A stretch of 64,000 bases of DNA from NCBI GenBank assembly GCA_964535655.1, contig CAZHTP010000001.1, forward strand, positions 98,573-162,572, written 5' to 3'. Numbering within the stretch: the first letter of the stretch is position 1; the number at the start of each line of letters is the position of its first letter. This stretch comes from an uncultured Gammaproteobacteria bacterium (GTDB lineage: Bacteria; Patescibacteriota; Microgenomatia; JALYQM01). Both the position numbers and the translations under genes were made by a program. The notes under the pieces are model-generated. The model ran no database searches, was not told the origin of the DNA, and saw only the letters and a list, made by a program, of their open reading frames with translations. This document shows, one piece after another, positions 1 through 64,000 of the stretch.

Positions 1-2
1 TT

Positions 3-1970
3 AATCTTGATGGGACTCCTGTTACCAATCTTCCCGTTACTCTTCAGGGAGTAGTGGGGTTTCAGCGCGAGCTTAGCGCTCCATTAACGCAATACGTAAA
101 CGGTAAGGTCTATGTATTTGATCGTTGGTCTGATGGTGGGATTGCGAAACATTTTATTACCATGAAGCAGAACGCAACTTCGTACACTGCGTATTATAAA
201 GAAATACCTCCATTTAAGGGTGAGTATTTTAATAATATGAACTTAAGTGGTACTCCAGCTAAAACACAAAATGATCCGATAATTAATTTTGATTGGCAAG
301 GCAATGCTCCTTTGAGTGGGGTTAATGCAGATAGGTTCTCCGTTCGTTGGACGCGAACACAGTACTTCCCGGAAGGTAAGTATACTTTTACTACGACGAC
401 TGATGATGGGGTTAGGTTGTTTATTGATGATAAGCCAGTGATTGATGCTTGGGTGGACATGGGTGCAACGGATATTTCAGGAAAGATTGATTTAACAGCA
501 GGCAATCATTTGGTACGAATGGAATACTACGATAATTTACTTGCAGCTGTTGCCAGGCTAAATTGGACATTTGAGCCGACCGGAATTCAGCCGACTCCAA
601 CGCCTACTGCCTCACCAACTCCAAGTGTTGCTCCATCCCCTTCTGGATCACCATCAGATAGTGGGTTTAGCGCGGCATATTATAACCTGCCTGGAACAGG
701 CGCTTCGCCTGTTTTACCAACTGGAACGCCTAACCTTACTCGACAAGATGCGACAGTCGACTTCAACTGGGGGTATGGGGCGCCGAGTGCTGCAATAAAT
801 GCAGATCACTTTGGTGTGAGATGGACAAAGACACAGACTTTTGCTGGGGGTAATTATATATTTAATACTGTTTCTGATGATGGCGTGCGGCTTTATATTG
901 ATAATCAGCTGGTTATTGACCAGTGGAATGATCATAGTGAAACAAAACATACGGCACAAAAAACATTAACAGCAGGCAGCCACGACATTAACGTTGAATT
1001 TTATGACAATACTGAGGATGCTATTATTTTGATGTGGTGGGATCCAATTAATCAGCCAACACCAACGGGGACTGTTGCGCCATCTCCAACAGTTGCACCA
1101 ACTGCGTCACCAACTCCTGTAGCTGGATACACCGGTGAATATTGGAGTGTTCTAGGAACAGGAAGTAAACCAGTAATTCCAAGCCGCACAGCCGATTTTA
1201 CGCGAAGTGATGCTAATGTTAACTTTGACTTTGGGCAAGGTGGTCCAGGGGGTACCATTCCAGTTGATCACTTTATTGCTCGGTGGACAAAGGTTGATAC
1301 ATTTAGTGCTGGGACATATAGATTTACAACTGACTCTGATGATGGAATACGGTTGTATCTTGATAACACATTGATTCTTGATCAATGGAATGATCATGCA
1401 ACCACTACATATACTGCAGATGTTGTTTTAAATGCGGGTACGCATACGATTCGTTATGAATATTATGAAAACACCGGTGCTGCAGTTGCTAAATTAGGGT
1501 GGACTGTAATTAACGGGACTCCGGCACCAACTGCTTCGCCAATACCAACTATTTCACCGACCCCTACACCTCCGGTGGGAGGATATACCGGTCAATACTG
1601 GAATACTATTGGTACCGGACGCTCGCCACAATTCCCAACCGGAACGCCAGCGCTAACACGCAATGATGAAGTGATCAATTTTGATTTTGGATCCGGCTCG
1701 CCTGATGCGACCATTGATAACGAGCATTTTGTGGTACGATGGACGCGTAAAGAAACATTTACTGGTGGGACATATAGATTTACTACTGAGAGTGATGATG
1801 GGGTACGGGTTTATGTGGACGGGCAAATGATAATTGATGATTGGGTAGACCATGCTGTAAAAACTAATACTGTCGACAAGGCAATTACTGTCGGTGATCA
1901 TGACATAAAAGTGGAGTATTATGAAGACGGTGGTGGCGCAATCGCTAAGTTTAACTGGCTAAAACTGTAA
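3..1970 (+). CDS. Surface/adhesin-like protein with four tandem PA14 domains joined by Pro/Thr/Ser linkers. The 5' end is truncated by the window edge, since the frame is open from nt 3.
   Basis: Four repeats of the PA14-type motif pattern (FS/FGVRWT..Y.F.T.SDDGVRL..D...ID.W.......G...L.AG.H.....Y.E..G.A...L.W) are separated by PTPTPT/SPSP linkers. There is no stop codon upstream of the first annotated Met at nt 54. Confidence 0.75.
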   Translation, partial: NLDGTPVTNLPVTLQGVVGFQRELSAPLTQYVNGKVYVFDRWSDGGIAKHFITMKQNATSYTAYYKEIPPFKGEYFNNMNLSGTPAKTQNDPIINFDWQGNAPLSGVNADRFSVRWTRTQYFPEGKYTFTTTTDDGVRLFIDDKPVIDAWVDMGATDISGKIDLTAGNHLVRMEYYDNLLAAVARLNWTFEPTGIQPTPTPTASPTPSVAPSPSGSPSDSGFSAAYYNLPGTGASPVLPTGTPNLTRQDATVDFNWGYGAPSAAINADHFGVRWTKTQTFAGGNYIFNTVSDDGVRLYIDNQLVIDQWNDHSETKHTAQKTLTAGSHDINVEFYDNTEDAIILMWWDPINQPTPTGTVAPSPTVAPTASPTPVAGYTGEYWSVLGTGSKPVIPSRTADFTRSDANVNFDFGQGGPGGTIPVDHFIARWTKVDTFSAGTYRFTTDSDDGIRLYLDNTLILDQWNDHATTTYTADVVLNAGTHTIRYEYYENTGAAVAKLGWTVINGTPAPTASPIPTISPTPTPPVGGYTGQYWNTIGTGRSPQFPTGTPALTRNDEVINFDFGSGSPDATIDNEHFVVRWTRKETFTGGTYRFTTESDDGVRVYVDGQMIIDDWVDHAVKTNTVDKAITVGDHDIKVEYYEDGGGAIAKFNWLKL

Positions 1971-1997
1971 CATACCATTCAGGGCTTATTTATTGGC

Positions 1998-2026
1998 TTG
2001 ACACGACCTAACCAGTATATTATCTT
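1998..2026 (+). promoter_or_regulatory. Putative sigma70-type promoter (TTGACA-N17-TATCTT) upstream of the histidine kinase gene.
   Basis: TTGACA lies at 1998-2003, followed by 17 nt and then TATCTT. The -10 hexamer is weak. Confidence 0.3.
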
Positions 2027-2059
2027 ATATATTGTATTATTGCTATAAGGTAATGTGGT

Positions 2060-3232
2060 ATGGATTATGTTACGCGTGAGCATTGGAATAGGATTTTTGC
2101 ACTTACTTCGGAAGCTATAATTTTTATAAATGATTCTGGGATAATTGAACTCATGAACCCGGCAGCTGAGAAGCTGACCGGATTCTCTGTGCAAGAAGCA
2201 CTTGGCAAATCAGTTCAAGAGGTGTTTGTTGTTGACGGACAAGCGGATTTACTTACTCATCCGGCACTTGGTGCGGCATCATACCGTGACGAACAAACAG
2301 AGCCTGAATATATTGAAGTTCTCCTTACTCGCCAGGATGGAGATTCAATTTGGGTGAGCTGTTCTTTTACGCGTATTGCAGCCGAAGAAGGAGGCGATAA
2401 GCTAGTAATTTTTGCTCGAAATATTAACGAAGCTAAAAAAGCCGAGCAGATGCGATCTGACTTTATTTCAATTGCTTCACATGAACTGCGGACTCCTCTT
2501 ACGGTTGTTGCGGGATATTTATCACTGCTTATTGCCGGTAAGGTGGGTAAATTGCAAGAGCAGCAAAGTAATTTTATTAAGCAGATTTATGATGATACAC
2601 AAAGTCTTTCGAGTTTAGTTGAAGATTTACTTGATGTATCACGATTGGATAGCGGGAAGTTTCGCTTACATAAAAGTGCCATGTCCCTATACGATATCTG
2701 CAAGAAAACTATTGATAGTTTGACGGATAAGGCGATAGAAAGAAATATTGGTATTGTGTATACTGCAGATAAGGTCATTCCGCCTTTTCATGGAGACAAG
2801 GCCAAAGTAAGACAAGTATTGACTAATGTTATTGATAATGCTATCAAATATACCAATCCAGGTGGAAAGATTCGGGTCGGATTGAAAGTTAGTGAGACTC
2901 AGTTTATTGTAACAGTTAGCGATAATGGCTATGGTATTGAAAAGAAAGATTTGCCACATATTTTTGAACGGTTTTATCGCAGTGAAAATAAGCTTTTGGA
3001 CCGTGTAACCGGTGCAGGACTTGGGCTTTATATAAGTAAAACGATTATAGAAATGCACGAAGGTAGTATACGTGTTGATAGTACCTTTGAAAAAGGTACG
3101 ACGTTTACGATATCATTACCGCGTGACTTAGCTTTTGAGCGGGGACAGACGATTCAACCTGTAGAGAAAGCACCAAACGCGTTTCAACAGTTTTTGGCTA
3201 ACTTTTTACACGGTAAACGTCGAAAGGAATAA
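2060..3232 (+). CDS. Cytoplasmic PAS-domain sensor histidine kinase with HisKA and HATPase_c domains.
   Basis: The N-terminal PAS-like region has no TM segment. It carries an H-box (SHELRTPLT), an N-box (DNAIKYT), and G1/G2 boxes (DNGYGI, GAGLGL). Confidence 0.85.
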   Translation: MDYVTREHWNRIFALTSEAIIFINDSGIIELMNPAAEKLTGFSVQEALGKSVQEVFVVDGQADLLTHPALGAASYRDEQTEPEYIEVLLTRQDGDSIWVSCSFTRIAAEEGGDKLVIFARNINEAKKAEQMRSDFISIASHELRTPLTVVAGYLSLLIAGKVGKLQEQQSNFIKQIYDDTQSLSSLVEDLLDVSRLDSGKFRLHKSAMSLYDICKKTIDSLTDKAIERNIGIVYTADKVIPPFHGDKAKVRQVLTNVIDNAIKYTNPGGKIRVGLKVSETQFIVTVSDNGYGIEKKDLPHIFERFYRSENKLLDRVTGAGLGLYISKTIIEMHEGSIRVDSTFEKGTTFTISLPRDLAFERGQTIQPVEKAPNAFQQFLANFLHGKRRKE

Positions 3233-3236
3233 TCTT

Positions 3237-3629
3237 ATGAGCGATGACAAAGTACGAGTATTACTGGTAGAAGATGACCCCCGCGTTAGACAGCTCTATG
3301 AGCTGGTGTTAACGATGGAAGAATATGAGGTTATTTGTGCGGTAAATGGAGAAGAAGGCTTACAGAAAGCTGAAGAGGATTCTCCAGATTTAATTTTCCT
3401 CGATTTGCGCATTCCTAAAATTAGTGGTTTGGATTTATTGCAGATGCTTCGGAATAATACCAAGACTGCGGACATTCCTGTCGTTATTCTTTCTAACTAC
3501 GACGATGAAGCAACAATTTCTAAGGGGTTAGAATTGGGTGCTAAAGAATATATTATAAAGTCACGCATTACACCAAAAGATCTTCCAACTAAAGTTGAAG
3601 AGTATGCTCCTGAACATAAAACAAAGTAA
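3237..3629 (+). CDS. Single-domain response regulator (CheY-like receiver, no output domain).
   Basis: VLLVEDD...DLIFLDLRIP...K with the conserved Asp pocket, 130 aa. It starts 5 nt after the kinase stop, suggesting an operon. Confidence 0.85.
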   Translation: MSDDKVRVLLVEDDPRVRQLYELVLTMEEYEVICAVNGEEGLQKAEEDSPDLIFLDLRIPKISGLDLLQMLRNNTKTADIPVVILSNYDDEATISKGLELGAKEYIIKSRITPKDLPTKVEEYAPEHKTK

Positions 3630-3698
3630 TTTGGGATTTTTGTGAAGAACATAGAGAGCAATTTTTAATTTCATTTTTTTTATTTTAGGCCAAGGCAA

Positions 3699-3742
3699 GG
3701 ACGAAGCGTACGCTTCGGCTCGTGCATGCGCACGCTTCGTCC
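3699..3742. terminator. GC-rich 11-bp-stem hairpin (GGACGAAGCGT...ACGCTTCGTCC) between convergent genes. It is a putative terminator without a classical U-tract.
   Basis: A perfect inverted repeat lies at 3699-3709 / 3732-3742, with an internal 14-bp palindrome GAAGCGTACGCTTC. A T-run lies on the + side upstream. Confidence 0.4.
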
Positions 3743-3771
3743 TGTTAGACGCGGGTGGGAATGATTAGTTC

Positions 3772-4704
3772 CTAGTCGCGCGGGTCGGAGTGATTGGAAC
3801 TATCATCTGTGCCTGGGCCAAGCTTGGTTTCGGCCTGATACGAAACGCTGATCGTGGGTGCGACCGAAAGCTGCGTTCCGTCATCTGCATAGAGTGTTGC
3901 CTCCATGACAATAGTGCGAGTTGCACTGTCGTCAGGCAAACCACTAACCTCATTGACTGGCATTCCTGGCCACTGCCAGTAAATGTTGAACCCAGTCGAT
4001 CCGGCTTGTATATTGAATGTGGTAGGCCCCTGGATAACCCGGCCGTTTTCTGTTACCTGCCAAGTAACGTATCCGGTGCCAGTGCTTAAACTGACGGTTC
4101 CTGGGGTGGATTGGGTCTCGACGCCGGTCGCGCTGGTGAGATAGCTGAAATAGCCTACGTTGTAGGTAAACGATCCCGAAGGTGCTGGTGGGATGACATT
4201 GGTTGTGGTAGGCGCAGGTGTAGCTGCGGATGCGGGGGCGCTATACTGCGTTCCGTTGGTCACCCAACCGCTACTGGTATGAAACCAGTTTGGTTGGATA
4301 CCACCGTTGGTCGCCTCGCAGTTCAGCTCAGTCGATGCGGCGAAACAGCGTCGGTCGTCGACAGAGTAGGCGCCCTCACCAATGGTGCCTCCGGTTGCGT
4401 CTCCGCCCGGACCGTAAAATGTTGCGGCGGATTGATTGCATGCAACATAAAAGGTCGCAAAGTCAGAGCTATTGCCAGTGAACGAGGGGCAAGTCGCGGT
4501 GGGCTCGGCCTTGGGGGCGGCGGTTGCCACAGGCACGGCTGGTGGTGCGTAGGTGGGCACGGGTCCTTTCGGGCCTGCGTCCTCTGGATCGGCCGGTTTT
4601 GCCCAGGTGGTAGAAACGAACGCGAACACAATCGCGATCGCGAGTAAAAGTGTGATCCGTTTCAAGGTAAGTCTCCTTATTCTTACAACGCGAATGCGTT
4701 GCAT
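3772..4704 (-). CDS. Secreted hypothetical protein encoded by a GC-rich, compositionally foreign gene. It has a signal peptide, a Pro/Ala-rich linker and two Cys-containing Thr/Gly/Ser-rich domains.
   Basis: The N-terminus MQRIRVVRIRRLTLKRITLLLAIAIVFAFVSTTWA|KPADP looks like a signal peptide. An alternative TTG start with an AAGGAG RBS lies at 4665. GC content is visibly higher than in flanking genes. Many overlapping antisense ORFs here are GC artefacts. Confidence 0.6.
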   Translation of the reverse strand: MQRIRVVRIRRLTLKRITLLLAIAIVFAFVSTTWAKPADPEDAGPKGPVPTYAPPAVPVATAAPKAEPTATCPSFTGNSSDFATFYVACNQSAATFYGPGGDATGGTIGEGAYSVDDRRCFAASTELNCEATNGGIQPNWFHTSSGWVTNGTQYSAPASAATPAPTTTNVIPPAPSGSFTYNVGYFSYLTSATGVETQSTPGTVSLSTGTGYVTWQVTENGRVIQGPTTFNIQAGSTGFNIYWQWPGMPVNEVSGLPDDSATRTIVMEATLYADDGTQLSVAPTISVSYQAETKLGPGTDDSSNHSDPRD

Positions 4705-5020
4705 TTTGATTAGTCCGACGCGTACGGCAGTTCCCTTGCGCTTGGCTATGTAGCCAATTGTTCCCCTTGGGGGGGATTGTATTCGCAAAGAAAAGTGGAG
4801 AGATGGGGCCAAAAATTAGCCTCATTTTTCCACTTTTCTTAGGAATAGCTTTACAAATGAAATTTTTATATATTGCTCTCTATGTTAAAGAACAAATTCG
4901 GCGACAAGTGTCGCTAAGTCTTATCAACCGTAAACTTCTAAAATGAAGTGAGGTCGATTTGACCGAGTTATTATACTATAGGATAGTTGTTTTTGTCAAC
5001 ACTATGGGATTTACTATTAG

Positions 5021-5323
5021 CTACGCAGGGAGTTTGAATTCCGGAAAGATTTCTTTAATCTTTGGCTCATTTTTGTCGCCAAGGCTTTCGAGTATCTCAA
5101 ATACAGTTCGTACTCCAGCTAAATTTAGCCCTTTTTTACGGGTAAGATATTGAATGAATCGCAAGCGATCAATGTCTGCTGGGCTATAGCGGCGGCGATT
5201 GGTTTTTGTGCGGTGAGGAATTACTAAATTTTCATTTTCGTATAGCATTAGTGTACGTTGATGTACACCAATAATCTCGGCGGCAATCGACAAAGTGAAT
5301 AAGGGTTTAGTATTTGTATTCAT
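5021..5323 (-). CDS. hspR: MerR-family transcriptional regulator resembling heat-shock repressor HspR.
   Basis: An HTH (LSIAAEIIGVHQRTLMLYE) is followed by RRYSPADIDRLRFIQYL..GLNLAGVRTVFEILE, which is typical of HspR proteins. The gene is divergent from the hrcA-dnaK operon. Confidence 0.65.
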   Translation of the reverse strand: MNTNTKPLFTLSIAAEIIGVHQRTLMLYENENLVIPHRTKTNRRRYSPADIDRLRFIQYLTRKKGLNLAGVRTVFEILESLGDKNEPKIKEIFPEFKLPA

Positions 5324-5435
5324 AATATTTATAATTCTTACAATATTACTAATATATATTAGTGAGAAACAAAATGTAAAGACTCACAAAATGTTATAGC
5401 ATTGTTTATTTTTAGTGTATAGTAACTTTTTTGTC

Positions 5436-5465
5436 TTGACAAGAGTTTAGCAGTCGATTTATACT
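5436..5465 (+). promoter_or_regulatory. Putative promoter of the hrcA-grpE-dnaK-dnaJ operon (TTGACA-N18-TATACT).
   Basis: TTGACA lies at 5436-5441 and TATACT at 5460-5465. The -10 overlaps the CIRCE-like element. Confidence 0.45.
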
Positions 5466-5473
5466 ATTGCTAG
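5447..5473 (+). promoter_or_regulatory. CIRCE-like HrcA operator (TTAGCAGTC-N9-TATTGCTAG).
   Basis: The left arm matches the CIRCE consensus TTAGCACTC at 8/9 positions and the right arm matches GAGTGCTAA at 6/9. Spacing is exactly 9 nt, and the element lies just upstream of hrcA. Confidence 0.5.
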
Positions 5474-5512
5474 ATTTTGAGTTGTATTTTTGATTAAATA
5501 TTGGAGAAACCT

Positions 5513-6244
5513 ATGCGTGATTTGTCCCCTCGGCAGTTGAAAATCCTACAGGCCATAGTAGAAGAACATGTAGCGACTGGAACTGCAGTGGGGTCGGAAA
5601 CTATCGAAAAGAAATATAAGCTTGGAGTTTCACCTGCGACAGTGCGTAATGAGATGGTGAAGCTTGTTGAAATGGGGTATTTAAAACAGCCGCATACATC
5701 GGCTGGACGTGTTCCGACAACTGTTGCGCTTCGACTGTATATTCAGGAAATTATGAAGGAAAAGCAGCTATCAGTGCGCGAAGAGGTGCAAATTAAGCAA
5801 CAATTGTGGGATCAGCGGTTTGACTACGAGCGGTTAATGCGCCATGCGACCTTGGTTCTTGCTGATAGTACTCGGCTTTTAGGGATTGCGATTACTGGTG
5901 ACGACGATATTTTTTATGCTGGTGCTGCCAATATTTTGGATATTCCGGAGTTTTTTGATATTGATGTAACTAAAACAGTACTGTCATTACTTGACCGGCA
6001 TGAATCTTTATTGGAGCTTATTAAAACACGAGTGACCGATGACCCCGTTAAGGTGCTTTTGGGGGAGGAGCTGGATATGCACTACCTTGAGCCGTGTGGA
6101 TTTGTGTTTACTGGATTTCGGGCGGGAAAATATGGTAGTGGGATGGTTGGTATTATTGGCCCTTCGCGGTTAAATTACCCTCATGTCGTACCAACGGTGC
6201 GATATTTTGGGAACTTGATTAGTGAAGTAGGACGGAACTGGTAA
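5513..6244 (+). CDS. hrcA: Heat-inducible transcription repressor HrcA.
   Basis: MRDLSPRQLKILQAIVEEHVATGTAVGSETI matches the HrcA N-terminal winged helix. The ATG at 5513 is preceded by GGAG. The ORF-track start at 5501 is a TTG lying within that RBS. Confidence 0.85.
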   Translation: MRDLSPRQLKILQAIVEEHVATGTAVGSETIEKKYKLGVSPATVRNEMVKLVEMGYLKQPHTSAGRVPTTVALRLYIQEIMKEKQLSVREEVQIKQQLWDQRFDYERLMRHATLVLADSTRLLGIAITGDDDIFYAGAANILDIPEFFDIDVTKTVLSLLDRHESLLELIKTRVTDDPVKVLLGEELDMHYLEPCGFVFTGFRAGKYGSGMVGIIGPSRLNYPHVVPTVRYFGNLISEVGRNW

Positions 6245-6293
6245 TTCATTTTATATTGATTATTTATTACATACTATTTAGTTAGGGGGAATT

Positions 6294-6824
6294 ATGGACG
6301 ACACACAGAATAAAAATGATGCTGTCCAAGATGATGTTATTGATACCGATGAAGGTACTACAGATTCTGGTGATGATGTGGTGCAAAAGCTCATGGCACA
6401 GAACGAAGATTTGACTAATAAATGGAAGCGAGCAGTTGCTGACTACCAAAATCTTGAGAAGCAGGTGCGTCGCGAGAAAAGCGAATTTATGCAGTTTGCG
6501 ACCATGAATGTTATTGTGCAGTTTTTGCCAATCTTGGATAATTTAGAGCAAGCATTGGGCGGAATGAAAGATGAGGAGAAAAAGAGCGGTTGGGCTGTGG
6601 GGGTGCTGATGACTGCTAAGCAGTTTAAAGATATGCTTAAAGAGGAAGGGCTAACTGAAATTAAAGCAGAAGGTGAGGAATTTGACGCTCATAAAATGGA
6701 GCCAGTAGATACAGTGGAAGGTGAGAAAAATAAAGTTATCACAGTTATTAAAAAAGGATATGAAGGGTTTGGAAAAGTGGTAAGACCAGCTCAGGTAATT
6801 ATTGGAAAAGGAATGAATAGTTAG
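6294..6824 (+). CDS. grpE: Nucleotide exchange factor GrpE.
   Basis: GrpE coiled-coil and C-terminal beta domain motifs are present (KRAVADYQNLEKQVRRE..., VIKKGYEGFGKVVRPAQVII). The RBS is GGGGGA. Confidence 0.9.
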   Translation: MDDTQNKNDAVQDDVIDTDEGTTDSGDDVVQKLMAQNEDLTNKWKRAVADYQNLEKQVRREKSEFMQFATMNVIVQFLPILDNLEQALGGMKDEEKKSGWAVGVLMTAKQFKDMLKEEGLTEIKAEGEEFDAHKMEPVDTVEGEKNKVITVIKKGYEGFGKVVRPAQVIIGKGMNS

Positions 6825-6870
6825 TCGGGGTTTATTGAAATAAAATTTTATTATTTAAAGGAGTTATTTT

Positions 6871-8769
6871 ATGTCAAGAATAATTGGTATTGACCTTGGA
6901 ACAACCAACTCCTGCGTAGCAGTGATGGAAGGTGGAAAGCCAAAGGTTATTCATAGCGCAGAAGGACGCAATGTTATTCCTTCTGTTGTTGAAGTGGTTA
7001 AACATATTGTAGGGGATGTTGCAAAACGTCAAATGATTGTTAACCCTGAAACAACAATTTTTTCAGTTAAGCGGTTAATGGGGCATAAGCTTCATGACGC
7101 TTCCGTTCAGAAAGATTTAAAGCAGTTACCTTATAAAGTTGTTGCTGGGCGTGATGATATGGCCGATGTAGAAGTACAAGGAAGAACCTATACTCCGCAA
7201 GAGGTTTCTGCGATGATTTTGCAAAAGATCAAGGCCGATGCGGAGGCATACCTTGGCGAAAAAGTAACTCAAGCGGTTATTACGGTTCCTGCTTATTTTG
7301 ACGACGCACAGCGCCAGGCTACTAAGCAGGCTGGAGAAATTGCAGGCTTAGAAGTAAAGCGTATTATTAACGAGCCGACGGCTGCAGCACTTGCATATGG
7401 TTTAGATAAGTCTAATGCGCATACTATTTTGGTGTATGACCTTGGTGGTGGAACGTTTGATGTTTCGGTTTTGGAATTGGGAGAAGGTGTCTATGAAGTT
7501 CGGTCAACATCAGGAGACACACATCTGGGTGGCGATGACTTTGATCAAAAAATTATTGATTGGTTGATTGCTGAATTTAAGAATGAGCAGGGCGTTGATC
7601 TTTCAAAAGACAAGCAGGCATTACAACGCTTAAAGGATGCGGCCGAAAAGGCAAAGATTGAACTGTCTTCGTCACAAGAAGCTGAGATTTCGCTGCCGTT
7701 TGTAACGGCTGATGCTTCGGGACCTAAGCATTTGCAGATGAAGCTATCTCGCGCTAAGCTTGAACAGCTTGTTGGTGATTTGGTTGATCGCACCTTTAAT
7801 GCTGTCAAAACTGCATTAAAAGATGCTGGACTTGAAACTTCTAAAATTGACGAAATAGTGTTGGTTGGTGGTATGACCCGTATGCCAGCGGTTCAGGAAG
7901 CGGTCAAGAAGTTTTTTGGAAAAGATACCCATAAAGGGATTAATCCTGATGAGGTTGTGGCGATTGGTGCGGCTATCCAAGGGGGAGTATTAGGTGGAGA
8001 AGTTAAAGATGTATTGTTACTTGATGTTACTCCGCTTTCACTTGGTATTGAAACTTTGGGTGGCGTTTCAACTAAATTAATAGAAAAGAACACGACTATT
8101 CCAACTTCTAAGTCGCAGGTGTTTTCAACCGCTGCTGATAACCAAACATCGGTTGAAGTGCATGTGCTGCAAGGTGAGCGCGAATTTGCTGCCGATAATA
8201 AGTCGCTGGGTCGCTTTATTCTTGATGGTATTCCACCCGCACCACGCGGCGTTCCTCAGGTTGAAGTTACGTTTGATATCGACGCAAACGGTATCTTAAA
8301 TGTTTCAGCCAAAGAGAAGCAGAGTGGCAAGGAACAGAAAATTACGATTACCGGTTCAACCGGATTGTCTAAAGATGAAGTTACTCGTATGCAGCAGGAA
8401 GCCGAGCAGCATGCAGAGGAAGACAAAAAGAAGAAGGAAGAAGTAGAAACTCGTAACCATGCCGATTCACTCGTCTTTACCGCCGAGAAAGCATTGAAAG
8501 ATGCTGAAGGAAAAATCCCTGATGATGTAAAAAAAGAGGTACAAAGTAAAATTGATGAGTTAAAACCAATTGTTCATACGGGTTCTGTAGAAGAAGTGAA
8601 AATGAAAACCGAAAGCTTATCTGCCACCATTCAAAAGATTGGTTCAGCGATGTATGCTACTCCAGGCGCGGGTGCCGCACCAGGTTCTGATCCGGGAGCT
8701 TCAGCTGGAGCAAGCGATGGAGCAGGAGATGATAAGAAAGATGCACAAGAAGGTGAAGTGGTAGGGTAA
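6871..8769 (+). CDS. dnaK: Molecular chaperone DnaK (Hsp70).
   Basis: [24 protein letters not shown] and [10 protein letters not shown] are Hsp70 signatures. The RBS is AAAGGAG. Confidence 0.97.
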
Positions 8770-8771
8770 AT

Positions 8772-9632
8772 ATGGCTGATTATTACGCAACACTTGGTGT
8801 TGCACGAACCGCTACTCCTGAAGAAATAAAGAAAGCCTATCGGGGATTGGTGCGCAAGCACCACCCCGATGTGGATAAATCCGCTGATGCCGAAAAAAAG
8901 TTCAAGGAGATTTCTAATGCGTATGAAGTGTTGTCTGATCCACAGAAACGTCAAACATATGATCAATTTGGCAGTGCCGCTTTTGAAGGAAACGCAGCAG
9001 GTGGTGCGAGTTATGGAGGAAATCCATTTGGAGGTGGTAATCCGTTTGGTGGAGCTGGAGGGTATCAGTATTCGTATTCATCAAGTGGTGACTTTGATCC
9101 TTTTGATGTTTTAAACTCTTTTTTTGGGGGAGGAAGCCCCTTTGGAGGTGGTGCTGGGGGTAAACGTGCCCAACGGACACCCACGTATCAAATTCAGATA
9201 AGTTTTGATGATGCAGTGCATGGAGTGGAGAAGGAAGTTTCGATTGAAGGGAAGTCGCGTAAGATTAAAATTCCGGCAGGGGTTGACGACGGAACGCGGA
9301 TTAAGTTTGATGATTTTTCGTTAATTGTTTCAGTTTTACCTTCAGAAATTTTTCAACGAGACGGCTTTGATGTAATCGTTGAAAAAGAGATCCCGTTTGT
9401 TTTGGCAACGCTTGGTGGATCAACTCTGGTACCAACAGTTGATGGCGATGTGGAGCTAAAAATTCAGCCTGGTACGCAACCTGGTACAGTGGTGAGACTT
9501 GGAGGGCGTGGAATAAAGTCAACACGAGGTAATGCGCGGGGAGATGAGTATGTTAAATTTATTGTGAAGGTACCAACAAAGCTTTCAAATAAAGCTAAAA
9601 AACTGGTAGAAGAGTTACAGAAAGAACTATAA
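8772..9632 (+). CDS. DnaJ-family co-chaperone (J-domain, Gly/Phe-rich region, C-terminal substrate-binding domains) lacking the Cys-rich zinc-finger. It is CbpA/type II-like.
   Basis: The J-domain carries the HPD motif (KHHPDVDK). The G/F region is GGNPFGGAGGY. No CxxCxGxG repeats are present. Confidence 0.85.
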   Translation: MADYYATLGVARTATPEEIKKAYRGLVRKHHPDVDKSADAEKKFKEISNAYEVLSDPQKRQTYDQFGSAAFEGNAAGGASYGGNPFGGGNPFGGAGGYQYSYSSSGDFDPFDVLNSFFGGGSPFGGGAGGKRAQRTPTYQIQISFDDAVHGVEKEVSIEGKSRKIKIPAGVDDGTRIKFDDFSLIVSVLPSEIFQRDGFDVIVEKEIPFVLATLGGSTLVPTVDGDVELKIQPGTQPGTVVRLGGRGIKSTRGNARGDEYVKFIVKVPTKLSNKAKKLVEELQKEL

Positions 9633-9634
9633 TT

Positions 9635-10462
9635 TTATTTTATTCTTCGCGGCCCACCACCTCTGACAACAGGAACAGGTAATTTTTCTTTTAGGATGTG
9701 ACGCGCTGTAAGCATTTCAGGGATATCATGTTGTGAAGCAAACAACAGTCTTCCAGCGGCCGTTCTGTGATTATCGTTTTTGAAAACTTCAAAATTTGGA
9801 CTTTTTAATTCATTATCACACCCTGATAGGACAAAAGTTTTTCGCTGTGATCTTTCCCGATTACTATTACCTGACCCAACTGTTATACAAAATGATCCTT
9901 CAGGTTTCAGGAAAGCAGCGAGTCGTGCAATCGCAGATCGTTTATCGGGATCGTCTTTCTGGGCAAATTGGCGAAATACTTCAGGATCCGCTCGATTGAT
10001 AACGATCGTATCAAAAGGAGTTCCATGATATGTATCAGTAAAGCCACGTATGCCGAGCTCGTAATGATGAAGTGTTGTGGGAGCAATAATTGGACTTAAG
10101 GACTTTATGAGATCTTCTATATCAGTTCGCGGATCGAATGATATTGCGGAGCCAACTTTAAAGCGAGCTGATTCCTCTATATTTCCTGGTACGTCTATCG
10201 TTATTTTTGCCATTAGCGTTTTAAATGCATCTGGACGATAGGCAACTCGTAGCCAATAATCTGAGGGTGGCTCTACATAAAATGCAGAAACTTCATCTAA
10301 TGCTAACCCAGCTCCTACAAATAACGCATTTCCACCTCTTTTTATCTTTCCCATGAGTTCAAGTGTTCTAAATGCGCGATAAAAGGTATGCATTCCAGGA
10401 AATCTTAGATAGGCTTCCGCTTCTTGATGGATTAGGCTGTACTTTCTGCGGCTGCTATCCAT
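9635..10462 (-). CDS. Hypothetical protein, possibly with a class I methyltransferase-like fold.
   Basis: The RBS GAGAAGG lies 5 nt upstream of the ATG. Motifs are weak (ALFVGAGLA, LKPEGSF). No confident family assignment is possible. Confidence 0.55.
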   Translation of the reverse strand: MDSSRRKYSLIHQEAEAYLRFPGMHTFYRAFRTLELMGKIKRGGNALFVGAGLALDEVSAFYVEPPSDYWLRVAYRPDAFKTLMAKITIDVPGNIEESARFKVGSAISFDPRTDIEDLIKSLSPIIAPTTLHHYELGIRGFTDTYHGTPFDTIVINRADPEVFRQFAQKDDPDKRSAIARLAAFLKPEGSFCITVGSGNSNRERSQRKTFVLSGCDNELKSPNFEVFKNDNHRTAAGRLLFASQHDIPEMLTARHILKEKLPVPVVRGGGPRRIK

Positions 10463-10650
10463 TGTGCCTTCTCTATGGGTAGCGGTGTAGCATCAGCTAT
10501 CGTTCGCAGTGATTGTACTTGATCGATAGGTATTGCTTTCTGGATTTCGGCCTGAATTACTAAATCATTTTCATGGCGAAATTTTTCTTTAGTGGCTCTT
10601 ACCTCAGTAGGGAGGTGCCGCATACTATTTCTTACAAATTCTGCACTCAT
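10432..10650 (-). CDS. Small hypothetical protein (72 aa). It overlaps the downstream gene by 31 nt and is probably leaderless.
   Basis: The ATG lies 6 nt downstream of a TTGAAT-N17-TATAAT promoter. No SD sequence is present. Confidence 0.4.
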   Translation of the reverse strand: MSAEFVRNSMRHLPTEVRATKEKFRHENDLVIQAEIQKAIPIDQVQSLRTIADATPLPIEKAQWIAAAESTA

Positions 10651-10656
10651 TTGCGA

Positions 10657-10685
10657 ATTATACTATAGGTCTTTATATAATTCAA
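10657..10685 (-). promoter_or_regulatory. Near-consensus promoter (TTGAAT-N17-TATAAT) ending 6 nt before the ATG at 10650. This implies a leaderless transcript.
   Basis: On the minus strand the sequence reads TTGAAT tatataaagacctatag TATAAT tcgcaa ATG. Confidence 0.4.
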
Positions 10686-10689
10686 TACT

Positions 10690-11298
10690 TTGTGTTATAC
10701 TTTTTGGGTGGAATTGGTTCAAAATATCCTTAAAAAAGAAGAAAAACGACAATTTGTGTATAGTTGGTTTGGCGATGACAATCGCGAGGACCAGCATGAA
10801 ATCGTGTTGGAAGGGGATAATAGTGAAGTGGATGTTTATGGTATATTCTACGGTCATGACGCTTCAACCTTTAAAAGTAACGTGCGAGTTGTTCATAAAG
10901 GGCTAAATACTCGGGCAAACGTGTTTGCCTGCGGGGTCGTTGTTGATCGTTCATTTTTGGATTTCTCGGGGATGCTGAGGGTTGAGCATGGAGCTAAAGG
11001 TACTCGGACATTTTTTAGAGCAAATTTGATGATTCTTTCGCCTAAGGCTGCTGCCAATACGTTTCCTGGGCTTGAGATTGAGGAGAATGATATTGCGCAC
11101 GGTGGACACGCAGCAACGGTAGGTAAGGTTAACGAAGAGCAGATGTTTTATTTAATGAGTAGAGGCTTAACTGAATCTGAGTCTAAAAAAATTGTAATCC
11201 AGGGGTTTTTTGAACCGGTATTGAGTAAAATTGAGGAAGATGAACAAGGTGCGTTGCGAAGTAAATTAAATTCGTTACTTGAAACGTACTATTTATGA
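10690..11298 (+). CDS. sufD: Short SufB/SufD-family Fe-S cluster assembly protein.
   Basis: SufBD C-terminal beta-helix motifs are present (GACGVVVDRSF..DFSGMLRVEHGAKGTRTFFRANLMILSPKAAANTFPGLEIEENDIAHGGHAATVG). The annotated start is a TTG, so the true start is uncertain. Confidence 0.65.
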   Translation: MCYTFWVELVQNILKKEEKRQFVYSWFGDDNREDQHEIVLEGDNSEVDVYGIFYGHDASTFKSNVRVVHKGLNTRANVFACGVVVDRSFLDFSGMLRVEHGAKGTRTFFRANLMILSPKAAANTFPGLEIEENDIAHGGHAATVGKVNEEQMFYLMSRGLTESESKKIVIQGFFEPVLSKIEEDEQGALRSKLNSLLETYYL

Positions 11299-12500
11299 GA
11301 AATTTTCGTGAAGACTTTCCATTGTTACAGAATAGAGAGGTTGTCTTTTTGGATTCAGCGGCGAGTGCACAAAAGCCGAAACCAGTAATTGAGGCGATGG
11401 TTGATGTAATGGAGAGGCATTATGCGAATGTTAATCGCGGCGTATATACCTTGTCTGAAGAGGTCACGGTGCTTGTTGAAGAATCACGAGCTACAGTGCA
11501 GAAATTTATTAATGCAACCCAACCAGAAGAAATCATATTTACCAGAAATACAACGGAATCAATTAATTTGATAATGTATACATGGGCGCGGAAAAATTTT
11601 GTTAAAGGCGATATTGTCGTGATTACGGAAATGGAACATCACTCGAATATTGTTCCCTGGCAAATGTTACGAGATGAAATTGGTGTTGAGCTTGTTTGGA
11701 TTCCTGTGAATGACGAAGGGTACTTGGCATGGGAAGAGTTTAAAACGCGAGATACTTCACGGATTAAGTTAATTTGTGTGACTCATGTTTCCAATGTTTT
11801 AGGCACTATAAATCCAATTAAAGAAATTGCCTCCTGGACTCATGCCATTGGTGCCAAAATTTTAGTTGATGGCGCCCAAGGGGTTACAAATATTCCTGTT
11901 GATGTGCAAGATCTTGATGTGGATTGGTATGCGTTTTCGGGGCACAAGTTATATGGACCGAGTGGGGTTGGCGTTCTCTATGGAAAGACTGACTTATTGG
12001 GTGAGATGCAGCCATTTTTAGGGGGCGGCGATATGATCTTAGAGGTCACAAAAGAAAAGACAACGTATAAGGAGCCACCGCATAAGTTTGAAGCAGGAAC
12101 TCCAGCAATTGTTGAAATTATAGGATTAGGTGCTGCAATTGATTATGTTTTGGCAATTGGGATGGATGTAATTCGTGAACATAATTTAGAATTGACGACA
12201 TATGCTATTGGGAAGTTGAACCACATTGAAGGCGTTAAATTGTATGGTCCTTCAAAAGTAGAACATAAGGGTGGAGTGATTGCATTTTCAATGGAAGGAA
12301 TTCATCCGCATGATATTGCAACTATTCTTAATGAAAACTCGATTGCGATTCGAAGTGGGCATCATTGTGCACAACCCTTATGTGACCGAATGGGACAGTC
12401 AGCACTAGCGCGAGTGAGCTTTGGAATCTATAACACTAAGGAAGAAATCGATTTGCTTATTACTGGATTACAACAGGTACGATCTGTATTTAAACTATAA
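11295..12500 (+). CDS. sufS: Cysteine desulfurase SufS (class V aminotransferase).
   Basis: The PLP-lysine motif FSGHKLYGPSGVGVLYG is present, together with a C-terminal catalytic Cys region (RSGHHCAQP). A 4-nt start/stop overlap with the upstream gene suggests coupling. Confidence 0.9.
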   Translation: MRNFREDFPLLQNREVVFLDSAASAQKPKPVIEAMVDVMERHYANVNRGVYTLSEEVTVLVEESRATVQKFINATQPEEIIFTRNTTESINLIMYTWARKNFVKGDIVVITEMEHHSNIVPWQMLRDEIGVELVWIPVNDEGYLAWEEFKTRDTSRIKLICVTHVSNVLGTINPIKEIASWTHAIGAKILVDGAQGVTNIPVDVQDLDVDWYAFSGHKLYGPSGVGVLYGKTDLLGEMQPFLGGGDMILEVTKEKTTYKEPPHKFEAGTPAIVEIIGLGAAIDYVLAIGMDVIREHNLELTTYAIGKLNHIEGVKLYGPSKVEHKGGVIAFSMEGIHPHDIATILNENSIAIRSGHHCAQPLCDRMGQSALARVSFGIYNTKEEIDLLITGLQQVRSVFKL

Positions 12501-12502
12501 AA

Positions 12503-12868
12503 ATGAATTTATACCAAGACGAAATTCTCGATCATTATAAACATCCTCATAATAAAAAGCGTCTTAGTGATGTTACCGATTCTGTTGAGGCGGTTAATCC
12601 GTTATGCGGTGATAAGCTTGGACTTGATGTTAAAATTCTTGACGGAGTGATTTGTGAGGCTGGGTATTGGGGAGAGGGGTGTGCAATTTCGCAAGCTTCG
12701 ATGTCGATGCTTAGTGATGAGCTAATCGGCATGAAAGTTGTTGATTTGGAGGGAATTACGCAAGAGACAATTTTAGAAATGTTGGGAGTTTCCGTTGGAC
12801 CGTCTCGGTTAAAATGTGCTTTACTTCCGCTTACTCTGGTTCAAAAGATTCTCAAGAATTTGCATTGA
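12503..12868 (+). CDS. sufU: SufU/IscU-like sulfur-transfer scaffold.
   Basis: NPLCGDKL...GCAISQASMSM...KCALLPL matches the conserved Cys/Asp ligands of SufU. Confidence 0.85.
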   Translation: MNLYQDEILDHYKHPHNKKRLSDVTDSVEAVNPLCGDKLGLDVKILDGVICEAGYWGEGCAISQASMSMLSDELIGMKVVDLEGITQETILEMLGVSVGPSRLKCALLPLTLVQKILKNLH

Positions 12869-12904
12869 TTAGGTATAGTATATTTGGTATAGTTATGGAG
12901 CTTT

Positions 12905-13168
12905 ATGGGAAAACTTGTTAAAAAAGTAAAAATTGATCAAAGTATGTGTATTGGTGCGGGAACGTGCGTTGTTCTCGACCCGAACGGTTTTTTGCTCGAT
13001 GCGGAAAATAAAGCAGTATATAAAGATCCGGAAAATCCCGGTGTAACTCTTGTTGAATATGAATTTCCTCAGCCGGTCGATAATTTTGACCTGGTTCAGG
13101 CAGCTGAAGGATGTCCGGTTCAATGTATATATTTATATGATGAAAACGGGGAACAAATTTTTCCTTAG
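12905..13168 (+). CDS. Small mono-cluster ferredoxin.
   Basis: CIGAGTC...CPVQCI matches the Cys spacing of single [3Fe-4S]/[4Fe-4S] ferredoxins. The gene lies directly downstream of sufU. Confidence 0.7.
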   Translation: MGKLVKKVKIDQSMCIGAGTCVVLDPNGFLLDAENKAVYKDPENPGVTLVEYEFPQPVDNFDLVQAAEGCPVQCIYLYDENGEQIFP

Positions 13169-13188
13169 TTTTAGAAAGGACTAATGCT

Positions 13189-14013
13189 GTGAGCGAACAT
13201 GATATTGATAAAAAGGATGCTGTAGTAGGCGCATCGGAGGAGCAGAAATCAACTCCTGTTATTCACCAGAATATAAATCGTGGTGGATTTTTAAATGGCG
13301 GGTGGCCAACGACATTACTATTCCTCATTGCTTTCTTTGTCGTTAGTTATTCCCTTGGGGTTGTAATTGAGCGGAATAATAAAATTACAACAGGTGGTGG
13401 AACTGGAACTCAGGCTGCAGGCAATAGAAATTTTACTATTACTGGCTTTAAGAAAGCTGCATCTGATTTGAAGCTGGATACTAAGAAGTTTAATGCCTGT
13501 CTTGATTCAGGAAAGTATGCGGCTGATGTTAAGAAAGATTCTGACGAAGGTATTTCACTTGGTATTAATGGAACTCCATCGTTTGTTATTAACGGGGTTG
13601 CACTTGTGGGCGCACAGCCTTTGACGGTATTTCAGCAGATTTTACAAGGATCGCCAATAGTTATGGATCCGGAGGCAACTACTTCGGCAGGAATGGCTGA
13701 CGGAAAGAAGGTGACAGGAACGATTGCAATGGATAATGTTCGAATGAGAGGAGATAAAAATGCCCCTATAACTATTGTTGAATATTCGGATTTTCAATGC
13801 CCTTACTGTGGTCGATTTTATCAGGATACTTATCGTAAGATTGATGAAGAATTTATAAAAACAGGTAAAGCTAAAATTGTATTTAAAGATTTTCCTCTTT
13901 CTATTCATCCTCAAGCTTCTAAAGCTGCGGAAGCAGCACGTTGCGCACAGGAACAGGGTAAGTTTTGGGAGATGCACGACAAATTATTTGAACTTCAGTT
14001 GAGTTCGACCTAA
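13189..14013 (+). CDS. Membrane-anchored DsbA/BdbD-like thiol:disulfide oxidoreductase with circularly permuted domain order. The C-terminal half precedes the CPYC-containing N-terminal half.
   Basis: The TM helix WPTTLLFLIAFFVVSYSLGVVI is followed by the DsbA C-terminal block (FNACLDSGKYAADVKKDSDEGISLGINGTPSFVINGV). Then comes the N-terminal block (NAPITIVEYSDFQCPYCGRF...FWEMHDKLFE), after which the ORF ends. Confidence 0.75.
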   Translation: MSEHDIDKKDAVVGASEEQKSTPVIHQNINRGGFLNGGWPTTLLFLIAFFVVSYSLGVVIERNNKITTGGGTGTQAAGNRNFTITGFKKAASDLKLDTKKFNACLDSGKYAADVKKDSDEGISLGINGTPSFVINGVALVGAQPLTVFQQILQGSPIVMDPEATTSAGMADGKKVTGTIAMDNVRMRGDKNAPITIVEYSDFQCPYCGRFYQDTYRKIDEEFIKTGKAKIVFKDFPLSIHPQASKAAEAARCAQEQGKFWEMHDKLFELQLSST

Positions 14014-14036
14014 ATTAAAGTTCAATGTGAATAATT

Positions 14037-14068
14037 AAGCCTGGATATTTTTATTCAGGCTTTTTTTG
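14037..14068 (+). terminator. Intrinsic terminator (AAGCCTG-loop-CAGGCTT followed by TTTTTTT).
   Basis: A 7-bp stem lies at 14037-14043 / 14056-14062, followed by a T-run. Confidence 0.7.
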
Positions 14069-14146
14069 AACTGTCCTTATTGCGATGGCTGTAAGTGTTT
14101 GGGTAAATAGTAGCAAATAAGGTATAATGAGAGCTGAGGTGCTATT

Positions 14147-15310
14147 ATGCGCATTTGTATCGACATCTCTCAGACTGTCTATGAAGGTAGCGGAAGTGGT
14201 CGCTATGTTGTGGAGTTGGTTAAAGAGCTTTTAGCTCAAGATCAGACAAACGAGTACGTCCTTTTTGGAAGCGCGATGCGTCGACGATCTCAGCTTGTTT
14301 CTTTTGTTGCATTGCTTAAAGAACAATTTCCCAAAAGTCATATTACGCCGAAACTATTTTATTTCCCGCCAAAATTTTTTGAAATAGTATGGAATCGTTT
14401 ACATATTCTTCCGCTTGAGTTTTTTACTGGGCGAGTTGATGTATACCATTCTTCAGATTGGGTGGAAGCTTTGAGTAAAGCAAAGCGTGTAACAACGGTT
14501 CATGATTTAATTCCCTTTTTGTATCCGGTATTTGTTCATCCGCGGATTCGAGAGGCGCATATACTGCGGTGGAAACGAATTCTTGCTGAGGAAGATTGTG
14601 TTATTGTCGATGCAGAAATTACTAAGAAAGATATTATTTCGCGATTTTCTTTTCCAGCAGAAAAAATCGCCGTAATACCCTTGGCTTGTGATGCCCGTTT
14701 TTTCGAGATAGGTGAAAAGCGAATTCAGGGTTTGTTGAAAACTGACGCTCAATTGATAGAAGTACTTACCAGCTATAACTTAAATTTTGATTCGTATATT
14801 TTGTGTGTTGGTACCCTAGAACCACGAAAAAATATTCAGCGATTAATTCAGGCGTATTCACAACTTGATGTGAATTTTCGAGAAAAATTTCCGCTTGTTG
14901 TCGTTGGTAAAAAGGGATGGAGTTCTGATTTTGACTCTCGCGATAACGTAAGCTTTACCGGGTATGTTGCCGATACTGACTTACCGTATCTGTATGGTGG
15001 CGCAAAATGTTTTGTGATGCCAAGTTATTATGAAGGGTTTGGGCTTCCTGTCCTTGAGGCGATGGCCAGTGGAGCTCCGGTCATTTGTTCAAATATTTCA
15101 TCACTTCCAGAAATTGGTGGGGAAGAGGTCCATTATATTGAAGATCCTGAAAGTATTGAATCGATCAGACTTATTTTATCTCATGTATTGGTAAGCCCTA
15201 TTGAAGAACTATCATTAGTAGCAAAAAGTGCTTATACTCGATCTAAGACCTTTTCTTGGCAGAAAACAGCTGAGAGAACGCGTGAGATTTATAATAATTT
15301 AGTTAATTAA
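14147..15310 (+). CDS. Family GT4 glycosyltransferase (GT-B fold).
   Basis: The C-terminal E-x7-E region is present ([27 protein letters not shown]). Confidence 0.85.
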
Positions 15311-15323
15311 ACGGATATTATAT

Positions 15324-16454
15324 ATGAAAATCGGAATTGATGGTAATGAAGCGAATATAGCCGATAGAGTAGGTAGTGGTATGTATGCATACCAAGTTTT
15401 GAAGCATCTTTATGAGCTTGATACCTGGAATGAATATACGATCTATCTTAAACATGCTCCTATACGAGACATGCCCAATGAACGTAAAAACTGGAAATAC
15501 GTGGTATTGGGCCCAGAAAAATTGTGGACTCAATTTGCACTTCCTTTAAGGTTATTTATTGACGGGCGTAAGCTTGATGTATTTTTTTCTCCAGGACATT
15601 ATGCTCCTCGTTTTTGTCCTTGTAAGACAGTTATCTCTGTTCTTGATACTGCATATCTGCGTTTCCCTGAGTACTTTAAGAAAAGTGATTTAATGCAACT
15701 AAAGTCTTGGTCGAAATATAGCATAAAGAAAGCTGCTCATGTTTTAACTATTTCAGAATCATCAAAACAAGATATTGTTAAATTTTATGGTACAGATCCA
15801 AACAAGGTTACTGTTACTTATCTTGGCTTTGACACTGAGACATTTAAACCTGTTGAGAACGAAGAAAAAATTAAAAAAATCCTTGATAAATATGGATTTA
15901 AGCGGCCGTATATATTGTATTTAGGGACACTACAACCGCGAAAAAACATCGTCCGATTAATTCAAGCTTTTAAGGATCTTATTACTCAGGAAAGTTACAC
16001 TCAGCTTGGCTTAAAGTTAGTAATCGTTGGGAAAAAAGGGTGGTTATATCAGGAGATTTTTGCGGAAGTAAAGAAATTGCAGTTAGAAGATGTTGTCGTG
16101 TTTACCGGGTATATTACTGATGATGAAAAACCGGCAATTCTTTCGGGAGCGCTACTATATACGCTCCCTTCGTTATATGAAGGATTTGGAATTCCTGTTT
16201 TGGAAGCGATGGCGTGTGGAACACCTGTTGTTGTTTCACGAATTTCATCCCTGCCTGAAGTAGTAGGTGAATATGGGGTTCTTGTTGATCCGTATAATGT
16301 AAAGAGTATTAGTGGTGGACTAAAATTGTTGGTAAAAGATGTTGATTTACGTGAACAATTGAAAAAAAATGGATTGCAGTGGGTTAAACAATTTGATTGG
16401 ATGCACACCGCTCGTACAACTCTTGCGGTATTAGAATCTTATAGAAAAGAGTAA
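15324..16454 (+). CDS. Family GT4 glycosyltransferase.
   Basis: The GT4 signature YTLPSLYEGFGIPVLEAMACGTPVVVS is present. Confidence 0.85.
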   Translation: MKIGIDGNEANIADRVGSGMYAYQVLKHLYELDTWNEYTIYLKHAPIRDMPNERKNWKYVVLGPEKLWTQFALPLRLFIDGRKLDVFFSPGHYAPRFCPCKTVISVLDTAYLRFPEYFKKSDLMQLKSWSKYSIKKAAHVLTISESSKQDIVKFYGTDPNKVTVTYLGFDTETFKPVENEEKIKKILDKYGFKRPYILYLGTLQPRKNIVRLIQAFKDLITQESYTQLGLKLVIVGKKGWLYQEIFAEVKKLQLEDVVVFTGYITDDEKPAILSGALLYTLPSLYEGFGIPVLEAMACGTPVVVSRISSLPEVVGEYGVLVDPYNVKSISGGLKLLVKDVDLREQLKKNGLQWVKQFDWMHTARTTLAVLESYRKE

Positions 16455-16464
16455 GTGAGGTACT

Positions 16465-17061
16465 ATGTTTACTGACAAAGATGGCAATCAATTATCTACT
16501 GATGTTGCTTTGAAGAAAATCATTCGCCGTTTTTATTCCTACGGGGAAGACTTTTCTCTCATGCTTTTGACGCTTATTGGTTATGTTCCTTCTCATTTTG
16601 TGCGTAAATTCTTTTATAGACTGGCAGGAATCGCGATTGGTCAAAAAAGCTTTATCCATATGGGAGCCCGTTTCTACGATACGACCCGTATCAGTATTGG
16701 AGATGGAACTATAATTGGGTATCGCTGTTTCTTAGATGGCCGAGATACGCTAACGATTGGAAATCATGTGGATATTGCAAGCGAGGTAATGATTTATAAT
16801 TCAGAGCATGATCACCATGCCTCAGACTTCCATGCAATCAATGCACCTGTTACTATAGAAGACTATGTGTTTATTGGGCCCCGTTCAATTATCTTACCTG
16901 GCGTTCGCATAGGTAGAGGGGTGATTGTAGCGGCAGGAGCGGTTGTAACAAAGGATGTACCGGCATTGTCGATCGTTGGTGGTGTACCAGCTAAACAGAT
17001 TGGGACACGAAATGTATCTGAGTTAGCATATAAATTAGGGCGTCCGAGGTTATTTCAATAA
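16465..17061 (+). CDS. Hexapeptide-repeat (LbH) sugar O-acetyltransferase.
   Basis: Repeated [LIV]G-x4 hexapeptides are present ([51 protein letters not shown]). Confidence 0.8.
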
Positions 17062-17062
17062 T

Positions 17063-18019
17063 ATGTTTGATGTATCGATACTAATCGTTAATTTTAATAC
17101 GCGTGAACTTACAATGAAGCTCCTTGAGAGTGTCTTTAAGTATACGCGTGGAGTTACCTATGAAGTTATTGTTATTGATAATGCTTCTGAAGATAAAAGT
17201 GTTGCAGAAATTAAGCGAAAATACCGTAATAAAGTTACCGTTATTAAAAATAAAGAGAACGTTGGATTTGGGGCTGCTAATAATCAAGGGATGGCGATTG
17301 CTCAAGGACGATATTTCTGTTTATTGAATTCAGACACCTTACTTATTGGAAATGTATTTGAGAAAATGATCGAGTGGTTCGATCAGAATACCTTTGTTCC
17401 TATTAAAAGCTCCCGTAAAATTAATCCCGAGGAATTTAATTTATCATCTCTTCCGCATGGCACCGTTAAGCGGTATCCGATTGGATTGATTGGTTGCAAA
17501 TTGCTTAATTCTGATCGTACCGAACAATATAGTATTAAGCGATTCCCGACACTCGCAACAATGTTTGGTAATTTATTTTTATCCCGGCTTATTCGTCCAA
17601 CTATGCCTGATAAGATTACCGAGGTAGATTATGTGATGGGGGCCTTTATGCTTTTAAAGCGTGAGGTGTATGAACGAGTAGGTGGGTTTGATGAGCGCAT
17701 TTTTATGTATGTAGAAGAGACTGATTGGTGCTATCGAATACGAAAACATGGCTTTAGTGTGGTATACTGGCCTGATGCGGCGATAATTCATTATGGTGGT
17801 AGTAGTGCTATTCGTGGCCGTCGGGATCAAGTGTTAAATGCCTTTAAAGGATATCGTTATTTTTATAAAAAACATTATAGCAAAGCGATGTATTCTTGGC
17901 TTATGGCACAATTGAGATTAAAGTCCTATGTATCGTATGTGTTTGGGCGATTAACGGGAAATAAATATCTGGTCAACACCTACCGTGAAGCGTTGAAAGA
18001 TTTACATGATGGAAAGTAA
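17063..18019 (+). CDS. Family GT2 glycosyltransferase (GT-A fold).
   Basis: SILIVNFNTRELT..VIVIDNASEDKS..LLNSDT matches the DXD-containing GT2 N-terminal domain. Confidence 0.85.
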   Translation: MFDVSILIVNFNTRELTMKLLESVFKYTRGVTYEVIVIDNASEDKSVAEIKRKYRNKVTVIKNKENVGFGAANNQGMAIAQGRYFCLLNSDTLLIGNVFEKMIEWFDQNTFVPIKSSRKINPEEFNLSSLPHGTVKRYPIGLIGCKLLNSDRTEQYSIKRFPTLATMFGNLFLSRLIRPTMPDKITEVDYVMGAFMLLKREVYERVGGFDERIFMYVEETDWCYRIRKHGFSVVYWPDAAIIHYGGSSAIRGRRDQVLNAFKGYRYFYKKHYSKAMYSWLMAQLRLKSYVSYVFGRLTGNKYLVNTYREALKDLHDGK

Positions 18020-19607
18020 AATAACGTCGAACTATAAACGAGTTCTTGAGTGGATTGTTCTTGGATTACTGGTTTTTATCCCTCTTTATCCTAAATTACC
18101 TTTATTTGATGTTGCTTTTACCTGGACGTATATCAGGCTTGAAGATGTTTTTGTTGCGATTTCGTATGTGGCACTTTTTATAGCACTTCTGACAAGGAAA
18201 ACCTCTGTTCGTAACTTTTTATTAAAACCAATTGTTTTATTCTGGATAATTGGTCTACTTTCTACCGTTGTAGCTTTACTAACTCTTGGTAGACAAGATA
18301 ATTGGGCTATTTTTAAACCTCATTTAATTGTATTGAATTATCTTCGTCGTTTTGAATATCTTGGTGTGTTGTTTCTTGCGGTTGCTGCTTTTTCAGATAG
18401 AAAAGGAGTAAAAAGAGCAGCGATTGCGTTACTTGTTGGTATGGTGGGAGTGATACTGTATGGATTTGGTCAAAAATACGCTGGTTTTTGTAGCTATCTT
18501 ACTATGAATGAGGAGTTTGCGAAAGGAACGTGCATTCCGCTTCAGCCAGGAACTCGTGTTTCGGCAACTTTTGGAGGCCATTATGATTTAGCTGGATATC
18601 TGGTTTTTGTCTTACCAATTGTTATTAGCATGGTTTTTGTAGTTAAATCGACATTCTGGAAACTCTTTTTAAGCACAGTAACCCTGTTTGGATTTTTCTT
18701 GCTTCTTTTGACTTCATCTCGAATTTCTTTTCCTGCTGTTATCGCCGCTTTAGGCATAGTACTCGCAATTAATGTCAAGAATAAGAAAAAATTATTTATA
18801 GGTTTCTGCGTGATTGCTGTTTTAACCTTGATTTTTGGAAGAACAACTATTGTTGATCGCCTGGGTAAAACGATTAGAGTTAAGCAAGTGACGGTTGATA
18901 TGTCGACTGGCAGAATATTAGAGCAGCCGACTACACACAAAGACTGGGCAGGACTTCCCGAAAGTGATCGGGCAATTATTTTGCCGTTTCTGAAAGGTGA
19001 AGCTACCCCGTCTGCTTTTATAGTTTCTAAGCATGAGAAGGGAAGCCAAGATGAAATTCCTGTTTCAACTGAATCTGGCGTAAAGCGGAATACTGTTGAA
19101 GTTCCTCAAGCAGGGACAATTGAGCAAATCGGGTCTGATAAAAAAGAGATTATTGAAGAAGTGCGGGAAGTAAGAGGCAGATACGAACTAAAATACGCGT
19201 TAGTGTTGGATATCTCTTTTACCACTCGCTTTGATGGAGAATGGCCTCATGCAATGACTGCATTTTTATCTCATCCTATACTCGGGCAAGGGTATTCAAC
19301 GGTTACTGCCGCTGTTGATAGCAGTTATATTCGGGCATTAGCAGAAGTAGGCCTTCTGGGATTTGTAAGTTTCTTTGCTATTTTATTGATCTTTCTCAAG
19401 CGTTCGTTTGATTATGTTTTGAGATCGAAGGATCTGTTTTATAGAATGTTTGTTACTGGAGTTGCCTCTGGTGTTATTGGCCTTCTCATAAATGGATTAC
19501 TTATCGATATTTTTGAGGCATCAAAAGTTGCCTTTATGTTGTGGTTGTGTATCGGAGTCTCTGTTTGGATAATGGAGAGAGGTGATTCTCACGCTGACTC
19601 TTTATGA
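18006..19607 (+). CDS. Polytopic membrane protein of the Wzy_C / O-antigen ligase (WaaL/PglL-like) family with a large extracytoplasmic loop.
   Basis: At least ten predicted TM helices are present. The conserved C-terminal region HAMTAFLSHPILGQGYS...YIRALAEVGLLGF is typical of Wzy_C-domain ligases/polymerases. Confidence 0.65.
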   Translation: MMESKITSNYKRVLEWIVLGLLVFIPLYPKLPLFDVAFTWTYIRLEDVFVAISYVALFIALLTRKTSVRNFLLKPIVLFWIIGLLSTVVALLTLGRQDNWAIFKPHLIVLNYLRRFEYLGVLFLAVAAFSDRKGVKRAAIALLVGMVGVILYGFGQKYAGFCSYLTMNEEFAKGTCIPLQPGTRVSATFGGHYDLAGYLVFVLPIVISMVFVVKSTFWKLFLSTVTLFGFFLLLLTSSRISFPAVIAALGIVLAINVKNKKKLFIGFCVIAVLTLIFGRTTIVDRLGKTIRVKQVTVDMSTGRILEQPTTHKDWAGLPESDRAIILPFLKGEATPSAFIVSKHEKGSQDEIPVSTESGVKRNTVEVPQAGTIEQIGSDKKEIIEEVREVRGRYELKYALVLDISFTTRFDGEWPHAMTAFLSHPILGQGYSTVTAAVDSSYIRALAEVGLLGFVSFFAILLIFLKRSFDYVLRSKDLFYRMFVTGVASGVIGLLINGLLIDIFEASKVAFMLWLCIGVSVWIMERGDSHADSL

Positions 19608-21034
19608 AAAAATACTTGCTTGCTTTAATTATTGGATTAATTCCGCTCGGCATTTTTCTTTTTGGTTCCACTTTAACCAATTATTTTGTTTCAGATGATT
19701 TTATCTGGTTACTGCATGCCAAGCGTGATACATTCTATGATTTCTCACGCTATCTTATTGATTCACAAGGATTTTTTTATCGTCCTTTTACTAAAATGTA
19801 TTTTTTCTGGATGTGGAGATGGTTTAGTGTCGATCCGTATCCATATCATGTTGCTAGTGTATTTTTACACGGAATTAATGCCATTTTAGTATACGTACTT
19901 TCATTTTCTATGCTGCGAATATTCTTCATGAGGACTAAAGATGATAAGAAAGCAATATTCTCCTTTGTGACCGCAATTCTTTTTTTTATTCATCCGATTC
20001 ATCAGGAAAATATACTTTGGATCAGTGCGGTGACTGAGTTGTTCCCTGCGTTGTTCTTGTTGCTTGCGCTTATTATTTTTACCATTACTCGCGATAAGGG
20101 ATTTACCTTATTTTCTGGATTTCTATTCTTTCTTTGTTTCTCACTCGGACTTATGAGTCATGAGTATGTTGTGATTTTTCCCCTCCTGGTTTTTATTACT
20201 CACTATTTTAGTGTTTTACAAAAGAGAGAGCTTGTTTCTTTAAAGCAGCTTATATGTATATTTAGCATGCATAAAAAATTGTACGTGGGGTTATTGATGA
20301 TAGATCTGGTATATCTTGCTTTGCGTGCTCAAGCTAATTCTCATTGGAGTGGTGGGGATTACAGTTATAACCTGGTTAAACTGCCGTTTAATTTTATCGG
20401 GAATTTGACTGGCTATATTGGGCTTGATATTGTTGGAGTGCCGTTTATTTATTTCTACCAGGGTGTTCGGGATATCATGAAGAACAATATGGTGCTTGCC
20501 GGTATTCTGCTTATAGTTTTCTGTTCTGGACTTGTGTATCTTTATTGGTTTGCAATGCGAAATAGAGATTATCAATCCGAGCTGCAGCTAGAGCGGTTTG
20601 TTTTATATATTTTCCTGTTTTTTGTAACTGCCTTACTGCCTTTTTTAGGGTTAGGTGGAATTGCAGAACGATATGTGTATTTGCCTTCTTTTGCAGTACT
20701 ACTTTTCTTGAGTTTATTTTTGTACTGGATTATTCGTTATTTTGAAGTCCCAACCACTAGTTATCTAAAATGGTATTGGTGTATTTTTATTCTCATTGCC
20801 GGGATATATATCTACGCAGCCAAATCTGATCAGTCGGATTGGAAAATAGCAAGTGATTTTGTTTATGGAAGACTTAGTGAATTTAGAACTTATTGTGGAA
20901 AATTTGAATCTAATCAATTGATTAGTAGAGTTTCTCCTCCTAATCGCGTGGGGCGTGCCTGGGTTTTTCAGGTTGGGTATGAACAAGGCGCTAATGTTCT
21001 TTGTGATAAAAATATTAAGATATTATTAAACTAA
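19604..21034 (+). CDS. Polytopic GT-C-fold membrane glycosyltransferase-like protein (PMT/ArnT/YfhO-like).
   Basis: Many TM helices are present, together with an N-terminal extracytoplasmic loop bearing acidic residues (VSDDFIWL). Family assignment is tentative. Confidence 0.5.
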   Translation: MKKYLLALIIGLIPLGIFLFGSTLTNYFVSDDFIWLLHAKRDTFYDFSRYLIDSQGFFYRPFTKMYFFWMWRWFSVDPYPYHVASVFLHGINAILVYVLSFSMLRIFFMRTKDDKKAIFSFVTAILFFIHPIHQENILWISAVTELFPALFLLLALIIFTITRDKGFTLFSGFLFFLCFSLGLMSHEYVVIFPLLVFITHYFSVLQKRELVSLKQLICIFSMHKKLYVGLLMIDLVYLALRAQANSHWSGGDYSYNLVKLPFNFIGNLTGYIGLDIVGVPFIYFYQGVRDIMKNNMVLAGILLIVFCSGLVYLYWFAMRNRDYQSELQLERFVLYIFLFFVTALLPFLGLGGIAERYVYLPSFAVLLFLSLFLYWIIRYFEVPTTSYLKWYWCIFILIAGIYIYAAKSDQSDWKIASDFVYGRLSEFRTYCGKFESNQLISRVSPPNRVGRAWVFQVGYEQGANVLCDKNIKILLN

Positions 21035-21049
21035 TGCTATACTTTTGCT

Positions 21050-22606
21050 ATGAACAAATATGTCCTCGGTGGAATTCTTTTACTTAGCCTTGTTGCCAGG
21101 TTGTATCATTTTAATAATCCAATGGCTGATTTACACTCTTGGCGTCAGTCGGATACGGCATCGGTTGCTCGAAACTTAGTGCGAAGCAATTTTGATGTAT
21201 TACATCCACAGATTGAAAGCGCTGTCAGTATTGATGGGATAGGTCGCGATAACACCACGCGCTATCATTTTGCTGAGTTTCCGATATATCAGGCAGCTGT
21301 TGCTGCAGTAAGTTATCCAGTTGCACAAATCCATCATGGCACTTTAACTCAAAATGTTGTTTTAGCTGGTCGAATTGTTTCTACTTTCTCTTCGCTTATT
21401 GCGATTATTGGGCTTTACTTACTCTGTACTCGATATTATTCAGATAAAGTGGCGTTACTTGCTGCGTTTGTATATGGACTGCTACCGTACAATATTTTTT
21501 GGTCGCGCGCAGTTTTACCGGATAGCATGATGGTGATGTTCTGTCTTTTTATGCTCTATTGGTTCGATGTATGGATTCGGGGTGAAGATGAGCATCATCA
21601 CCGATTGTTAACACTAAAAAGCTGGTCGTTTTGGCTCGCTTTGATTTGTTTTGCCCTGGCGCTACTCCTTAAGGCTTTTGTGCCATTTCTTTTGTTGCCA
21701 GTGGCCTATATTGTATGGAAGCGATTTGGGCTTGCTGCGGTAAAACAGCCAGCTTTATGGATCTTTGCAATACTGGCTGTAATGCCTTTTGTTGGATGGA
21801 GAATATGGATGCAAAATTGGCCATTTTCTATACCAGCTAGTGGATGGCTGTTTGATGGAAATAAAGTTCGGCTCCGCCCTGCTTGGTGGCATTGGATAGT
21901 ACAAGTTCGACTTGACCAATTCATGTTTAATGCAACGGGTCTGTTTTTGATAGGTTTAGGATTGTTCTTCTATAAAGAGATTACCGAAGTGCATTTTCAT
22001 ATCATCAGTAAGAAACGTAAGGACGCTGAAAAATACGTATGGTATTTACCGCTTTGTTTATTATCCTGTTTTATTTATTTAATAGTTTTCGCTACAGGAA
22101 ATACGCAGCATGAATACTACCAACTTCCCATAACTCCATTTGGTTCCATACTTGTTGCCGTGGGTTTTTGGTATTTGTGGAGAAAAATGGGGTCTTATTT
22201 GGAAATGGTAATGCGTAGATTGCTGGCGCTGGCTTTTATTGCAATTACTTTGATGCTTGGATGGTATTCAGTAAGAGATTGGTACATTATTGGCAATCCT
22301 GCTTTAGTAACCGTTGGTGAACGGGCAGACCAAATTCTTCCTAAGAATGCGCAAGTTATTGCCGATTATGGAGGAGATACAACGTTTCTCTATTATGTTA
22401 ATCGGAAGGGATGGAGTGTCCGGGATAAACAGTTGCAGGAAATCATTGATCGTGGTGCTACCGTATATGTTTCGATGCATCGGGACGATTATATAAATAA
22501 ATTGGCAAGGCTCTACAAAGTTATTGATGAAACCCCAGAGTATGTCATGATAGATTTATTGCATCGCAGGGGAGACTGGACAGGAATAAAAGATTACGAG
22601 CTCTAA
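21050..22606 (+). CDS. GT-C-fold membrane glycosyltransferase (ArnT/PMT family, GT39/GT83-like).
   Basis: The N-terminal LYHFNNP...HSWRQSDTASVARN loop motif typical of ArnT/PMT enzymes is present, with 10 or more TM helices. Confidence 0.65.
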   Translation: MNKYVLGGILLLSLVARLYHFNNPMADLHSWRQSDTASVARNLVRSNFDVLHPQIESAVSIDGIGRDNTTRYHFAEFPIYQAAVAAVSYPVAQIHHGTLTQNVVLAGRIVSTFSSLIAIIGLYLLCTRYYSDKVALLAAFVYGLLPYNIFWSRAVLPDSMMVMFCLFMLYWFDVWIRGEDEHHHRLLTLKSWSFWLALICFALALLLKAFVPFLLLPVAYIVWKRFGLAAVKQPALWIFAILAVMPFVGWRIWMQNWPFSIPASGWLFDGNKVRLRPAWWHWIVQVRLDQFMFNATGLFLIGLGLFFYKEITEVHFHIISKKRKDAEKYVWYLPLCLLSCFIYLIVFATGNTQHEYYQLPITPFGSILVAVGFWYLWRKMGSYLEMVMRRLLALAFIAITLMLGWYSVRDWYIIGNPALVTVGERADQILPKNAQVIADYGGDTTFLYYVNRKGWSVRDKQLQEIIDRGATVYVSMHRDDYINKLARLYKVIDETPEYVMIDLLHRRGDWTGIKDYEL

Positions 22607-22609
22607 AAT

Positions 22610-23863
22610 ATGAAGATATTACTTATTTTTCCTCTCTGTCCGTTGCCTCTTAACTCAGGTGGGCAAATTCGTGTATGGAATATTGCACGGGAACTTCGTA
22701 ATTTTCATATCATCGATCTTGTGTGTTTTATCCGTGATGATGCTGAAAAAAAATATGAAGCCGAATTGAAAACAGTATTCAATTCCGTCACATTTATTAA
22801 ACGGAAAAAGTTGTTTGATCGTTCGATGTTGGTTCAGGGTGGATTATCTGCAATAACTTTTTTTCAATCTAACTTAGAGTTATTATTCTCCGCACTATTT
22901 TCAGGCAGGCCTCTTCTTGGGCATTTATATGATTCTGAGGAAATGCGTGAATACATTCTGAAGGTCGATATCGAAACGAAATACGATCTATTTTATGCTG
23001 AAACTTTTTACGGTATTGCTTCATTAAAGATTATTTTATCTCAGATTAAAACTAAGATCCTCTTACTTGATCAAAATATTGAGTCAGTTGCCTACGAACG
23101 CCAATCGAAACAACAAAAAAATCTTATTGTTCGTATGCTCATGTATTTGGATGTACTAAAGATTAGACGAGAGGAAGAATTCTTTTGGAATTCAGTGGAA
23201 ATGGTTGGCGCATTATCTGATGTAGATAGGAGGTACATTGAGCAGAGAACAAGTAAAAAAGCATTGCTTGTTGAAAATGGTGTTGATAGTGCGTGGTTTT
23301 CTCAAAAAGTTACCGAAAGAGTTACTTCAGAGATCCTATTTGTGGGTACATTTTCCTATTTTCAAAATGTCGATTCCTTAAAATGGTTTCTTGATTCAAT
23401 ATGGCCCCGCATAGTTGTTAAGACTAACATGTCTTTATCGTTGCATATTGTTGGTCGTGGAGCGGATGCTGCCTTGAAAGAATATGTATCGGGATTGGGA
23501 TATACGATCGATGAGTCGGTTGATGATATTCGTTATGCGTTTCAGAGAGCAACGTTGCTTGCGGGACCGATACGGGCTGGAAGTGGAACTAAATATAAAG
23601 TGCTTGAAGCGATGGCCTCAGGGTTACCCGTTCTTACTACGCCTGTTGGTGCCGAAGGGCTTGGAATTACTCCTGGTACAGAAATGCTGGTCGCACAAGA
23701 AGAAGAGCAGTTCGCTGAACTTGCTATACAGCTTTTACAAAATGAAAAACTGCGGGAAACAATTGGCATGGCGGGGTATTTGTTTGTAAAAGAAGCCTAT
23801 GATTGGAAGACGATTGTAAAAAAGTTTGTTATGCAGCTTAATGGTAGTACTTCGTGTCAATAA
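22610..23863 (+). CDS. Family GT4 glycosyltransferase.
   Basis: [23 protein letters not shown] matches the GT4 C-terminal nucleotide-sugar binding motif. Confidence 0.8.
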   Translation: MKILLIFPLCPLPLNSGGQIRVWNIARELRNFHIIDLVCFIRDDAEKKYEAELKTVFNSVTFIKRKKLFDRSMLVQGGLSAITFFQSNLELLFSALFSGRPLLGHLYDSEEMREYILKVDIETKYDLFYAETFYGIASLKIILSQIKTKILLLDQNIESVAYERQSKQQKNLIVRMLMYLDVLKIRREEEFFWNSVEMVGALSDVDRRYIEQRTSKKALLVENGVDSAWFSQKVTERVTSEILFVGTFSYFQNVDSLKWFLDSIWPRIVVKTNMSLSLHIVGRGADAALKEYVSGLGYTIDESVDDIRYAFQRATLLAGPIRAGSGTKYKVLEAMASGLPVLTTPVGAEGLGITPGTEMLVAQEEEQFAELAIQLLQNEKLRETIGMAGYLFVKEAYDWKTIVKKFVMQLNGSTSCQ

Positions 23864-23896
23864 GCGGGTGTTTTAGTATAATGCTCCTAGCGATTT

Positions 23897-24823
23897 ATGA
23901 CAGATATCTCAATTATTATCTTAAACTACAATACTCGTGATTTGCTTGCGCAAACTCTTAATTCGATCAGTCGCGAGCTTTCGGCTGATATTGGTATTGA
24001 GATTATTGTAAGCGATAATGGGTCGACAGACGGATCAGTAGAGATGATCCGAACTAACTTTCCTTGGGTTGGACTCCTTGAGAATAACGCAAACCTGGGT
24101 TTCTCGGCAGGCAATAATCGGGGAGTGCCCATTTCTAAGGGACGATATGTGTTATTCCTTAATTCAGATGTTCAAGTTGTTGGTGATGCGATTCACTATG
24201 TATATACACAAATGGAGGCAGATGCCTCAATAGGAATTGGGACATGTTACGTTGAACTTTCGTCAGGAGGAATTGATCCTGCTTGTCATCGTGGATTTCC
24301 CACTCCATGGCGCGCTTTCTGTTATTATAGCTCATTAGAGAGATTTGCTTCAAAGCTTCCTACTTCGGGGACTGGTTTATTACTGAGAAAATGGCTAGGT
24401 GGATATCATTTACTTGAAAAGCCGCTTGACTGCGCTCATGAGATAGATTCATGTACCGGCGCTTTTTTGCTTGTTCGACGTGATGTAGGGGAGAGTATTA
24501 AGTGGTGGGATGAGGATTTCTTTATGTATGGTGAGGATTTAGATTTTTGTTATAAGGTGAAGGAATTAGGTAAAAAAGTGATGTTTTTCCCACAAGTAAA
24601 AATACTTCACTTTAAACACCAAAGTGGTCTTAAAAAGAACGATTCAGTAGTGAAGGTGGATGTTCGTGCGATTAAACGAAAAACGACGATTGCATTTTAT
24701 GATGCGATGAAGATTTTTTATACTAAGCATTACACCACTAAATATCCAGCCTGGTTAACAGGGTTAGTTTTACTGTTTATTTCCATTAAGAAACAACGAG
24801 CATTACAAAAAATACATTCGTGA
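23897..24823 (+). CDS. Family GT2 glycosyltransferase.
   Basis: ISIIILNYNTRDLL..IIVSDNGSTDGS..FLNSDV matches the GT2 signature. Confidence 0.85.
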   Translation: MTDISIIILNYNTRDLLAQTLNSISRELSADIGIEIIVSDNGSTDGSVEMIRTNFPWVGLLENNANLGFSAGNNRGVPISKGRYVLFLNSDVQVVGDAIHYVYTQMEADASIGIGTCYVELSSGGIDPACHRGFPTPWRAFCYYSSLERFASKLPTSGTGLLLRKWLGGYHLLEKPLDCAHEIDSCTGAFLLVRRDVGESIKWWDEDFFMYGEDLDFCYKVKELGKKVMFFPQVKILHFKHQSGLKKNDSVVKVDVRAIKRKTTIAFYDAMKIFYTKHYTTKYPAWLTGLVLLFISIKKQRALQKIHS

Positions 24824-24832
24824 AAGGACTGT

Positions 24833-25546
24833 ATGCATCCAATTTTTAAGCGAGTTTTGGTTAAGATGTCTGGGGAAGCATTTTCTGGAGAACAAGATTA
24901 TGGGGTCGATCCAAAATCTCTTGAATATTTTGCTCATGAGTTAAAAAGCATAGCTGACTTAGGGGTTCAAGTTGCTGTAGTAGTGGGTGGAGGGAATATT
25001 TGGCGTGGCGAAGGTAAGGGCAAAGAGCATATGGACCAGGCACAGAGTCATTTTATGGGAATGCTTGCTACAGTTATTAATACGTTGGCGCTGCAGGATG
25101 CGCTTGAACAACTTGAAGTTCCAACGCGAGCAATGACTGCATTGCAAATAGAATCGGTAGCCGAGCCATATATCAGGCGGAAAGCAATTCGTCATTTGGA
25201 AAAGGGTAGAGTAGTGGTGCTTGGCGGCGGAACAGGAAACCCATTTTTTACTACCGACAGTGCGGCAGCGCTTAGAGCTGCTGAGATTCATGCCGAAGTT
25301 CTGTTGATGTCAAAAAATGGAGTTGATGGCGTGTATACAGCAGACCCAAAAATTGATCCGGCTGCAACAAAATTGGATACCCTTGAGTATATGCAAGCAA
25401 TTAACTCTAACTTACGAGTAATGGATACTACTGCTTTGGCATTTGCCAAGGAACGAATGTTACCAATGGTGGTTTTTAATGGTAAAGAGCCAGGCCTTCT
25501 TAAGAAAATTATTATTGGTGAAAAAATTGGGAGTAGAATTAGTTAA
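24833..25546 (+). CDS. pyrH: UMP kinase PyrH.
   Basis: KRVLVKMSGEAF...VAVVVGGGNIWRG...GNPFFTTDSAAALRA match the conserved PyrH motifs. Confidence 0.9.
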   Translation: MHPIFKRVLVKMSGEAFSGEQDYGVDPKSLEYFAHELKSIADLGVQVAVVVGGGNIWRGEGKGKEHMDQAQSHFMGMLATVINTLALQDALEQLEVPTRAMTALQIESVAEPYIRRKAIRHLEKGRVVVLGGGTGNPFFTTDSAAALRAAEIHAEVLLMSKNGVDGVYTADPKIDPAATKLDTLEYMQAINSNLRVMDTTALAFAKERMLPMVVFNGKEPGLLKKIIIGEKIGSRIS

Positions 25547-25550
25547 TTGA

Positions 25551-26675
25551 TTGGCTATGAAAATTGGAATTGACGCGCGACTTTATATGGAATCGGGTAA
25601 TGGTAGATATTTAAGAAATTTGCTTATACAGTTACGTCTCAACGATCATAAAAATTCGTACGTTGTATTTTGTCTTAAGAAGGATTTTGAAACAATTCGG
25701 AATGTACTCTCGGGTGACAACTGGAAAATTGTGGTTGCTGATTATCGGTGGTATTCTTTTAGCGAACAGTTACTATTCCCTTTTATTTTGTATCGTGAGT
25801 GGGTAGACTTATTGCATTTTCCGCACTTTAACATGCCAGTTTTATATGTAAAACCGTTTGTGGTTACTATTCACGATCTTACTCATTTTGCCTTCGCAAT
25901 GAAACGCGCTTCCACCCATTCTTTTGTTACTTACTATATTAAGCATCAGGCGTACAGTTTTGTTTTCTGGTACGCAATAACATGGAGTAAGAAGATCTTC
26001 ACGGTATCTAGCTATGTGAAGGACGATATTTTGCGTAAGTTTAATTGTGATAAAAATAAGATTATTGTAACGTATGAGTCTGCAGAGAAACCGTTACTTG
26101 TTGCTCAGGATGAAATGAAAGAAGTAGTAAAACGATTAAAAATAAAAGAGCCTTTTTTCCTGTATGTGGGAAATGCGCATCCACATAAGAACATTGAATT
26201 TCTCTTACAATCATTTTCTGAACTACAGAAGTCGGTTTCTCCCGTGCATCTTGTCCTGGCTGGAAAAGAAAATTACTTCTGGACTAAATTACTCGAGTGG
26301 GGAAAAGAGTATAAAATGATATCAAATGTTTCGTATTTGGGTTTTGTACCTGATACTGATTTAGCTGTTCTATATAGTAAAGCAATTGGGTTTGTTTTTC
26401 CTTCGCTTTCAGAAGGATTTGGGTTGCCGGTACTTGAAGCAATGTCGTATGGATGCCCGGTAATTTGTTCTGAATTGACCAGTATTCCTGAGGTTGCGGG
26501 AGATGCGGCGGTTTACATTGATCCAAAAAATATTGATTCTTTAGTTCGCGCAATGCACATGCTGTATTCTTCTTCAGATATTCGTCTTGAGTGTAAACAG
26601 TTAGGTTTTTCTCAAGTTAAAAAATTCAGTTGGGAAGAGATGGGAAAATCTACATTATCCAATTACTTAGGTTGA
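25551..26675 (+). CDS. Family GT4 glycosyltransferase.
   Basis: [27 protein letters not shown] matches the GT4 signature. Confidence 0.85.
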   Translation: MAMKIGIDARLYMESGNGRYLRNLLIQLRLNDHKNSYVVFCLKKDFETIRNVLSGDNWKIVVADYRWYSFSEQLLFPFILYREWVDLLHFPHFNMPVLYVKPFVVTIHDLTHFAFAMKRASTHSFVTYYIKHQAYSFVFWYAITWSKKIFTVSSYVKDDILRKFNCDKNKIIVTYESAEKPLLVAQDEMKEVVKRLKIKEPFFLYVGNAHPHKNIEFLLQSFSELQKSVSPVHLVLAGKENYFWTKLLEWGKEYKMISNVSYLGFVPDTDLAVLYSKAIGFVFPSLSEGFGLPVLEAMSYGCPVICSELTSIPEVAGDAAVYIDPKNIDSLVRAMHMLYSSSDIRLECKQLGFSQVKKFSWEEMGKSTLSNYLG

Positions 26676-27370
26676 TTTGGATCTGAACCATTAACATACT
26701 GATCGTAGGGTGTGGTATATCCTTGTCCCTGTTGTTGTCCACCGTTTGATTGTGCCCATCCGGATGTATCTGCTGCTGGTGTGTTGCTGAAGTTGTCTGG
26801 CTGGTATGGAGGGTATGTTGGATTACTTGGTGGTGCTGGCATGGTGTAGTTTGTGCTTTGTTTCTGTCGGCTTAATATAACCCAAACAATTCCAATTATG
26901 AGCAAGATTGTTCCAACCACTGCGCCGATTATTAGTCCGATATTAGAAGCTCCTTTTGTTGCTGGTTTTGGTGTTGGAGATAAAGTGGGGGTTGTTTGAC
27001 CAGGAATATCTATGTCAAATGTTGGTGCAGGTGTTTCAGTTTCTTGCGCTACGGTTGTTGCGGTTACGGTGGGAAACGGTGTGAAAGTTGCTTGTGTTGT
27101 AACTGTTGGAAATGGTGTTGCGGTGGCAATTGGCGTACCGGTTCCATTATCATCTTCGAGTGGCTCGTCGGGTGGCTCTGTAGCGTTAGGATTGGTGGTA
27201 CCAATCACTTCGTCGGAGGGATCAACCGCTCCTGCGAATGCGTTGTCCTTTTTTTGTAGGTTTGCCGCTATTCGAGGAGATTGGCTAATAATTGTACATA
27301 CAAGAAAAATCCCTATTATTGTTAGGGCAATTAAGAGGGTTTTATAGGATTGATCTTCACGTCTGCTCAT
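26663..27370 (-). CDS. Bitopic membrane protein with a roughly 130-aa Thr/Pro-rich mucin-like extracytoplasmic segment and a Gln/Gly/Tyr/Pro-rich cytoplasmic tail.
   Basis: The first TM is LLIALTIIGIFLVCTIIS. It is followed by the TATPFPTVTTQATFTPFPTVTATTV...TPTLSPTPKP region. The second TM is IGLIIGAVVGTILLIIGIVWVIL. The tail reads PPSNPTYPPYQP...GGQQQGQGYTTPY. The gene is convergent with the last GT4 gene. Confidence 0.65.
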   Translation of the reverse strand: MSRREDQSYKTLLIALTIIGIFLVCTIISQSPRIAANLQKKDNAFAGAVDPSDEVIGTTNPNATEPPDEPLEDDNGTGTPIATATPFPTVTTQATFTPFPTVTATTVAQETETPAPTFDIDIPGQTTPTLSPTPKPATKGASNIGLIIGAVVGTILLIIGIVWVILSRQKQSTNYTMPAPPSNPTYPPYQPDNFSNTPAADTSGWAQSNGGQQQGQGYTTPYDQYVNGSDPNQPK

Positions 27371-27530
27371 CTGGATTCTATCGTAACACTATCTTTTTCT
27401 GGGAGTCAACTATAGTATTTATGCTTCATTGACGAATGCAAATTCTCTGCGTTACGAGTAGCTCAATTCGCATTCAGTTAGCGACTTTACATATATTATA
27501 TACTAGAAGTATACGAATACTGGAGGAGTT

Positions 27531-28475
27531 ATGATTCACAATGTTATTGTTATTGGTTCGGGGCCGGCAGGTTTGACGGCGGCTCTATATCTTTCACGGG
27601 CAGAATTAAAGCCGTTTGTAATTGCAGGTGGTACTCCTGGTGGTCAGTTAATGATTACGACTGAAGTAGATAATTATCCTGGATTTCCTGAAGGGATTAG
27701 TGGTCCTGAGTTGATGCAACGAATGACTGATCAAGCGAAGCGCTTTGGTGCTGAGTTTATAAATGAAGATGCAACGAAGGTGGATTTTTCGCGTAAAGAT
27801 TCGGATATTTTGAAGGTTTGGGTGGGGGAAACGCTGCATGAATCACGTGCTGTAGTTATTGCTACTGGCGCCAGCGCGATGTGGCTTGGCCTTCCGAATG
27901 AAGCGCGTTTGCAAGGGCACGGTGTGTCTGCGTGTGCAACTTGTGATGGATTTTTCTTTAAGGGAAAAGATATTGCGGTTGTTGGAGGTGGAGATACAGC
28001 AATGGAGGAAGCAACGTTTTTAACTCGTTTTGCTAATTCAGTGACAGTTATTCATCGACGAAGTGAACTTCGTGCCAGTAGAATTATGCAGGAGCGGGCA
28101 AAAAACGATCCAAAAATAAGGTTTATGTTTGATACGGTTGTTGAAGATGTGTTGGGTCAGGATAAGGTAGAGGGGCTAAAACTTAAAAATGTTAAGAGCG
28201 GTGAAACTAGTGATGTGGTTTTCAAAGGACTATTTTTAGCGATTGGCCATAAACCCAATACGGAGATCTTTAGAGAATCGGGTCTTGAATTTGATGGTAC
28301 TGGGTATTTGGTAGGTGAACGTGAGACATGGACGAAACTTGAAGGAGTGTTTCTGGCGGGGGACGTGACTGATCATATTTATCGTCAGGCAGTGACTGCT
28401 GCGGGGAGTGGATGTAAGGCGGCGATTGATGTGGAGCGTTGGTTGGGGGAGGTTAAAACAGAGAGGAATTGGTAG
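27531..28475 (+). CDS. trxB: Thioredoxin-disulfide reductase TrxB.
   Basis: GSGPAGLTAALY (FAD binding), the redox-active site CATCDGFFF, and GGGDTAMEEA (NADPH binding) are present. Confidence 0.92.
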   Translation: MIHNVIVIGSGPAGLTAALYLSRAELKPFVIAGGTPGGQLMITTEVDNYPGFPEGISGPELMQRMTDQAKRFGAEFINEDATKVDFSRKDSDILKVWVGETLHESRAVVIATGASAMWLGLPNEARLQGHGVSACATCDGFFFKGKDIAVVGGGDTAMEEATFLTRFANSVTVIHRRSELRASRIMQERAKNDPKIRFMFDTVVEDVLGQDKVEGLKLKNVKSGETSDVVFKGLFLAIGHKPNTEIFRESGLEFDGTGYLVGERETWTKLEGVFLAGDVTDHIYRQAVTAAGSGCKAAIDVERWLGEVKTERNW

Positions 28476-28505
28476 GTCTCTCCCTTTCTCGCTGAATACT
28501 ACGCC

Positions 28506-28580
28506 GACACGCTTAATGCCTCGTCTTCGCTCGGCATTTAGAAGCTCTGCTCTGCCGTCAGTAGTTTGGCAGAGAAGGTC
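28506..28580 (+). repeat. Copy A of a roughly 75-nt intergenic two-hairpin element. It may be a structured RNA, a REP-like repeat or a 3'-UTR motif.
   Basis: It is about 85% identical to 44784-44856. Hairpin 1 pairs AATGCC (28515-28520) with GGCATT (28533-28538). Hairpin 2 pairs CTCTGCC (28550-28556) with GGCAGAG (28568-28574). The element starts 30 nt after the trxB stop. Confidence 0.5.
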
Positions 28581-28640
28581 GGCTTTAGTATTTCAGTCTC
28601 GAAAGCATTCATAAACAATTATCAATTTTTTATATTAAAA

Positions 28641-28669
28641 AACCTCTCTAAAAGAGAGGTTTGTTTTTT
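28641..28669. terminator. Bidirectional intrinsic terminator (AACCTCTCT-aaa-AGAGAGGTT, with A-run upstream and T-run downstream).
   Basis: A perfect 9-bp inverted repeat is flanked by ATTAAAA and TGTTTTTT. It lies between the convergent trxB gene and the small minus-strand gene. Confidence 0.7.
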
Positions 28670-28690
28670 GTTCAATGAAAAACAGAAATT

Positions 28691-28885
28691 CTATTCTTCT
28701 GGAACAGTTAATTTATCGTATACGTCTTTACCGACAAATTTTGTTAAGTTTGTTCCATTTACATTAGCGCGAACTGCGTAACGTACCTGATCACCTTTCG
28801 CTGTTTTGCGAACATACTTTGTCTTCTTGATTTGATCGTCTGGGACGTCAACTTTTGATCGAGTTTTAACATTATAGAATTGCAT
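28691..28885 (-). CDS. Small basic hypothetical protein (64 aa).
   Basis: An ATG preceded by AAAGGTGGTGA (RBS) gives MQFYNVKTRSKVDVPDDQIKKTKYVRKTAKGDQVRYAVRA... No family was recognised. Confidence 0.5.
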   Translation of the reverse strand: MQFYNVKTRSKVDVPDDQIKKTKYVRKTAKGDQVRYAVRANVNGTNLTKFVGKDVYDKLTVPEE

Positions 28886-29050
28886 TGATAGTGTCACCAC
28901 CTTTCAAATATTGTTGAGTGTAATTGTGCTCAATGAGAGTACTATACTGGGGAATTTTTTGTAATGCAATAGGGAAGTGAGCTACTTTAACTCAAAGTTA
29001 TAGTACGATATACTTTTGATATATTTATTTCTGTTTATATTGAGGCGTTT

Positions 29051-30115
29051 ATGGATGACGAGAAATTTTTTATTAGTACATACAAAGAAGCAGGCTTGTT
29101 GGTAATTGAAGAGGTAAAAAAATACACTTCATTTTTTGCACCAACAATAAAAGAAAGTGACGCAATGCGCAAAGAGATTACGCGGTTTATTTTAGCTGGT
29201 GGAAAACGATTCCGTCCTTCGCTTTCTTATTTAGTTGCGAAATTTTATGGTGTCGATATGATGTTTCCGCATCTTGCGCTGGAAACGTTTCATAAGTATT
29301 TATTAACGCATGATGACATTATGGATCGTGATGATATACGCTACAGTGCGCCAACGGTGCATAAAAAATTGGAGGAGATTATTCATCCCTATACAAACGA
29401 CGCTGGAGAAAGACGACATTTTGGGAATGGGTTAGCAATTGTGGCTGGTGACATGATGGAAGCGGCTACCAATAAGATTATTTTGCAATCAGATTTAGAT
29501 GCTGATGTAAAAGTTCAATTGGTAGGGTTAGTGGCACAAGCGGCTGAAGAAGCGGCGTATGGATGGTATGACCAATTAATTATGGATTATATCCAACTTG
29601 ATTCTAAAGAGCTTTCTTATGAGCGAATTGAAACTTCTATAATTTGGGTGACTGGAAAATATACTATGAAATTTCCGTTACATTTTGGAATTGCTGTTGC
29701 CGGTGTTGGTGTACCAGAAGGGATTGATCACCTGGCTGATGATCTTGGTGTCTTATTTCAAACAGGTGATGATTTGATTGGTTTATTCGGCGATCCTGAA
29801 GCAACAGGGAAATCTAATTTTGGCGATATTGTACAAGGCAAAAAAACATTGCCGATGTGGTTTACCTTTGAACTCGCTAATGCGGGTGATCGGGAAGTGT
29901 TAAAACAACTCGTTGGTAAACAGAATTTAAGCCATGATGAAGCGGAAGTGGTGCGTGGAATTTGTAAAAATTCCGGTGCTTTTGATCGCGCTAAAGGGTT
30001 AATGCGCGAATATCGTGACGCCTGCCTTGGGCAGATTGATGGACTCGATATCCCAGCGGACATGAAAAAGTTTTTGCGCGGATTTGCGATATTTCTTGAG
30101 AAGCGGGATAGATAA
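29051..30115 (+). CDS. Polyprenyl (trans-isoprenyl) diphosphate synthase.
   Basis: The first Asp-rich motif LTHDDIMDRDD and the second FQTGDDLIG are present, with the overall FPP/GGPP synthase architecture. Confidence 0.85.
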   Translation: MDDEKFFISTYKEAGLLVIEEVKKYTSFFAPTIKESDAMRKEITRFILAGGKRFRPSLSYLVAKFYGVDMMFPHLALETFHKYLLTHDDIMDRDDIRYSAPTVHKKLEEIIHPYTNDAGERRHFGNGLAIVAGDMMEAATNKIILQSDLDADVKVQLVGLVAQAAEEAAYGWYDQLIMDYIQLDSKELSYERIETSIIWVTGKYTMKFPLHFGIAVAGVGVPEGIDHLADDLGVLFQTGDDLIGLFGDPEATGKSNFGDIVQGKKTLPMWFTFELANAGDREVLKQLVGKQNLSHDEAEVVRGICKNSGAFDRAKGLMREYRDACLGQIDGLDIPADMKKFLRGFAIFLEKRDR

Positions 30116-30161
30116 TTCATTTCCTCTTTCCAAATCATTGCAGCAATGCTACTTTAATCTT

Positions 30162-31970
30162 ATGGATCGAATTGTCAATAAATTTACGTGGAAGATGGGT
30201 GGAGAAGCCGGGTTCGGGGTAAACTCTTCTGGTTTATTATTCACTCGTTTCTGTATGCGGTATGGGCTCTCTGCCTTTGAATACTCTGAGTATCCTTCAC
30301 TCGTTCGCGGTGGTCATCAAACTTCGCAAGTGAGTGTTGATGAGGCTTTAGTTACGTCTGAACATTTTAATGTGGATTTACTCGTTGCTTTAAATAAGCA
30401 ATCTATTGATTTGCACAAAGAAGAACTATCGAGTGGTTCTGCAGTCATATATGATAGCGCACAGTTTTCTTTGTCTTCACCGGAAGATTTCCTTGGTCGT
30501 AAAGCGTCACAAGTAGTACTGCTTGGTGTGCCGCTAACAGAAATTGCAATCGAATATGCAAACCTAAATCTATTACGAAATACGGTAGCCTTGGGTGCCA
30601 GTTTGGCACTGCTTGGTGCTGATGTTACATTGCTATTCAATCTCGTTGAAGAAGAATTTGCCCGTAAAGAACCGGAAGTAGCCCAGATGAATAGAGAGGC
30701 GATTCAAAAAGGGTATGATTATGTGATGCAGCATTATGCTGGACTAGTGGAATCCTATCCGTTTAAGATGGAGCGAATTACTGCTCAAGACAAGCGAATA
30801 ACGGTTTCAGGAAATGAAGCGATTGGTTTGGGTGCGATACAAGGCGGCATTGAATTTTATGGTGGCTATCCTATGACACCATCGTCAACGATTCTAGCCT
30901 TTATGGCTGCAAATCAATATGATTTTGGTTATGTGGTTAAGCATGCAGAAGATGAAATTGCCGTTGTGAATATGACTGTTGGTGCATCATTTGCCGGAGC
31001 ACGCGCCATGTGTGTGACAAGCGGTGGTGGTTTTGCGTTAATGGAAGAAGGTATTGGATTGGCTGCGATTACTGAGACACCGCTTGTTGTTGTTGATGTG
31101 CAGCGACCTGGCCCTGCAACTGGTTTGCCAACCTGGACTGATCAGGGAGATTTACGATTCGTGTTACATGCCGCACAGGGCGAAGCGTTCCGTGTTGTGA
31201 TTGCGCCAGGTGACATGGATGAATGTTATCGTGGAATACAAATGGCGCTGAATCTCGCTGAAAAATACCAAATCCCCGCAATTGTGTTATCGGATAAATG
31301 GTTAGGCGAGTCGCATGCGGTTGTTTTGAGCTTTGATCCGAAGGCAATCCCTATTGAACGGGGAAAGTTAATTTTAGAAGATTCGCAATTAAGTAAGTAC
31401 AATACTATTAACTCAGATAAAGGAGTGTATGGTCGTTATCTGCCAACCAACGATGGAGTGAGTCCGCGTACTGTTCCTGGTGTAAAAGATGGCGTATACC
31501 TTGCTAATAGTGATGAGCACGAAGAGCATGGGTATACCAGCGAAGAAGCTGATGTTCGTATTGAGCAGGTAGATAAGCGGATGTTTAAATTGCCGCATGT
31601 GCTAAAGGAATTACCCGGCCCAGAAATTTATGGCAATGAATTTTCAAGTATTTTGTTGGTTGGATGGGGGTCTACTAAGGGCCCAATTCTTGAAGCATTA
31701 AAAATGGTCCGAGAGGAGCTTGATACATCAGTTGCGTTTATGCATATGATGTACCTGTGGCCGTTTCATACTGAGATGGTAAAAACAGCATTAATGCGTT
31801 ACCGACGCATTATTATCGTAGAAAATAATTCAACAGCGCAATTTGCCGGGCTGATTGCGGAGATGACAGGTGCTTTGTTAACTGAGCGATGGCTTAAATA
31901 TGATGGTCGTCCATTTTGGCCCGAGGAACTTGCTGCGAAAATAAAGAATGTTATTCAGATGAAAGGGTAG
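30162..31970 (+). CDS. korA: 2-oxoacid:ferredoxin oxidoreductase alpha subunit (KorA/PorA type, gamma-alpha fused).
   Basis: The N-terminus FTWKMGGEAGFGV...LVRGGHQTSQV is present, and the central GGYPMTPSS...NMTVGASFAGARAM is typical of OFOR alpha subunits. The start is chosen at the Met after the upstream stop. Confidence 0.85.
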   Translation: MDRIVNKFTWKMGGEAGFGVNSSGLLFTRFCMRYGLSAFEYSEYPSLVRGGHQTSQVSVDEALVTSEHFNVDLLVALNKQSIDLHKEELSSGSAVIYDSAQFSLSSPEDFLGRKASQVVLLGVPLTEIAIEYANLNLLRNTVALGASLALLGADVTLLFNLVEEEFARKEPEVAQMNREAIQKGYDYVMQHYAGLVESYPFKMERITAQDKRITVSGNEAIGLGAIQGGIEFYGGYPMTPSSTILAFMAANQYDFGYVVKHAEDEIAVVNMTVGASFAGARAMCVTSGGGFALMEEGIGLAAITETPLVVVDVQRPGPATGLPTWTDQGDLRFVLHAAQGEAFRVVIAPGDMDECYRGIQMALNLAEKYQIPAIVLSDKWLGESHAVVLSFDPKAIPIERGKLILEDSQLSKYNTINSDKGVYGRYLPTNDGVSPRTVPGVKDGVYLANSDEHEEHGYTSEEADVRIEQVDKRMFKLPHVLKELPGPEIYGNEFSSILLVGWGSTKGPILEALKMVREELDTSVAFMHMMYLWPFHTEMVKTALMRYRRIIIVENNSTAQFAGLIAEMTGALLTERWLKYDGRPFWPEELAAKIKNVIQMKG

Positions 31971-31975
31971 TTATT

Positions 31976-32839
31976 ATGGATGTGCATGCTGCAAAAAAAT
32001 TTAATACTCGACATAAACCTACCTGGTGTCCGGGGTGTGGTGACTATAGTATTTGGCATGCTCTTAAAATGACGATTGCTGAAAATGGGTGGGAACCACA
32101 TCAGTTTTGTATCGTGTACGACATTGGTTGCAGTGGAAATATGTGTTCATTTGTAAATGCGTATGGTTTTCATGGCCTGCACGGTCGTTCACTTCCCGTT
32201 GCCGCGGGAATAAAAATTTCTAATCATGATTTACCCATAATTGTTGTTGGTGGTGATGGTGGTTTGTATGGCGAAGGGATGGGGCATTTTATTCATTTCA
32301 TGCGGGCTAATCATGACATAACGATGCTTGTACATGATAACCAGATTTACGGATTAACAACCGGGCAGACATCGCCAACTACCGAAAAAGGGCAGAAAAC
32401 AAAATCTAATCCTCTTGGTGGTATTGAAATTCCAATCAATCCCTTGGTGATGGCAATTGCATCGGGTGCTACGTTTGTTGCTCGTGGCTTTGCAGGGGAC
32501 ACAGAAGGCACTGCAGCACTTATTAAGAAGGCGATAGATCATAAAGGCTTTTCACTTGTTGATGTCTTCCAGCCCTGTGTAACATTTAATAAGCACAATA
32601 CGTATGAATGGTTTAAAGAACGGATTTATGATTTATCTGCCACTGACTATGTTCCGAATGATCGCAATGGAGCGTTTGCTAAAGCGAATGAATTTGACAA
32701 GCTTCCAATTGGTGTTGTTTATGAAGATACCTCTCGTTTAACATACGAAGAAGAGTTGCCACAACTTAAGGAGCAGACTCTTATTAAGCATGATACTGTT
32801 AATCGTGATATAACAAATTTGTTACAAACCTATATGTAG
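31976..32839 (+). CDS. korB: 2-oxoacid:ferredoxin oxidoreductase beta subunit (TPP-binding).
   Basis: PTWCPGCGDYSI...GCSGNM...GGDGGLYGEGMGH match the TPP-binding motifs. The start lies 6 nt after the korA stop. Confidence 0.85.
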   Translation: MDVHAAKKFNTRHKPTWCPGCGDYSIWHALKMTIAENGWEPHQFCIVYDIGCSGNMCSFVNAYGFHGLHGRSLPVAAGIKISNHDLPIIVVGGDGGLYGEGMGHFIHFMRANHDITMLVHDNQIYGLTTGQTSPTTEKGQKTKSNPLGGIEIPINPLVMAIASGATFVARGFAGDTEGTAALIKKAIDHKGFSLVDVFQPCVTFNKHNTYEWFKERIYDLSATDYVPNDRNGAFAKANEFDKLPIGVVYEDTSRLTYEEELPQLKEQTLIKHDTVNRDITNLLQTYM

Positions 32840-32851
32840 GGGGTGATCTGT

Positions 32852-33019
32852 TTGATTCGCACTACTCTTGAATTAACTGTTGAAGAAATTGAGCTCATCT
32901 TAGATAGCCTTGGTGTTGAAGAGCCAAGTGAGCATCATGTGAAGATCGAGTTGCGCCGTAAACTGCATGAAATGTTACTTGCCCTTCGTGAACGTCATTC
33001 TAAAGCTGGGATGGCGTAA
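32852..33019 (+). CDS. Possible small ORF (55 aa, helical, acidic) at the end of the kor operon.
   Basis: The GGGGG RBS lies 8 nt before a TTG start. The ORF ends exactly at the strong terminator. It is absent from the 60-aa ORF track and no homology was recognised. Confidence 0.3.
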   Translation: MIRTTLELTVEEIELILDSLGVEEPSEHHVKIELRRKLHEMLLALRERHSKAGMA

Positions 33020-33046
33020 AAATCTGCGCCATTGAGGCGCAGATTT
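33020..33046. terminator. Strong bidirectional terminator hairpin (AAATCTGCGCC-attga-GGCGCAGATTT).
   Basis: A perfect 11-bp stem lies between the + strand kor operon and the convergent minus-strand zinc-ribbon gene. A T-run follows on the minus side. Confidence 0.7.
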
Positions 33047-33073
33047 ACAATAAATTTAAAGTTGGGTGGCTGT

Positions 33074-33322
33074 TTAGATACTTGCAACAATTTCTAATTG
33101 TTTCTGGTGAATACGTGCGAGGCGTTGTTGACGTGCGACTTCTTTTCGTTCGCGCTCTTTTGTTTTTTGAAGTAGCATGTCATCTACTTTTTCCTGGCAT
33201 TCTTTATCGGGGCATGCAGTTTTTGATTTGCGTGTTTTTGTTCCGTTCGCTTCTTCTTCCTCCCATTCTTCTACGGTTATGCGTTGTTGTCCGCAACGTA
33301 TGCACAAGTTAAATATAGTCAT
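33074..33322 (-). CDS. Small zinc-ribbon protein with a Lys/Arg/Glu-rich helical tail.
   Basis: CIRCGQ...CPDKEC provides four Cys as C-x2-C...C-x4-C. The product is 82 aa. Confidence 0.5.
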   Translation of the reverse strand: MTIFNLCIRCGQQRITVEEWEEEEANGTKTRKSKTACPDKECQEKVDDMLLQKTKERERKEVARQQRLARIHQKQLEIVASI

Positions 33323-33609
33323 AGGGGCAGCTCCTTCTGACGCTTCATGCGTCGCAGCTATGGTACTAATAAATTATTACTATTATTTTTTATTAAGCAA
33401 TTGAAGATAGAAAGTTTGTGTGGGAGAAAAAAATTCGTATCTATGTCTATAGGGCAGTTACTCATATCTAAAGGTATGTATACTATATACCAAATATATC
33501 ATTTTTCAAGTGAGCGTAATGATATAAAGTTTTCTTTGCGTAATGTGAGCTTGATAAAATTAATATTTAAAAAACTTATATTAAATAAACGTTTAGTACT
33601 AGAATAACG

Positions 33610-33813
33610 TTGGAAGAGATTTCTTTAGATACCGCCTCTAAAATTTGGAATGTGACTTTGGGTATTCATGGAGAAACTGATAATCCGGTTTATTTGGCTC
33701 AAGGATTAAAAGAGACTTTACAATATAAGTCTTTCAAAATTGATGCTAAGACTGGCGAAGTAATATCTATGGATATAAAATTGATTAATTGTCCAAATTT
33801 GAAGAATGATTAA
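33610..33813 (+). CDS. Hypothetical small protein that may be the antitoxin partner of the downstream PIN remnant.
   Basis: It overlaps the PIN ORF start by 8 nt, a typical toxin-antitoxin (TA) layout. It has a TTG start and no recognisable family. Confidence 0.25.
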   Translation: MEEISLDTASKIWNVTLGIHGETDNPVYLAQGLKETLQYKSFKIDAKTGEVISMDIKLINCPNLKND

Positions 33814-34163
33814 ACTTATTCTTGATACGAATATTCTTCTTGTCTATTTAATAGGATGCTACCGTCCAGAGCTAACATCTCGAAATTCTAGAACTTCAAG
33901 TTATGATAAAGAGGATTTCTACTCTATAGAAAAATATATTGAAGGCAAATGCTTAGTTATAACTCCTTATATTCTAGCTGAAATTTCAAATTTATCGTTA
34001 TATATTAAGGAACCTGGACTTACTGAGTATTAATCAACCTCGACTACTTTCAACCTTTGGATTTACAGACTTATCTATAGTTGCACTGTTAAAAGATAAA
34101 ACGATATCTCTTTTATCTGATGATTCTTCTTTTGTTTGCGCTGGTTTAAGAACTAATTGTTGA
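33806..34163 (+). pseudogene. Frameshifted PIN-domain (VapC-like) toxin gene.
   Basis: Frame A gives MIKLILDTNILLVYL...ITPYILAEISNL, with the PIN Asp and Glu motifs, and stops at 34033. Frame B from 34035 continues as ...FTDLSIVALLKDKTISLLSDDSSF, the conserved PIN D-D segment, to a stop at 34163. Confidence 0.5.
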
Positions 34164-34263
34164 CAATCTTGACTTATCCACCAACATATATATAATAAAT
34201 AGTGTAATTGAAGTTTATCGAAGCGGGTTCCTTGGGGCCTGCTTTTTTTATAGGAGAAAATGT

Positions 34264-35286
34264 ATGGATTTATCACAAGCACGAACAGAGTTTGCTTCGG
34301 CGTTGCGCCAGGTCTGTGCTGAGCGTGGAATTGAGGTTGAAGCAGTACTTGAGACGATCAAAGCCGCTATTTTGGCTGCATATCGTAAGGAAGCTAATCT
34401 TGAAACAACCGACGACTTGAATGTTGAAGTTGACGCTGAAACAGGGGAGCTTGGTATATTTCAGGACGGTAAGAATATTACTCCAGCTGGATTTGGTCGT
34501 ATTGCTTCACAAACCGCTAAACAGGTTATTTTACAGAGAATTCGCGAAGCAGAAAAAGCAGCCCTTGTTAAAGAATATGAGGCTAAGATTGGTACCATTC
34601 AGAATGGTATGATTCAGCGTTTTGATCAGGGCAACTGCATAGTTGACCTTGGTAGGGCTGAAGCAATTATGCCTCGTGAAGAGCAGGTACAACGTGAGAG
34701 ATATCGCATTAACCAAAGATTAACCTTCTATATTGCGGAAATTCGTCAGACAGAGCGGGGAGCACAAATTATTGTATCCCGTTCCCGCCCAGAATTGGTT
34801 GAAGAGATCTTCCGCCGTGAAGTTCCGGAAATCGCTTCTGGTGCTGTAGAAGTTAAAGGCATAGCTCGCGAGGGTGGCTCACGTACTAAGATCGCTGTTT
34901 ATAGCAAACAGACTGGTGTTGACCCTGTAGGGTCATGCGTTGGTCAAAAAGGCGTACGTGTTCAGGCTGTTATTTCGGAAATTGGCGAAGAGCGAATTGA
35001 CGTTATCCAATTCAGCGACGATACTGCTAAATTTATTGCGGCCTCACTTGCACCAGCAAAGGGAGTGCTTGTAGACCTTAACAAAGAAGAGCATTCGGCT
35101 TTGGTAACATGTCCAACCGATCAATTGTCGCTTGCTATTGGTAAAGATGGGCAGAATGTTCGCTTAGCTGTGAAATTAACTGGGTGGAAAATAGATATTA
35201 AAGGACCAAAGGGAAGTGAAACAGAGCAGCCAGCTGATATTACTGCCGAAACAGCAAAACCAGAGGAAGTAGCAACCGAAGCTTAA
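34264..35286 (+). CDS. nusA: Transcription termination/antitermination factor NusA (N-terminal, S1 and two KH domains; no C-terminal acidic repeats).
   Basis: The typical NusA N-terminal domain LETIKAAILAAYRK is followed by S1 and KH motifs (GVDPVGSCVGQKGVRVQAV). Confidence 0.9.
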   Translation: MDLSQARTEFASALRQVCAERGIEVEAVLETIKAAILAAYRKEANLETTDDLNVEVDAETGELGIFQDGKNITPAGFGRIASQTAKQVILQRIREAEKAALVKEYEAKIGTIQNGMIQRFDQGNCIVDLGRAEAIMPREEQVQRERYRINQRLTFYIAEIRQTERGAQIIVSRSRPELVEEIFRREVPEIASGAVEVKGIAREGGSRTKIAVYSKQTGVDPVGSCVGQKGVRVQAVISEIGEERIDVIQFSDDTAKFIAASLAPAKGVLVDLNKEEHSALVTCPTDQLSLAIGKDGQNVRLAVKLTGWKIDIKGPKGSETEQPADITAETAKPEEVATEA

Positions 35287-35304
35287 AAACTATATAATAG
35301 ATGT

Positions 35305-35535
35305 ATGGCGAAGAAACAGAAACCTTCGCGAACGTGTGTTGGATGTCATACCGTGCGTCCCAAGAATGAACTCGTGCGCTTTGTACGAACATCCAAAGGA
35401 ACAGTTGTTGAAGATCCTACCTCACGATTGCGAGGTAGAGGAGCATATGTATGTTCCGAAACAAAAGAGCGTTGCTTGGTTTTAGCAATTAAAAAACGCG
35501 CTTTTGATCGAGCTTTGCCCGGAAAGGTTATTTGA
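35305..35535 (+). CDS. ylxR: YlxR/DUF448 RNA-binding protein.
   Basis: RTCVGCHTVRPKNELVRFV...GRGAYVC matches the YlxR signature. The gene lies between nusA and infB as in many Gram-positive bacteria. Confidence 0.8.
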   Translation: MAKKQKPSRTCVGCHTVRPKNELVRFVRTSKGTVVEDPTSRLRGRGAYVCSETKERCLVLAIKKRAFDRALPGKVI

Positions 35536-35536
35536 A

Positions 35537-37018
35537 ATGTTAGAAGATACTACTACCGTTCGACCACCAATTGTTGCCGTAATGGGACATGTTGACCATG
35601 GGAAAACAACCCTTTTGGATTATATTCGAAAGGCAAATGTTGCAGCTTCCGAGCATGGCGGTATCACTCAGCATTTAGGTGCGTATCAGGTAGTAACCGA
35701 TCAAGGGAAAGCTATAACTTTTTTGGATACTCCAGGACACGCTGCGTTTGAAGGAATTCGTAAGCGCGGAGGGGAAGTTGCGGATATTGTTATCTTGGTG
35801 GTGGCTGCGGATGACGGTGTGATGCCACAAACTAAAGAAGCAATTCGCCATATTAAAAATGCTGGTAGTGTTATGATTGTGGCTTTTAATAAGGTAGATC
35901 TTCCTGATGCCAATATCGATCATGTTAAGCAACAACTTGCTGAAAACGATGTCTTAGTTGAAAGCTATGGGGGAGATGTGGTTTCTGTTGAAATAAGCGC
36001 AAAAAGCGGCCAAGGAGTTGATCAGCTTCTTGAAATGATTTCACTTGTCTCTGATTTACTTGAACTTAAAGCCGACCCAAAGGCACCGGTTGTTGCGTTT
36101 ACTCTTGAATCCCGAATGGACAAAGCAGGACCTTTAGCGAGTTTACTTGTTAAGCGGGGAACTCTCAAAACAGGAATGGATATTGAGATAGATGGCTCAC
36201 TTGGCCGTATTCGTGCCATGAAGAATGATAAAGGGCAGATTGTTAAAGAAGTTTCACCTTCACAGGCTGCTGAAATTACTGGTTTTTCGAAATTACCTGA
36301 AGCAGGAACAATCTTTATTGAAGAAAACAGTAAACTGTCGACTAGCGAAAGCGTTGGCGCCTTAACAGTACGCCACGTAGCTTTGCAGAACGAAAATGTA
36401 TCAGATTTATTCTCGTCACTTAAAACTGACCGGTATCCGGTGATTCTTAAAGCTGACGTGGCAGGTTCACTTGAAGCGCTAGTTGCGAATATTCCACGAT
36501 TAAATGAAGTTCAGGTTATTGACCAGGGAATTGGTGATGTAGGTGAGTCTGATGTAATGAAAGCTCGTGGTACCAGTGCACGTATTTATTCCTTTAATGT
36601 AGGGATGAATGGCACAACGCGTAAACTCGCTCGGGATGAGAAGGTAGAGGTTAAAGAATATAAAATTATCTATAAGCTATTTGAAGACATGGAAAAAGAT
36701 ATTGTCGATTACTTCACCAAAGCTCCAACAGAGACAATTTCTGGCAAGGCGTTGGTACAAAAGGTATTCGCAGCCTCGACTGGTGGAAAAATTGCTGGTG
36801 TTAAAGTTACTGAAGGGGTGATGCAGGTTGGTGCTACCGTACGTGTAATGCGAGGCGAAACAGAAGTAGGTCGCGGTAAGATTGTCACGGTTAAGAAGTT
36901 GAAAGAGGATGTTCCTCGTATTTCTGCCGGGCAAGAGGGTGGATTAACTTTTGATACCCCAATCGAATTCGCTGAATCTGATATAGTAGAATACTACAAG
37001 CCTATTACAAAAGCCTAA
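35537..37018 (+). CDS. infB: Translation initiation factor IF-2, short form lacking N-terminal domains.
   Basis: The G-domain carries AVMGHVDHGKTTLLD, DTPGH and NKVD. The C-terminal beta-barrel domains are present. The ATG at 35537 follows the ylxR stop. Confidence 0.9.
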   Translation: MLEDTTTVRPPIVAVMGHVDHGKTTLLDYIRKANVAASEHGGITQHLGAYQVVTDQGKAITFLDTPGHAAFEGIRKRGGEVADIVILVVAADDGVMPQTKEAIRHIKNAGSVMIVAFNKVDLPDANIDHVKQQLAENDVLVESYGGDVVSVEISAKSGQGVDQLLEMISLVSDLLELKADPKAPVVAFTLESRMDKAGPLASLLVKRGTLKTGMDIEIDGSLGRIRAMKNDKGQIVKEVSPSQAAEITGFSKLPEAGTIFIEENSKLSTSESVGALTVRHVALQNENVSDLFSSLKTDRYPVILKADVAGSLEALVANIPRLNEVQVIDQGIGDVGESDVMKARGTSARIYSFNVGMNGTTRKLARDEKVEVKEYKIIYKLFEDMEKDIVDYFTKAPTETISGKALVQKVFAASTGGKIAGVKVTEGVMQVGATVRVMRGETEVGRGKIVTVKKLKEDVPRISAGQEGGLTFDTPIEFAESDIVEYYKPITKA

Positions 37019-37060
37019 TCTGTGGTATAATCCGCCTACTATTTATTAGAGATTTTACCT

Positions 37061-38440
37061 ATGGACCCGCAAAATAACCTTAAACAATTGCAGGATTTAT
37101 TTAATCAGGCTAAGGATATTCTTGTAATTACTAAAGAGAACCCAACTATTGATGGATTGTGCGCCTGTTTGGCTCTGAAAGCTGCTTTTTCTCAGAAAAT
37201 GGACATGCAAGGCAAGAAGAAGAATGTTACCCTGGCTGTTTCTAAACGTAATGGATCTCAGTATTCGCTATTGCCTGGCTTTGATCAGATTGTTTCTGAG
37301 CTTGGTCTACGTGATTTGGTGATTGGGGTTAATGGGTTTGTTGAAGGATCAATTGAAAATGTTAACTGGTATGTTGATAAAGGGCGATTAAACGTTGTTT
37401 TTAAGTCAAATCCGGCTGTTCCAATGCAATTTGATCTCAAAAACCTTGATCCATTTTATGCGGGCGCTAATTTTGATGTTGTAATTGTCGTTGATGCCAA
37501 TAGTCCTCAGGATTTAGGTAATGCGTATAAGCAGGATCCGGGAATGTATTCCGAGTTACCAGTAATTAATATCTCTAATAGTCAGCCTAACACTCGCTTT
37601 GGTCGAATCAATATTGTGGATTCCAGCGTCCCTTCAGTTTGTGAGTTAGCCTTTCAATTAGCTCAAATCGCTCAGCTAAATGTAATGGGCGATGTTGCTA
37701 CGTTATTTTTAAACGGGATAATGGAAGCCACGGATAATTTGTCTCGCAAAGGACAACAAACTGAAACAATTGTGAACCAATTAGTCGCCTTTGGTGGTCG
37801 CCAATTGGATATTAATGCTATCCGTAATCAGGCTAGTTTGCCGACACTGCCAGTTCATAAGAATCCTCCGCCTGTAACTCCTCCTGCCCCTGCGGTGGGT
37901 CAAATGCCTCCAGGAATGTACGGACAATATCCTCCAGGAATGCCGTATCCACCATATATGCCTCCACAAGGCCAATATGGACAGTATCCAATGCCACCAA
38001 TTGGGTATTATCCTGGTCAGTATCCGATGCCTCCACAAGTATATCCCCAGTATCCTCAGGTTCCACCACAGTATGTTCCACAACCCGATCCAAATATGCC
38101 AGTTCAACAGGAATGGAACAGCCAACAAACTCAGGAACCAATGGAAGAATATGATGCTGAAGTGCCTTCAATTGAGCACGATTTAACACAAAGTCAAACG
38201 TATATTCCAACTGTTGAACCGACATCATACGCCCATGTTGAGCCATCTATTTATATGCCTGGAATTTCCCAGCAGCCTGATGCGTATCAACCTGGCACTG
38301 ATTACGAATGGAATGATCAATCCCAGCAGTATGCTCCGCAACAGCAAGATATCCCGCTTGAAGAGCAAAAAGAGCAGCAAAAGGCACCCGATTTTAATGC
38401 TCCTCCTACAGGATTTGTGCCTGGTGAACGAAAATCGTAA
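37061..38440 (+). CDS. DHH/DHHA1-family NrnA-like protein with degenerate catalytic motifs, fused to a roughly 200-aa Pro/Gln/Tyr-rich low-complexity C-terminal region.
   Basis: An NrnA-like N-terminus is present (ILVITKENPTIDGLCACLALKA; VIVVDANSP where DHH is expected). GGRQ replaces the DHHA1 GGGH motif. The tail reads PPGMYGQYPPGMPYPPYMPPQGQYGQYPMPP... Confidence 0.65.
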   Translation: MDPQNNLKQLQDLFNQAKDILVITKENPTIDGLCACLALKAAFSQKMDMQGKKKNVTLAVSKRNGSQYSLLPGFDQIVSELGLRDLVIGVNGFVEGSIENVNWYVDKGRLNVVFKSNPAVPMQFDLKNLDPFYAGANFDVVIVVDANSPQDLGNAYKQDPGMYSELPVINISNSQPNTRFGRINIVDSSVPSVCELAFQLAQIAQLNVMGDVATLFLNGIMEATDNLSRKGQQTETIVNQLVAFGGRQLDINAIRNQASLPTLPVHKNPPPVTPPAPAVGQMPPGMYGQYPPGMPYPPYMPPQGQYGQYPMPPIGYYPGQYPMPPQVYPQYPQVPPQYVPQPDPNMPVQQEWNSQQTQEPMEEYDAEVPSIEHDLTQSQTYIPTVEPTSYAHVEPSIYMPGISQQPDAYQPGTDYEWNDQSQQYAPQQQDIPLEEQKEQQKAPDFNAPPTGFVPGERKS

Positions 38441-38559
38441 GGGATTCTTTTCAAGATTGACTTAGTCGTGTATAATGCTTTAATCATTATTTTAGATAGG
38501 TCGAAGATGGTGGTTTAAATGTGGAGTTCCACTTTTGTTACTACTGCTTACGAAAACAT

Positions 38560-38829
38560 ATGGCTTTAGCTAACGACGCTAAAAAGACTATTATTTCTAC
38601 AAACCAGATCCATCAAGGTGATACTGGGTCTCCTGAAGTTCAGGTAGCTATTCTCTCAGAGCGAATCACTCGTCTTACAGAGCATTTGAAGCTTCACAAA
38701 GGTGATAATCACTCTCGACGTGGTCTTTTGCAGATGGTAAATAAGCGCCGAAGACTCCTTATGTATCTTATGAAGAAAGATCCAGAGCGATATAAGTCCG
38801 TTGTTGCTAAAGTTGGCTTGTCCAAGTAA
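38560..38829 (+). CDS. rpsO: 30S ribosomal protein S15.
   Basis: [40 protein letters not shown]...KRRRLL is the S15 signature. Confidence 0.9.
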
Positions 38830-38865
38830 CACTCTTAATGAGAGTATTTTCTAAACCCTCCTTGA

Positions 38866-38962
38866 TGTCATTACGGTGGCACGCATAATTCCTCGCAAAG
38901 CTCGGAATTTAATGCTCAGCTTTTTTGCTAGTGGTATGAAAAAGAAGGCCACTGTGAATGAC
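38866..38962 (+). promoter_or_regulatory. Structured RNA region in the rpsO-pnp intergenic space. A long-range stem encloses nested hairpins, and it may be a processing or terminator element.
   Basis: TGTCATTACGGTGGC (38866-38880) pairs with GCCACTGTGAATGAC (38948-38962) at 13 of 15 positions. An inner hairpin pairs AATTCC with GGAATT (38887-38909). A small hairpin ACTCT-taatg-AGAGT lies immediately after the rpsO stop. Confidence 0.3.
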
Positions 38963-38974
38963 TTCTTCGGAGGT

Positions 38975-39001
38975 TTAGAGATTTATCATAATAGGGTATA
39001 A
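38975..39001 (+). promoter_or_regulatory. Putative pnp promoter (TTTAGA-N17-TATAAT).
   Basis: A consensus -10 TATAAT lies at 38996-39001, with an approximate -35 spaced 17 nt upstream. The pnp ATG follows about 147 nt downstream. Confidence 0.35.
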
Positions 39002-39148
39002 TGTCTATATTATTGTTTTCCCTTACCTTGGGAATCTTGGCATGATTTTGGATCCTGAATTAAACAGAAAAACTCTTTTTTCTGCTTGATCGAGGAATCT
39101 GAAAACTGTCGTGATGTGTCTTTTAGGTTAAGGAGAAGGAGTTATTTT

Positions 39149-41371
39149 ATGGCGAATATTATTTCGCAGAGTATTAAAATCGGAGATTCCGAGTTACTAC
39201 TTGAACATGGTCGTTTTGCAGCCCAAGCAAGCGGCGCAGTGATTGGTAGAATGGGCGAGACTATGGTTCTTGCAACGGTTGTTGCAAGCAAAAAAGAGTC
39301 TTCTTTAGACTATTTTCCTTTATCTGTTGAGTTTCTTGAGCGGCTTTATGCTGGTGGAAGAATTTCTTCTTCTCGCTTTATTAAACGTGAAGGTCGCCCT
39401 TCAGAAAATTCAATTTTAACTGCACGTCTTATTGATCGTTCAGTTCGTCCACTTTTTCCCGATGGATTTAAGAATGAAGTTCAGATTGTTGTTACCGTTC
39501 TTTCTGTTGACCTTGAACATGATCCAGATGTACTTGGCGTTATCACGGCAAGTGCTGCACTTGCAGTATCTGATATTCCTTGGAATGGTCCACTCGCTGC
39601 AACTCGCTTAGGCTGGAAAGATGAGACGTATTTGGTTAATCCAGTTGCTGAGGTAATGAGGGTTTCTCAGATGGATTTAATTGTTTCTGGAACAAAGAAT
39701 GAAGTTGTAATGGTTGAAGCTGGGATGCAAGAAATGCCAGAAGAGACTGTTGTTAATGGTCTTGAAGAAGCGCAGAAATATAACAAAATTGTTGTTGAAG
39801 GTATTGAAGAACTCGTTAAGAAAGTTGGAAAAGAGAAGTTTCATTTTGAAAAAGCTGAGATCTCTCAAGAAGATAAAGATGCTGTTACTCAGGTGGCACT
39901 CCCCCTTATTAATGAGATGGTTGAGCTTGCTGCTCAAAAGAAACTTAATAAAGAAGACGCTCTTGGTGAATTAAAGAAGCAAGTTGAAGAAAAACTTGCT
40001 GCTGTTGCAACAGAAGAAAGGCCAGTTCCATCAAAAGCTGTTATTGGCGAACTTTCGGAAAAATTGTTTAAGAAATCTATTCGCACTAATACACTTACTA
40101 CTGGAAAGCGTGCTGATGGACGATCATACGATCAGGTCCGTGAATTGGAAATTGAAGTCGGAGTAATTCCTCGTACGCATGGTTCAGCAATGTTTCAGCG
40201 TGGAATGACTCAAACTTTAACAACGGTAACTTTAGGATCTCCGTCACTTGAACAACTAATTGAAGGCCCGGGTGGCGAAGAAACTAAGCGCTACATGCAC
40301 CATTATAATTTCCCTCCTTATTCGGTGGGAGAAGCAAGGCGAATGGGTTCGCCAGGTCGTCGCGAAATAGGACACGGAGCACTTGCTGAGAGAGCCTTAG
40401 TTCCAGTTATTCCTCCACAAGAGCAGTTTCCCTATGCTATTCGTGTTGTTAATGAAATTATGTCTTCTAACGGGTCTTCTTCAATGGCTTCAGTCTGTGG
40501 GTCTTCACTTGCACTAATGGACGCAGGTGTTCCCGTTAAAGCGGCTGTTGCCGGTGTTGCGATGGGACTGATGACCAATGAAGAAGGTACGAAGTATGCC
40601 GTGTTAACCGATATTCAAGGTCTTGAAGATGCAACTGGTGATATGGACTTTAAAGTTGCTGGTACAGCAAAAGGTATTACTGCTTTGCAGATGGATATTA
40701 AACTCTCTGGTTTAAAACACGAATGGCTTAAGGATGCTGTTATGCAGGCCAAAGCAGGAAGAATGTTTATTCTTAATGCCATGCTTGAGAAGATCTCCCA
40801 GGCACGTCCTACACTTTCTAAATATGCACCTCGTGTTGTGATGATGAAGATTGATCCAGAGACCATTGGTTTAGTAATTGGTGGTGGTGGAAAAACTATC
40901 AATCAGATTATTAATCAGTGTGGTGTCGCGATTGATATTGAGGATGACGGCACCGTGCTTATAAGCGGAACTGAAGATGACGGTATTGCTAAGGCGCAGG
41001 CTTGGATTCTTTCTTTAACCAAAGAAATTAAAGTTGGTGAAGTATATGAAGGTGTTGTAAAACGAATTCTTGCTTTTGGCGCATTTGTTGAAATTCTACC
41101 TGGTAAGGAAGGTATGGTTCATATTTCGAAGCTTGCTCCAAATCGTGTTGAACGTGTAGAAGATGTCGTTCAGGTTGGTGATACCGTAACTGTTCGTGTT
41201 GATGAAATCGATTCCGAACGCCGTATTAACCTCACTATGGATGTTGCTGGTACATGGGTAAAAGAAGATCGCGGAGATGATACTAGCCATGGTGGAGGTC
41301 GTGAAGGAAGATTCGAGCGACGAGATCGTAATGGTGGCGGACGCAGTGACCGAGGTGGAAGACGTTGGTAG
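39149..41371 (+). CDS. pnp: Polynucleotide phosphorylase (PNPase) with an Arg/Gly-rich C-terminal tail.
   Basis: The RBS is AAGGAGAAGGAG. Two RNase PH domains, a KH domain and an S1 domain are present (GEVYEGVVKRILAFGAFVEI). The C-terminus reads GGGREGRFERRDRNGGGRSDRGGRRW. Confidence 0.93.
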   Translation: MANIISQSIKIGDSELLLEHGRFAAQASGAVIGRMGETMVLATVVASKKESSLDYFPLSVEFLERLYAGGRISSSRFIKREGRPSENSILTARLIDRSVRPLFPDGFKNEVQIVVTVLSVDLEHDPDVLGVITASAALAVSDIPWNGPLAATRLGWKDETYLVNPVAEVMRVSQMDLIVSGTKNEVVMVEAGMQEMPEETVVNGLEEAQKYNKIVVEGIEELVKKVGKEKFHFEKAEISQEDKDAVTQVALPLINEMVELAAQKKLNKEDALGELKKQVEEKLAAVATEERPVPSKAVIGELSEKLFKKSIRTNTLTTGKRADGRSYDQVRELEIEVGVIPRTHGSAMFQRGMTQTLTTVTLGSPSLEQLIEGPGGEETKRYMHHYNFPPYSVGEARRMGSPGRREIGHGALAERALVPVIPPQEQFPYAIRVVNEIMSSNGSSSMASVCGSSLALMDAGVPVKAAVAGVAMGLMTNEEGTKYAVLTDIQGLEDATGDMDFKVAGTAKGITALQMDIKLSGLKHEWLKDAVMQAKAGRMFILNAMLEKISQARPTLSKYAPRVVMMKIDPETIGLVIGGGGKTINQIINQCGVAIDIEDDGTVLISGTEDDGIAKAQAWILSLTKEIKVGEVYEGVVKRILAFGAFVEILPGKEGMVHISKLAPNRVERVEDVVQVGDTVTVRVDEIDSERRINLTMDVAGTWVKEDRGDDTSHGGGREGRFERRDRNGGGRSDRGGRRW

Positions 41372-41378
41372 ATTAGTT

Positions 41379-41400
41379 CCTCTATTTGTGATTAAATAGA
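41379..41400 (+). terminator. Hairpin after pnp (CTCTATTT-gtgat-TAAATAGAG), a putative terminator.
   Basis: An 8-bp AT-rich inverted repeat lies immediately after the pnp stop. The U-tract is weak. Confidence 0.4.
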
Positions 41401-41424
41401 GTTACTAGTCGTTACGTTCTTATT

Positions 41425-42501
41425 ATGGCTGACGGACAAAATAGCGATATTTTACAACAACAGACAGATGAACTGCGAGCTCGAGTAGAAGGCGCGAACG
41501 TTCCGGATGGTATTCGAGAAAAATGCCTTGGAATGATTGAGCGTATCGCACGAATGGCGAAGTTTGGTACGTATTCAATTGAATATGAAAATACTTCCCG
41601 ATATATTGATGTTGTGCTGTCAATTCCGTGGGGTGTACTTTCGGAAGATGTTTTGAATCCAACTGTTGCACGAGAAGCGTTAGATAAACATCAATATGGG
41701 CTCGAGCCAGTTAAAGAACGTGTTTTGGAGTACTTAGCTGTTTTACAATTACACCAATATCGTAAACAGCAATTGGGACAAGACGATACGTTTCGCGCTC
41801 CAGTTATCATGTTGGTAGGCCTTGCTGGTACTGGTAAGACATCGTTTGCTTATGCTGTTGCTGACGCAATGAATCGTAAAGTAGCTCGTATTCCGTTTGG
41901 CGGAATGGGGGATGCACTTACGCTTCGTGGACAGTCGCGCGCATTCGCAGATGCTGAGCCAGGTGCGGTTATTAAAGCACTTCTGCAAGCAGGAACACGC
42001 AACCCGGTCATGCTTTTGGACGAAATAGATCGTGTGTCCGATGAAGCACGGGCAAGTGTGATGGGTGTGTTACTTGAGCTTCTTGATCCGCAGCAAAATG
42101 TAGCGTTTCGTGATCACTATTTGGATTATCCGGTTGATTTGTCTGAATGTCTCTTTATCGCGACTGGAAACAACACGACAAATATATCTACGGCGGTATT
42201 GGATCGTTTGGAGGTTATCCAAATGCCATCGTATACAGATGAGGAAAAAATTACTATTGCAGCGAAGTATGTTTTCCCCAAAGCACTACAGGAATCGGGT
42301 TTACCTGAAAATGCAATTATTATTGACCCTTCGGTTTGGCCACAAGTGGTCAGACCACTCGGATTTGATTCCGGCATTCGTACCCTTGAGCGTACGATTC
42401 GCGGAATGTGCCGCAAGGTAGCTCGTATGATTGTTGGTGGAAGTGTTCAGCAAGTGCATGTTACCTCGGAAAATGTAAAGGAATTTTTGCCTACCTGGTA
42501 G
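41425..42501 (+). CDS. Lon-like AAA+ ATPase module lacking both the N-terminal LON substrate-binding domain and the C-terminal S16 protease domain.
   Basis: The pre-AAA region matches Lon (IPWGVLSEDVLNPTVAREALDKHQYGLEPVKERVLEYLAV). Walker A is GLAGTGKTS, Walker B is VMLLDEID, and sensor residues are present. The ORF ends after the helical lid and contains no Ser-Lys dyad region. Confidence 0.75.
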   Translation: MADGQNSDILQQQTDELRARVEGANVPDGIREKCLGMIERIARMAKFGTYSIEYENTSRYIDVVLSIPWGVLSEDVLNPTVAREALDKHQYGLEPVKERVLEYLAVLQLHQYRKQQLGQDDTFRAPVIMLVGLAGTGKTSFAYAVADAMNRKVARIPFGGMGDALTLRGQSRAFADAEPGAVIKALLQAGTRNPVMLLDEIDRVSDEARASVMGVLLELLDPQQNVAFRDHYLDYPVDLSECLFIATGNNTTNISTAVLDRLEVIQMPSYTDEEKITIAAKYVFPKALQESGLPENAIIIDPSVWPQVVRPLGFDSGIRTLERTIRGMCRKVARMIVGGSVQQVHVTSENVKEFLPTW

Positions 42502-42577
42502 GCTCGAAAGAGAGTTTCGTCTCTCGACTTCACTCGAGATGATTTTAGATAGATAAGTTAAATTAAGGAAAAATCAC

Positions 42578-44749
42578 ATGTCAAATGATACTAATGAAAA
42601 TAACAAAAATGATGGAGTAACTGATTTCTCAGCACTTGTTCCTCAAAAAAATAGATATAATCCTGCGAAGGATTCCGTACAGGTAGCACTTGGTGAATTG
42701 CGAGAGAATATCGCGCAAAAAAATCGCCCTCCCTTTCAGAAAAGAAATGATGGGACACGTCCAGTGCCACGAAATGATGCTCCACGTATCGATGGATCCC
42801 GCACTGATGGTCCACGTCGGCCGGCTCGAGCACCTGCTCCTAATCGTCGACCGCAAGGTGATGGCTATGGAGACCAGATACGCCCTGCTGGTAATCGTCG
42901 CAGTGGTTCGTATGAACCTCGTCGCCGCGATTCACGAGGACCAAGTCAGAACCGCTATCCACAATCACCTCGCCCTATGAGTTCATCAATGGCACGAGGT
43001 GCAACAATTCAAAATACTAACTTATCTCAGCAATGGTATGCCGAAACGGTACCGGTGTTACGGAAAGATCCTAACGTAGTTGAAACTGCAAAACTGCGCA
43101 TTCTTCCTATTGGAGGAATTAATGATGTTCAAAAGAATATGTATGTCTATGAAACCGAAAAAGACATAATAATTATCGACTGCGGGATGGGTTTTGCAGA
43201 CGAAGATATGCCGGGTGTTGATTATTTAATTCCTGATATTTCATATCTTAATGACAAAAAAGATAAGATTCGCGCAATTCTTATTACTCACGGGCATGAT
43301 GACCATATCGGAGCGTTATCGCTAATTTGGCCACAATTAAGGTGTCCTATTTATGCTTCGCATATTACAACTGGTTTTATAAAAACCAAAATGACTGAGC
43401 ATAATTTGCCGGTTGAAGATATTAAAGAGATTGATCCAGACGCATCATATGAATTTGGTGTGTTTAGATTTCAATTCTTTAGATTAAGTCATTCCATTCC
43501 TGATACGTTGGGGTTTGTAATGGATACTCCTGTTGGTAGAATTATTCATAGTGCAGATTTTAAATTTGATTATACTCCGGTAATAGGATTACCAACTGAT
43601 GTTCAGCGTATTGCACGATTTGGCGCAGAAGGTGTTTTGTTATTGCTTTCAGATAGTCTTGGCGCTGAAAAGCCAGGCTATACATTATCTGAAACTGTAG
43701 TTGAAGGACAATTTGATGTTGTTACTGCAAAAACTGTAGGTAAAGTAATTGTCACTACAACTAGCTCAAATATTTCTCGTATTCAGCTTGCTATGAATAT
43801 TGCAGCCAAGTACAATCGCAAAGTTGCTGTGTCTGGGCGTTCAATGGAACAGAATATTGGTGTTGCTCGTAATCTCGGATACTTGAAGTATTCTGATGAT
43901 ATGTTTATTGAGCTTGAGGATATTGGGAAGTATGAGGACCATGAATTGTTCTTAATTGTAGCGGGATCACAGGGGCAAATGGAATCAGCTCTTGGTCGTG
44001 TGTCCCGCGATGAACATAAACAGATTCGCCTTCGCCAGGGTGATTCAGTGGTGTTTTCAACGGATCCAATTCCCGGTAATGAAAACCAGACTAATAAATT
44101 AATTGACGCGCTTATCTCGCATGGTGCTGAAGTGTATTATTCAAATATTTTTAGTAACCTGCATGTTTCAGGTCACGCTGCTCAAGAAGAGCTTAAACTA
44201 ATGATTAGCCTCGTTCGCCCACAATACCTCTTACCTATTGGTGGAACAGCACGAAGTACTAAGAAGTATCGTGATATTGCTATGAATATGGGCTTCAATC
44301 AAGAGTCGGTGTTACTTCCTCAAGAAGGTGAGGTAATTGAATTTAATGTTAAAGACGGAGTTTCTACGCCTTCGATTAACGGTCGCTTTGAAGCAAAGGA
44401 TGTGATGGTTGATGGTCTTGGGGTGGGAGACTTATCTGACATTGTGATTCGCGATCGTCAAGTAATGGCTGAAGAGGGTATGTTGGTAGTTATTGTTCCG
44501 GTTGATCATAAAACGGGGCATACGGAAAGTGGGGTCGAGATTGTTTCGCGTGGATTTGTATACATGAAAGAATCGACTCAGTTGATTGATGACATTACTA
44601 AACTGGTTGAGGATATTCTTGAAGAGCAGCATGGTAAGCCAATGGATTGGACGCTTCTTCGAAAGAAGATTGAAGATCGAGTAAGTAAGTTTATCTTTAA
44701 AGAGATTAAACGTAAACCTATGGTTTTGCCGGTGGTGTTTGAGGTTTAA
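42578..44749 (+). CDS. rnj: Ribonuclease J (metallo-beta-lactamase/beta-CASP) with a roughly 170-aa Arg/Pro/Gly-rich N-terminal extension.
   Basis: ILITHGHDDHIGAL (HxHxDH) and beta-CASP motifs are present, together with the RNase J C-terminal domain. The N-terminus reads RNDGTRPVPRNDAPRIDGSRTDGPRRPARAPAPNRRPQGDGYG... Confidence 0.88.
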   Translation: MSNDTNENNKNDGVTDFSALVPQKNRYNPAKDSVQVALGELRENIAQKNRPPFQKRNDGTRPVPRNDAPRIDGSRTDGPRRPARAPAPNRRPQGDGYGDQIRPAGNRRSGSYEPRRRDSRGPSQNRYPQSPRPMSSSMARGATIQNTNLSQQWYAETVPVLRKDPNVVETAKLRILPIGGINDVQKNMYVYETEKDIIIIDCGMGFADEDMPGVDYLIPDISYLNDKKDKIRAILITHGHDDHIGALSLIWPQLRCPIYASHITTGFIKTKMTEHNLPVEDIKEIDPDASYEFGVFRFQFFRLSHSIPDTLGFVMDTPVGRIIHSADFKFDYTPVIGLPTDVQRIARFGAEGVLLLLSDSLGAEKPGYTLSETVVEGQFDVVTAKTVGKVIVTTTSSNISRIQLAMNIAAKYNRKVAVSGRSMEQNIGVARNLGYLKYSDDMFIELEDIGKYEDHELFLIVAGSQGQMESALGRVSRDEHKQIRLRQGDSVVFSTDPIPGNENQTNKLIDALISHGAEVYYSNIFSNLHVSGHAAQEELKLMISLVRPQYLLPIGGTARSTKKYRDIAMNMGFNQESVLLPQEGEVIEFNVKDGVSTPSINGRFEAKDVMVDGLGVGDLSDIVIRDRQVMAEEGMLVVIVPVDHKTGHTESGVEIVSRGFVYMKESTQLIDDITKLVEDILEEQHGKPMDWTLLRKKIEDRVSKFIFKEIKRKPMVLPVVFEV

Positions 44750-44783
44750 ATTGGTAGTAGCTTTCTTGTCGAGCTTTGATGGT

Positions 44784-44856
44784 GACACGCTTAACGCTTC
44801 GTATTCGCTTGCGTTTAAAGCTCTACTCTGCCTTTAGTTGTTTGGCAGAGAAGGTC
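44784..44856 (+). repeat. Copy B of the roughly 75-nt two-hairpin intergenic element.
   Basis: GACACGCTTAACGCTTCGTATTCGCTTGCGTTTAAAGCTCTACTCTGCCTTTAGTTGTTTGGCAGAGAAGGTC. Hairpin 1 pairs AACGC (44793-44797) with GCGTT (44811-44815). Hairpin 2 pairs CTCTGCC (44826-44832) with GGCAGAG (44844-44850). The element starts 35 nt after the rnj stop. Confidence 0.5.
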
Positions 44857-45011
44857 ACCACAAAGCTCTCCTTCAAAAGCTTATCTTCTCGTGGCTCACC
44901 AGCGGAATTTCTATCTTCAAAACTCTCAACGCGGAAGTTGTAATAGCATCACTGAGATTTTATTTCAAGTTCGTGACAAATGGGCTTGGTGCTGCTATAG
45001 TAGTTTTTGAA

Positions 45012-47195
45012 ATGTCAAAATCTGCCAAGAAACCCGCCAAAAAAACATCATCGTCGCGTCGAGCAAAGCGAGGTGGTTTAAGTCCTGCAGTGTTACGCTC
45101 TTCTTTTGCCATTTTGTTGTATGTTGGCGCGCTTCTCGTAATTCTTTCGTTTGTTTTGAAGAGCGATATCTTTTTATCAATTCGCGAAAATTTATTTCAT
45201 TATTTTGGGTTAGGAATGTTTTTTCTTCCCTTGATACTTATCAGTTTTGGAATTTTCGTACAAGGCTTCAAGTTAAAATTAGGTCAGCCACATATATTAG
45301 TGGGAGTACCTCTGTGTGTGCTTTCGTTGTTAGCCTTAATTTCTCCCTTTTCATTTGATTATTCTGGAGTAGTAGGGAATAGAGTATGGGGGAGTTTAAA
45401 TGAGTTTTTGCCGATGCCGATAACCAGCTTGTTGTTGGTTATTATTTTGGTTATTGGCTTGGCGGTGCTTTTTGATACGTCGCTTGATTTGTTTTTTGAA
45501 AAAATATTTCAGGGAATTGGTGGTTTCTTTAATTTAATATTCAGTCGCTTTGTTTGGCATAAATCTGCCATAGAAGTGTCTCGCAGTACGGTTAGTACTC
45601 TTTCGGCTGTCTCGACGGCGGCTCCATCGGGTGGATTACGTGAAGGTTTACGGATTTTTGGAAAGAAAGAGAAGAAAATAGTTGATCCGGCTATGGATGA
45701 TGGTGTAAAGCCTGAGCCGCCAAAGAAAATGTCGGAAGAGGAATCTATAAGCATTCGAATGGGAAATCCATCATTATCTGGACAAGTTTGGAATTATCCT
45801 CCTCTTTCAATTTTTTCTAACGCTCCAGGTAAGCCTGCGGATCGTGGAGATGTAAAGAACAATTCTAATATTATCGAAAAAACGCTGGAGAGTTTTGGCA
45901 TTATTGCTAAAGTAGTCGAAATTGATCAAGGGCCGGCTGTGACTCGTTATGCCCTTGATTTAGCACAGGGAACTAAAATTGCAAAAATAACTTCATTGCA
46001 GTCTGATTTAGCGATGGCGCTTGCAGCTCATACCGGTGAGGTTCGTATTGAGGCTCCAATCCCAGGTAAAGCCTTGGTTGGTATCGAAATTCCAAATAGA
46101 ACCCTCGAGATTGTTCCCATCCGATCTATTTTGGGCAACGAAGATGTTAAGAATCATAAATCTAAGTTACTTGTTCCCCTTGGATTTGATGCGGCTTGTC
46201 GCCCCCTTATTGCTGATATTACTCGCATGCCGCACTTATTGGTTGCTGGTACTACTAACTCGGGTAAATCGGTGATGCTTAATGGCATTATCGTATCTTT
46301 GTTGTTTAGAGCAAGCCCAGACGAGGTTAAATTAATTTTAGTTGATCCAAAGCGCGTGGAAATGGGCGGCTATAATGGTTTACCTCATTTGCTTACTCCA
46401 GTTATTCATGATGCTGATAAGATTGTGTCTGCTTTGAAATGGGCTGTTGCAGAAATGCAGCGTCGTTACCAGATGTTCTCTGAAGTTGGGGCTCGAAATA
46501 TCAGCAGTTACAATGAGATGAGTGGGTTTCAGGCGGTACCTTATATTGTCATTATTATTGACGAGTTGGCTGATTTGATGATGTTCGCGCCATCTGAAGT
46601 AGAAGAAGCGATCTGTCGTTTAGCGCAGATGGCTCGAGCGGTTGGAATTCATTTGATTATTGCTACACAACGTCCTTCAGTTGATGTTTTGACCGGTTTA
46701 ATTAAGGCTAACATCCCTGCTCGCATGGCATTTAACGTTTCTTCGCAAGTTGATTCACGCGTTATTTTGGATACTCAGGGGGCAGAAAAGCTTTTGGGTA
46801 GGGGAGATATGCTATATCTTGCTTCTGATGCAGCCAAGCCAACGCGAATTCAGTCGCCTTTTGTTCGAGACGAAGAAATTAATGCGTTGGTAAACTTTAT
46901 TAAAGCATCAGGTATTGCTCCGGTTTATACTGAGGAAGTTGTTACGCAACCTATTAACTCAGTGCGAGGTGGAAATGGATCAATGGGTAGCGATGATGAA
47001 CATGATCCCCAGTATGATGAAGCAATGCGGATTGTTATAGATTCTGGTAATGCTTCAGCATCTTTCTTGCAACGTAAAATGAAGGTAGGCTATGCACGTG
47101 CTGCTCGATTGTTGGATCAGTTGGAAGCTTCGGGGGTTGTAGGGCCAGCTAATGGCTCGAAGCCGCGAGAGATATTGCGAAGGGACGTGCAGTAG
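45012..47195 (+). CDS. ftsK: DNA translocase FtsK/SpoIIIE (N-terminal 4-TM anchor, motor domain, gamma winged-helix domain).
   Basis: Walker A is LVAGTTNSGKS and Walker B is IIIDELADLMM. The gamma domain reads DPQYDEAMRIVIDSGNASASFLQRKMKVGYARAARLLDQLE. The start is chosen at the Met before the first TM. Confidence 0.88.
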   Translation: MSKSAKKPAKKTSSSRRAKRGGLSPAVLRSSFAILLYVGALLVILSFVLKSDIFLSIRENLFHYFGLGMFFLPLILISFGIFVQGFKLKLGQPHILVGVPLCVLSLLALISPFSFDYSGVVGNRVWGSLNEFLPMPITSLLLVIILVIGLAVLFDTSLDLFFEKIFQGIGGFFNLIFSRFVWHKSAIEVSRSTVSTLSAVSTAAPSGGLREGLRIFGKKEKKIVDPAMDDGVKPEPPKKMSEEESISIRMGNPSLSGQVWNYPPLSIFSNAPGKPADRGDVKNNSNIIEKTLESFGIIAKVVEIDQGPAVTRYALDLAQGTKIAKITSLQSDLAMALAAHTGEVRIEAPIPGKALVGIEIPNRTLEIVPIRSILGNEDVKNHKSKLLVPLGFDAACRPLIADITRMPHLLVAGTTNSGKSVMLNGIIVSLLFRASPDEVKLILVDPKRVEMGGYNGLPHLLTPVIHDADKIVSALKWAVAEMQRRYQMFSEVGARNISSYNEMSGFQAVPYIVIIIDELADLMMFAPSEVEEAICRLAQMARAVGIHLIIATQRPSVDVLTGLIKANIPARMAFNVSSQVDSRVILDTQGAEKLLGRGDMLYLASDAAKPTRIQSPFVRDEEINALVNFIKASGIAPVYTEEVVTQPINSVRGGNGSMGSDDEHDPQYDEAMRIVIDSGNASASFLQRKMKVGYARAARLLDQLEASGVVGPANGSKPREILRRDVQ

Positions 47196-47355
47196 CTTTT
47201 CCTGAGCTATATTCTTACATGCTGTTTTTCCAGGACGGATGCAATTTTCTTGCGCTACAAATCTCTCAACCAGTTAATTATCAATTAATAGTCTAGTCGA
47301 ATTATTTTAAGTAGTACGTTATAATAACTTTACAGTTGGTATTTCCCATATAACT

Positions 47356-48003
47356 ATGAAAACTTTAGGACAGATTTTGCGCGAGCAAAGAGAAAAAAAG
47401 AATATAACCTTTGAGCAAGCGGAAGAGGCTACTAAGATTCGAAAAAGCTATTTGCGTGACCTTGAAGATGGAAACTATGCAAATTTGCCTGCATCAACGT
47501 ATATAAAAGGATTTCTTAAGATTTATGCCGAATATCTAGGACTTCCTGAAAATGATGTTCTAGCATTTTTTCGTCGAGAATTTGATGAAACTAAGGATGG
47601 CAAAATAACTCCTAAATCTTCGCTTAAGCCAGTACGAGATCCCTGGATCCGATTTAGCCCACAAGTTTTCTTTACCGTAGTCTTTGTTTCTGCTGTAGCT
47701 ATACTTTTTGCGTACATCTGGGTGCAGTATCAATCGTTTGCTGGTGCTCCGCAGCTGGAAATCTTTTCCCCTAAAGATGGTATCGTTGTACAGAAGCCAG
47801 ATATAGATATTGAGGGGAAAACATCTGCAAATAGTACGCTCACCCTTAACGGTCAAAATATTGGGTTGTCGGGAGATGGGTACTTTAAGACTTCGGTACA
47901 AATGAGTGAGGGAGTAAATGTCTTAACGTTTGTTGCAGTGAATGAAGTAGGTAAAACGACCACAGAAAAGCGAAATGTTCGATTTGATGTGGTTAAGAAG
48001 TAG
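47356..48003 (+). CDS. rodZ: RodZ-like cytoskeleton protein (XRE-type HTH, TM helix, C-terminal beta domain).
   Basis: MKTLGQILREQREKKNITFEQAEEATKIRKSYLRDLEDGNY is a RodZ-type HTH. The TM helix is VFFTVVFVSAVAILFAYIWV. Confidence 0.6.
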   Translation: MKTLGQILREQREKKNITFEQAEEATKIRKSYLRDLEDGNYANLPASTYIKGFLKIYAEYLGLPENDVLAFFRREFDETKDGKITPKSSLKPVRDPWIRFSPQVFFTVVFVSAVAILFAYIWVQYQSFAGAPQLEIFSPKDGIVVQKPDIDIEGKTSANSTLTLNGQNIGLSGDGYFKTSVQMSEGVNVLTFVAVNEVGKTTTEKRNVRFDVVKK

Positions 48004-48041
48004 ATTGACTATCTCCTGTTCCTTCTGCTTTAATTACATAT

Positions 48042-48311
48042 ATGGATATTTTGCAAGTTATTTTAGTAACATCTTTGGTACTTCTAACTACCTTACTCGT
48101 TTTCTTGGGAATTCAAGTTTATTATATTTTTCAGGAAGTTCGCAAAACACTACAATTGTTACAAAGAACTCTGGATAATGCTGCTGAAATTTCTGAAATG
48201 GCTAAGAACCCAATATTTGCTCTTACTCAAATTAAAGGGTGGGGAAGTGTTGTTAGTGGCTTACGCGAGGGAATCAGATTATATAAGTCGTTTCGTAAAC
48301 GAGAAGAATAA
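48042..48311 (+). CDS. Small membrane protein, hypothetical.
   Basis: One N-terminal TM helix is predicted. Its stop overlaps the start of the downstream gene (TAATG). Confidence 0.4.
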   Translation: MDILQVILVTSLVLLTTLLVFLGIQVYYIFQEVRKTLQLLQRTLDNAAEISEMAKNPIFALTQIKGWGSVVSGLREGIRLYKSFRKREE

Positions 48312-48793
48312 TGTTTACTTCATCTAAAAATACAAAATCATCGGGATCTGCGATATTCCCTATTGCTGCTTTTGTTGCACTTATTGGTGGAATTGGTGCG
48401 GCCGTGATTACGCATCCGAAACAAAAGAAAGTACGCGATGATTTAAGTGCTGTGGCGGATGACTTAATCGACTCTTTAGAGCGGGTTTTGGATAAAGTTG
48501 ATACAGGTGTACAAAAGAATGCTTCACAGGGATTTAGCGAAATTTCACAGCTTATTATGGGTGCATATGATGAGATTAAGTCTCTTAATGATGCGGCCCA
48601 CGATGAACCCAAAGGGCTAGCGAAAGTGACTCAGACTATTACGCATACTGTTCAGCGTGTGGAAGAAAAGGCGATAGAAGAAGTTCATGCCGTTGAAGAT
48701 TTAGCTCATACTGTTGATGACGATATATCTGAAAAAATAGCCTGGCTACAGCGCAAAGGCCGCAATTTGGCTCGAAAAGGAATCTCTAAGTAA
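48311..48793 (+). CDS. YtxH/DUF948-like membrane-associated protein.
   Basis: GSAIFPIAAFVALIGGIGAAVITHPKQKKVRDDL resembles the YtxH N-terminal motif and is followed by a helical region. Confidence 0.5.
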   Translation: MFTSSKNTKSSGSAIFPIAAFVALIGGIGAAVITHPKQKKVRDDLSAVADDLIDSLERVLDKVDTGVQKNASQGFSEISQLIMGAYDEIKSLNDAAHDEPKGLAKVTQTITHTVQRVEEKAIEEVHAVEDLAHTVDDDISEKIAWLQRKGRNLARKGISK

Positions 48794-48844
48794 ATTTCCC
48801 TATATTTTGATATAATGGCTTGATTAGTATATTTTCTACTGATT

Positions 48845-49921
48845 ATGGCAAAAATACTTAAACAAGATAAAACAGCCCACGAGGAAGTTATTTTTGAGGC
48901 TGTTAGGGTATTGAAAAACGGCGGTATTATTATTTATCCTACTGAGACACTGTACGGTATAGGTGTTGATGCGACCAACCAAGCGGCTGTAGATAAATTA
49001 CTTCAATATAAAACTCGACGAGAAGGGAAGCCTTTGTCGATTGCCGTATCTGACACTGAGATGGCAGAAAAGTATGTTGAGGTTAATGATATTGCTCGAA
49101 ATCTATACCGCAATTTTCTTCCTGGGCCTGTTACTGTTGTTTCAAAGAGTAAAGGTGCTGTTGCCAAAGGTGTCGAAGCAGAAATTGGGACATTGGGAAT
49201 TCGTATTCCTGATTATACTTTGATAAGAGAAATAGTTGCTGCATTTGGTAAGCCTATCACGGCCTCATCGGCAAATGCTTCAAATCAAAAAAGACCATAT
49301 GCAGTTTCTGATGTTCTTGAAAATATTTCGGAAAAACAAGAAAGTCTCATTGATTTAATTATTGATGCGGGTACTTTACCTAAGCGAGAGCCATCGACTG
49401 TTGTAGATACTACACTTAATCAAGAGGTGGTCTTGCGACAGGGAAGCATAAAGCTTAGTACTGTACTGGAGCAAAAAACGCAGTCTGCAAAAGAGACACA
49501 AGAAGTAGGTTTTAAGTTAATGAAAAAGTATTTACATCATCTTGGATATAAGTCGGTAATCTTTGCTTTACACGGAGAACTTGGTGCAGGCAAAACACAA
49601 TTGTCTAAGGGTATTGCACGAGCACTTGGAATTACTGAGGTGGTAACGTCGCCGACTTTTATCATTGAACGTGATTACACATTGCCTGCTGGTCATTTAT
49701 TTCATATCGACACCTGGCGACTGTTTGATAAACAAGAATTATTGGATTTAGGTTTTATGAAAAAAATAGAAGAAGGTAATGTCTTTGCTATTGAGTGGGC
49801 TGATCGGTTTAGTGAGCTTATTGATCAGGTGGCAAATGATGCGATGATAATTTGGGTTGGACTGCAATATGGTTCAAGTGAGACTGAACGTATTATTAAA
49901 GTGAGTGATTATACAGTATGA
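48845..49921 (+). CDS. tsaC-tsaE: Fusion of TsaC/YrdC/Sua5-type threonylcarbamoyl-AMP synthase (N-terminal) with TsaE/YjeE ATPase (C-terminal).
   Basis: The N-terminal half is a YrdC fold (IIIYPTETLYGIGVDATNQAAVDKLLQYKTRREGKPLSIAV). The C-terminal half carries the TsaE motifs GELGAGKT, SPTFIIERDY and HIDTWRL. Confidence 0.8.
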   Translation: MAKILKQDKTAHEEVIFEAVRVLKNGGIIIYPTETLYGIGVDATNQAAVDKLLQYKTRREGKPLSIAVSDTEMAEKYVEVNDIARNLYRNFLPGPVTVVSKSKGAVAKGVEAEIGTLGIRIPDYTLIREIVAAFGKPITASSANASNQKRPYAVSDVLENISEKQESLIDLIIDAGTLPKREPSTVVDTTLNQEVVLRQGSIKLSTVLEQKTQSAKETQEVGFKLMKKYLHHLGYKSVIFALHGELGAGKTQLSKGIARALGITEVVTSPTFIIERDYTLPAGHLFHIDTWRLFDKQELLDLGFMKKIEEGNVFAIEWADRFSELIDQVANDAMIIWVGLQYGSSETERIIKVSDYTV

Positions 49922-50973
49922 AAATCTTAGCAATAGATACATCATGTGACGAAACATCGGTTGCTATAACCGAAAATGATTGGATTCTGGCGAATAAAAT
50001 CTCTTCGCAAATTGAGTTACATAAAAAATGGGGTGGAGTAGTTCCGGGGATTGCCCGTAGAATGCATGAAGAAAATATTGATTTGGTTTTAAAGGATGCA
50101 CTGAAACAAACTAAATTGCACCTTAAGGACATTGATGTATTTGCTGTTACTCATGGCCCAGGGCTTGCTATCGCGCTTGGTGTCGGTATTGAGAAGGCTA
50201 AAAGCTTAGCCGTGGAATATGATAAACCCTTGGTCGGTGTTAATCATATGGAGGGGCATATTTATTCCGCTTTGGCACATAATTCTAACGGTAATCCAGA
50301 AATAGAGTATTCGTTTCCCTTACTTGCGTTGCTTATCTCTGGAGGTCATACCGAACTTGTGTTAATGCGTGATCACGGGAAATATGAAATTATTGGAAAG
50401 ACTCTTGATGATGCTGTTGGTGAGGCTTTTGATAAAGTTGCTCGTATGCTTGAAATTGGGTATCCTGGTGGGCCAATTTTGGAAGAGTTAGCCAAAGAAG
50501 GTAATCCTAATCGCTTTACTTTCCCAATCCCTATGAGCAAAACTGCTAGCGCGGATTTTAGTTATTCTGGCTTAAAAACTTCAGCGCTCTATTTAACAAA
50601 TCGTGAGCTTAAGGAAAAACGGGATTTGGTGTCTGTGTCTGAATATAAACAAATGATTTGTGATGTAGCATGTTCGTTTCAAGTTGCTGCCGTAGAGTCT
50701 TTGTTGCAGAAAACTTCCTTTGCATTAAGGTCACTTTCATTGGAAAATACTATTCAGGACTTAATTGTTGCCGGTGGTGTTTCGGCAAATATGTATGTTC
50801 GCAGTAAATTTCGCTTTAAATTTGGTAAGAATATGCGAATACATTTTCCAACAGATAAAAAATTATATGGCGATAACGCAGGAATGATTGGAATCGCTGC
50901 GTATTATAATGCAAAGCGTGATAACTTTGCTGATCCTCACACTTTGGATCGTATTCCTAATCTAAGTTTATAA
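49918..50973 (+). CDS. tsaD: tRNA N6-adenosine threonylcarbamoyltransferase TsaD (Kae1/Gcp family).
   Basis: ILAIDTSCDETSVAI and the metal-binding GVNHMEGH motif are present. A 4-nt overlap with the upstream fusion gene suggests coupling. Confidence 0.85.
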   Translation: MKILAIDTSCDETSVAITENDWILANKISSQIELHKKWGGVVPGIARRMHEENIDLVLKDALKQTKLHLKDIDVFAVTHGPGLAIALGVGIEKAKSLAVEYDKPLVGVNHMEGHIYSALAHNSNGNPEIEYSFPLLALLISGGHTELVLMRDHGKYEIIGKTLDDAVGEAFDKVARMLEIGYPGGPILEELAKEGNPNRFTFPIPMSKTASADFSYSGLKTSALYLTNRELKEKRDLVSVSEYKQMICDVACSFQVAAVESLLQKTSFALRSLSLENTIQDLIVAGGVSANMYVRSKFRFKFGKNMRIHFPTDKKLYGDNAGMIGIAAYYNAKRDNFADPHTLDRIPNLSL

Positions 50974-50985
50974 TCATATATTTCA

Positions 50986-51348
50986 TTGTTGACAGGGTTA
51001 TTATATTTCCTCTACGCTATTTTCATGAACAGTTTCGATTGGTTCTTATATATATTTCAGTGGCTGAATATTTTATCGATTCTCGTTTGTTTGATTTTTC
51101 TCCTTTTTACTACTCGCAAATATACTGGTGTTATCGGCACGGCATTAACCTATTTAGCCGTAGGAATTATTTTAAATGCTTTTATACAAGTAGTGGATTT
51201 ACTTAGTCGAACAATTGATTTTATTAGTTTTCAACGCATTGGTGGATTCACCTATCAGGATGCAGTGAGAAGCGGCTTCGCTACTTTTGGCTTTATTATG
51301 CTTGCAGTTGGGTTTTATAAACTTTCCAAAATTTACAAGAGATTTTAA
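50986..51348 (+). CDS. Hypothetical small membrane protein (3-4 TM).
   Basis: Hydrophobic helices are predicted. The start is a TTG with no strong RBS. Confidence 0.4.
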   Translation: MLTGLLYFLYAIFMNSFDWFLYIFQWLNILSILVCLIFLLFTTRKYTGVIGTALTYLAVGIILNAFIQVVDLLSRTIDFISFQRIGGFTYQDAVRSGFATFGFIMLAVGFYKLSKIYKRF

Positions 51349-51466
51349 CTGCTTTTAATTCTTCCTTACTAATCGGATTATTCTCCTGCGTCTTTAAATA
51401 ATATTTTCTCTACGCCATATACATCGTATTGACTGCCACTACCAGTTGATTCTATATTGATAAGGC

Positions 51467-51484
51467 ATTCGATATATTGTGTTT
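51467..51484 (+). promoter_or_regulatory. Candidate NrdR-box-like palindromic half-site (tcGATATATTGTGT) upstream of nrdR-nrdJ.
   Basis: It resembles the 3' half of the NrdR box consensus (..ATATwGTGT). Only one convincing half-site was found. Confidence 0.2.
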
Positions 51485-51523
51485 TTAAATAAATTCCAAA
51501 GTTAATACGAAAAAGAAATTGCT

Positions 51524-51991
51524 ATGAGATGTCCGTATTGTAATCACGATGAAACAAGAGTTTTAGATAAGCGTGACGATGACAATCTAGGTATAACACG
51601 AAGGCGTCGAGAATGCGAGAAGTGCTTAAAACGATTTACTAGTTTTGAACGTCCTGAGTTGCTGGACTTAGTTGTATTAAAAAAGGCTGGGCAAAAAGAA
51701 CCCTTTGATAGGCGAAAGATTATTTATGGTCTTAAGCAAGCTACCTGGAAGCGAGGCGTTTCTGACCAAATGATTGATCGAATTGTCAATGAAATAGAAG
51801 GTACGTTGCGTCAGAAAGATACCGTAGAGATTGCGAGTATTGAGATTGGAAATTTAGTAATGGATAAACTTAAATTAATTGATAACGTAGCATATATTCG
51901 TTTTGCTTCTATTTATCGAGCATTTGCTGATGTTGAAGATTTTCAAAAGGAGGTTCGAAAGCTTGTTACCGCAAAGACTACAGATAAATGA
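51524..51991 (+). CDS. nrdR: Transcriptional repressor NrdR (zinc ribbon plus ATP-cone).
   Basis: MRCPYCNHDETRVLDKR...RRRECEKCLKRFTSFE is the NrdR zinc-ribbon signature. The ATP-cone follows. Confidence 0.9.
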   Translation: MRCPYCNHDETRVLDKRDDDNLGITRRRRECEKCLKRFTSFERPELLDLVVLKKAGQKEPFDRRKIIYGLKQATWKRGVSDQMIDRIVNEIEGTLRQKDTVEIASIEIGNLVMDKLKLIDNVAYIRFASIYRAFADVEDFQKEVRKLVTAKTTDK

Positions 51992-52038
51992 TTTTTAGAT
52001 AAAATTACTATTATTAACGAAAAATTAGGAGATAGTTT

Positions 52039-54627
52039 ATGGTTTCAGATAATTCAATTATTTCTGAATCGTCAGAATCAAAAAAGAAACACCCTCTTAC
52101 CAAAGTCATTGGAGGTAATCAAAGTGAAGTGAAAAAAACGGTAAGCAAGTATGGTAAGTCGGGATCAGCTGAGCGAAGCGTTTTTGACGGGATGTTTAAA
52201 GAAGGCTTTACTCCCAGCCATGAAATGTTAAAGAGAATTTACGAAAGTATTGCAGATAATGAAGCATTTTTGGAGAGCCTTAATGTTGAAGGCCGTACAA
52301 AATATACGGGTACTAAATATACCGAGTTGGAAGGTGTTCGTAAGAAAGTATTACTTGACCGTTATTCCCTTAAAGACGAAAAAGGCGAGGCGGTAGAACA
52401 TTCTCCTGAAGAGATTTGGGCTCGTGTTGCCTGGGGGCTTGCTCAAATTGAAAAAACACCTGAACAACGAAAAATATGGGAAAAGAAATTTTATGAAATA
52501 ATGGAAGATTTTCATTTTGTTCCGGCCGGGCGTATTTTGTCTGGTGCTGGTACGGGGTATGCGGTTACGTATTATAACTGCTATGTTATTCCGTCTCCTG
52601 ATGATTCTCGCGGTGGAATTATTGATAGTCTTAAAGATATGGTAGAAATTATGGCTCGTGCCGGTGGAGTAGGGATGAACCTTTCTTCGCTTCGACCAAA
52701 GGGTTCGTATATTAAGACAGTTAACGGTCACTCCTCCGGACCGATGGCTTGGGCACAGTTGTATTCCGTTGCAACTGGTGATGTTATTAGCCAAGGTGGA
52801 TCGCGACGCGGTGCGTTAATGTTGATGATGGATGACGATCACCCTGATATTGAAGAATTTATAACTTGCAAGCAGACACCACACTGGATTGAGCATGCTA
52901 ATTTGTCTATTGCTGCTTCGGACGGGTTTATGCAAGCAATCAAAAATGACACTGATTGGGATTTGAAGTGGAAAGGTGAAGTGATGAAAACGGTGAAAGC
53001 TCGCCATTTGTGGGATCTTATTACTACTGCTGCATGGAAAAGTGCCGAACCAGGGTTTGTGTTTATGGAACGCTATAATAAATGGTCAAATACCTGGTAT
53101 TACGAAGATATTCGTTGTACCAACCCCTGTGGAGAACAAGGTTTAGGTCCATGGAGTGTTTGTAATTTAGGTTCTCTTAATTTAGCAAATTATGTTGTTG
53201 ATGGAGAAATGGATTGGAAAAAACTGGCAGAGCATGCTCGTGTTGGTATTCGCATGCTTGATAATGTAATTGACTCTAACTTATACTTTTTTGAAGAAAA
53301 TAAAATTGCGCAACTTGGCACGCGTCGTGTTGGGCTTGGAACAATGGGACTTGCCGATGCATTAATTAAAATGAAAATTCGTTACGGCTCTGATGAATCA
53401 ATGCCGATTATTGAGAAGATCTTTCAGACTGTTCGCGATAATGCATATGACGAATCGGCAAACATTGCGGCAGAAAAGGGAGCTTTTCCATTCTTTGACC
53501 GCGAAAAGTATCTGCAGGGGCATTTTATTCAGCAGCTTCCTCAAGAAATTCAGGATAAGATTGCTGAAAATGGCATTCGCAATGCAGTGTTGCTTTCTCA
53601 ACAGCCAACAGGAACAACATCATTATTTGCTGGTGCATCCTCGGGCATAGAGCCTGTTTATGATTTTGCTACCGTACGCCGTGATCGTACTGGAGAACAT
53701 GTTATTTATCATCCGTTATACCAGGAGTGGAAGGACGCAAATCCAAATGAAGAAGCAGTGCCAGATTACTTTGTCTCTACAGTAGATTTGTTACCAGAAG
53801 ATCATGTTAGAGTTCAGGCTATGGCTCAGAAATATACTGATGCGTCGATCTCTAAAACAGTTAATGCTCCGGCTGACTATACGGTTGAACAGGTTAAAGA
53901 GCTCTATATGAAAGCGTACGATCTAGGTTGTAAAGGTATAACCTTCTACCGCGATGGATCACGTGATGCGGTGTTGACTCGTGAATCTGATGAAAAGAAA
54001 ACTCCCGATCAGGCCGCACAAGTTGCAGCAGCGGTAAGTACACCAGCATCTCCAACATTAATTCAACCACTGTACCATACACTTCGTGAACGTCCGGAGC
54101 GGTTAACCGGTAGTACTTATAAGGTAAAAACCCCATTTGGTGCTGGGTATGTAACTATTAACGAAGACGAAATGGGTGAAATGTTTGAGGTATTTGTATC
54201 CCTTGGAAAAGGTGGTACTGATATTTTGGCTGATGCTGAAGCAATTGGTCGGTTAATTTCCTTAGCACTGCGTATACCAACTACGGTGTCTAAAGCCGCT
54301 GTTGTTGAATCTATCGTTGACCAGTTGTCTGGTATTGGTGGTGCTTCAACTGCCGGATTTGGTAGCAATAGGGTACGTTCTCTTGCTGATGCTGTGGCAA
54401 AAGCAATTAATGAACACGTTGCGTTGCGGGGTACACAAGTTATGGCTAACCCTGTAGCTCAAGCTCAGTTACCACTTGGCACTGCTCTAGATTCGTCTGC
54501 TTCGAATCAAGTGCGCAATGCAAAATTATCCGCACGACGCGATATGTGTCCTTCGTGTGGCCAGGCATCGCTAATGCTCGTTGAAGGTTGTGCTAAGTGC
54601 GATAATTGTGGGTATAGTAAGTGTTAA
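52039..54627 (+). CDS. nrdJ: Class II (adenosylcobalamin-dependent) ribonucleotide reductase NrdJ with a C-terminal Cys-rich zinc ribbon.
   Basis: It is a long single-chain RNR. The catalytic region is NPCGEQGL, a B12-binding-type insertion is present, and the C-terminus reads CPSCGQ...CAKCDNCGYSKC. Confidence 0.88.
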   Translation: MVSDNSIISESSESKKKHPLTKVIGGNQSEVKKTVSKYGKSGSAERSVFDGMFKEGFTPSHEMLKRIYESIADNEAFLESLNVEGRTKYTGTKYTELEGVRKKVLLDRYSLKDEKGEAVEHSPEEIWARVAWGLAQIEKTPEQRKIWEKKFYEIMEDFHFVPAGRILSGAGTGYAVTYYNCYVIPSPDDSRGGIIDSLKDMVEIMARAGGVGMNLSSLRPKGSYIKTVNGHSSGPMAWAQLYSVATGDVISQGGSRRGALMLMMDDDHPDIEEFITCKQTPHWIEHANLSIAASDGFMQAIKNDTDWDLKWKGEVMKTVKARHLWDLITTAAWKSAEPGFVFMERYNKWSNTWYYEDIRCTNPCGEQGLGPWSVCNLGSLNLANYVVDGEMDWKKLAEHARVGIRMLDNVIDSNLYFFEENKIAQLGTRRVGLGTMGLADALIKMKIRYGSDESMPIIEKIFQTVRDNAYDESANIAAEKGAFPFFDREKYLQGHFIQQLPQEIQDKIAENGIRNAVLLSQQPTGTTSLFAGASSGIEPVYDFATVRRDRTGEHVIYHPLYQEWKDANPNEEAVPDYFVSTVDLLPEDHVRVQAMAQKYTDASISKTVNAPADYTVEQVKELYMKAYDLGCKGITFYRDGSRDAVLTRESDEKKTPDQAAQVAAAVSTPASPTLIQPLYHTLRERPERLTGSTYKVKTPFGAGYVTINEDEMGEMFEVFVSLGKGGTDILADAEAIGRLISLALRIPTTVSKAAVVESIVDQLSGIGGASTAGFGSNRVRSLADAVAKAINEHVALRGTQVMANPVAQAQLPLGTALDSSASNQVRNAKLSARRDMCPSCGQASLMLVEGCAKCDNCGYSKC

Positions 54628-54649
54628 TAGCTGTTACTGTATAGTGGAG

Positions 54650-54688
54650 CCCCGGGGGGGTTAGCTATCTCCGGGGTTTATTTTCTTT
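54650..54688 (+). terminator. GC palindrome (CCCCGG...CCGGGG) followed by a T-rich run. It is a putative terminator after nrdJ.
   Basis: The inverted repeat lies at 54650-54655 / 54671-54676 and is followed by TTTATTTTCTTT. Confidence 0.35.
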
Positions 54689-55228
54689 ATGACAAGTGTT
54701 CATAAAACAGGTTTAGTTATTGTTTATACAGGCAACGGTAAAGGAAAAACAACTGCTTCGGTAGGCCTTGCGGTACGTGCTGCTGGATATAAACGAAAGG
54801 TTCTTTTCCTCCAGTTTATTAAGGAATGGTTTACTGGCGAGAAGGAAACGTTTAAATTGCTTGAGCCCTATATTACATTTGTGCAAATGGGACAGGGATT
54901 TGTGGGAATTTGGGGGGACCGGAAAGATCGCGCAGTGCACGATACAGCTGCCGCTGAAGCATTTGGTTTTGCAAAAGAAAAAGTTAACTCTAAAGAATAT
55001 GATGTAATTATCTTGGATGAAATTAACGTTGCGATAAAAGAAGGGTTAATTAAAATTGAAGATGTATTGGAGATGGTTAAAGGACGGCCAGAAGAGTTGG
55101 ATATTGTTTTAACTGGGCGTGGTGCTGATGAAAAATTAATTGGAATCGCAGATCTAGTAACAGAGATGAAAGAGATAAAGCATCCGTTTCAAAAGGGCAT
55201 ACTGGCAAAACGAAGCATTGATTTTTAA
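54689..55228 (+). CDS. cobO: ATP:cob(I)alamin adenosyltransferase (CobO/BtuR-type).
   Basis: GLVIVYTGNGKGKTTASVGLAVRAAGYKRKVLFLQFIK matches the CobA/CobO P-loop family. Confidence 0.85.
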   Translation: MTSVHKTGLVIVYTGNGKGKTTASVGLAVRAAGYKRKVLFLQFIKEWFTGEKETFKLLEPYITFVQMGQGFVGIWGDRKDRAVHDTAAAEAFGFAKEKVNSKEYDVIILDEINVAIKEGLIKIEDVLEMVKGRPEELDIVLTGRGADEKLIGIADLVTEMKEIKHPFQKGILAKRSIDF

Positions 55229-55271
55229 TTTTCTGGTTGAGTTATTTATCCAATTGTTTCATAATGCTTGT

Positions 55272-55742
55272 ATGATGGTTCTTCATAAAGCACACAAGGC
55301 TGGAGTAAGACATTGGCATGTATATATGTTTGGGATCTCACTTATTGTTATAGCGAGTGCTGCTGCCGTGCGTGATTTGCGGATTCGAGAAAAGTTAACG
55401 CTTGAGCATTTGCGGGAAGTGGAAGTGGCTTATTCCCAAATAGCTCCTTCGGCTTCACAGGTACTTGGTGCTCATTTGGATAATAATTCGTTAACTTCGA
55501 TTCGTCAGATTGGGCATAAAGGAGTATCTGTTTTGGCTCGATTACAAGAAAATCATGTTGTAATAGTAGAGTACACGGAAGATGGCACACTCGTGAAATC
55601 TATTGATGGAGCAGGAAATACTGAAGATGCGCGTCGAACTTTTGCGCATTGGAATTATTCAATAAATGGTAAAGAAGCGACCATATCGGCTGATCGTTTT
55701 GTGCCGAAAGATGGAGATGTTATACTCTGGGAGTATAAATAA
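55272..55742 (+). CDS. Membrane-anchored DUF4430-like protein (transcobalamin-like beta domain), a putative cobalamin-binding protein.
   Basis: After a TM anchor (MFGISLIVIASAAAV), the C-terminal block VIVEYTEDGTLVKSIDGAGNTED...WNYSINGKEATISADRFVPKDGDVILWEY fits the DUF4430 pattern. The gene is adjacent to cobO and nrdJ. The start codon is uncertain. Confidence 0.55.
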   Translation: MMVLHKAHKAGVRHWHVYMFGISLIVIASAAAVRDLRIREKLTLEHLREVEVAYSQIAPSASQVLGAHLDNNSLTSIRQIGHKGVSVLARLQENHVVIVEYTEDGTLVKSIDGAGNTEDARRTFAHWNYSINGKEATISADRFVPKDGDVILWEYK

Positions 55743-55754
55743 GTTGCATTAACG

Positions 55755-56735
55755 ATGAACTGGGTTGACCTGTGTATTTTTCTCATTCTCTTTTATTTTG
55801 CATATCGTGGTTTCGCGATAGGCTTTGTAGGTTCGCTGCTTAATTTAATTTCCTCGATACTCGCGGTTTTAACCGCTGTTCGTTTTTATCCCCAAGTTGG
55901 TGCCTTCTTTGTTGATTCACTTGGCGCCAATAAATTTGTTGGCCCGGTTCTTGGTTTTTTTGCCATCTTAATTGTGGCTGAATTCGCTATTTCGTTCGTC
56001 TTTTCGTACTTATATCGTTTTGTAATGAAGCTTTTCTTATGGTTAAAGCCACTGTATTGGGTGGATAAAATTGCAGGAATATTCCCGCAGCTTGCAATGG
56101 GAATTGTGTTGCTGACTACAGCGGTTATTGTGATGTTACGTCTCCCATTCAATACTGATCTAAAAAATGCGGTACTTGCTTCATATTGGGGAAAAAATGT
56201 AGTTCCGCAGGCTGCTATTCTTGAGCCGCAAATGAGACAACTACTTGGTGCTATTCCTCAAGAAACCTTACTTTATCTCATTCCAAAAACCCCCACATCT
56301 GAAGAATCGATAAAAATGAGTTTTCCGGATATTAATTCGATGGAGCTAAAAGAAGATCCTGATTCAGAACAGGAATTGTTTAAACTGGTAAATCAAGAGC
56401 GAATGGCCGTCGGACTTAAAGTATTAGTATGGGATCCAAACATAGTTCCTGTTGCTCATGCTCAAAGTATGGATATGTTTAAACGATCATATTTTTCGCA
56501 TATTAATCCCGACGGCAAATCGCCGTTTGACCGAATGACTGAAGGAGGAGTAAAGTATACGATCGCGGGCGAGAATTTGGCGTATGCACCTACGGTAGAA
56601 ATTGCTCACAAAGGATTGATGAATTCACCGGGACATCGGGCTAATATTTTGCGTCCAGAATTTGGCCGCATTGGAATTGGTGTGATTGATGGTGGAATTT
56701 ATGGGAAAATGTTTACGCAAAACTTTGCAGACTAG
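55755..56735 (+). CDS. CvpA-family membrane protein fused to a C-terminal CAP/SCP/PR-1-like extracellular domain.
   Basis: The N-terminal 4-TM region is CvpA-like (MNWVDLCIFLILFYFAYRGFAIGFVGS). The C-terminus GENLAYAPTVEIAHKGLMNSPGHRANILRPEFGRIGIGV matches the CAP-domain signature. Confidence 0.7.
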   Translation: MNWVDLCIFLILFYFAYRGFAIGFVGSLLNLISSILAVLTAVRFYPQVGAFFVDSLGANKFVGPVLGFFAILIVAEFAISFVFSYLYRFVMKLFLWLKPLYWVDKIAGIFPQLAMGIVLLTTAVIVMLRLPFNTDLKNAVLASYWGKNVVPQAAILEPQMRQLLGAIPQETLLYLIPKTPTSEESIKMSFPDINSMELKEDPDSEQELFKLVNQERMAVGLKVLVWDPNIVPVAHAQSMDMFKRSYFSHINPDGKSPFDRMTEGGVKYTIAGENLAYAPTVEIAHKGLMNSPGHRANILRPEFGRIGIGVIDGGIYGKMFTQNFAD

Positions 56736-56817
56736 CCTATAGTCTTTTAATTTTCAAATTATTGTGATATACTTACCGGATTGTAAAAGGTGACGCTTAC
56801 TTCTGAATTTTTCTCCC

Positions 56818-56846
56818 TTGATATTAGTAGCATCATCGTGTATTAT
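56818..56846 (+). promoter_or_regulatory. Putative lon promoter (TTGATA-N17-TATTAT).
   Basis: TTGATA lies at 56818-56823 and TATTAT at 56841-56846. It is immediately followed by and overlapping the CIRCE-like element. Confidence 0.4.
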
Positions 56847-56869
56847 CACTATACCCCGTTGAGTGCTAA
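56843..56869 (+). promoter_or_regulatory. CIRCE-like HrcA operator upstream of lon (TTATCACTA-N9-GAGTGCTAA).
   Basis: The right arm is identical to the CIRCE consensus GAGTGCTAA. The left arm matches TTAGCACTC at 7/9. The spacer is exactly 9 nt, and the position relative to the -10 is the same as at hrcA. Confidence 0.5.
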
Positions 56870-56943
56870 CTGAGATATTACCCCTTGTGTTTATTTCGGT
56901 TACGTGGTTTGTTAGTTATAAGTTAGTAGAGAGGAGAGGAAGC

Positions 56944-59382
56944 ATGTCTTCAACAATCTATTTAGATGGGAAGCCGGTGAAGTTGCGGGAAGAACTGCCT
57001 TTAGTTTCTTTGAGGGAAAAAGTAGTATTTCCTTCTTCATGGGAAAGTTTCTCAATTAATAGGGATAAATCCAAACTCGCGTTGGATGCATCCACAACGA
57101 CAAATGGACTTGTCGTTTTTGTTTGTCAAAAAAATCCACAAACTGTTAACCCTGATTCCAGCGATATGTACGATGTTGGCACCATTGCCCGCATTCGTCG
57201 TTTCTGGAAAGTTAATGGCGATTATAATCTTACCGTTGAAGGGTTAACCCGAGTCTATATTAAAGAATATGTTCAAGATGAACCGTATTTTGTAGTTCGC
57301 TGTGAGGAGATTCCTGAATTGACTACACATAATGATGAAATCGAGGCATTAGTTGCGAATATTACTGCGCAAATGAATCACTACCGGGAGGTAGGTGGAC
57401 ATTTGTCGTTAGAGTCTTCAATTGCGATCTTTTCTGCAGAAGACCCTAATCAATTGTGTAATGCTATTACTGCCGGTGTGGATTTTAAGCCATTTGATAA
57501 ACAGCAAATTCTTGAGATGGTAGACACTCGGGATCGCTTACAAAAGGTAAGTGAACTTCTTGCACACGAAATTCGTGTCCTTGAAATTGGTCAAAAAATT
57601 GCGAACCAAACACAGGAACGTGTTAAGCGAGTTACCAAAGAGGCAATTTTGCGCGAGCAGATGAGTGCAATTAAAAAAGAGCTTGGTGAAGATGAAACAG
57701 AGGATGAAAGTGCAAATGAAGTAAGTGGCCTTAAGAAAGCAGTTAAGAATGCTAAAATGCCTAAAGAAGTACAAGAGAAAGTTGAAAAAGAAATTAAGCG
57801 ACTTTCTAAAATGCCAGCTATGAGCCCTGAAGTTTCATACCTGCGTACATATATCGATACCGTTCTTGAACTTCCCTGGGGAGTTAAGACTGAGGCAAAA
57901 GTTAATGTGTCGGATGCTGAGAAAATTCTTGATGAAGAACATTACGGTTTAAATAAAGCTAAAGAACGTATCTTGGAGTTTTTAGCTGTGCAAAAACTTG
58001 CCGGTAAAATGAAAGGTCCAATTCTTTGCTTTTCGGGTCCTCCAGGAGTAGGAAAGACTTCAATTGGAAAGTCTATTGCTAAGGCATTGGGACGTAAATT
58101 TGTAAAAGTATCTTTAGGCGGAATTCGTGATGAAGCAGAAATCCGCGGACATCGCCGCACGTATGTTGGTGCCTTGCCGGGAAGAATTATTCAGGGTATT
58201 AAACAGTCCGGTTCTTCAAACCCCGTGTTTATGCTTGATGAAATAGATAAAATTGGTAATGATTACCGGGGTGATCCTTCGGCAGCTTTACTTGAAGCGC
58301 TTGATCCTGAGCAGAACAATAACTTCTCAGATCACTACTTGGAAGTTCCGTTCGATCTTTCGGATGTGATGTTTATTGCTACGGCAAACGTTTTGGAAAC
58401 AATACCGCATGCGCTTCGCGATCGCTTGGAGATAATTGAATTCCCAGGCTATACGGAGCATGAAAAATTCCAAATTGCTGAAACGTATCTGGTGCCAAAA
58501 CAGGTTGAGAATCACGGTTTGAAGGAGAATCAATTTACTCTTACCAGTGATGCTTTAAAGAAAATTATTAATTCGTATACACGAGAGGCAGGTGTGCGAA
58601 GTTTGGAGCGAGAAGTTTCTGCTGTAATTCGTAAGGTGGCGAGAAAAGTAGCGGAAGACAAGGGAACTGAATTCACTATTGATTTGAAAGACGTACCTGA
58701 ATACTTGGGTCCAGCAAAGTTTAGCCCTGAGATTGCTGAAAAGGAAAACGAAATTGGTATGTCAACCGGGTTATTCTGGACTGAAGTGGGAGGAGGAATT
58801 CTCTTTATTGAAGTAAGTGTTGTTCCTGGCAAGGGACAGCTCACCTTAACTGGCTCACTTGGTGATGTAATGAAAGAATCGTGTATGGCTGCTATCAGCT
58901 ATGTACGTTCACGTGCATCGGCTTTAGGATTGGATGAGAAGTTCAACCAAAAGGTAGATATTCATGTCCACGTTCCATCAGGCGCTGTACCCAAAGATGG
59001 TCCATCGGCAGGTGCGGCTATAACAACTGCGTTAGTGTCAGCCTTAACACGAATTCCAACTCGCAAAGATGTTGCGATGACTGGTGAAATTACTCTGCGC
59101 GGTAGAGTAACTGAAATTGGTGGCTTAAAGGAAAAAATTATTGGTGCACACCGTGCTGGAATTAAAACCGTAATCATTCCTAAAGAGAATGAGAAAGATA
59201 TTGTTGAAATTCCTGATATGGTTAAAAATGATTTGAACTTCTATTTTGTAGACCATATGGATCAGGTTTTACCAATAGTTTTGACTGAAAAGATTAATGC
59301 GTCAAAGCCTCAAAAATTAGGAATTCGTAAGAATCCTGAAAAAAAGGCTAAGGATGAAGATTTTAAAGTTGCGGTTGGATAA
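56944..59382 (+). CDS. lon: ATP-dependent Lon protease, full length (LON N-domain, AAA+, S16 protease).
   Basis: The RBS is GAGGAGAGGA. The N-terminal motif is LPLVSLREKVVFP, Walker A is GPPGVGKTS, and the protease active site is PKDGPSAGAAITTALVSAL with Ser and a downstream Lys. Confidence 0.92.
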   Translation: MSSTIYLDGKPVKLREELPLVSLREKVVFPSSWESFSINRDKSKLALDASTTTNGLVVFVCQKNPQTVNPDSSDMYDVGTIARIRRFWKVNGDYNLTVEGLTRVYIKEYVQDEPYFVVRCEEIPELTTHNDEIEALVANITAQMNHYREVGGHLSLESSIAIFSAEDPNQLCNAITAGVDFKPFDKQQILEMVDTRDRLQKVSELLAHEIRVLEIGQKIANQTQERVKRVTKEAILREQMSAIKKELGEDETEDESANEVSGLKKAVKNAKMPKEVQEKVEKEIKRLSKMPAMSPEVSYLRTYIDTVLELPWGVKTEAKVNVSDAEKILDEEHYGLNKAKERILEFLAVQKLAGKMKGPILCFSGPPGVGKTSIGKSIAKALGRKFVKVSLGGIRDEAEIRGHRRTYVGALPGRIIQGIKQSGSSNPVFMLDEIDKIGNDYRGDPSAALLEALDPEQNNNFSDHYLEVPFDLSDVMFIATANVLETIPHALRDRLEIIEFPGYTEHEKFQIAETYLVPKQVENHGLKENQFTLTSDALKKIINSYTREAGVRSLEREVSAVIRKVARKVAEDKGTEFTIDLKDVPEYLGPAKFSPEIAEKENEIGMSTGLFWTEVGGGILFIEVSVVPGKGQLTLTGSLGDVMKESCMAAISYVRSRASALGLDEKFNQKVDIHVHVPSGAVPKDGPSAGAAITTALVSALTRIPTRKDVAMTGEITLRGRVTEIGGLKEKIIGAHRAGIKTVIIPKENEKDIVEIPDMVKNDLNFYFVDHMDQVLPIVLTEKINASKPQKLGIRKNPEKKAKDEDFKVAVG

Positions 59383-59406
59383 TGCTTCAATTGTTATCAA
59401 GATCGG

Positions 59407-59437
59407 AGAGCGAATCGAAAGATTCGCTCTTTTTTTA
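59407..59437 (+). terminator. Intrinsic terminator after lon (AGAGCGAATC-gaaa-GATTCGCTCT followed by TTTTTTT).
   Basis: A perfect 10-bp stem is followed by a 7-T run. Confidence 0.75.
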
Positions 59438-60265
59438 TTTTAAAGCTATTTTGATGTAAGAACGATCGTCAAATGAAATGTTTCCTGTTTGTAATCCTTT
59501 AGTAGTTTTGTATCGCTTGTAGCACAATGGGTCATCAACTAATACCATTTTCAAAAACCTTTCCGATTTTTCTAGAGTATCGAAAATCTCTGGATATCCA
59601 TCTGAGGCCAGAACAATTTCTTCTAAATCGGGAGCAATATCTATAATTTGAATGCCTTGTGGGTTCTTAAAAAAACCATCAATTACGTAAAAATTAAAAT
59701 CGCTTGGTTCGTCGGAATTTTGGAACATTACCTGTTTTATTAGTAGTGGTTTAATGTATTCTCGACCAGTGTCATTTTTTTTAAGTTCCTCTTCAGTTAC
59801 TCCGCGGCGAAGTTCAGACTGAATAAAGAATGATCTAACTTGGGAACAAATGTCTTCAAGCAATAAAGGGCTGTTAATATATTCGTTTCCGATTATTGCA
59901 AGGCCACTTCCTAATATCCATATCTGATTTTTCGCTTTACTATATACTATCATTGAAGCACCACAGCGTTGGTTAATATGATGGTTCATTTCAATGGTTA
60001 TCTTATTTTTGTTGTACCATTTGGTTATTGATTTATTGCATTCAAAAAAAAACTTTTCTGCATTTGACTGGGGATTAATTGAAGGAATACATTCAGTTAT
60101 GCATTGGACTGCTATTTGGCCTGAAGTTAAATTATTCCATTTCTTATCAATTTTACTTGTTATTCCATCGATTATGGCAATGAAATTACCATCTATATAA
60201 ATAGCATCTTCGCATGTTTCCATGCGGCCGGTTTTGGACTGAATAAATTGTTCAATAACCTTCAT
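59435..60265 (-). CDS. PP2C-family Ser/Thr phosphatase-like protein.
   Basis: PP2C motif-like elements are present (ETCEDAIYIDGNFIAIIDGITS, LASDGYPE, ISFDDRSYI). The lack of a GG after DG suggests a divergent member. Confidence 0.5.
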   Translation of the reverse strand: MKVIEQFIQSKTGRMETCEDAIYIDGNFIAIIDGITSKIDKKWNNLTSGQIAVQCITECIPSINPQSNAEKFFFECNKSITKWYNKNKITIEMNHHINQRCGASMIVYSKAKNQIWILGSGLAIIGNEYINSPLLLEDICSQVRSFFIQSELRRGVTEEELKKNDTGREYIKPLLIKQVMFQNSDEPSDFNFYVIDGFFKNPQGIQIIDIAPDLEEIVLASDGYPEIFDTLEKSERFLKMVLVDDPLCYKRYKTTKGLQTGNISFDDRSYIKIALK

Positions 60266-60284
60266 AGTTTTTGGCTAAACTATG

Positions 60285-60608
60285 CTATTTTACTACACTT
60301 ACAGTAATTTGACCATCTGGCTGGTTTTTATTGACGTCTGAGTGCGTTTCATGAATAATTCCGCCATATTTATTCCAAACATAGGTGCCTTCAATATGAA
60401 CGGTATCGCCAACTTTAAGATTTAGTGGTGGATTACGGTCGATATTGTAGACGATCAGTAGTGAGTGGCGATTAGGGGTCAGTATAAGGAAGCGTTGATG
60501 CTTAACTCCGGTTTCATCGTTAGGAAGAAGCTCGGAGACCACTCCATTGGCAACAATATAGATATCGCGGAGATGTTGCTCAAACGCTTGTTCGGGAGTT
60601 ATTAACAT
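60285..60608 (-). CDS. DUF3465-like small protein.
   Basis: KHQRFLILTPNRHSLLIVYNIDRNPPLNLKVGDTVHIEGTYVWNKYGGIIHETH matches the DUF3465 conserved pattern. Confidence 0.5.
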   Translation of the reverse strand: MLITPEQAFEQHLRDIYIVANGVVSELLPNDETGVKHQRFLILTPNRHSLLIVYNIDRNPPLNLKVGDTVHIEGTYVWNKYGGIIHETHSDVNKNQPDGQITVSVVK

Positions 60609-60663
60609 GAGTTACAGCTTATATTGAATAGAGGATAGCGTCAAGAACTGGTATAATGGACGT

Positions 60664-61377
60664 ATGAAAGCTATTTTTATTGAGAAAGTGCAGGTTACGC
60701 CTACAGATTGGTCTTTTCGATTTAATAAACCTGAGGGTTTTGTATATAAGGCGGGCCAATATTCAGTTATTCGAGTTCCTCCTATTAATGAAGACTATCG
60801 TAATAATGTTCGTACCTGTTCTACCTCTTCTTCTCCCACCGAACCATACGTTCAGTTTACTTTTACTATCAGGCATACGGGATTTAAGGATACTTTAATG
60901 GATATGGATCCTGGCTTTGAGGTAGAGATGTATCCTGCGGTAGGGAAAATGACTCTGGAGGATGTTCCTGCTAAGAAACTGGTGATGATAGCTGGCGGAA
61001 TTGGTGTAGCACCGTATCGAGGCATGATCAAGTATGCGTATGATACAAAGATGTCTGGCACAAAAATAACCCTTTTATATTCAGATAAAACGTTGAGTGA
61101 AATTGCATTTCGTGATGAATTTGACGCTATTGCTGCTGATTTCCCTTCCTTTACTCCGGTCTACACACTTACTAGACATGTTCCTGTCGACGGTGATTGG
61201 AATGGCCCACAAGGACGAATTGATTCCGGGTTTATTAAAAAGTATGTGGAAGATTTTGAGGCGACAAAATTTATGGTTTGTGGCCCGGAACAGATGGTTC
61301 GTTCAGGATTATCCTATTTGTGGGAATTAGGCGTTCCTCAAGAAAGCATTGCGGCTGAATTGTTTACAGGATTTTAG
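60664..61377 (+). CDS. Ferredoxin-NADP(+) reductase-family FAD/NAD(P)-binding oxidoreductase.
   Basis: The FAD-binding motif is RVPPINEDYR..R.CSTSSSP (an RxYS-like motif). The NAD-binding motif is MIAGGIGVAPYRGMI. The C-terminus reads KFMVCGPEQMV. Confidence 0.75.
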   Translation: MKAIFIEKVQVTPTDWSFRFNKPEGFVYKAGQYSVIRVPPINEDYRNNVRTCSTSSSPTEPYVQFTFTIRHTGFKDTLMDMDPGFEVEMYPAVGKMTLEDVPAKKLVMIAGGIGVAPYRGMIKYAYDTKMSGTKITLLYSDKTLSEIAFRDEFDAIAADFPSFTPVYTLTRHVPVDGDWNGPQGRIDSGFIKKYVEDFEATKFMVCGPEQMVRSGLSYLWELGVPQESIAAELFTGF

Positions 61378-62525
61378 CTTTTTATAATGTACGTTTTAAC
61401 AAGCGATTCCAGTGACGAAGAGGCCCAGCCTGGGTATCCGGCGATCTTTCCTAAATTAAATCCGACTGTTGCTAAGTAATAGCCAATACTTCCGATGACT
61501 ATCAATAAAGGTAGACTGAGCATTGTGTATAAGAGAATCTTTCCAATAAGGGGTAAGATGTTAAGCGACATAATCGTCGTAACTACCGTGTTCTTAAATA
61601 CATGAGGTGTACCTTCTGGTAGCGCATCTTGTTTTTTAATTAGAAGTTTTGGAAGCAGTTCCTGTTTATCTACTTTTACATTAACGTTTTTAGTATTGCT
61701 CATAGCTGAAGATTTTGGGGTATCATTTTTTAAAGCACTCACTTTCTTTTCGAGTGCAGCAATTGCATCAAATTTTGAATTGGATGAATGTATTGGAGGC
61801 ATCTTGGGCTTTTCTGGCAAGGGATTTACTGGGAGGTTTATTTCTTCTGCCTGCTTGGTTAGTAAAACTGGTGCTTTGGGAATAGCGACAGGTATGGATT
61901 CCTGTTTAGGAAGTTCTGATCGGACGTTTGAGGTTCTTGAGTCATACGCGGTAAACTCAGCAAAAGTATCATTCATGTTATTTTCTGGTATTTCAAGTGG
62001 GGGCGCAGGGCGCTTGTCTTCGGGATTTTCAAATTTATTTATCTTATGAAGAATATTTACTACATCGGGAAATGCCTGTTGAAATGGAGAAGAAAGTGGA
62101 GCACCAGTTTCTATGGAATTTCTAAATGTTTTAAGATTATCCGTTGAGGGAACACTATATGTTTTGATGTGGTATTTATTTACCTCTTCCTGTGTTTTTT
62201 CGGAATAGACATTAACTTGAACTTCAGCGATTCGTTTTGATTTTTTTCCAGTTAATTTTTCGACGTCGATATTGGGGAGAAATAATACAACAAAGAGAGT
62301 ATATATCCGAATAAAGGGATTGAATATTGAAAATTTTCTTTTCTGGGTTGGTGGTAATGGGATTGGGGCAATTTCATGCGAAGCCTGAATTAATTCTTTA
62401 GGTTGAATTAACATTGAAATTACGTACACAATATATGCGGCAACGGCATCAAAATTTAAAAGGACTACTCCCGCAGCGGCACACAAAAATATTAGTGGCA
62501 GAAATTGAACTATAAATTGGAGCAT
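61374..62525 (-). CDS. Hypothetical membrane protein (TM helices at both termini, large soluble middle region).
   Basis: The N-terminal helix is FLPLIFLCAAAGVVLLNF and the C-terminal helices are LLYTMLSLPLLIVIGSIGYYLATV. No family was recognised. Confidence 0.5.
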   Translation of the reverse strand: MLQFIVQFLPLIFLCAAAGVVLLNFDAVAAYIVYVISMLIQPKELIQASHEIAPIPLPPTQKRKFSIFNPFIRIYTLFVVLFLPNIDVEKLTGKKSKRIAEVQVNVYSEKTQEEVNKYHIKTYSVPSTDNLKTFRNSIETGAPLSSPFQQAFPDVVNILHKINKFENPEDKRPAPPLEIPENNMNDTFAEFTAYDSRTSNVRSELPKQESIPVAIPKAPVLLTKQAEEINLPVNPLPEKPKMPPIHSSNSKFDAIAALEKKVSALKNDTPKSSAMSNTKNVNVKVDKQELLPKLLIKKQDALPEGTPHVFKNTVVTTIMSLNILPLIGKILLYTMLSLPLLIVIGSIGYYLATVGFNLGKIAGYPGWASSSLESLVKTYIIKS

Positions 62526-62595
62526 ATACTCTGAAGTAAAGTATAGCAGTATAAAAGGTCAAGTCAAAGATTCTAAAAACGCTTTAATAGAGGTG

Positions 62596-63081
62596 TTATC
62601 TAGTGAGAGTTGTGTGAGAATATTTGATGTCATTGAATTCCTTTTTATCCTCACTTACAACTGTCTTAAATTCTTTATATTCAGGAAAAAAAGTATCGCA
62701 TTCGAATGATTCCTGAATGATAGTAAGCATCAATTTATCAGTGAAAGGGAGAGCATCCTTATACATTTGAGCACCACCTATAATGAATATTTCTTCTTTT
62801 TCAATTTCACGAGCTTTCTCGATTGCTTCTTTAATAGTATGTACTACGATGCAATTAGATGGGGTGTATTCGGGATTTCGTGTAACTATAATGTTAATTC
62901 TGTTGGGTAAAGCATTACCTACTGAATCGTAGGTTTTTCGCCCCATTATAACTACATGGCCCGTAGTTGTTTCCCGAAAGAATTTCATGTCCTCAGGAAT
63001 TCTCCATGGAATGTGGCCTTCTTTTCCAATGCCTCGGTCTTTATCTATTGCAGCTATTGCGGTAACGGGTATTGTATTCAT
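62596..63081 (-). CDS. folA: Dihydrofolate reductase.
   Basis: AIAAIDKDRGIGKEGHIPWRIPEDMKFFRETTTGHVVIMGRKTYDS matches the DHFR signature. Confidence 0.88.
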   Translation of the reverse strand: MNTIPVTAIAAIDKDRGIGKEGHIPWRIPEDMKFFRETTTGHVVIMGRKTYDSVGNALPNRINIIVTRNPEYTPSNCIVVHTIKEAIEKAREIEKEEIFIIGGAQMYKDALPFTDKLMLTIIQESFECDTFFPEYKEFKTVVSEDKKEFNDIKYSHTTLTR

Positions 63082-63575
63082 GATTTTGTGCTCCTTAAGC
63101 TATTGTATTTTAGTTCTTTTCGAATTAGTTGAAGCGCATCAGCTATTGCTTGTTTAGTGTTAGGAAGCAAGTGATGGTTATCGAGTTTACTAATGAGAAT
63201 CCATTCGGGGATTGTGTCGAATTGTTCGATCAAATCTCCTTCTACCTTTATTGTAACAAATGTTTGCATTGCTGTCTTCTTTATTACGCTGTCTTTTTTT
63301 TCTCGATCTGCAATATATAATTTATCGGGATCATGGATAAGATTTTCTTGTTCCACTTTTAAACCGGTTTGTTCAGAAAGTGTTTTTTGTGCAGTAACGA
63401 TTGGGTCTTCAATTGAGTTTGATTTTGAAAAAGGTAAGGAGTAAATATATTTTATTTTTTCTTCTTCGGTTTCATCAACTTTTTTCATTAAAAGAACGCG
63501 ATCACCTCTCAAACATACTACACCGATAAGTAGTGTAGTTTCCTGTTCAATTTCGGGTGAGAGTAGTTCAGACAT
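63078..63575 (-). CDS. Hypothetical protein with a degenerate Nudix-like motif.
   Basis: LIGVVCLRGDRVLLMKK...EDPIVTAQKTLSEQTGL loosely resembles a Nudix box. The gene lies between thyA and folA and overlaps folA by 4 nt. Confidence 0.35.
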   Translation of the reverse strand: MSELLSPEIEQETTLLIGVVCLRGDRVLLMKKVDETEEEKIKYIYSLPFSKSNSIEDPIVTAQKTLSEQTGLKVEQENLIHDPDKLYIADREKKDSVIKKTAMQTFVTIKVEGDLIEQFDTIPEWILISKLDNHHLLPNTKQAIADALQLIRKELKYNSLRSTKS

Positions 63576-63594
63576 ATGTTATTATATGCTTTAT

Positions 63595-64000
63595 TTATTT
63601 TTTATCCTTTTTATTGTATGTACCAAATCCACCAGTTACGCTCAGTTCGGCTTTTAACGCCGGGTGTGATTTGTAATTCACCAGTTCGACTAGTTCCGGC
63701 TTGAAATCTTCGAGGGTTTTTACGTTAGGATCAAGTTTAATTGTTGGTAATTCCATCGGCTCTCGTGAAAGTTGCTCTTTTGCTTGTTCGAGATGCGCTT
63801 CATAAATATGGACGTCGCCAAAAGTGTGTATAAATTCACCCGGTTCATATCCTGTAATTTGGGCTAAAATAATGGTAAGTAAAGCGTATGAGGCAATATT
63901 AAATGGAACTCCAAGGAATATATCTGCGCTTCGCTGGTAAAGTTGTAACGAAAGTTTTCCATCGATCTGGTTTATTTGATACATATTATGACAAATAGGG
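63595..64000 (-). CDS. thyA: Thymidylate synthase ThyA, C-terminal part. The N-terminus lies beyond the window edge.
   Basis: [49 protein letters not shown] is the ThyA C-terminal signature. The ORF is open to nt 64000. Confidence 0.88.

Follow-up and report, generated by a model that had tools for sequence, protein, structure and literature searches.

Two similar 75-base stretches in the 64,000-nucleotide stretch of DNA analyzed here (the window) are the cores of a larger palindromic repeat of ~125-135 nt. The repeat probably represents a new family of palindromic repeats of the REP, REPIN, or MITE kind that is restricted to one lineage, is or once was mobile, and is under selection as a folded single strand. 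Its hosts are most likely a narrow clade of Microgenomates-like Patescibacteria (CPR). We consider it probably a selfish repeat and not a new regulatory RNA; a role as a 3′-UTR RNA structure is possible.

The original prediction described a 75-nt element, present twice and made of two hairpins. Both stretches were found in the window sequence, at 28506-28580 (core of copy A) and 44784-44856 (core of copy B), and their identity, put at ~85%, is 64 of 75 positions (85.3%). The trxB TAG ends at 28475, 30 nt before the core of copy A, and the rnj TAA ends at 44749, 34 nt before that of copy B. The products of the two upstream genes match TIGR01292 (TrxB, 27531-28475) and TIGR00649 (RNase J, 42578-44749). 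Folding predicts both hairpins, and the proposed exchange of a U-A pair for a C-G pair in hairpin 1 is present in the alignment. A 31-nt pattern describing hairpin 2 matches the window twice, compared to 0.00 matches expected from 100 shuffles.

However, the predicted unit was too small and its copy number too low. Each window core is closed by a long stem, P1, of 15-29 bp, whose arms differ in sequence from copy to copy and remain complementary. The unit is therefore a three-way junction of ~125-135 nt with a long, variable closing stem, rather than a pair of hairpins. The P1 arms of copies A and B are unrelated past the inner GAC/GUC, are complementary within each copy, and are followed by shorter outer stems. 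A covariance model built from four copies (CM R1) detected a further window copy in the rpsO-pnp spacer, at 38874-38954 (copy C; 62 bits, E 2e-14). The features of the three window copies are as follows.

28484-28605, plus strand: copy A, whole element, comprising an outer 5-bp stem (CUUUC/GAAAG), a 17-bp P1, and the core; trxB stop at 28475 upstream, bidirectional terminator at 28640-28662 downstream; RNA fold z -4.96, DNA fold z -4.90; CM R1 92 bits, E 2.5e-22
28491-28508, plus strand: copy A, 5′ arm of P1, gctgaatactacgccgac, pairing with 28578-28596
28578-28596, plus strand: copy A, 3′ arm of P1, gtcggctttagtatttcag
28511-28545, plus strand: copy A, P2 (hairpin 1), with base GCUU/AAGC, a 3-nt bulge, and upper stem AAUGCC/GGCAUU
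28547-28577, plus strand: copy A, P3 (hairpin 2), CU.CUCUGCC/GGCAGAG.AG with a G x A mismatch and an 11-nt loop that ends in GUUUG
44759-44885, plus strand: copy B, whole element, comprising an outer stem (AGCUUU/AAAGCU), a 15-bp P1, and the core at 44784-44856; rnj stop at 44749 upstream, ftsK promoter-like site at 44973-45001 downstream; RNA fold z -5.36, DNA fold z -6.75; CM 100 bits
44771-44786 paired with 44854-44868, plus strand: copy B, P1, arms gagctttgatggtgac and gtcaccacaaagctc, with one bulged A
38848-38981, plus strand: copy C, whole element (inverted repeat I12), comprising a ~29-bp P1 and the core at 38878-38950; rpsO stop at 38829 upstream, pnp promoter-like site at 38974-39002 downstream; CM R1 62 bits, E 2e-14; CM R2 77.5 bits
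~38848-38878 and 38950-38981, plus strand: copy C, P1 arms

Many two-sided changes separate copy C from copies A and B. The inner P1 changes from GAC/GUC to GGC/GCC, P2 from AAUGCC/GGCAUU to AAUUCC/GGAAUU, and P3 from CUCUGCC/GGCAGAG to CUUUUUU/GAAAAAG. Core identity between copies within a genome is 63-85%.

Copies B and C are not assembly artefacts, since a contig (L038) from an independent Logan assembly is identical to them at every base. A second Logan contig, L020, from an independent assembly of the same sample, ends at 28513, 8 nt into the copy A core; this break may reflect strain heterogeneity at site A. The small number of window copies and the end of L020 inside copy A would fit a chance duplication or assembly artefact without biological meaning. 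We give this explanation almost no weight, as it is contradicted by nine copies with covariance-model E-values of 1e-12 to 1e-24 in five assemblies from different samples, by the exact match of copies B and C in an independent assembly, and by the covariation statistics, in which no shuffle of 500 reached the observed values. The 9-mer AATTGGTAG stands directly before both copy A (28467-28475, the last trxB codons and stop) and copy B (44750-44758, after the rnj stop), which may be a target preference or a coincidence. At trxB the 9-mer is older than the insertion, as a relative's locus (L034) has AACTGGTAG there.

To search relatives with a covariance model, as the original prediction had proposed, we ran CM R1 and a second model, CM R2, without filters on ~250 kb of non-redundant sequence that included the window and syntenic loci from ~9 related Patescibacteria genomes. 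Further copies were found: CM R2 recovered exactly nine in the ~250 kb, with scores of 53-93 bits, and everything else scored at most 14 bits, which argues for a repeat family rather than chance. The nine copies, with model coordinates, are listed here.

Window 28502-28584, plus strand: A, after trxB
Window 44780-44860, plus strand: B, after rnj and before ftsK
Window 38874-38954, plus strand: C, after rpsO and before pnp
L009 5403-5482, minus strand: L009, after a PMT glycosyltransferase gene (PMT glycosyltransferase and pilin neighbors)
L016 4546-4616, minus strand: L016, after a holA-like gene and before mdh/ldh
L024 8309-8381, minus strand: L024a, in the rpsO-pnp spacer, antisense to both genes
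L024 3412-3484, plus strand: L024b, between divergent genes, upstream of nusA
L024 2807-2873, plus strand: L024c, after an OFOR beta subunit gene, P3 partly broken
L031 18606-18681, plus strand: L031, after rodZ

Copy density was thus three in the 64-kb window, three in 21 kb of L024, and one in 22 kb of L031. The closest relative (L021 plus L034, ~34 kb) contained no copy, and neither did the L026, L030, and L033 loci. In PNPase and TrxB searches, the nearest named matches were Gottesman-, Davies-, and Shapirobacteria and Microgenomates at 52-56% identity; proteins from MAGs matched at 74-92%. On the basis of these searches, the window belongs to Patescibacteria.

We also looked more widely. 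An exact-pattern scan of GTDB species genomes, which required CTCTGCC such that CTTTGCC variants (found later) fell outside it, yielded 19 loci. Two were real copies (L009 and L016), both in MAG CAYOFQ01, and the other 17 were chance matches in high-GC genomes. MAG CAYOFQ01, with a contig of 1.57 Mb, is labeled "uncultured Gammaproteobacteria," yet its PNPase and TrxB are 87-90% identical to those of the window, and its taxonomy is probably misassigned. In JGI metagenomes, a scan with a degenerate pattern turned up no real copy, only two weak matches attributable to chance, and no copy was present in the viral contigs, plasmids, and phages scanned. As the original prediction had anticipated, no described family matched: with gathering thresholds applied, Rfam 15 returned 0 matches in the window, and when the cutoff was relaxed to E up to 10 for copies A, B, C, and L024b, only unrelated results came up. 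These sub-threshold results were the neighboring terminator or weak snoRNA and viral matches far below threshold.

All nine copies fold to one three-way junction closed by a P1 of 15-29 bp, and their stem stabilities are -48 to -61 kcal/mol. In the model-based alignment, which is itself fitted to the covariance model, 96.1% of cells are paired compared to 33-45% in slid controls, and 16 of 26 pairs show two-sided changes; none of 500 shuffles reached the observed values. An unfitted alignment (MAFFT with RNAalifold) recovered the same three helices (inner P1, P2 base, and P3), with 9 of 19 pairs compensatory. Thus, the nine copies support the central proposal of a repeated intergenic element whose structure is kept by compensatory substitutions. 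Stem-breaking substitutions, which had been named as evidence against it, are seen in L024c, where P3 is partly broken as expected of a decaying repeat.

Conservation is highest at the center of the element. The junction C-AC-G, GC-UCUGCU, and AGAAGG segments are near-invariant, as are P3 and, on the 3′ side of its loop, the GU.UG motif. P1 and P2 vary freely in sequence with pairing kept, the outer stem is least conserved, and the P2 loop is also free. The inner P1 stem is GAC/GUC, or else GGC/GCC or AAC/GUU.

The original prediction took covariation to argue for selection on RNA structure, a step that fails on its own. Single-stranded DNA folds as the RNA does, with DNA-parameter z scores of -4.8 to -6.8 (RNA z ~-5), and in five of the nine copies the opposite strand folds equally well or better. 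G·U pairs are rare and nearly strand-symmetric, with 15 on the sense and 11 on the antisense strand against ~390 Watson-Crick pairs (391 sense), or ~4% of pairs, and a strand test that compared G·U with A·C counts gave no signal. Since G·U pairs are rare and unbiased, the antisense strand folds, and the DNA fold is identical, the structural data do not point to one molecule. A folded structure is under selection, and the data do not distinguish its RNA form from its DNA form. REPINs, a form of mobile hairpin DNA, frequently show compensatory changes as well (PMC3116915). For the discovery of RNA motifs in general, this is a caution that strong covariation alone does not prove RNA to be the selected molecule.

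One alternative is that the element is a new class of functional structured RNA that lies in 3′ UTRs or is excised by RNase III cleavage in P1, has a protein-binding or catalytic core, and has spread by duplication. We regard this as unlikely, though it merits weighing. The near-invariant junction and P3 within covarying stems fit it, as do the G·U wobbles of copy C, which favor the sense strand, and the lack of an Rfam match would make such an RNA new. On the other hand, the ~4% of G·U pairs across the family show no strand asymmetry, five of the nine copies have an opposite strand whose fold is at least as good, and one copy (L024c) is decaying. A related and slightly less probable possibility is that the invariant junction core and the P3 GU.UG loop, held in a covarying stem, form a new functional module of CPR bacteria, namely, a released protein-binding or catalytic RNA or the recognition structure of a new mobilization enzyme. 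A new RNA or the target of a single-strand-specific mobilization enzyme would, in either case, be a new class and go beyond another MITE.

Comparisons between filled and empty sites favor a mobile repeat. The L021 locus is collinear with the window (PNPase 90% identical) and has no element at sites B and C. Its rpsO-pnp and rnj-ftsK spacers measure 121 and 114 nt, and the window has ~150 and ~210 extra bases there, respectively; the downstream promoter and leader motifs of L021 and the window align at both sites. At site A in L036 and L037 (TrxB 84% and 77% identical), the trxB stop directly meets the conserved terminator AAAAAACCTCTC...GAGAGGTTT, whereas ~154 nt, including copy A, separate the two in the window. 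The three copies of L024 are all at other places than those of the window, and the one in L031 follows rodZ. This presence and absence between close relatives at sites A, B, and C supports the mobile-repeat reading, and the empty orthologous sites, whose flanking proteins are 84-90% identical, argue against a conserved gene-specific regulatory RNA and hence against the functional-RNA alternative. When we aligned filled and empty sites in search of a target-site duplication, the flanks were too diverged to place the boundaries to the base. We also rejected the element as the source of the trxB stop, since the C-terminal extension and stop are also present in relatives that do not have the element.

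Other long-stem palindromic inserts occupy two of the same sites in relatives. One lies at site A of L034 (10946-11090; TrxB 87% identical), and yet another lies in the rpsO-pnp spacer, site C, of L026 (~9576-9695). Both have closing stems of 12-16 bp and branched tops, and both are invisible to CM R2. As each is single-copy in the sequence collected and has no R2 match, we did not retain them as further repeat families; they may be decayed orthologues or other repeat families at the same hot spots.

The P1 arms indicate that the unit travels as a whole. Copy B and L016, at unrelated loci in different genomes, have 13 bp of P1 in common, including the same bulged A. Likewise, an inner P1 is common to A, L024a, L024c, and L031; all four carry the same C x U mismatch, and the differences between them are compensated. 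Because P1 is common to B and L016 and to the A/L024a/L024c/L031 group, arms and core appear to move together. Sharing is confined to these subgroups: between A, B, C, L009, and L024b, the arms have nothing in common past the inner 3-4 bp.

Several other origins were considered and rejected. The empty sites have no hairpin at the point of insertion and the arms are common to unrelated loci, which speaks against a core that inserted into host hairpins already present, such as terminator loops. Comparison of the P1 arms with the rest of the sequence collected revealed no further match for any arm, and arms that guide the element to a target elsewhere were therefore discounted. An inversion of the core alone between copy C and L024a was not supported, because the C x U mismatch keeps its orientation to the core, indicating that the whole unit was reversed.

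Most copies lie directly behind genes. Eight of the nine begin 6-21 nt past the stop of the upstream gene, seven of them sense and one (L024a) antisense. The original prediction placed the element in 3′ UTRs in sense orientation, which is true of the window and not of the relatives, where the rpsO-pnp spacer holds L024a in antisense and L024b lies upstream of nusA. That copies occur in either orientation (L024a being antisense) and also 5′ of a gene (L024b) supports mobility. So do the flanking genes (trxB, rnj/ftsK, rpsO/pnp, holA-like/mdh, PMT glycosyltransferase/pilin, OFOR beta subunit, nusA, and rodZ), which have no function in common. In empty alleles, the gap from the stop to the next terminator or promoter is a few bases only, and the tight spacing to stop codons may mean that these are the sole tolerated insertion points in a compact genome.

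Position bears on the functional-RNA alternative in both directions. Seven of nine copies lie 6-21 nt past a same-strand stop and eight of nine are sense to a neighboring gene, which fits that alternative; the antisense copy L024a, the copy upstream of a gene (L024b), and the lack of a common function among the neighboring genes run against it. Moreover, the orientation bias is ambiguous. The sense strand of eight of the nine copies is that of the adjacent transcript and is also the G-rich leading strand, and since nearly all genes are on the G-rich strand, transcription and replication orientation are confounded and cannot be separated as sources of this bias.

A very stable hairpin directly behind stop codons could also be a terminator or insulator module that terminates transcription without a U-tract, and the empty alleles of B and C have no recognizable intrinsic terminator before the next promoter. 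We consider this improbable. The original prediction had already held that the element is not an intrinsic terminator, and we agree: no U-tract or T-run lies 3′ of any copy, and a terminator scan flagged no copy and did flag 28640-28662. This canonical bidirectional terminator, which is conserved and which relatives use without the element, begins ~35 nt beyond the end of copy A at 28605. In addition, L024b, flanked by divergent genes, lies in a promoter region, and close relatives do without the element altogether.

Several features near the copies deserve mention. The -35-like hexamer of the pnp promoter-like site (38974-39002), TTTAGA, is contributed by the outer 3′ arm of copy C; L021, whose site is empty, instead has TTGTCT at this position, overlapping the rpsO end. 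Further downstream, the pnp 5′ leader contains a hairpin (window 39043-39105, I13) whose base, ttttGGATCCTGAAtt ... tTGAGGAATCTGAAAA, is conserved in four relatives and whose top varies, making it a candidate autoregulatory or RNase III-type leader by analogy with E. coli. Before the nusA start at 34264, a strong promoter-like TTGACT-16-TATAAT (34169-34196) is followed by a terminator-like hairpin and T-tract (34220-34245); from its sequence, the 34169-34264 region looks like an attenuator-type nusA leader. The window RNase J (42578-44749) is 723 aa long, of which ~170 aa form an N-terminal extension ahead of the beta-lactamase domain; in relatives it is 697-719 aa. The pnp-rnj interval contains, in the window and all relatives, a stand-alone Lon-like gene (41425-42501, 358 aa in the window) that encodes only AAA+ and lid domains, without a protease domain; a complete Lon is encoded at 56863-59382.

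How might a mobile palindromic repeat of this kind spread? In the mechanism we propose, the whole unit, arms included, would be copied to new sites, and the selected form would be the folded single strand, most likely single-stranded DNA. By analogy with what has been proposed for REPINs and RAYT, a trans-acting enzyme encoded elsewhere would recognize the conserved junction and P3. We infer recognition at this position from the conservation of the center and not the ends. The outer stem would only need to pair, presenting the junction and P3 to the enzyme. Sense insertion downstream of a gene would result in transcription of the element into the 3′ UTR, where its stable stem might, as a by-product, block 3′ exonucleases or serve as an RNase III target.

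Some observations count against a mobile repeat. Conservation here is high in the center and low at the ends; TIR-type MITEs and REPINs show the opposite, and the pattern is reminiscent of a functional RNA or a protein-recognition module. We found no transposase, RAYT, or partner gene among the window ORFs scanned. Eight of nine copies are on the strand of the adjacent transcript, the copies are old (63-85% core identity) with no recent burst, and copy number is modest, at three per 64 kb and none in ~34 kb of the closest relative. We nonetheless favor a mobile or formerly mobile repeat, and of the two possibilities originally raised, a structured RNA or a REP-like repeat, the second fits better.

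Patescibacteria have small, compact genomes and are usually thought to be poor in repetitive DNA. Our limited literature searches found no description of interspersed palindromic repeats in this group. Here, a repeat enters the few spare bases after core genes such as trxB, rnj, and rpsO, resulting in altered 3′ UTRs and one altered -35 region.

Among known systems, the element has much in common with TIR-type bacterial MITEs with complex folds, which include Correia/NEMIS elements in Neisseria, ERIC/IRU in enterobacteria, RUP and BOX in pneumococcus, and bcr1 in Bacillus cereus. These are non-coding palindromic intergenic repeats of 100-170 bp that are co-transcribed, form stable RNA stem-loops, vary between strains, and sometimes contribute parts of promoters or terminators. 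Their terminal inverted repeats, which are the transposase-binding part, are conserved, and they have target-site duplications (TA for Correia). Like them, our element has terminal inverted repeats (P1, 15-29 bp in all nine copies), insertion polymorphism and, in copy C, a -35-like hexamer. Unlike them, its termini differ between copies, with no terminal sequence common to all.

Integron attC sites are similar in that they lie directly after an ORF, conserve single-strand structure while sequence varies, and can have a branched top. However, attC sites conserve the base of the stem (R′′/R′ boxes, RYYYAAC/GTTRRRY) and vary in the center, which is the reverse of our element. The inner stem of the element is of the GAC/GUC type, its neighbors are syntenic housekeeping genes and not cassettes, and no integrase is nearby. 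Hammerhead and twister-sister ribozymes also have a three-way junction, invariant junction nucleotides, covarying stems, and dispersed copies. In contrast, the alignment of our element contains no CUGANGA...GAAA hammerhead core, no Rfam ribozyme matched at E up to 10, and the junction strands are only 0-2 nt.

REPINs, which are REP doublets mobilized by RAYT (TnpA-REP), provide the other close parallel (Bertels and Rainey, 2011; PMC3116915). Both are extragenic, ~100 nt in length, able to form a long hairpin in single-stranded DNA or mRNA, and replicated as a whole unit; both commonly show compensatory changes across the hairpin and differ in presence or absence between related strains. REPINs are symmetric, consisting of two inverted copies of one REP with conserved 16-mers at the ends and a variable spacer, whereas the element has an asymmetric conserved core, in which P2 differs from P3, and variable arms. 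In addition, REP-RAYT systems have tens to hundreds of copies per genome compared to three in the 64 kb of the window, and their genomes carry the cognate RAYT (Y1 transposase) gene, usually flanked by REPs; we found no GTAG-type REP head in the element and no RAYT among the scanned window ORFs. The element is closest to REPINs and complex MITEs such as ERIC and Correia, yet defining features of each are missing. Its conserved center within covarying arms is unusual, and it provides a handle for finding the partner that recognizes it.

Follow-up and report, generated by a model that had tools for sequence, protein, structure and literature searches.

A DHHA1-less, degenerate NrnA'-like protein with a predicted disordered tail between infB and rpsO in Patescibacteria

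The NrnA' clade consists of nanoRNases linked to infB, rbfA and nusA and is defined by this neighbourhood, and in NrnA-type enzymes the C-terminal domain is defined by GGGH, a motif located in DHHA1 (PMC4081065). In Actinobacteria, NrnA' is found alongside RbfA within the same operon (PMC4081065); rbfA, era and der have been reported as lost in Microgenomatia, Dojkabacteria and WWE3 (PMC12641178). Members of the clade include MSMEG_2630 of M. smegmatis (PDB 4LS9) and Rv2837c/CnpB of M. tuberculosis (PDB 5JJU/5CET). The phosphodiesterase TmPDE of Thermotoga maritima (TM1595, PDB 5O1U/5O25/5O4Z), which acts on pApA, is a stand-alone DHH/DHHA1 protein. Based on solved structures, DHHA1 is the main substrate-binding domain of NrnA-type enzymes. 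The DHH superfamily also includes non-catalytic scaffolds, namely Cdc45 and the archaeal RecJ-like/GAN proteins. Outside this superfamily, SSB (linker and tip) and FtsZ (C-terminal linker and peptide) combine a folded domain with a disordered linker and a conserved docking peptide, and degradosome condensates are represented by bacterial RNP bodies and by the C-terminal scaffold of RNase E.

In the window, i.e., the whole stretch of 64 kb analysed here, a protein of 459 aa, hereafter X, is encoded within a gene cluster of the order nusA-ylxR-infB-X-rpsO-pnp-AAA(Lon-lid)-rnj, with the following features:

34264-35286, + strand: nusA (Pfam)
35305-35535, + strand: ylxR-like ORF (ORFs, Pfam)
35504 (TTG as listed; ATG at 35537 more likely) to 37018, + strand: infB (Pfam, ORFs)
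37004..37031, + strand: promoter-like site with extended -10, TGGTATAAT (consensus scan, 10/12 with TG; consensus match only)
37061..38440, + strand: X, complete CDS, DHHA1-less and degenerate NrnA'-like (ATG-to-stop ORF, 459 aa plus stop; ORF list)
38521/38560-38829, + strand: rpsO (Pfam)
39086-41371, + strand: pnp, with an RGG C-tail (Pfam, termini)
41425-42501, + strand: AAA+/Lon-lid ATPase (Pfam)
42578-44749, + strand: RNase J (rnj), with an Arg-rich N-terminal disordered region (Pfam, termini)

X thus has the nusA/infB neighbourhood in common with NrnA'. An earlier note on this DNA, made from the letters alone, had placed the gene in the nusA-infB cluster and had stated that rbfA is absent from this position. 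Both statements hold, as nusA, the ylxR-like ORF and infB lie upstream, rpsO and pnp lie downstream, and the gap between infB and X comprises only 42 nt, with no rbfA in between. The promoter-like site ends 30 nt 5' of the X start codon, and no terminator-like sites were detected between infB, X and rpsO. Scans with Rfam and for tRNAs gave no match in the window, and a six-frame hmmsearch of it detected neither a second DHH gene nor a canonical nrnA.

The order infB-X-rpsO-pnp-AAA-rnj was found in the window as well as in the related loci L001, L003, L004, L009, L010 and L011. The P0007 locus keeps it with one extra ORF of 191 aa between infB and X, loci L006 and L013 show the cluster order with short insertions, and in L012 infB-X-rpsO is followed by a gene cut by the contig end. 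Upstream, nusA-ylxR-infB-X recurs in about ten related loci. Overall, infB lies immediately upstream of X in all informative contexts but one, and rpsO adjoins X downstream in 10 of 11.

Homologs of X were retrieved from NCBI, JGI, ENA and Logan, representing at least 18 independent assemblies. They carry equivalent tails and comprise 397-470 aa (397-463 aa in the 15 full-length homologs), their heads are 46-97% identical, and the N-terminus MDPQNN is conserved. In comparison with the ortholog in L001, dN was far below dS in both parts of the protein, with dN/dS of about 0.07 for the head and about 0.10 for the tail, values to be read qualitatively only, since dS was saturated (>1.5, and undefined in two pairs). 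X is a real gene under constraint. A scan against NCBIfam returned no family. The following features were assigned to the N-terminal part of X:

37061..37849, + strand: DHH-fold head domain, residues 1-263 (Pfam PF01368, AF2)
37133..37156, + strand: motif I remnant KENPTIDG, residues 25-32 (aligned with 'THAKADCDG' of canonical Patescibacteria NrnA)
37280..37477, + strand: beta-rich insertion of about 65 aa, residues 74-139, between strand 2 and motif II (AF2)
37478..37504, + strand: motif II VVIVVDANS, residues 140-148, Asp145 kept (phmmer alignment to TmPDE 'VVVDASSP')
37562..37582, + strand: motif III remnant VINISNS, residues 168-174 (alignments to TmPDE and canonical NrnA)
37715..37741, + strand: motif IV remnant GIMEATDNL, residues 219-227 (alignment; canonical GIxTDTGxF)
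37793..37804, + strand: GGRQ, residues 245-248, turn near the DHH-domain end (aligned with canonical 'LGGRQ/LGADQ' and with 'GGRR/GAKR' of the family)

The earlier note had described the N-terminus as following the DHH-DHHA1 layout of NrnA, of which only the first half could be retained. The head matched PF01368 with an E value of 1.5e-7 (32.2 bits at a cut-off of 28.1), and its AF2 model (pLDDT 87) shows a DHH-domain fold with a five-stranded parallel sheet and flanking helices; a fold search with X returned only DHH-family proteins among the top matches. For DHHA1 (PF02272), there was no match in X even at E<=10, while the same test recovered the domain in the canonical relative P0150 with an E value of 4.6e-11. 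In addition, X contains no GGGH motif, and all of its sequence past residue 263 or so has a pLDDT below 50, so that residues 264-459 are predicted to be disordered.

Between strand 2 and motif II, the lineage-specific beta insertion (strands E85-90, E98-106, E109-116 and E129-134 in the AF2 model) forms the most conserved block among the close relatives of X, hereafter the window clade, and leaves 60-70 residues of X unaligned against every solved NrnA-type structure. Canonical NrnA proteins of Patescibacteria (P0150 and P0163) also harbor it and align with about 93% of the X head at 24-31% identity, but they retain the motifs DCDG/DGDA, NIDHH, DTGSF and GGGH, do not carry the WLxPKIF terminal peptide described below, and P0150, which has both DHH and DHHA1, is located outside the infB-rpsO slot. 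Many of these canonical relatives are annotated as 'bifunctional oligoribonuclease/PAP phosphatase NrnA [Patescibacteria group bacterium]'. Residues 1-72 were also considered as an extra N-terminal element, as the phmmer alignment with TmPDE begins at query residue 73, but this was rejected because strand 1 with motif I falls at residues 19-32 and the insertion at 74-139, both in the AF2 model and in the alignment of the family.

With respect to the active site, the alignments confirmed a catalytically degenerate NrnA relative, as the earlier note had proposed, but they reassigned most of the motifs on which that proposal was built. Only two of the eight canonical metal or catalytic positions of the DHH domain survive (D31 and D145), six being replaced. 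In motif I, the canonical H-x3-D-x-D is changed to K25...T29-I-D31. The position given for the altered DxD motif (ENPTIDG) was therefore correct, though its second Asp, D31, is in fact kept as the sole survivor and is near-invariant across the family. VVDANS, which had been taken for the former DHH motif, aligns instead with motif II ('VVDASSP' of TmPDE) and keeps its Asp as D145, a position occupied by Gly in several members of the window clade and in many of the wider family. The true DHH position is found in motif III, where the canonical I-D-H-H reads I-S172-N173-S174 in X; in the wider family, most members still have the Asp of this motif (as NID-x-x, with 'DRH' in Gottesmanbacteria). In motif IV, the catalytic Asp is replaced by Ala223, and Ala occupies this position in 98 of 118 sampled relatives. 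Finally, GGRQ cannot stand for a former GGGH, since it ends the DHH domain and the true GGGH of canonical relatives follows about 100 residues further on. Aligning X to the DHH and DHHA1 profiles and scoring the metal-binding residues, as had been suggested, thus matched the former domain and not the latter, with neither an intact DHH nor a GGGH motif. TmPDE, by comparison, keeps intact DxD, D, DHH and D motifs as well as DHHA1 and has neither insertion nor tail, and in comparison with NrnA', X is without DHHA1/GGGH, has six of eight DHH-domain residues replaced, adds the beta insertion of about 65 aa and a disordered tail of about 195 aa with conserved terminal peptides, and lacks rbfA in its cluster. 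X is almost certainly a non-enzymatic relic of NrnA that, judging from these alignments, has lost half of its fold and its catalytic residues. Given these losses, X would be predicted to show no Mn2+-dependent hydrolysis of nanoRNA, pAp or pApA.

Beyond its close homologs, X belongs to a large, Microgenomatia-centred family in Patescibacteria, within which its clade is the most degenerate; the earlier note had overlooked this family together with its conserved C-terminal peptide as a hallmark and the restriction of the long Tyr-rich tail to one clade. Family members share a DHH head without DHHA1 but with the beta insert of about 65 aa, followed by a P/Q-rich linker that differs in length, and they end in the conserved peptide (P)DWLxPKI(F/Y)KG. 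A search with a family profile resulted in 5499 matches, 1510 of them at E<=1e-10, spanning head positions of about 5-235 in proteins of 222-500 aa, and at least 1317 clusters were counted at E<=1e-15 with a profile built from degenerate members only. With few exceptions, the sampled genes of the family are located between infB and rpsO, and named relatives belong to Gottesmanbacteria, Microgenomates and Patescibacteria. D31, N177, S192, E195, G219 and T224 are conserved family-wide and group together on the face of the former active site. The Gottesmanbacteria subfamily still has five ligand positions (H, D, D, D, H), so that residual metal or ligand binding may persist in the family. Relatives are labelled in the databases as 'nanoRNase/pAp phosphatase', 'c-di-AMP phosphodiesterase-like' or 'DHH family phosphoesterase', and in the light of the features above the family is evidently mis-annotated. 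In the literature on DHH, NrnA or oligoribonuclease proteins of CPR/Patescibacteria, we found no description of it.

The C-terminal part of X was divided into the following features:

37850..38095, + strand: uncharged segment rich in Pro, Tyr, Gln, Gly and Met, residues 264-345, predicted disordered (composition, pLDDT <50)
38096..38437, + strand: acidic Gln-rich segment, residues 346-459, predicted disordered (20 D+E vs 4 K+R; pLDDT)
38162..38248, + strand: conserved tail island VPSIEHDLTQSQTYIPTVEPTSYAHVEPS, residues 368-396, candidate short linear motif (homolog alignment)
38384..38437, + strand: C-terminal peptide APDFNAPPTGFVPGERKS, residues 442-459, probable diverged form of the family hallmark (clade intermediates)

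As the earlier note had described, about 200 C-terminal residues (here about 197) are of low complexity, with 22.8% P, 15.2% Q, 9.6% Y and 2.5% N. The 82 residues of the first segment include 30 P, 12 Y, 11 Q, 8 G and 6 M, but only one acidic and one basic residue, and among homologs this composition is kept while the sequence is not. The composition of the tail, which alone was computed, argues against the label 'prion-like': with 36% Pro and only 2-3% Asn, its core resembles an extended, disordered linker bearing Tyr/Met stickers more than an amyloid-type prion domain rich in Q/N. An origin of the tail from DNA tandem repeats was rejected, as the sole repeat (11 nt, 1.9 copies) is attributable to chance and does not fall within the P-rich part. 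Across the ten closest homologs, the tail island follows the pattern VPSIxHDxxQxxxYIPT...YxHVEPS. It is not predicted to fold (pLDDT), and a search of it against the PDB gave no significant match (best E=0.064, to an unrelated chain).

The hallmark peptide of the family, (P)DW(L/F)xPK(I/V)(F/Y)(K/R)G, was detected in 119 of 162 members in one sample and in 115 of 118 in another, with a consensus C-terminal end of ...PDWLKPKIYKGSTKV. The peptide of the window, APDFNAPPTGFVPGE, is at best a weak, diverged version and fails the regular expression used, but it is tied to the consensus by intermediates in P0017 (APDWNAPPKIFGG), P0006 (APDFKAPPKIFDG) and P0009 (APDWKNAPKFFEG); in the deepest branch of the window clade (P0010-P0015), the hallmark is nearly lost. 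The C-terminal peptides had no meaningful match in the PDB, and the WLxPKIF motif was present on no protein of the window or related loci other than X. A basic-hydrophobic, MinD-like membrane-targeting helix was not adopted for this peptide, because its central Pro is invariant and the version of the window clade is Pro-rich and non-basic; in the wider family, it may nevertheless be such a helix. Tails of the window clade have about 192 aa, 9.3% Tyr and a net charge of -12, compared to about 87 aa, 1.5% Tyr and a charge of 0 in other family members (on average 17% P and 12% Q in family tails). The long Tyr-rich tail is an elaboration specific to the window clade.

On balance, and only just, we consider it probable that X is a non-catalytic descendant of an infB-linked NrnA' that serves as an adaptor or tether in the RNA and translation machinery. 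In this role, X would act as a tether and not as an enzyme, and its folded head would hold one partner, or dimerise, via the conserved vestigial active-site face, dimerisation being suggested by analogy only. The flexible linker would then allow the C-terminal peptide or peptides of X to bind another partner, one belonging to the machinery for transcription, translation or RNA decay whose genes lie nearby. More speculatively, in the window clade the linker would have expanded into a Tyr-rich, net-acidic region, which could engage the Arg-rich disordered regions at the N-terminus of RNase J and at the C-terminus of PNPase in multivalent Tyr-Arg and charge contacts, resulting in a degradosome-like assembly. 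A far-reaching version of this proposal, to which we give only a slim chance, would see in X a hub of Microgenomatia type, i.e., a dead, DHHA1-less NrnA' that assembles the machinery for RNA decay or ribosome maturation by means of its disordered linker and conserved C-terminal peptide, with the Tyr-rich acidic tail of the window clade forming a degradosome-like condensate with the Arg-rich regions of RNase J and PNPase in a scaffold role like that of the RNase E C-terminal domain and possibly offsetting lost assembly factors such as RbfA.

Other explanations were weighed against the adaptor reading. An artefactual tail, or even an artefactual ORF as a whole, owing to an assembly or frameshift error or to a decaying pseudogene, could be suspected from the low complexity of the tail and from two long antisense ORFs overlapping X. 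The latter are, though, an expected by-product of a CCN/CAR-rich coding sequence, no DNA tandem repeat is present in the tail, and tail dN is well under dS (with dS saturated). Moreover, full-length, tailed homologs from the at least 18 independent assemblies of four sources share the islands and the C-terminal peptide, and an assembly artefact, which the earlier note had named as a possible refutation, is effectively refuted along with the other variants. Considerably less remote, but still very unlikely, is the view that X remains an enzyme which hydrolyses a small phosphoester with a reduced metal site or other residues, the role of DHHA1 being provided in trans or by a folded-back C-terminal peptide. 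The top conserved positions of the family do sit on the former active-site face, the motif III Asp persists in most members with H/D/D/D/H in the Gottesmanbacteria subfamily, and relatives are named 'nanoRNase/pAp phosphatase' or 'DHH family phosphoesterase'. These pipeline names rest solely on the PF01368 match, however, and X itself has only D31 and D145 of the eight positions, with both His of DHH and the Asp residues of motifs III and IV lost. D145 is not even conserved in the window clade, where several members have Gly, and DHHA1 with GGGH is missing in all 118+162 members checked, bar three canonical outliers.

The earlier note had itself favoured a pseudo-enzyme that binds nanoRNA or pAp via its retained fold and aggregates or condenses via a prion-like tail. 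Catalytic degeneration was confirmed, the tail is predicted to be disordered and rich in Q and Y, and the neighbouring RNA-decay enzymes bear Arg-rich disordered regions, yet we regard this combination as distinctly unlikely. A binding fold for nanoRNA or pAp is hardly retained when DHHA1, the carrier of GGGH (PMC4081065), is wholly absent from X. The Pro-rich, Asn-poor tail core is unlike Q/N prion domains, tails beyond the window clade are short and Tyr-poor, and the element conserved family-wide is a terminal peptide of docking type rather than an aggregation-prone sequence. Similarly, a functional replacement of RbfA, with X as a 30S maturation or binding factor in the rbfA slot of lineages without rbfA, appears unlikely, despite several points in its favour. 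X sits where the widespread order nusA-infB-rbfA-truB-rpsO-pnp has rbfA(-truB) and mostly lies beside rpsO, the gene for S15 (10 of 11 contexts). Named family members belong to Gottesmanbacteria and Microgenomates, and Microgenomatia, Dojkabacteria and WWE3 were reported to be without rbfA, era and der (PMC12641178). A phmmer search of the 64 kb revealed no RbfA-like ORF, a weak test, as the E. coli RbfA query was approximate. On the other hand, X shows no similarity to the KH fold of RbfA; its head is unambiguously DHH, with Pfam giving only DHH and the fold search only DHH-family proteins at the top, and X could share a role with RbfA only as an analogue, not as a homologue. Since NrnA' and RbfA coexist in one operon of Actinobacteria (PMC4081065), the position of X is accounted for by its derivation from NrnA' and a later loss of rbfA.

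If the adaptor reading is correct, X would be a bacterial counterpart of Cdc45, i.e., a former DHH phosphoesterase that came to serve as a scaffold, here within the NrnA branch and throughout a whole radiation of ultra-small bacteria. This likeness is an analogy of mechanism and not a family membership, as Cdc45 and GAN derive from RecJ rather than NrnA, keep a DHHA1-like domain and are eukaryotic or archaeal replication factors. More than 1000 database entries bear enzyme labels despite missing DHHA1 and key catalytic residues, and reconstructions of Patescibacteria metabolism that credit turnover of nanoRNA, pAp or c-di-AMP from such labels would then be wrong. Based on its fixed place from infB to rpsO-pnp-rnj in lineages reported to be without rbfA, era and der, X would be a specific candidate for a so far unrecognised part of the machinery for translation or RNA decay in reduced genomes, and its conserved C-terminal peptide offers a ready bait for partner finding. 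In architecture, the family resembles SSB and FtsZ, with a P/Q/G-rich linker that varies in length and sequence but keeps its composition, and with a short conserved docking peptide at the end, though there is no sequence relationship, the peptide reading (P)DWLxPKI(F/Y)KG compared to DDDIPF in SSB and D-I-P-x-F-L-R in FtsZ.

For the window clade, the RNase E scaffold is a possible analogy, as a disordered scaffold would be encoded together with PNPase and an RNase and the Tyr/acidic and Arg-rich regions would be complementary; in the case of X, however, the scaffold would be a separate pseudo-enzyme and not the tail of an endonuclease. The Arg-rich N-terminal disordered region of RNase J comprises 130-150 aa in the window, L001, L003 and L009 and is missing in L004, L010 and L011, while the RNase J of L013, judged by its length as called only (549 aa), is too short to carry it. 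The Tyr-rich acidic tail of X co-occurs with this region (4 vs 4 loci, phylogenetically non-independent), and the C-terminus of PNPase forms a tail of the RGG type.

The 459-aa ORF X (ATG at 37061, stop at 38440, + strand) encodes a DHH-superfamily pseudo-enzyme with a new domain architecture. Its family is found widely across Patescibacteria and is tied to a core gene cluster; both the identity and the degeneracy of X are solid. Its coordinates in the ORF listing were identical to those of the earlier note. The cluster is organized as follows, with nusA, infB and all genes from rpsO to ftsK assigned via Pfam:

34264-35286, nusA
35305-35535 (+), ylxR-like ORF of 76 aa (CxxC ... GRGAYVC), between nusA and infB
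ending at 37018, a short infB, directly 5' of X
37061-38440 (+), X
38521-38829 (+), rpsO
39086-41371 (+), pnp; PNPase with a C-terminal RGG-type tail, EDRGDDTSHGGGREGRFERRDRNGGGRSDRGGRRW (41267-41371; Arg and Gly account for 10 each of its 35 residues)
41425-42501 (+), 358-aa AAA+ ATPase with a Lon lid, without the Lon protease domain
42578-44749 (+), RNase J with an N-terminal Arg/Pro/Gly-rich disordered extension of about 140 aa (42578-43000)
following RNase J, ftsK

A YlxR domain (PF04296) was found at the position of the ylxR-like ORF in one relative's locus. Since the gap between infB and X is only 42 nt, there is no room for rbfA, so that its absence from this position, as noted before, was upheld; a phmmer search with an approximate E. 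coli RbfA query, a weak test, also revealed no RbfA-like ORF in the 64-kb window. This fits the reported loss of rbfA, along with era and der, in Dojkabacteria, WWE3 and Microgenomatia (PMC12641178) and the patchy occurrence of RbfA in CPR genomes (969 of 2177; PMC6744442). As to gene starts, infB is listed from TTG 35504, overlapping the ylxR-like ORF, and ATG 35537 (MLEDTTT...) is more likely; the resulting IF2 of about 493 aa is devoid of the long N-terminal region that IF2 carries in most bacteria, and NusA (340 aa) likewise has no C-terminal acidic repeats. For rpsO, the listed GTG start leads to 102 aa, while ATG 38560 (MALANDAKK...) fits the 89-aa S15 of relatives.

Pfam analysis of X revealed a DHH domain alone (E=1.5e-7, above the gathering score) and no DHHA1 match even at E<=10, while DHHA1 of P0150, a canonical Patescibacteria NrnA, scored E=4.6e-11 in the same test; an NCBIfam scan of X gave nothing. 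AlphaFold2 with the full-length family alignment predicted residues 1-263 as folded and 264-459 with pLDDT <50, and a second head model based on 36 aligned sequences reached a pLDDT of 87.2. Foldseek ranked mycobacterial NrnA' (4LS9), T. maritima PDE (5O4Z/5O1U) and Rv2837c (5JJU) at the top (E~1e-13). Thus, of the DHH-DHHA1 layout proposed in the earlier note, the DHH half was confirmed and DHHA1 is absent. A stretch of 60-70 residues failed to superpose throughout; it is a beta-rich insertion (residues 74-139) separating strand 2 from motif II and is also carried by the canonical P0150 and P0163. Alignment of X to TmPDE and to these two proteins led to the following assignment of catalytic motifs:

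motif I: canonical T-H-A-K-A-D-C-D-G; in X T-K25-E-N-P-T29-I-D31-G, one Asp of three ligands kept
motif II: canonical VVMDAGS; in X VVD145ANS, Asp kept
motif III: canonical N-I-D-H-H; in X N-I-S172-N173-S174, all three lost
motif IV: canonical GIITDTGSF; in X GIMEA223TDNL, Asp lost

Catalytic degeneration was therefore confirmed, with two of eight canonical positions kept, and two of the previous motif assignments had to be corrected. VVDANS, formerly taken for the DHH counterpart, is motif II, the DHH position being S172-N173-S174. GGRQ (245-248), formerly equated with GGGH, corresponds in the alignment to 'LGGRQ/LGADQ', located where the canonical DHH domain ends, and the true GGGH lies in DHHA1, about 100 residues further on. 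Judged from these residues, two-metal NrnA chemistry is almost certainly impossible for the X head.

The C-terminal 197 residues proved, as described before, to be of low complexity (P 22.8%, Q 15.2%, Y 9.6%), and comprise:

residues 264-345, uncharged part rich in P/Y/Q/G/M
residues 346-459, acidic, Q-rich part
residues 368-396, island VPSIxHDxxQxxxYIPT...YxHVEPS, conserved in the ten closest homologs
residues 442-459, conserved C-terminal island APDF/WxxPPxxF

Equivalent P/Q/Y-rich tails were present in all 15 full-length homologs (397-463 aa; further ones appeared in later searches), with 46-97% identity in the heads and 22-94% in the tails. These homologs came from NCBI, JGI, ENA and Logan assemblies, which excludes an assembly artefact, the outcome named in the earlier note as speaking against its reading. 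In comparison with the ortholog of the related locus L001, dN was far below dS (ratios of 0.07 for the head and 0.10 for the tail, to be read qualitatively since dS is saturated), and no DNA tandem repeat was found in the tail. Together with the homolog tails and the islands, this also excludes a pseudogene. Two antisense ORFs in the tail-coding region, 37781-38128 (-, 115 aa) and 37833-38246 (-, 137 aa), were rejected as genes, being an expected by-product of a CCN/CAR-rich low-complexity coding sequence.

Searching the head profile against 1.84 billion representatives resulted in 5499 matches, including 1510 at E<=1e-10. Three representatives of the window clade were followed by a tier at E~1e-37 of 222-500-aa proteins that share the head including the insertion, with 'NID-x-x' or similar replacing DHH, a P/Q-rich linker whose length varies greatly, and a C-terminal peptide of striking conservation, (P)DW(L/F)xPK(I/V)(F/Y)(K/R)G, frequently ending in S/T-x-V or N-L-G. 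This motif was detected in 119 of 162 members using a strict pattern, most misses being visible variants, and in 115 of 118 members of a second sample. The corresponding peptide of X, APDFNAPPTGFVPGE, is a diverged form of this hallmark, bridged by the clade members P0017 (APDWNAPPKIFGG) and P0006 (APDFKAPPKIFDG). When the profile was restricted to degenerate members, it matched at least 1317 clusters at E<=1e-15, the named ones being Candidatus Gottesmanbacteria, Microgenomates group or Patescibacteria group, and GGGH was found in none of 118 family members examined. Degeneration is graded: in the Gottesmanbacteria subfamily, H..T.D, the motif II Asp and 'D-R-H' are preserved, with Ala at motif IV, and degeneration has gone furthest in the window clade. 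Near-invariant throughout the family are D31, N177, S192, E195, G219 and T224, all located on the old active-site face. No description of this DHHA1-less family was found in the literature searched. In databases, its members are either 'hypothetical' or mislabelled as an active nanoRNase or phosphodiesterase, and the consequence for annotation is immediate; labels include 'DHH family phosphoesterase', 'nanoRNase/pAp phosphatase' and 'c-di-AMP phosphodiesterase-like'. P0277, P0290, P0292, P0298, P0316, P0351, P0376 and other DHHA1-less family members bear the names 'nanoRNase/pAp phosphatase (c-di-AMP/oligoRNAs hydrolase)', 'c-di-AMP phosphodiesterase-like protein', 'Exopolyphosphatase-related protein' or 'DHH family phosphoesterase'. 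Since the domain and the residues are missing, such names are probably cases of systematic over-annotation.

In every informative context (the window, the P0007 locus, L001, L003, L004, L006, L009, L010, L011, L012 and L013), X or its relative is located after infB and before rpsO-pnp, and the AAA+ ATPase and RNase J come next in most; sampled family members were about 30% identical to X in the head. Between infB and X, two genes intervene only in L011 and one unannotated 191-aa ORF in the P0007 locus; between X and rpsO, two genes are found only in L006, from a Gottesmanbacteria genome. Unlike X, canonical P0150 is encoded beside a Mur ligase. The NrnA' clade is defined by an infB/rbfA/nusA neighbourhood, and in M. 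smegmatis its gene is co-transcribed with infB and rbfA (Srivastav et al., PMC4081065). The structure from this clade, 4LS9, ranked among the top matches to the X head. The simplest history is an operon-resident NrnA' ancestor that lost DHHA1 and its catalytic residues. L001 (CAYOFQ010000001.1) and L003 (CAZGHS010000011.1) have Patescibacteria-type clusters with X at 83% and 65% identity, respectively, and their label 'uncultured Gammaproteobacteria bacterium' looks wrong. L001 lies on a contig of 1.57 Mb, perhaps a nearly complete genome from the lineage of the window.

Based on architecture and position, it is plausible that X is an adaptor or tether: a selected protein with a DHH head, no DHHA1, a disordered linker conserved in composition rather than in sequence or length, and, at its C-terminal end or close to it, one or two conserved short peptides, fixed among NusA (transcription elongation), IF2 (initiation), S15, and PNPase and RNase J (RNA decay). 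The head would supply one binding surface on the old active-site face, and the linker would let the terminal peptide capture a partner, an architecture that parallels those of SSB and FtsZ. As a dead DHH protein, X would also resemble Cdc45, a DHH protein retained as a scaffold (PMC4873980).

Residual catalysis is possible in less degenerate subfamilies and unlikely for X, given its two remaining ligands and the missing DHHA1. Substitution for RbfA is attractive in view of the position of X and the reported rbfA loss; however, the X head has no fold similarity to RbfA, and Actinobacteria have both NrnA' and RbfA, so the position by itself is accounted for by descent. Rather improbable is the nanoRNA- or pAp-binding, prion-like aggregator of the earlier note, as X lacks the GGGH-bearing DHHA1, the main substrate-binding module, its tail has too much Pro and too little Asn for a Q/N prion domain, and the element conserved family-wide is a docking-type peptide.

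Besides the adaptor reading, the window clade revealed features of its own. Its tails are about 192 aa long with 9.3% Tyr and a net charge of -12, compared to tails of about 87 aa with 1.5% Tyr and no net charge elsewhere. An Arg-rich disordered N-terminal extension of RNase J (130-150 aa) was found in the window (23 Arg among the first 140 residues), L001, L003 and L009, all of this clade; it was absent from the N-termini read in L004, L010 and L011, and in L013, where RNase J runs off the locus, the called length of 549 aa leaves no space for it. Basic or RGG tails on PNPase were present in all related loci examined. As Tyr/acidic and Arg-rich disordered regions are a classic pairing for multivalent assembly, we hypothesize a degradosome-like complex or condensate in this clade, suggested by few, non-independent loci. 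Nearly all related loci also encode the AAA+ ATPase between pnp and rnj; its C-terminal ...N(V/I)KEFLPTW is conserved, and the protein is a candidate for a partner or regulator within the cluster.

Upstream of nusA, a highly charged, Cys-containing 82-aa ORF (33074-33322, -; CIRCG...CPDKEC) lies antisense between 2-oxoacid:ferredoxin oxidoreductase genes and nusA, and three related loci harbor an 83-84-aa gene without Pfam matches in the same place and orientation. The region 33500-34000 is unusually AT-rich (GC 0.29) with few ORFs. Downstream of it, the stretch 34169-34245 (+) contains a promoter-like site (TTGACT-16-TATAAT, 11/12, the best of the region) and, 3' of this site and directly before the nusA ATG at 34264, an 11-bp GC-containing hairpin with a T-run (34220-34245). 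This arrangement might act as a leader attenuator through which nusA regulates its own expression.

What the first reader, a model, noticed from the sequence alone, without database searches (positions are those of the whole stretch)
38560..44749. Compact RNA-decay cluster (rpsO-pnp-Lon-like ATPase-rnj) in which both ribonucleases carry Arg/Gly-rich disordered extensions
PNPase ends in GGGREGRFERRDRNGGGRSDRGGRRW. RNase J begins with a roughly 170-aa Arg/Pro/Gly-rich tract (RPVPRNDAPRIDGSRTDGPRRPARAPAPNRRPQG...) before the beta-lactamase domain. Such RG/RGG-like tails are known scaffolding and RNA-binding modules, and are the bacterial degradosome analogues of the RNase E and RhlB tails. This points to a PNPase/RNase J-centred degradosome in an organism that probably lacks RNase E. 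The upstream NrnA-like protein at 37061-38440 also carries a low-complexity tail. The rpsO-pnp spacer (38830-39148) contains a long-range stem enclosing nested hairpins followed by a TATAAT promoter. This is reminiscent of the autoregulated pnp leader of other bacteria.
Basis: partly seen in the sequence, partly recalled or inferred. Interest (0 to 1): 0.5.

Follow-up and report, generated by a model that had tools for sequence, protein, structure and literature searches.

The report
Tailed ribonucleases in CPR RNA-decay cluster
An uncultured Patescibacteria genome has a conserved gene string in which the RNA-degrading enzymes PNPase and RNase J each carry a positively charged floppy tail and flank a protease-less Lon-type ATPase; the tails are real and under selection, but a physical "degradosome" is still untested.

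Summary
Window 38560-44749 (+ strand) encodes S15, PNPase, a 358-aa Lon-type AAA+ ATPase with no protease domain, and RNase J. The order rpsO-pnp-AAA-rnj recurs in 16 Patescibacteria-type genomes and in none of 76 other bacterial rnj loci.

PNPase ends in a 40-aa Gly/Arg tail. RNase J starts with a 172-aa extension that AlphaFold leaves disordered. That extension is clade-specific (17 orthologs). Its net charge stays at +10 to +18 while its sequence drifts, and it carries a conserved N-terminal peptide (TDFxxLVP) and a short helix. It looks like a selected polycationic tether with docking motifs.

The PNPase tail is widespread, and the cluster is older than the RNase J tail.

Neither protein interaction nor absence of RNase E can be shown here. 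In H. pylori a similar extension aids activity and is not needed for partner docking.

The conserved spacer elements are a -10 box and a 40-51-bp pnp leader hairpin with an invariant core (six genomes, no Rfam family).

The most original item is the ATPase: intact motor motifs, an acidic pore loop, and a full Lon elsewhere in the window.

The parts
37061..38440 (+). DHH-family-derived protein (459 aa). Residues 20-220 give a weak DHH match with the catalytic DHH motif replaced by SNS. A Pro/Gln/Tyr-rich tail follows from about residue 255, with conserved islets (VPSIEHD..YIPT..HVEPS) and a near-C-terminal PDF/PDW..P..F peptide.
   Evidence: Pfam DHH 32.2 bits against a cut-off of 28.1. Alignment to TM1595 puts SNS where DHH should be. 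No NCBIfam family. Tail motifs are conserved in orthologs.
38560..38829 (+). rpsO (ribosomal protein S15, 89 aa)
   Evidence: Pfam Ribosomal_S15 E = 2.3e-34. Same position in all related loci.
38848..38982 (+). Long-range stem enclosing two nested hairpins, just after rpsO. It is specific to this genome and has no U-tract. It probably acts as an rpsO 3'-end structure or terminator.
   Evidence: Fold. Region z = -4.7, no other copy in the window or in other genomes, absent from L082, unrelated structures in L084 and L085.
38974..39002 (+). Promoter-like site for pnp: TTTAGA, 17 nt spacer, TATAAT (-10 box at 38997-39002).
   Evidence: 10 of 12 match to consensus. A (G/T)GTATAAT or AGTATAAT box is conserved at the equivalent position in the related loci. 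Promoter-like matches as such are not enriched in the region (19 found, 17.9 expected), so the argument rests on conservation.
39013..39140 (+). pnp leader hairpin: outer stem, invariant core and variable apical hairpin, about 48 bp in total.
   Evidence: MFE -40.6, z = -3.83, 0 of 200 shuffles as stable. The same architecture is found in 5 other genomes, z = -3.8 to -6.2.
39046..39105 (+). Invariant core of the leader: UUUUGGAUCCUGAA (39046-39059) pairs with GAGGAAUCUGAAAA (39092-39105) around a hairpin of variable sequence.
   Evidence: Identical in 6 genomes while the flanks are unalignable. RNAalifold gives 11 invariant pairs, one U.G/U-A change and 4 apical pairs with compensatory changes. 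The covariance model finds a single copy in the window and none in more distant relatives. No Rfam family.
39149..41371 (+). pnp (PNPase, 740 aa), with Shine-Dalgarno AAGGAGAAGGAG at 39130-41.
41249..41368 (+). PNPase C-terminal Gly/Arg tail (residues 701-740). It has 6 RG/GR dipeptides, an RFER islet and a terminal ...DRGGRRW.
   Evidence: Tail of 40 aa, R+G 53%. The ending GGRR[W/Y] or RG[RN]W is conserved in 6 of 6 long-form-clade loci. Basic tails occur in 35-36 of 145 nearest PNPase cluster representatives.
41425..42501 (+). Lon-derived AAA+ ATPase (358 aa). It matches LonA residues about 246-565 and has neither the N-terminal substrate-binding domain nor the S16 protease domain.
   Evidence: Pfam AAA + Lon_lid. 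PDB Lon E = 6e-72. Only sub-threshold partial Lon hits in NCBIfam. ATPase motifs are invariant and pore loop 1 is remodelled in 121 orthologs. 35% identical to the window's own Lon.
42578..44749 (+). rnj (RNase J, 723 aa), with Shine-Dalgarno AAGGA 9 nt upstream of the ATG.
   Evidence: The catalytic HxHxDH motif (H238 H240 D242 H243) is invariant in A1.
42578..43093 (+). RNase J N-terminal extension (residues 1-172): a disordered polycationic tether, net charge +13.
   Evidence: pLDDT below 50 for residues 1-35 and 50-162. 17 orthologs have extensions of 111-173 aa with net charge +10 to +18. Absent from Daviesbacteria-type and deeper relatives.
42620..42643 (+). Conserved N-terminal peptide TDFSALVP (residues 15-22).
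   Evidence: Present in 16 of 17 long-form orthologs. No other hit in six-frame translations of the window and 5 related loci.
42671..42721 (+). Conserved block DSVQVALGELRENIAQK (residues 32-48), the only predicted helix in the extension.
   Evidence: Conserved in the 11 closest orthologs. AlphaFold helix 34-48, pLDDT 53-64.
56863..59382 (+). Complete canonical LonA protease (839 aa). It is outside the finding but shows that the 358-aa ATPase is a separate paralog.
   Evidence: Pfam LON_substr_bdg + AAA + Lon_lid + Lon_C. TIGR00763 929.9 bits against a cut-off of 608.

Best explanation
This is the conserved housekeeping string nusA-ylxR-infB-(DHH-derived protein)-rpsO-pnp-(Lon-derived ATPase)-rnj-ftsK of Microgenomates-type Patescibacteria.

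Shown:
- PNPase and RNase J are canonical, catalytically intact enzymes with disordered basic appendages.
- The RNase J extension is a lineage-specific addition. Its sequence drifts freely, but its net charge (about +13), an N-terminal peptide (TDFxxLVP) and a short amphipathic helix are kept.
- The PNPase Gly/Arg tail is an older and widespread trait.
- pnp has its own conserved -10 box, followed by a long leader hairpin with an invariant core.
- The ATPase keeps all motor motifs but has replaced Lon's aromatic pore loop with an acidic one. In 15 of the 16 genomes it follows pnp directly, and in the sixteenth (L073) about 1 kb lies between them.

Inferred mechanism:
- The two basic tails act mainly as auxiliary, non-sequence-specific RNA-capture arms. 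They would raise local substrate affinity and allow multivalent RNA-protein clustering, as do the Arg-rich segments of RNase E and the H. pylori RNase J extension that is needed for full activity.
- The conserved peptide and helix at the far end of the RNase J tether dock it to a partner that is still unknown. Candidates are PNPase, the ATPase, the ribosome or RNase J itself.
- The leader hairpin is a processing, stability or feedback element for pnp mRNA.

A stable PNPase-RNase J-ATPase complex is possible but is not the default reading.
For: - Enzyme identity and integrity.
- Disorder.
- Charge conserved at +10 to +18 over 17 orthologs of 111-173 aa, motif in 16 of 17, and two subclades with different second motifs.
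- Basic tracts restricted to the two RNases among 53 ORFs in the window.
- ORF and start supported by a Shine-Dalgarno sequence and by protein-level conservation from residue 15.
- Synteny in 16 CPR-type genomes, starting from either RNase J or the ATPase. It is absent from 76 other rnj loci.
- PNPase tails in all 8 close syntenic loci and in the three deeper CPR loci.
- H. pylori precedent, where the extension is disordered, needed for activity in vitro and not needed for RhpA binding.
- A Saccharibacteria RNase J with a basic N-extension of about 100 aa degrades RNA in vitro.
- Leader.
- ATPase motifs.
Against: - No binding, localisation or activity data exist for these proteins.
- pLDDT is only a proxy for disorder.
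- Charge conservation could partly reflect compositional bias inherited within one clade.
- The RNase J tract has no RGG repeats, so RNA binding is inferred from charge alone.
- The partner of the TDFxxLVP peptide is unknown, and a search with the N-terminal module alone was uninformative.
- In three more distant genomes the PNPase tail is short or mixed although the ATPase is present, so the tails and the ATPase are not obligatorily linked.
- The leader element is confined to six closely related genomes, and its covariation support is thin (4 pairs, n = 6).
Confidence: 0.55

Rival explanations
1. This is a true RNase J/PNPase-centred degradosome. The RNase J extension would be the scaffold. 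Its TDFxxLVP peptide and helix would bind PNPase and/or the ATPase, and the ATPase would be the ATP-driven third subunit in place of a DEAD-box helicase.
For: - The extension has scaffold-like anatomy: short motifs on a disordered tether.
- Gene linkage is tight and lineage-specific, with short or overlapping junctions.
- Features co-occur in one subclade: the RNase J helix, the PNPase RF[E/D]R islet with a terminal aromatic residue, the DHH-protein islets and the leader core.
- No helicase gene lies in the window.
Against: - The cluster and the ATPase predate the RNase J tail, since short-form RNase J genomes have the same order.
- The co-occurring features are confounded with shared ancestry.
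- The H. pylori extension does not mediate partner binding.
- Gene neighbourhood in a nusA-infB-rpsO-pnp housekeeping string is weak evidence for physical contact.
- Absence of RNase E or RNase Y is untested.
Confidence: 0.25
2. The tails are selectively neutral low-complexity expansions, from replication slippage in a small drifting genome, and have no specific function.
For: The linker sequence is unalignable between relatives, and its length varies from 111 to 173 aa. PNPase tails vary from almost none to 60 aa across the wider group.
Against: - Net charge stays in a narrow band.
- The conserved peptide and helix sit at fixed positions.
- The reading frame stays open in 17 orthologs down to 53% identity.
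- Basic tracts are limited to the 2 RNases among 53 ORFs.
Confidence: 0.1
3. For the spacer: the leader hairpin is an E. coli-type autoregulatory pnp leader. RNase III would cut the long duplex, and PNPase would then destabilise its own processed mRNA. Sub-rivals are that it is simply a 5'-terminal stabiliser that blocks 5'-to-3' attack by RNase J, or an operator for a sequence-specific protein.
For: - The architecture matches E. coli: rpsO, a structured 3' end, a promoter, a long imperfect hairpin, then pnp.
- The duplex of 40-51 bp is long enough for RNase III.
- The 29-nt invariant core among diverged flanks implies sequence-specific recognition.
- The hairpin begins within a few nucleotides of the predicted 5' end in several genomes.
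Against: - There is no sequence similarity to the E. coli leader and no Rfam family.
- Shine-Dalgarno sequestration is not conserved: 6 of 8 nt are paired in the window and 0-3 of 8 elsewhere.
- The element is absent from more distant relatives that share the operon, and three of those have almost no spacer.
- RNase III was not identified in the window.
Confidence: 0.35

Closest known systems
Helicobacter pylori RNase J with its 132-aa N-terminal extension (minimal RNase J-RhpA degradosome; PMC3592473, PMC10700544)
   Same: A single RNase J carries a long, lineage-specific, predicted-disordered N-terminal extension ahead of an intact MBL/beta-CASP/C-terminal body. In H. pylori the extension matters for activity and was proposed to support foci or condensates.
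   Different: - There is no sequence relationship between the two extensions.
- The extension here is Arg/Pro-rich with a conserved terminal peptide and helix.
- The H. pylori papers call their extension a distinctive Helicobacter feature, so this is an independent acquisition in Patescibacteria.
- The H. pylori partner is a DEAD-box helicase and does not bind through the extension.
- Here the neighbours are PNPase and a Lon-type ATPase, and no partner is known.
RNase E C-terminal scaffold (E. coli, Pseudomonas, Caulobacter): a disordered region with short linear motifs and Arg-rich RNA-binding segments
   Same: Both consist of conserved micro-motifs embedded in a drifting, charged disordered region attached to the main decay nuclease.
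   Different: The host enzyme is different (RNase J, at the N-terminus). No motif here matches known RNase E microdomains. Binding partners are demonstrated for RNase E and only conjectured here.
E. coli rpsO-pnp intergenic region (rpsO terminator, pnp promoter, RNase III-processed autoregulatory leader); from established knowledge
   Same: The order of elements is the same, and there is a long imperfect hairpin in the pnp 5' UTR.
   Different: The sequences are unrelated. The distribution is very narrow (six genomes). The processing enzyme and any feedback are untested. The 5' structured part is not conserved even among close relatives.
LonA AAA+ module (e.g. Meiothermus taiwanensis Lon, PDB 8k3y and 4ypl); also BrxL, a Lon-related AAA+ that is not a classical protease (PMC10164562)
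   Same: The match is clear (E = 6e-72) over Lon residues about 246-565. Walker A and B, sensor 1, the Arg finger, sensor 2 and the Lon lid are all intact.
   Different: - It has no N-terminal substrate-binding domain and no S16 protease domain.
- The pore-loop-1 Tyr-hydrophobic pair is lost (R, F or Y at that position), followed by an invariant D-A-E-P-G.
- It coexists with a complete Lon.
- It sits after pnp in the genome.
- It has no curated family of its own.
Saccharibacteria RNase J 'B-3' (722 aa; PMC9145738 and its supplement)
   Same: It is a CPR RNase J with a basic N-terminal extension of about 100 aa, and it hydrolysed RNA in vitro.
   Different: Its extension is Lys/Thr/Ser-rich and lacks the TDFxxLVP and VQxALGEL motifs. 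It was studied as a putative beta-lactamase, and the extension was not examined.

Membership tests
RNase J (beta-CASP metallo-beta-lactamase ribonuclease) | MBL domain with the HxHxDH zinc motif | tested here: met
   THGHDDHI, with H238, H240, D242 and H243 invariant in 23 sequences. Pfam Lactamase_B.
RNase J (beta-CASP metallo-beta-lactamase ribonuclease) | beta-CASP insertion and RNase J C-terminal domain; score above the curated family threshold | tested here: met
   RNase_J_b_CASP E = 3e-43 and RNase_J_C E = 6.5e-29. TIGR00649 545.6 bits against a cut-off of 400.
PNPase | Two RNase PH domains, KH and S1; equivalog threshold | tested here: met
   NF008805 917.6 bits against a cut-off of 471.
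LonA protease | N-terminal LON substrate-binding domain | tested here: not met
   The protein starts at the equivalent of Lon residue about 246. There is no PF02190 hit.
LonA protease | C-terminal S16 Ser-Lys protease domain | tested here: not met
   There is no Lon_C hit and the protein ends after the lid. TIGR00763 scores 303.7 bits against a cut-off of 608.
LonA protease | AAA+ module with Walker A and B, sensor 1, Arg finger and sensor 2 | tested here: met
   All are invariant in 121 orthologs.
LonA protease | Pore-loop-1 aromatic-hydrophobic pair (TY[IV]G) for polypeptide translocation | tested here: not met
   The window has AFADAEPG. Across 121 orthologs the Tyr position is R in 55, F in 29 and Y in 15, followed by an invariant D.E. 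The window's own Lon keeps RRTYVGALPG.
DHH/DHHA1 nanoRNase (NrnA) | Catalytic DHH motif | tested here: not met
   SNS aligns to the DHH of TM1595. Orthologs have IDNS or IDNK.
DHH/DHHA1 nanoRNase (NrnA) | DHHA1 domain with a GGGH motif | tested here: not met
   There is no DHHA1 Pfam hit and only a marginal DHH hit (32.2 bits against 28.1). No NCBIfam family.
Bacterial RNA degradosome | Physical association of the nucleases, with or without a helicase or ATPase | not testable with these tools
   Only gene linkage is available.
Bacterial RNA degradosome | Disordered scaffold segment bearing conserved short linear motifs | tested here: met
   RNase J residues 1-172. The partners of the motifs are unknown.
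   No RNase E/G/Y/III gene lies in the 64-kb window. The rest of the genome cannot be reached.
RGG/GAR RNA-binding tail | Clustered RGG/RG repeats in a Gly/Arg-rich disordered segment | tested here: met
   This applies to the PNPase tail only: 6 RG/GR dipeptides and R+G 53% in 40 aa. The RNase J tract has no RGG and is Arg/Pro-rich, so this feature is not met for RNase J.
E. coli-type autoregulated pnp leader | Own promoter between rpsO and pnp, and a long hairpin in the 5' UTR | tested here: met
   A conserved -10 box and a 40-51-bp hairpin in six genomes.
E. coli-type autoregulated pnp leader | RNase III cleavage of the hairpin and PNPase-dependent decay of the processed mRNA | not testable with these tools
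   This needs RNA end-mapping or biochemistry.

The most novel reading that the evidence does not exclude
The protease-less, N-domain-less Lon paralog may be a new kind of ATP-driven partner of PNPase, and through the operon of RNase J, in Patescibacteria. It follows pnp in 16 of 16 genomes. It has an intact motor and an invariant acidic pore loop in place of the aromatic one. Under this reading it engages polycationic segments, such as the Arg-rich tails of the two nucleases or basic RNA-binding proteins on substrates. It would either remodel RNP substrates in place of the usual DEAD-box helicase or control assembly of the nucleases. This would be a Lon-derived degradosome motor.
Probability: 0.15. 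Interest if true: 0.75.

Novelty: new variant of a known kind. Interest (0 to 1): 0.4.

Why it matters
Whether bacteria without an RNase E scaffold organise RNA decay into assemblies is still open, and Patescibacteria are a huge and almost unstudied part of bacterial diversity. This locus offers three concrete handles that can be tested with recombinant material:

- An independently evolved, motif-bearing disordered extension on RNase J. The only studied analogue was described as Helicobacter-specific.
- An uncharacterised Lon-derived ATPase family tied to pnp that has no curated family model.
- An unannotated structured pnp leader with an invariant core.

None of these overturns current understanding. 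Together they define what a candidate CPR RNA-decay module looks like and which pieces are ancestral and which are recent.

Tried and rejected
- **Genome-collection scan with the RNase J alignment.** It was useless for close relatives, but I reused the loci as an outgroup synteny test.
- **'Split Lon' idea.** I considered that the 358-aa ATPase might be a fragment of the organism's only Lon. This is rejected, because a complete LonA lies at 56863-59382.
- **The long-range stem as a conserved pnp regulatory element or a repeat/MITE.** Rejected. It is unique to this genome, has no second copy, and is absent from L082.
- **Shine-Dalgarno sequestration by the leader hairpin.** It is present in the window but not conserved.
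- **Terminal aromatic residue as a general rule of basic PNPase tails.** It is 6 of 6 in the clade, but 7 of 35 against 10 of 110 elsewhere, which is not convincing.
- **Known RNA families.** There are none at gathering thresholds and only noise at E up to 10.
- **Metagenome pattern scan for the leader core.** Of 23 hits, only 2 are true rpsO-pnp loci.
- **Covariance model of the core.** It gave no hits in more distant syntenic loci.
- **Homology search with the 60-aa N-terminal module alone.** It returned nothing because of the method's word requirement, so it is uninformative.
- **S15-type G.U/G-C step in the invariant core.** I noticed it as a possible S15 site. A single two-pair step is too likely by chance to count as evidence.
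- **Literature.** I found no paper on RNA-decay machinery of CPR bacteria, nor on this ATPase.

Full report
**1. What is there.** On the + strand the window encodes, in this order:

- a DHH-family-derived protein (37061-38440)
- S15 (38560-38829)
- PNPase (39149-41371, with a strong Shine-Dalgarno sequence at 39130-41)
- a 358-aa AAA+/Lon-lid ATPase (41425-42501)
- RNase J (42578-44749, with AAGGA 9 nt upstream of its ATG)
- FtsK

NusA, YlxR and a short IF2 lie just upstream. PNPase and RNase J pass NCBI's curated thresholds, and the RNase J zinc motif is intact. Close homologs are annotated as Patescibacteria, and more distant ones as Daviesbacteria or Microgenomates. The host is therefore a CPR bacterium.

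**2. The tails are real.**

- PNPase ends ...GGGREGRFERRDRNGGGRSDRGGRRW. The 40 residues after S1 are 53% Arg+Gly.
- RNase J family models start to align only at residue 174.
- AlphaFold, given a 23-sequence alignment, leaves residues 1-35 and 50-162 below pLDDT 50. It predicts a single helix at 34-48 and folds the catalytic body well.
- In a crude scan of all 53 long ORFs in the window, only these two proteins have Arg-rich, hydrophobic-poor tracts. The other low-complexity stretches are Pro/Ser/Thr/Ala linkers.
- The description needs one correction. The PNPase tail is a true Gly/Arg (RGG-like) tail. The RNase J tract is Arg/Pro/Asn/Gln-rich, has about 10% acidic residues, and has no RGG repeats.

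**3. Anatomy and evolution of the RNase J extension.** Seventeen orthologs, down to 53% identity, carry an extension of 111-173 aa. More distant relatives are about 560 aa and lack it.

- The linker sequence is unalignable, yet net charge stays between +10 and +18.
- Sixteen of the 17 keep a peptide T-D-F-x-x-[LMI]-[VT] 7-24 residues from the N-terminus. This peptide occurs nowhere else in six-frame translations of the window and five related loci.
- The 11 closest orthologs add a block D-x-V-Q-x-A-L-G-E-L-[KR]-E, which coincides with the predicted helix.
- A sister group of five has a hydrophobic islet, VFSFFG, instead.

This is the signature of a functional disordered region: selection on a bulk property plus short docking motifs. 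A 60-aa search with the N-terminal module alone returned nothing, which is a limit of the method.

**4. The PNPase tail is older and commoner.**

- All eight close syntenic loci have tails of 31-60 aa with R+G of 39-62%. This includes two genomes with a short RNase J.
- Three deeper CPR loci also have basic tails.
- Among 145 nearest 50%-identity cluster representatives with a locatable S1 domain, 35-36 have basic or Gly/Arg tails.
- Three more distant Microgenomates-type genomes have short or mixed tails.
- Within the long-form clade, the tail ends in a basic run plus Trp or Tyr in 6 of 6 loci. In the subclade containing the window it also carries an R-F-[E/D]-R islet. The terminal aromatic is not a general rule outside the clade.

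**5. Synteny.**

- Starting from RNase J orthologs, the order nusA-infB-X-rpsO-pnp-AAA-rnj-ftsK is found in every long-form genome examined and in two Daviesbacteria-type genomes.
- Starting from ATPase orthologs chosen without regard to RNase J, three more genomes show rpsO-pnp-AAA-UDG-rnj-ftsK.
- Among 80 rnj loci from across bacteria, only three CPR-type loci have pnp and the ATPase upstream. One Patescibacteria locus (L016) does not. A few Firmicutes have pnp 3-8 kb away, without the ATPase.
- In all, pnp is followed by the ATPase in 16 genomes. The gap is under 120 nt or an overlap in 15 of them, and about 1 kb in L073.
- The cluster is therefore ancestral to a large part of the Microgenomates-type lineage and predates the RNase J tail. 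The two tails are not a coupled invention.

**6. The ATPase.**

- It aligns to LonA residues about 246-565 (E = 6e-72). That region is the last N-domain helix plus the whole AAA+ module and lid.
- The window also contains a complete LonA (56863-59382), to which the ATPase is 35% identical. It is a dedicated paralog, not a gene fragment.
- Across 121 orthologs (about 60% identity; median 356 aa), Walker A and B, sensor 1, the Arg finger and sensor 2 are invariant.
- Lon's pore-loop Tyr is replaced by Arg (55), Phe (29) or Tyr (15), and is followed by an invariant D-A-E-P-G.
- NCBIfam has no model for it; it gives only sub-threshold partial Lon hits. I found no literature on it.
- It is most likely an active hexameric motor that no longer threads polypeptides the Lon way. 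What it acts on is unknown. The acidic loop next to two polycationic tails is suggestive but unproven.

**7. The rpsO-pnp spacer.** The spacer as a whole folds well (z = -4.57), but its parts behave differently.

It is absent from the closest relative (L082 has 11 nt there) and is replaced by unrelated or weak structures in others. It lies upstream of the promoter and is best read as an rpsO 3'-end structure.
- *Promoter.* A -10 box ((G/T)GTATAAT or AGTATAAT) is conserved in the related loci that have a spacer.
- *Leader.* Downstream, six genomes share a 140-170-nt leader that folds into one long hairpin. They are the window, L082, L084, L085, and two loci recovered from metagenomes (L098 and L105). 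The hairpin has a 19-25-bp outer stem, a 12-13-bp core and an 8-14-bp apical stem. It scores z = -3.8 to -6.2, and no shuffle out of 200 is as stable.
- *Core.* UUUUGGAUCCUGAA paired with UGAGGAAUCU(G/A)AAA is essentially identical in all six (the window has UC in place of the first UG) while the flanks have diverged beyond alignment. RNAalifold counts 11 invariant pairs, one U.G/U-A change and four apical pairs with double compensatory changes.
- *Negative results.* Shine-Dalgarno occlusion is not conserved. Rfam has no matching family. A covariance model finds no copy in more distant syntenic loci.
- *Comparison with E. coli.* The layout parallels the E. coli rpsO-pnp region (established knowledge), but processing and feedback are untested.

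**8. Comparison with known systems.**

- The nearest precedent is H. pylori RNase J. Its 132-aa disordered N-extension is required for full activity in vitro and is dispensable for binding the helicase RhpA. Its authors describe it as a Helicobacter feature.
- A Saccharibacteria RNase J that was expressed as a 'putative beta-lactamase' also begins with a basic extension of about 100 aa and degrades RNA.
- Basic N-extensions on RNase J thus recur in at least three lineages with unrelated sequences.
- The motif-on-tether design resembles the RNase E C-terminal scaffold.
- I therefore classify the finding as a new variant of a known kind. The ATPase-pnp linkage and the leader RNA are the less expected parts.

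**9. Verdict.** The degradosome interpretation is plausible but unproven, and part of it is contradicted by the order of evolutionary events and by the H. pylori precedent.

- The most likely mechanism is that the tails are auxiliary RNA-capture and clustering arms, with a docking peptide whose partner is unknown (confidence about 0.55).
- A stable three-protein degradosome has a probability of about 0.25.
- Interest is moderate (0.4).

Noticed in passing
window 56863-59382 (+): A complete canonical LonA protease (N-domain, AAA+, lid, S16 protease; 839 aa) lies 14 kb downstream of the protease-less Lon-type ATPase. The organism therefore keeps both. The two are 35% identical over the AAA+ module.
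   Followed up: yes
window 37061-38440 (+); orthologs in L082, L084, L085, L088, L089, L113-L115: The protein between infB and rpsO is a DHH-family derivative that has lost the catalytic DHH motif (SNS, IDNS or IDNK). It carries a long Pro/Gln/Tyr-rich tail. Its most conserved feature across Microgenomates-type genomes is a near-C-terminal peptide, PDW(F/L)xPKI(Y/F)KG (PDFNAPPTGFVPGE in the window). It is probably a pseudo-enzyme with a docking motif, and it has no curated family.
   Followed up: partly
L116 6219-6266, L117 2948-2995 (IMG/VR viral contigs of 145-170 kb); also L091, L093, L099, L102, L111, L112: A large phage genome carries both halves of the pnp-leader core around a small hairpin, in an intergenic region just upstream of a small ORF with no Pfam match. 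It shares 22 exact bases with L085 on the 5' side and 12 on the 3' side. That is about 11 bases more than the search pattern forced. However, the local fold is not significant (z about -1) and the covariance-model score is weak (19-25 bits). It could be a borrowed protein-recognition site or a coincidence.
   Followed up: partly
L114 7752-9125, L115 7735-9138: In two more distant Microgenomates-type genomes, RNase J is only 457-467 aa and lacks the C-terminal (dimerisation) domain. A uracil-DNA glycosylase gene is inserted between the ATPase and rnj (also in L113).
   Followed up: no
PMC9145738, supplementary table (protein B-3): A 722-aa Saccharibacteria RNase J that was tested as a 'putative beta-lactamase' has a basic N-terminal extension of about 100 aa. 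It fully degraded RNA in vitro and had no beta-lactamase activity. The extension was not discussed in the paper.
   Followed up: partly
window 42522-42539 (+): A small hairpin (TCTCGACTTCACTCGAGA) followed by a T-rich run sits in the 76-nt gap between the ATPase and rnj. It is terminator-like by the simple scan, but terminator-like hits are not enriched in the region (8 found, 6.8 expected).
   Followed up: no
window 35504-37018 (+): IF2 is only 504 aa: it has the GTPase and C-terminal domains but lacks the long N-terminal region of model bacteria. Orthologs in all related loci are 481-500 aa.
   Followed up: no
window 54-1970 (+) and 14147-26675: There is a 638-aa protein with four PA14 domains at the window start. 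A block of about 12 kb encodes glycosyltransferases (GT1, GT2, GT4), a Wzy-like protein and PMT-like membrane proteins, which suggests an elaborate surface-glycan locus. The dnaK operon (hrcA-grpE-dnaK-dnaJ) is at 5501-9632.
   Followed up: no
RNase J N-termini of short-form relatives (P0019, P0022, P0031, P0048, P0067, P0116; L001): Short-form RNase J proteins begin with a recurring basic peptide, [KR]-x-F-[KA]-P-K. MAFFT aligns it with the TDF of the long forms (F17 is at least 90% conserved). The disordered linker may therefore have been inserted between an ancestral N-terminal peptide and the catalytic body, or the alignment may be fortuitous.
   Followed up: no
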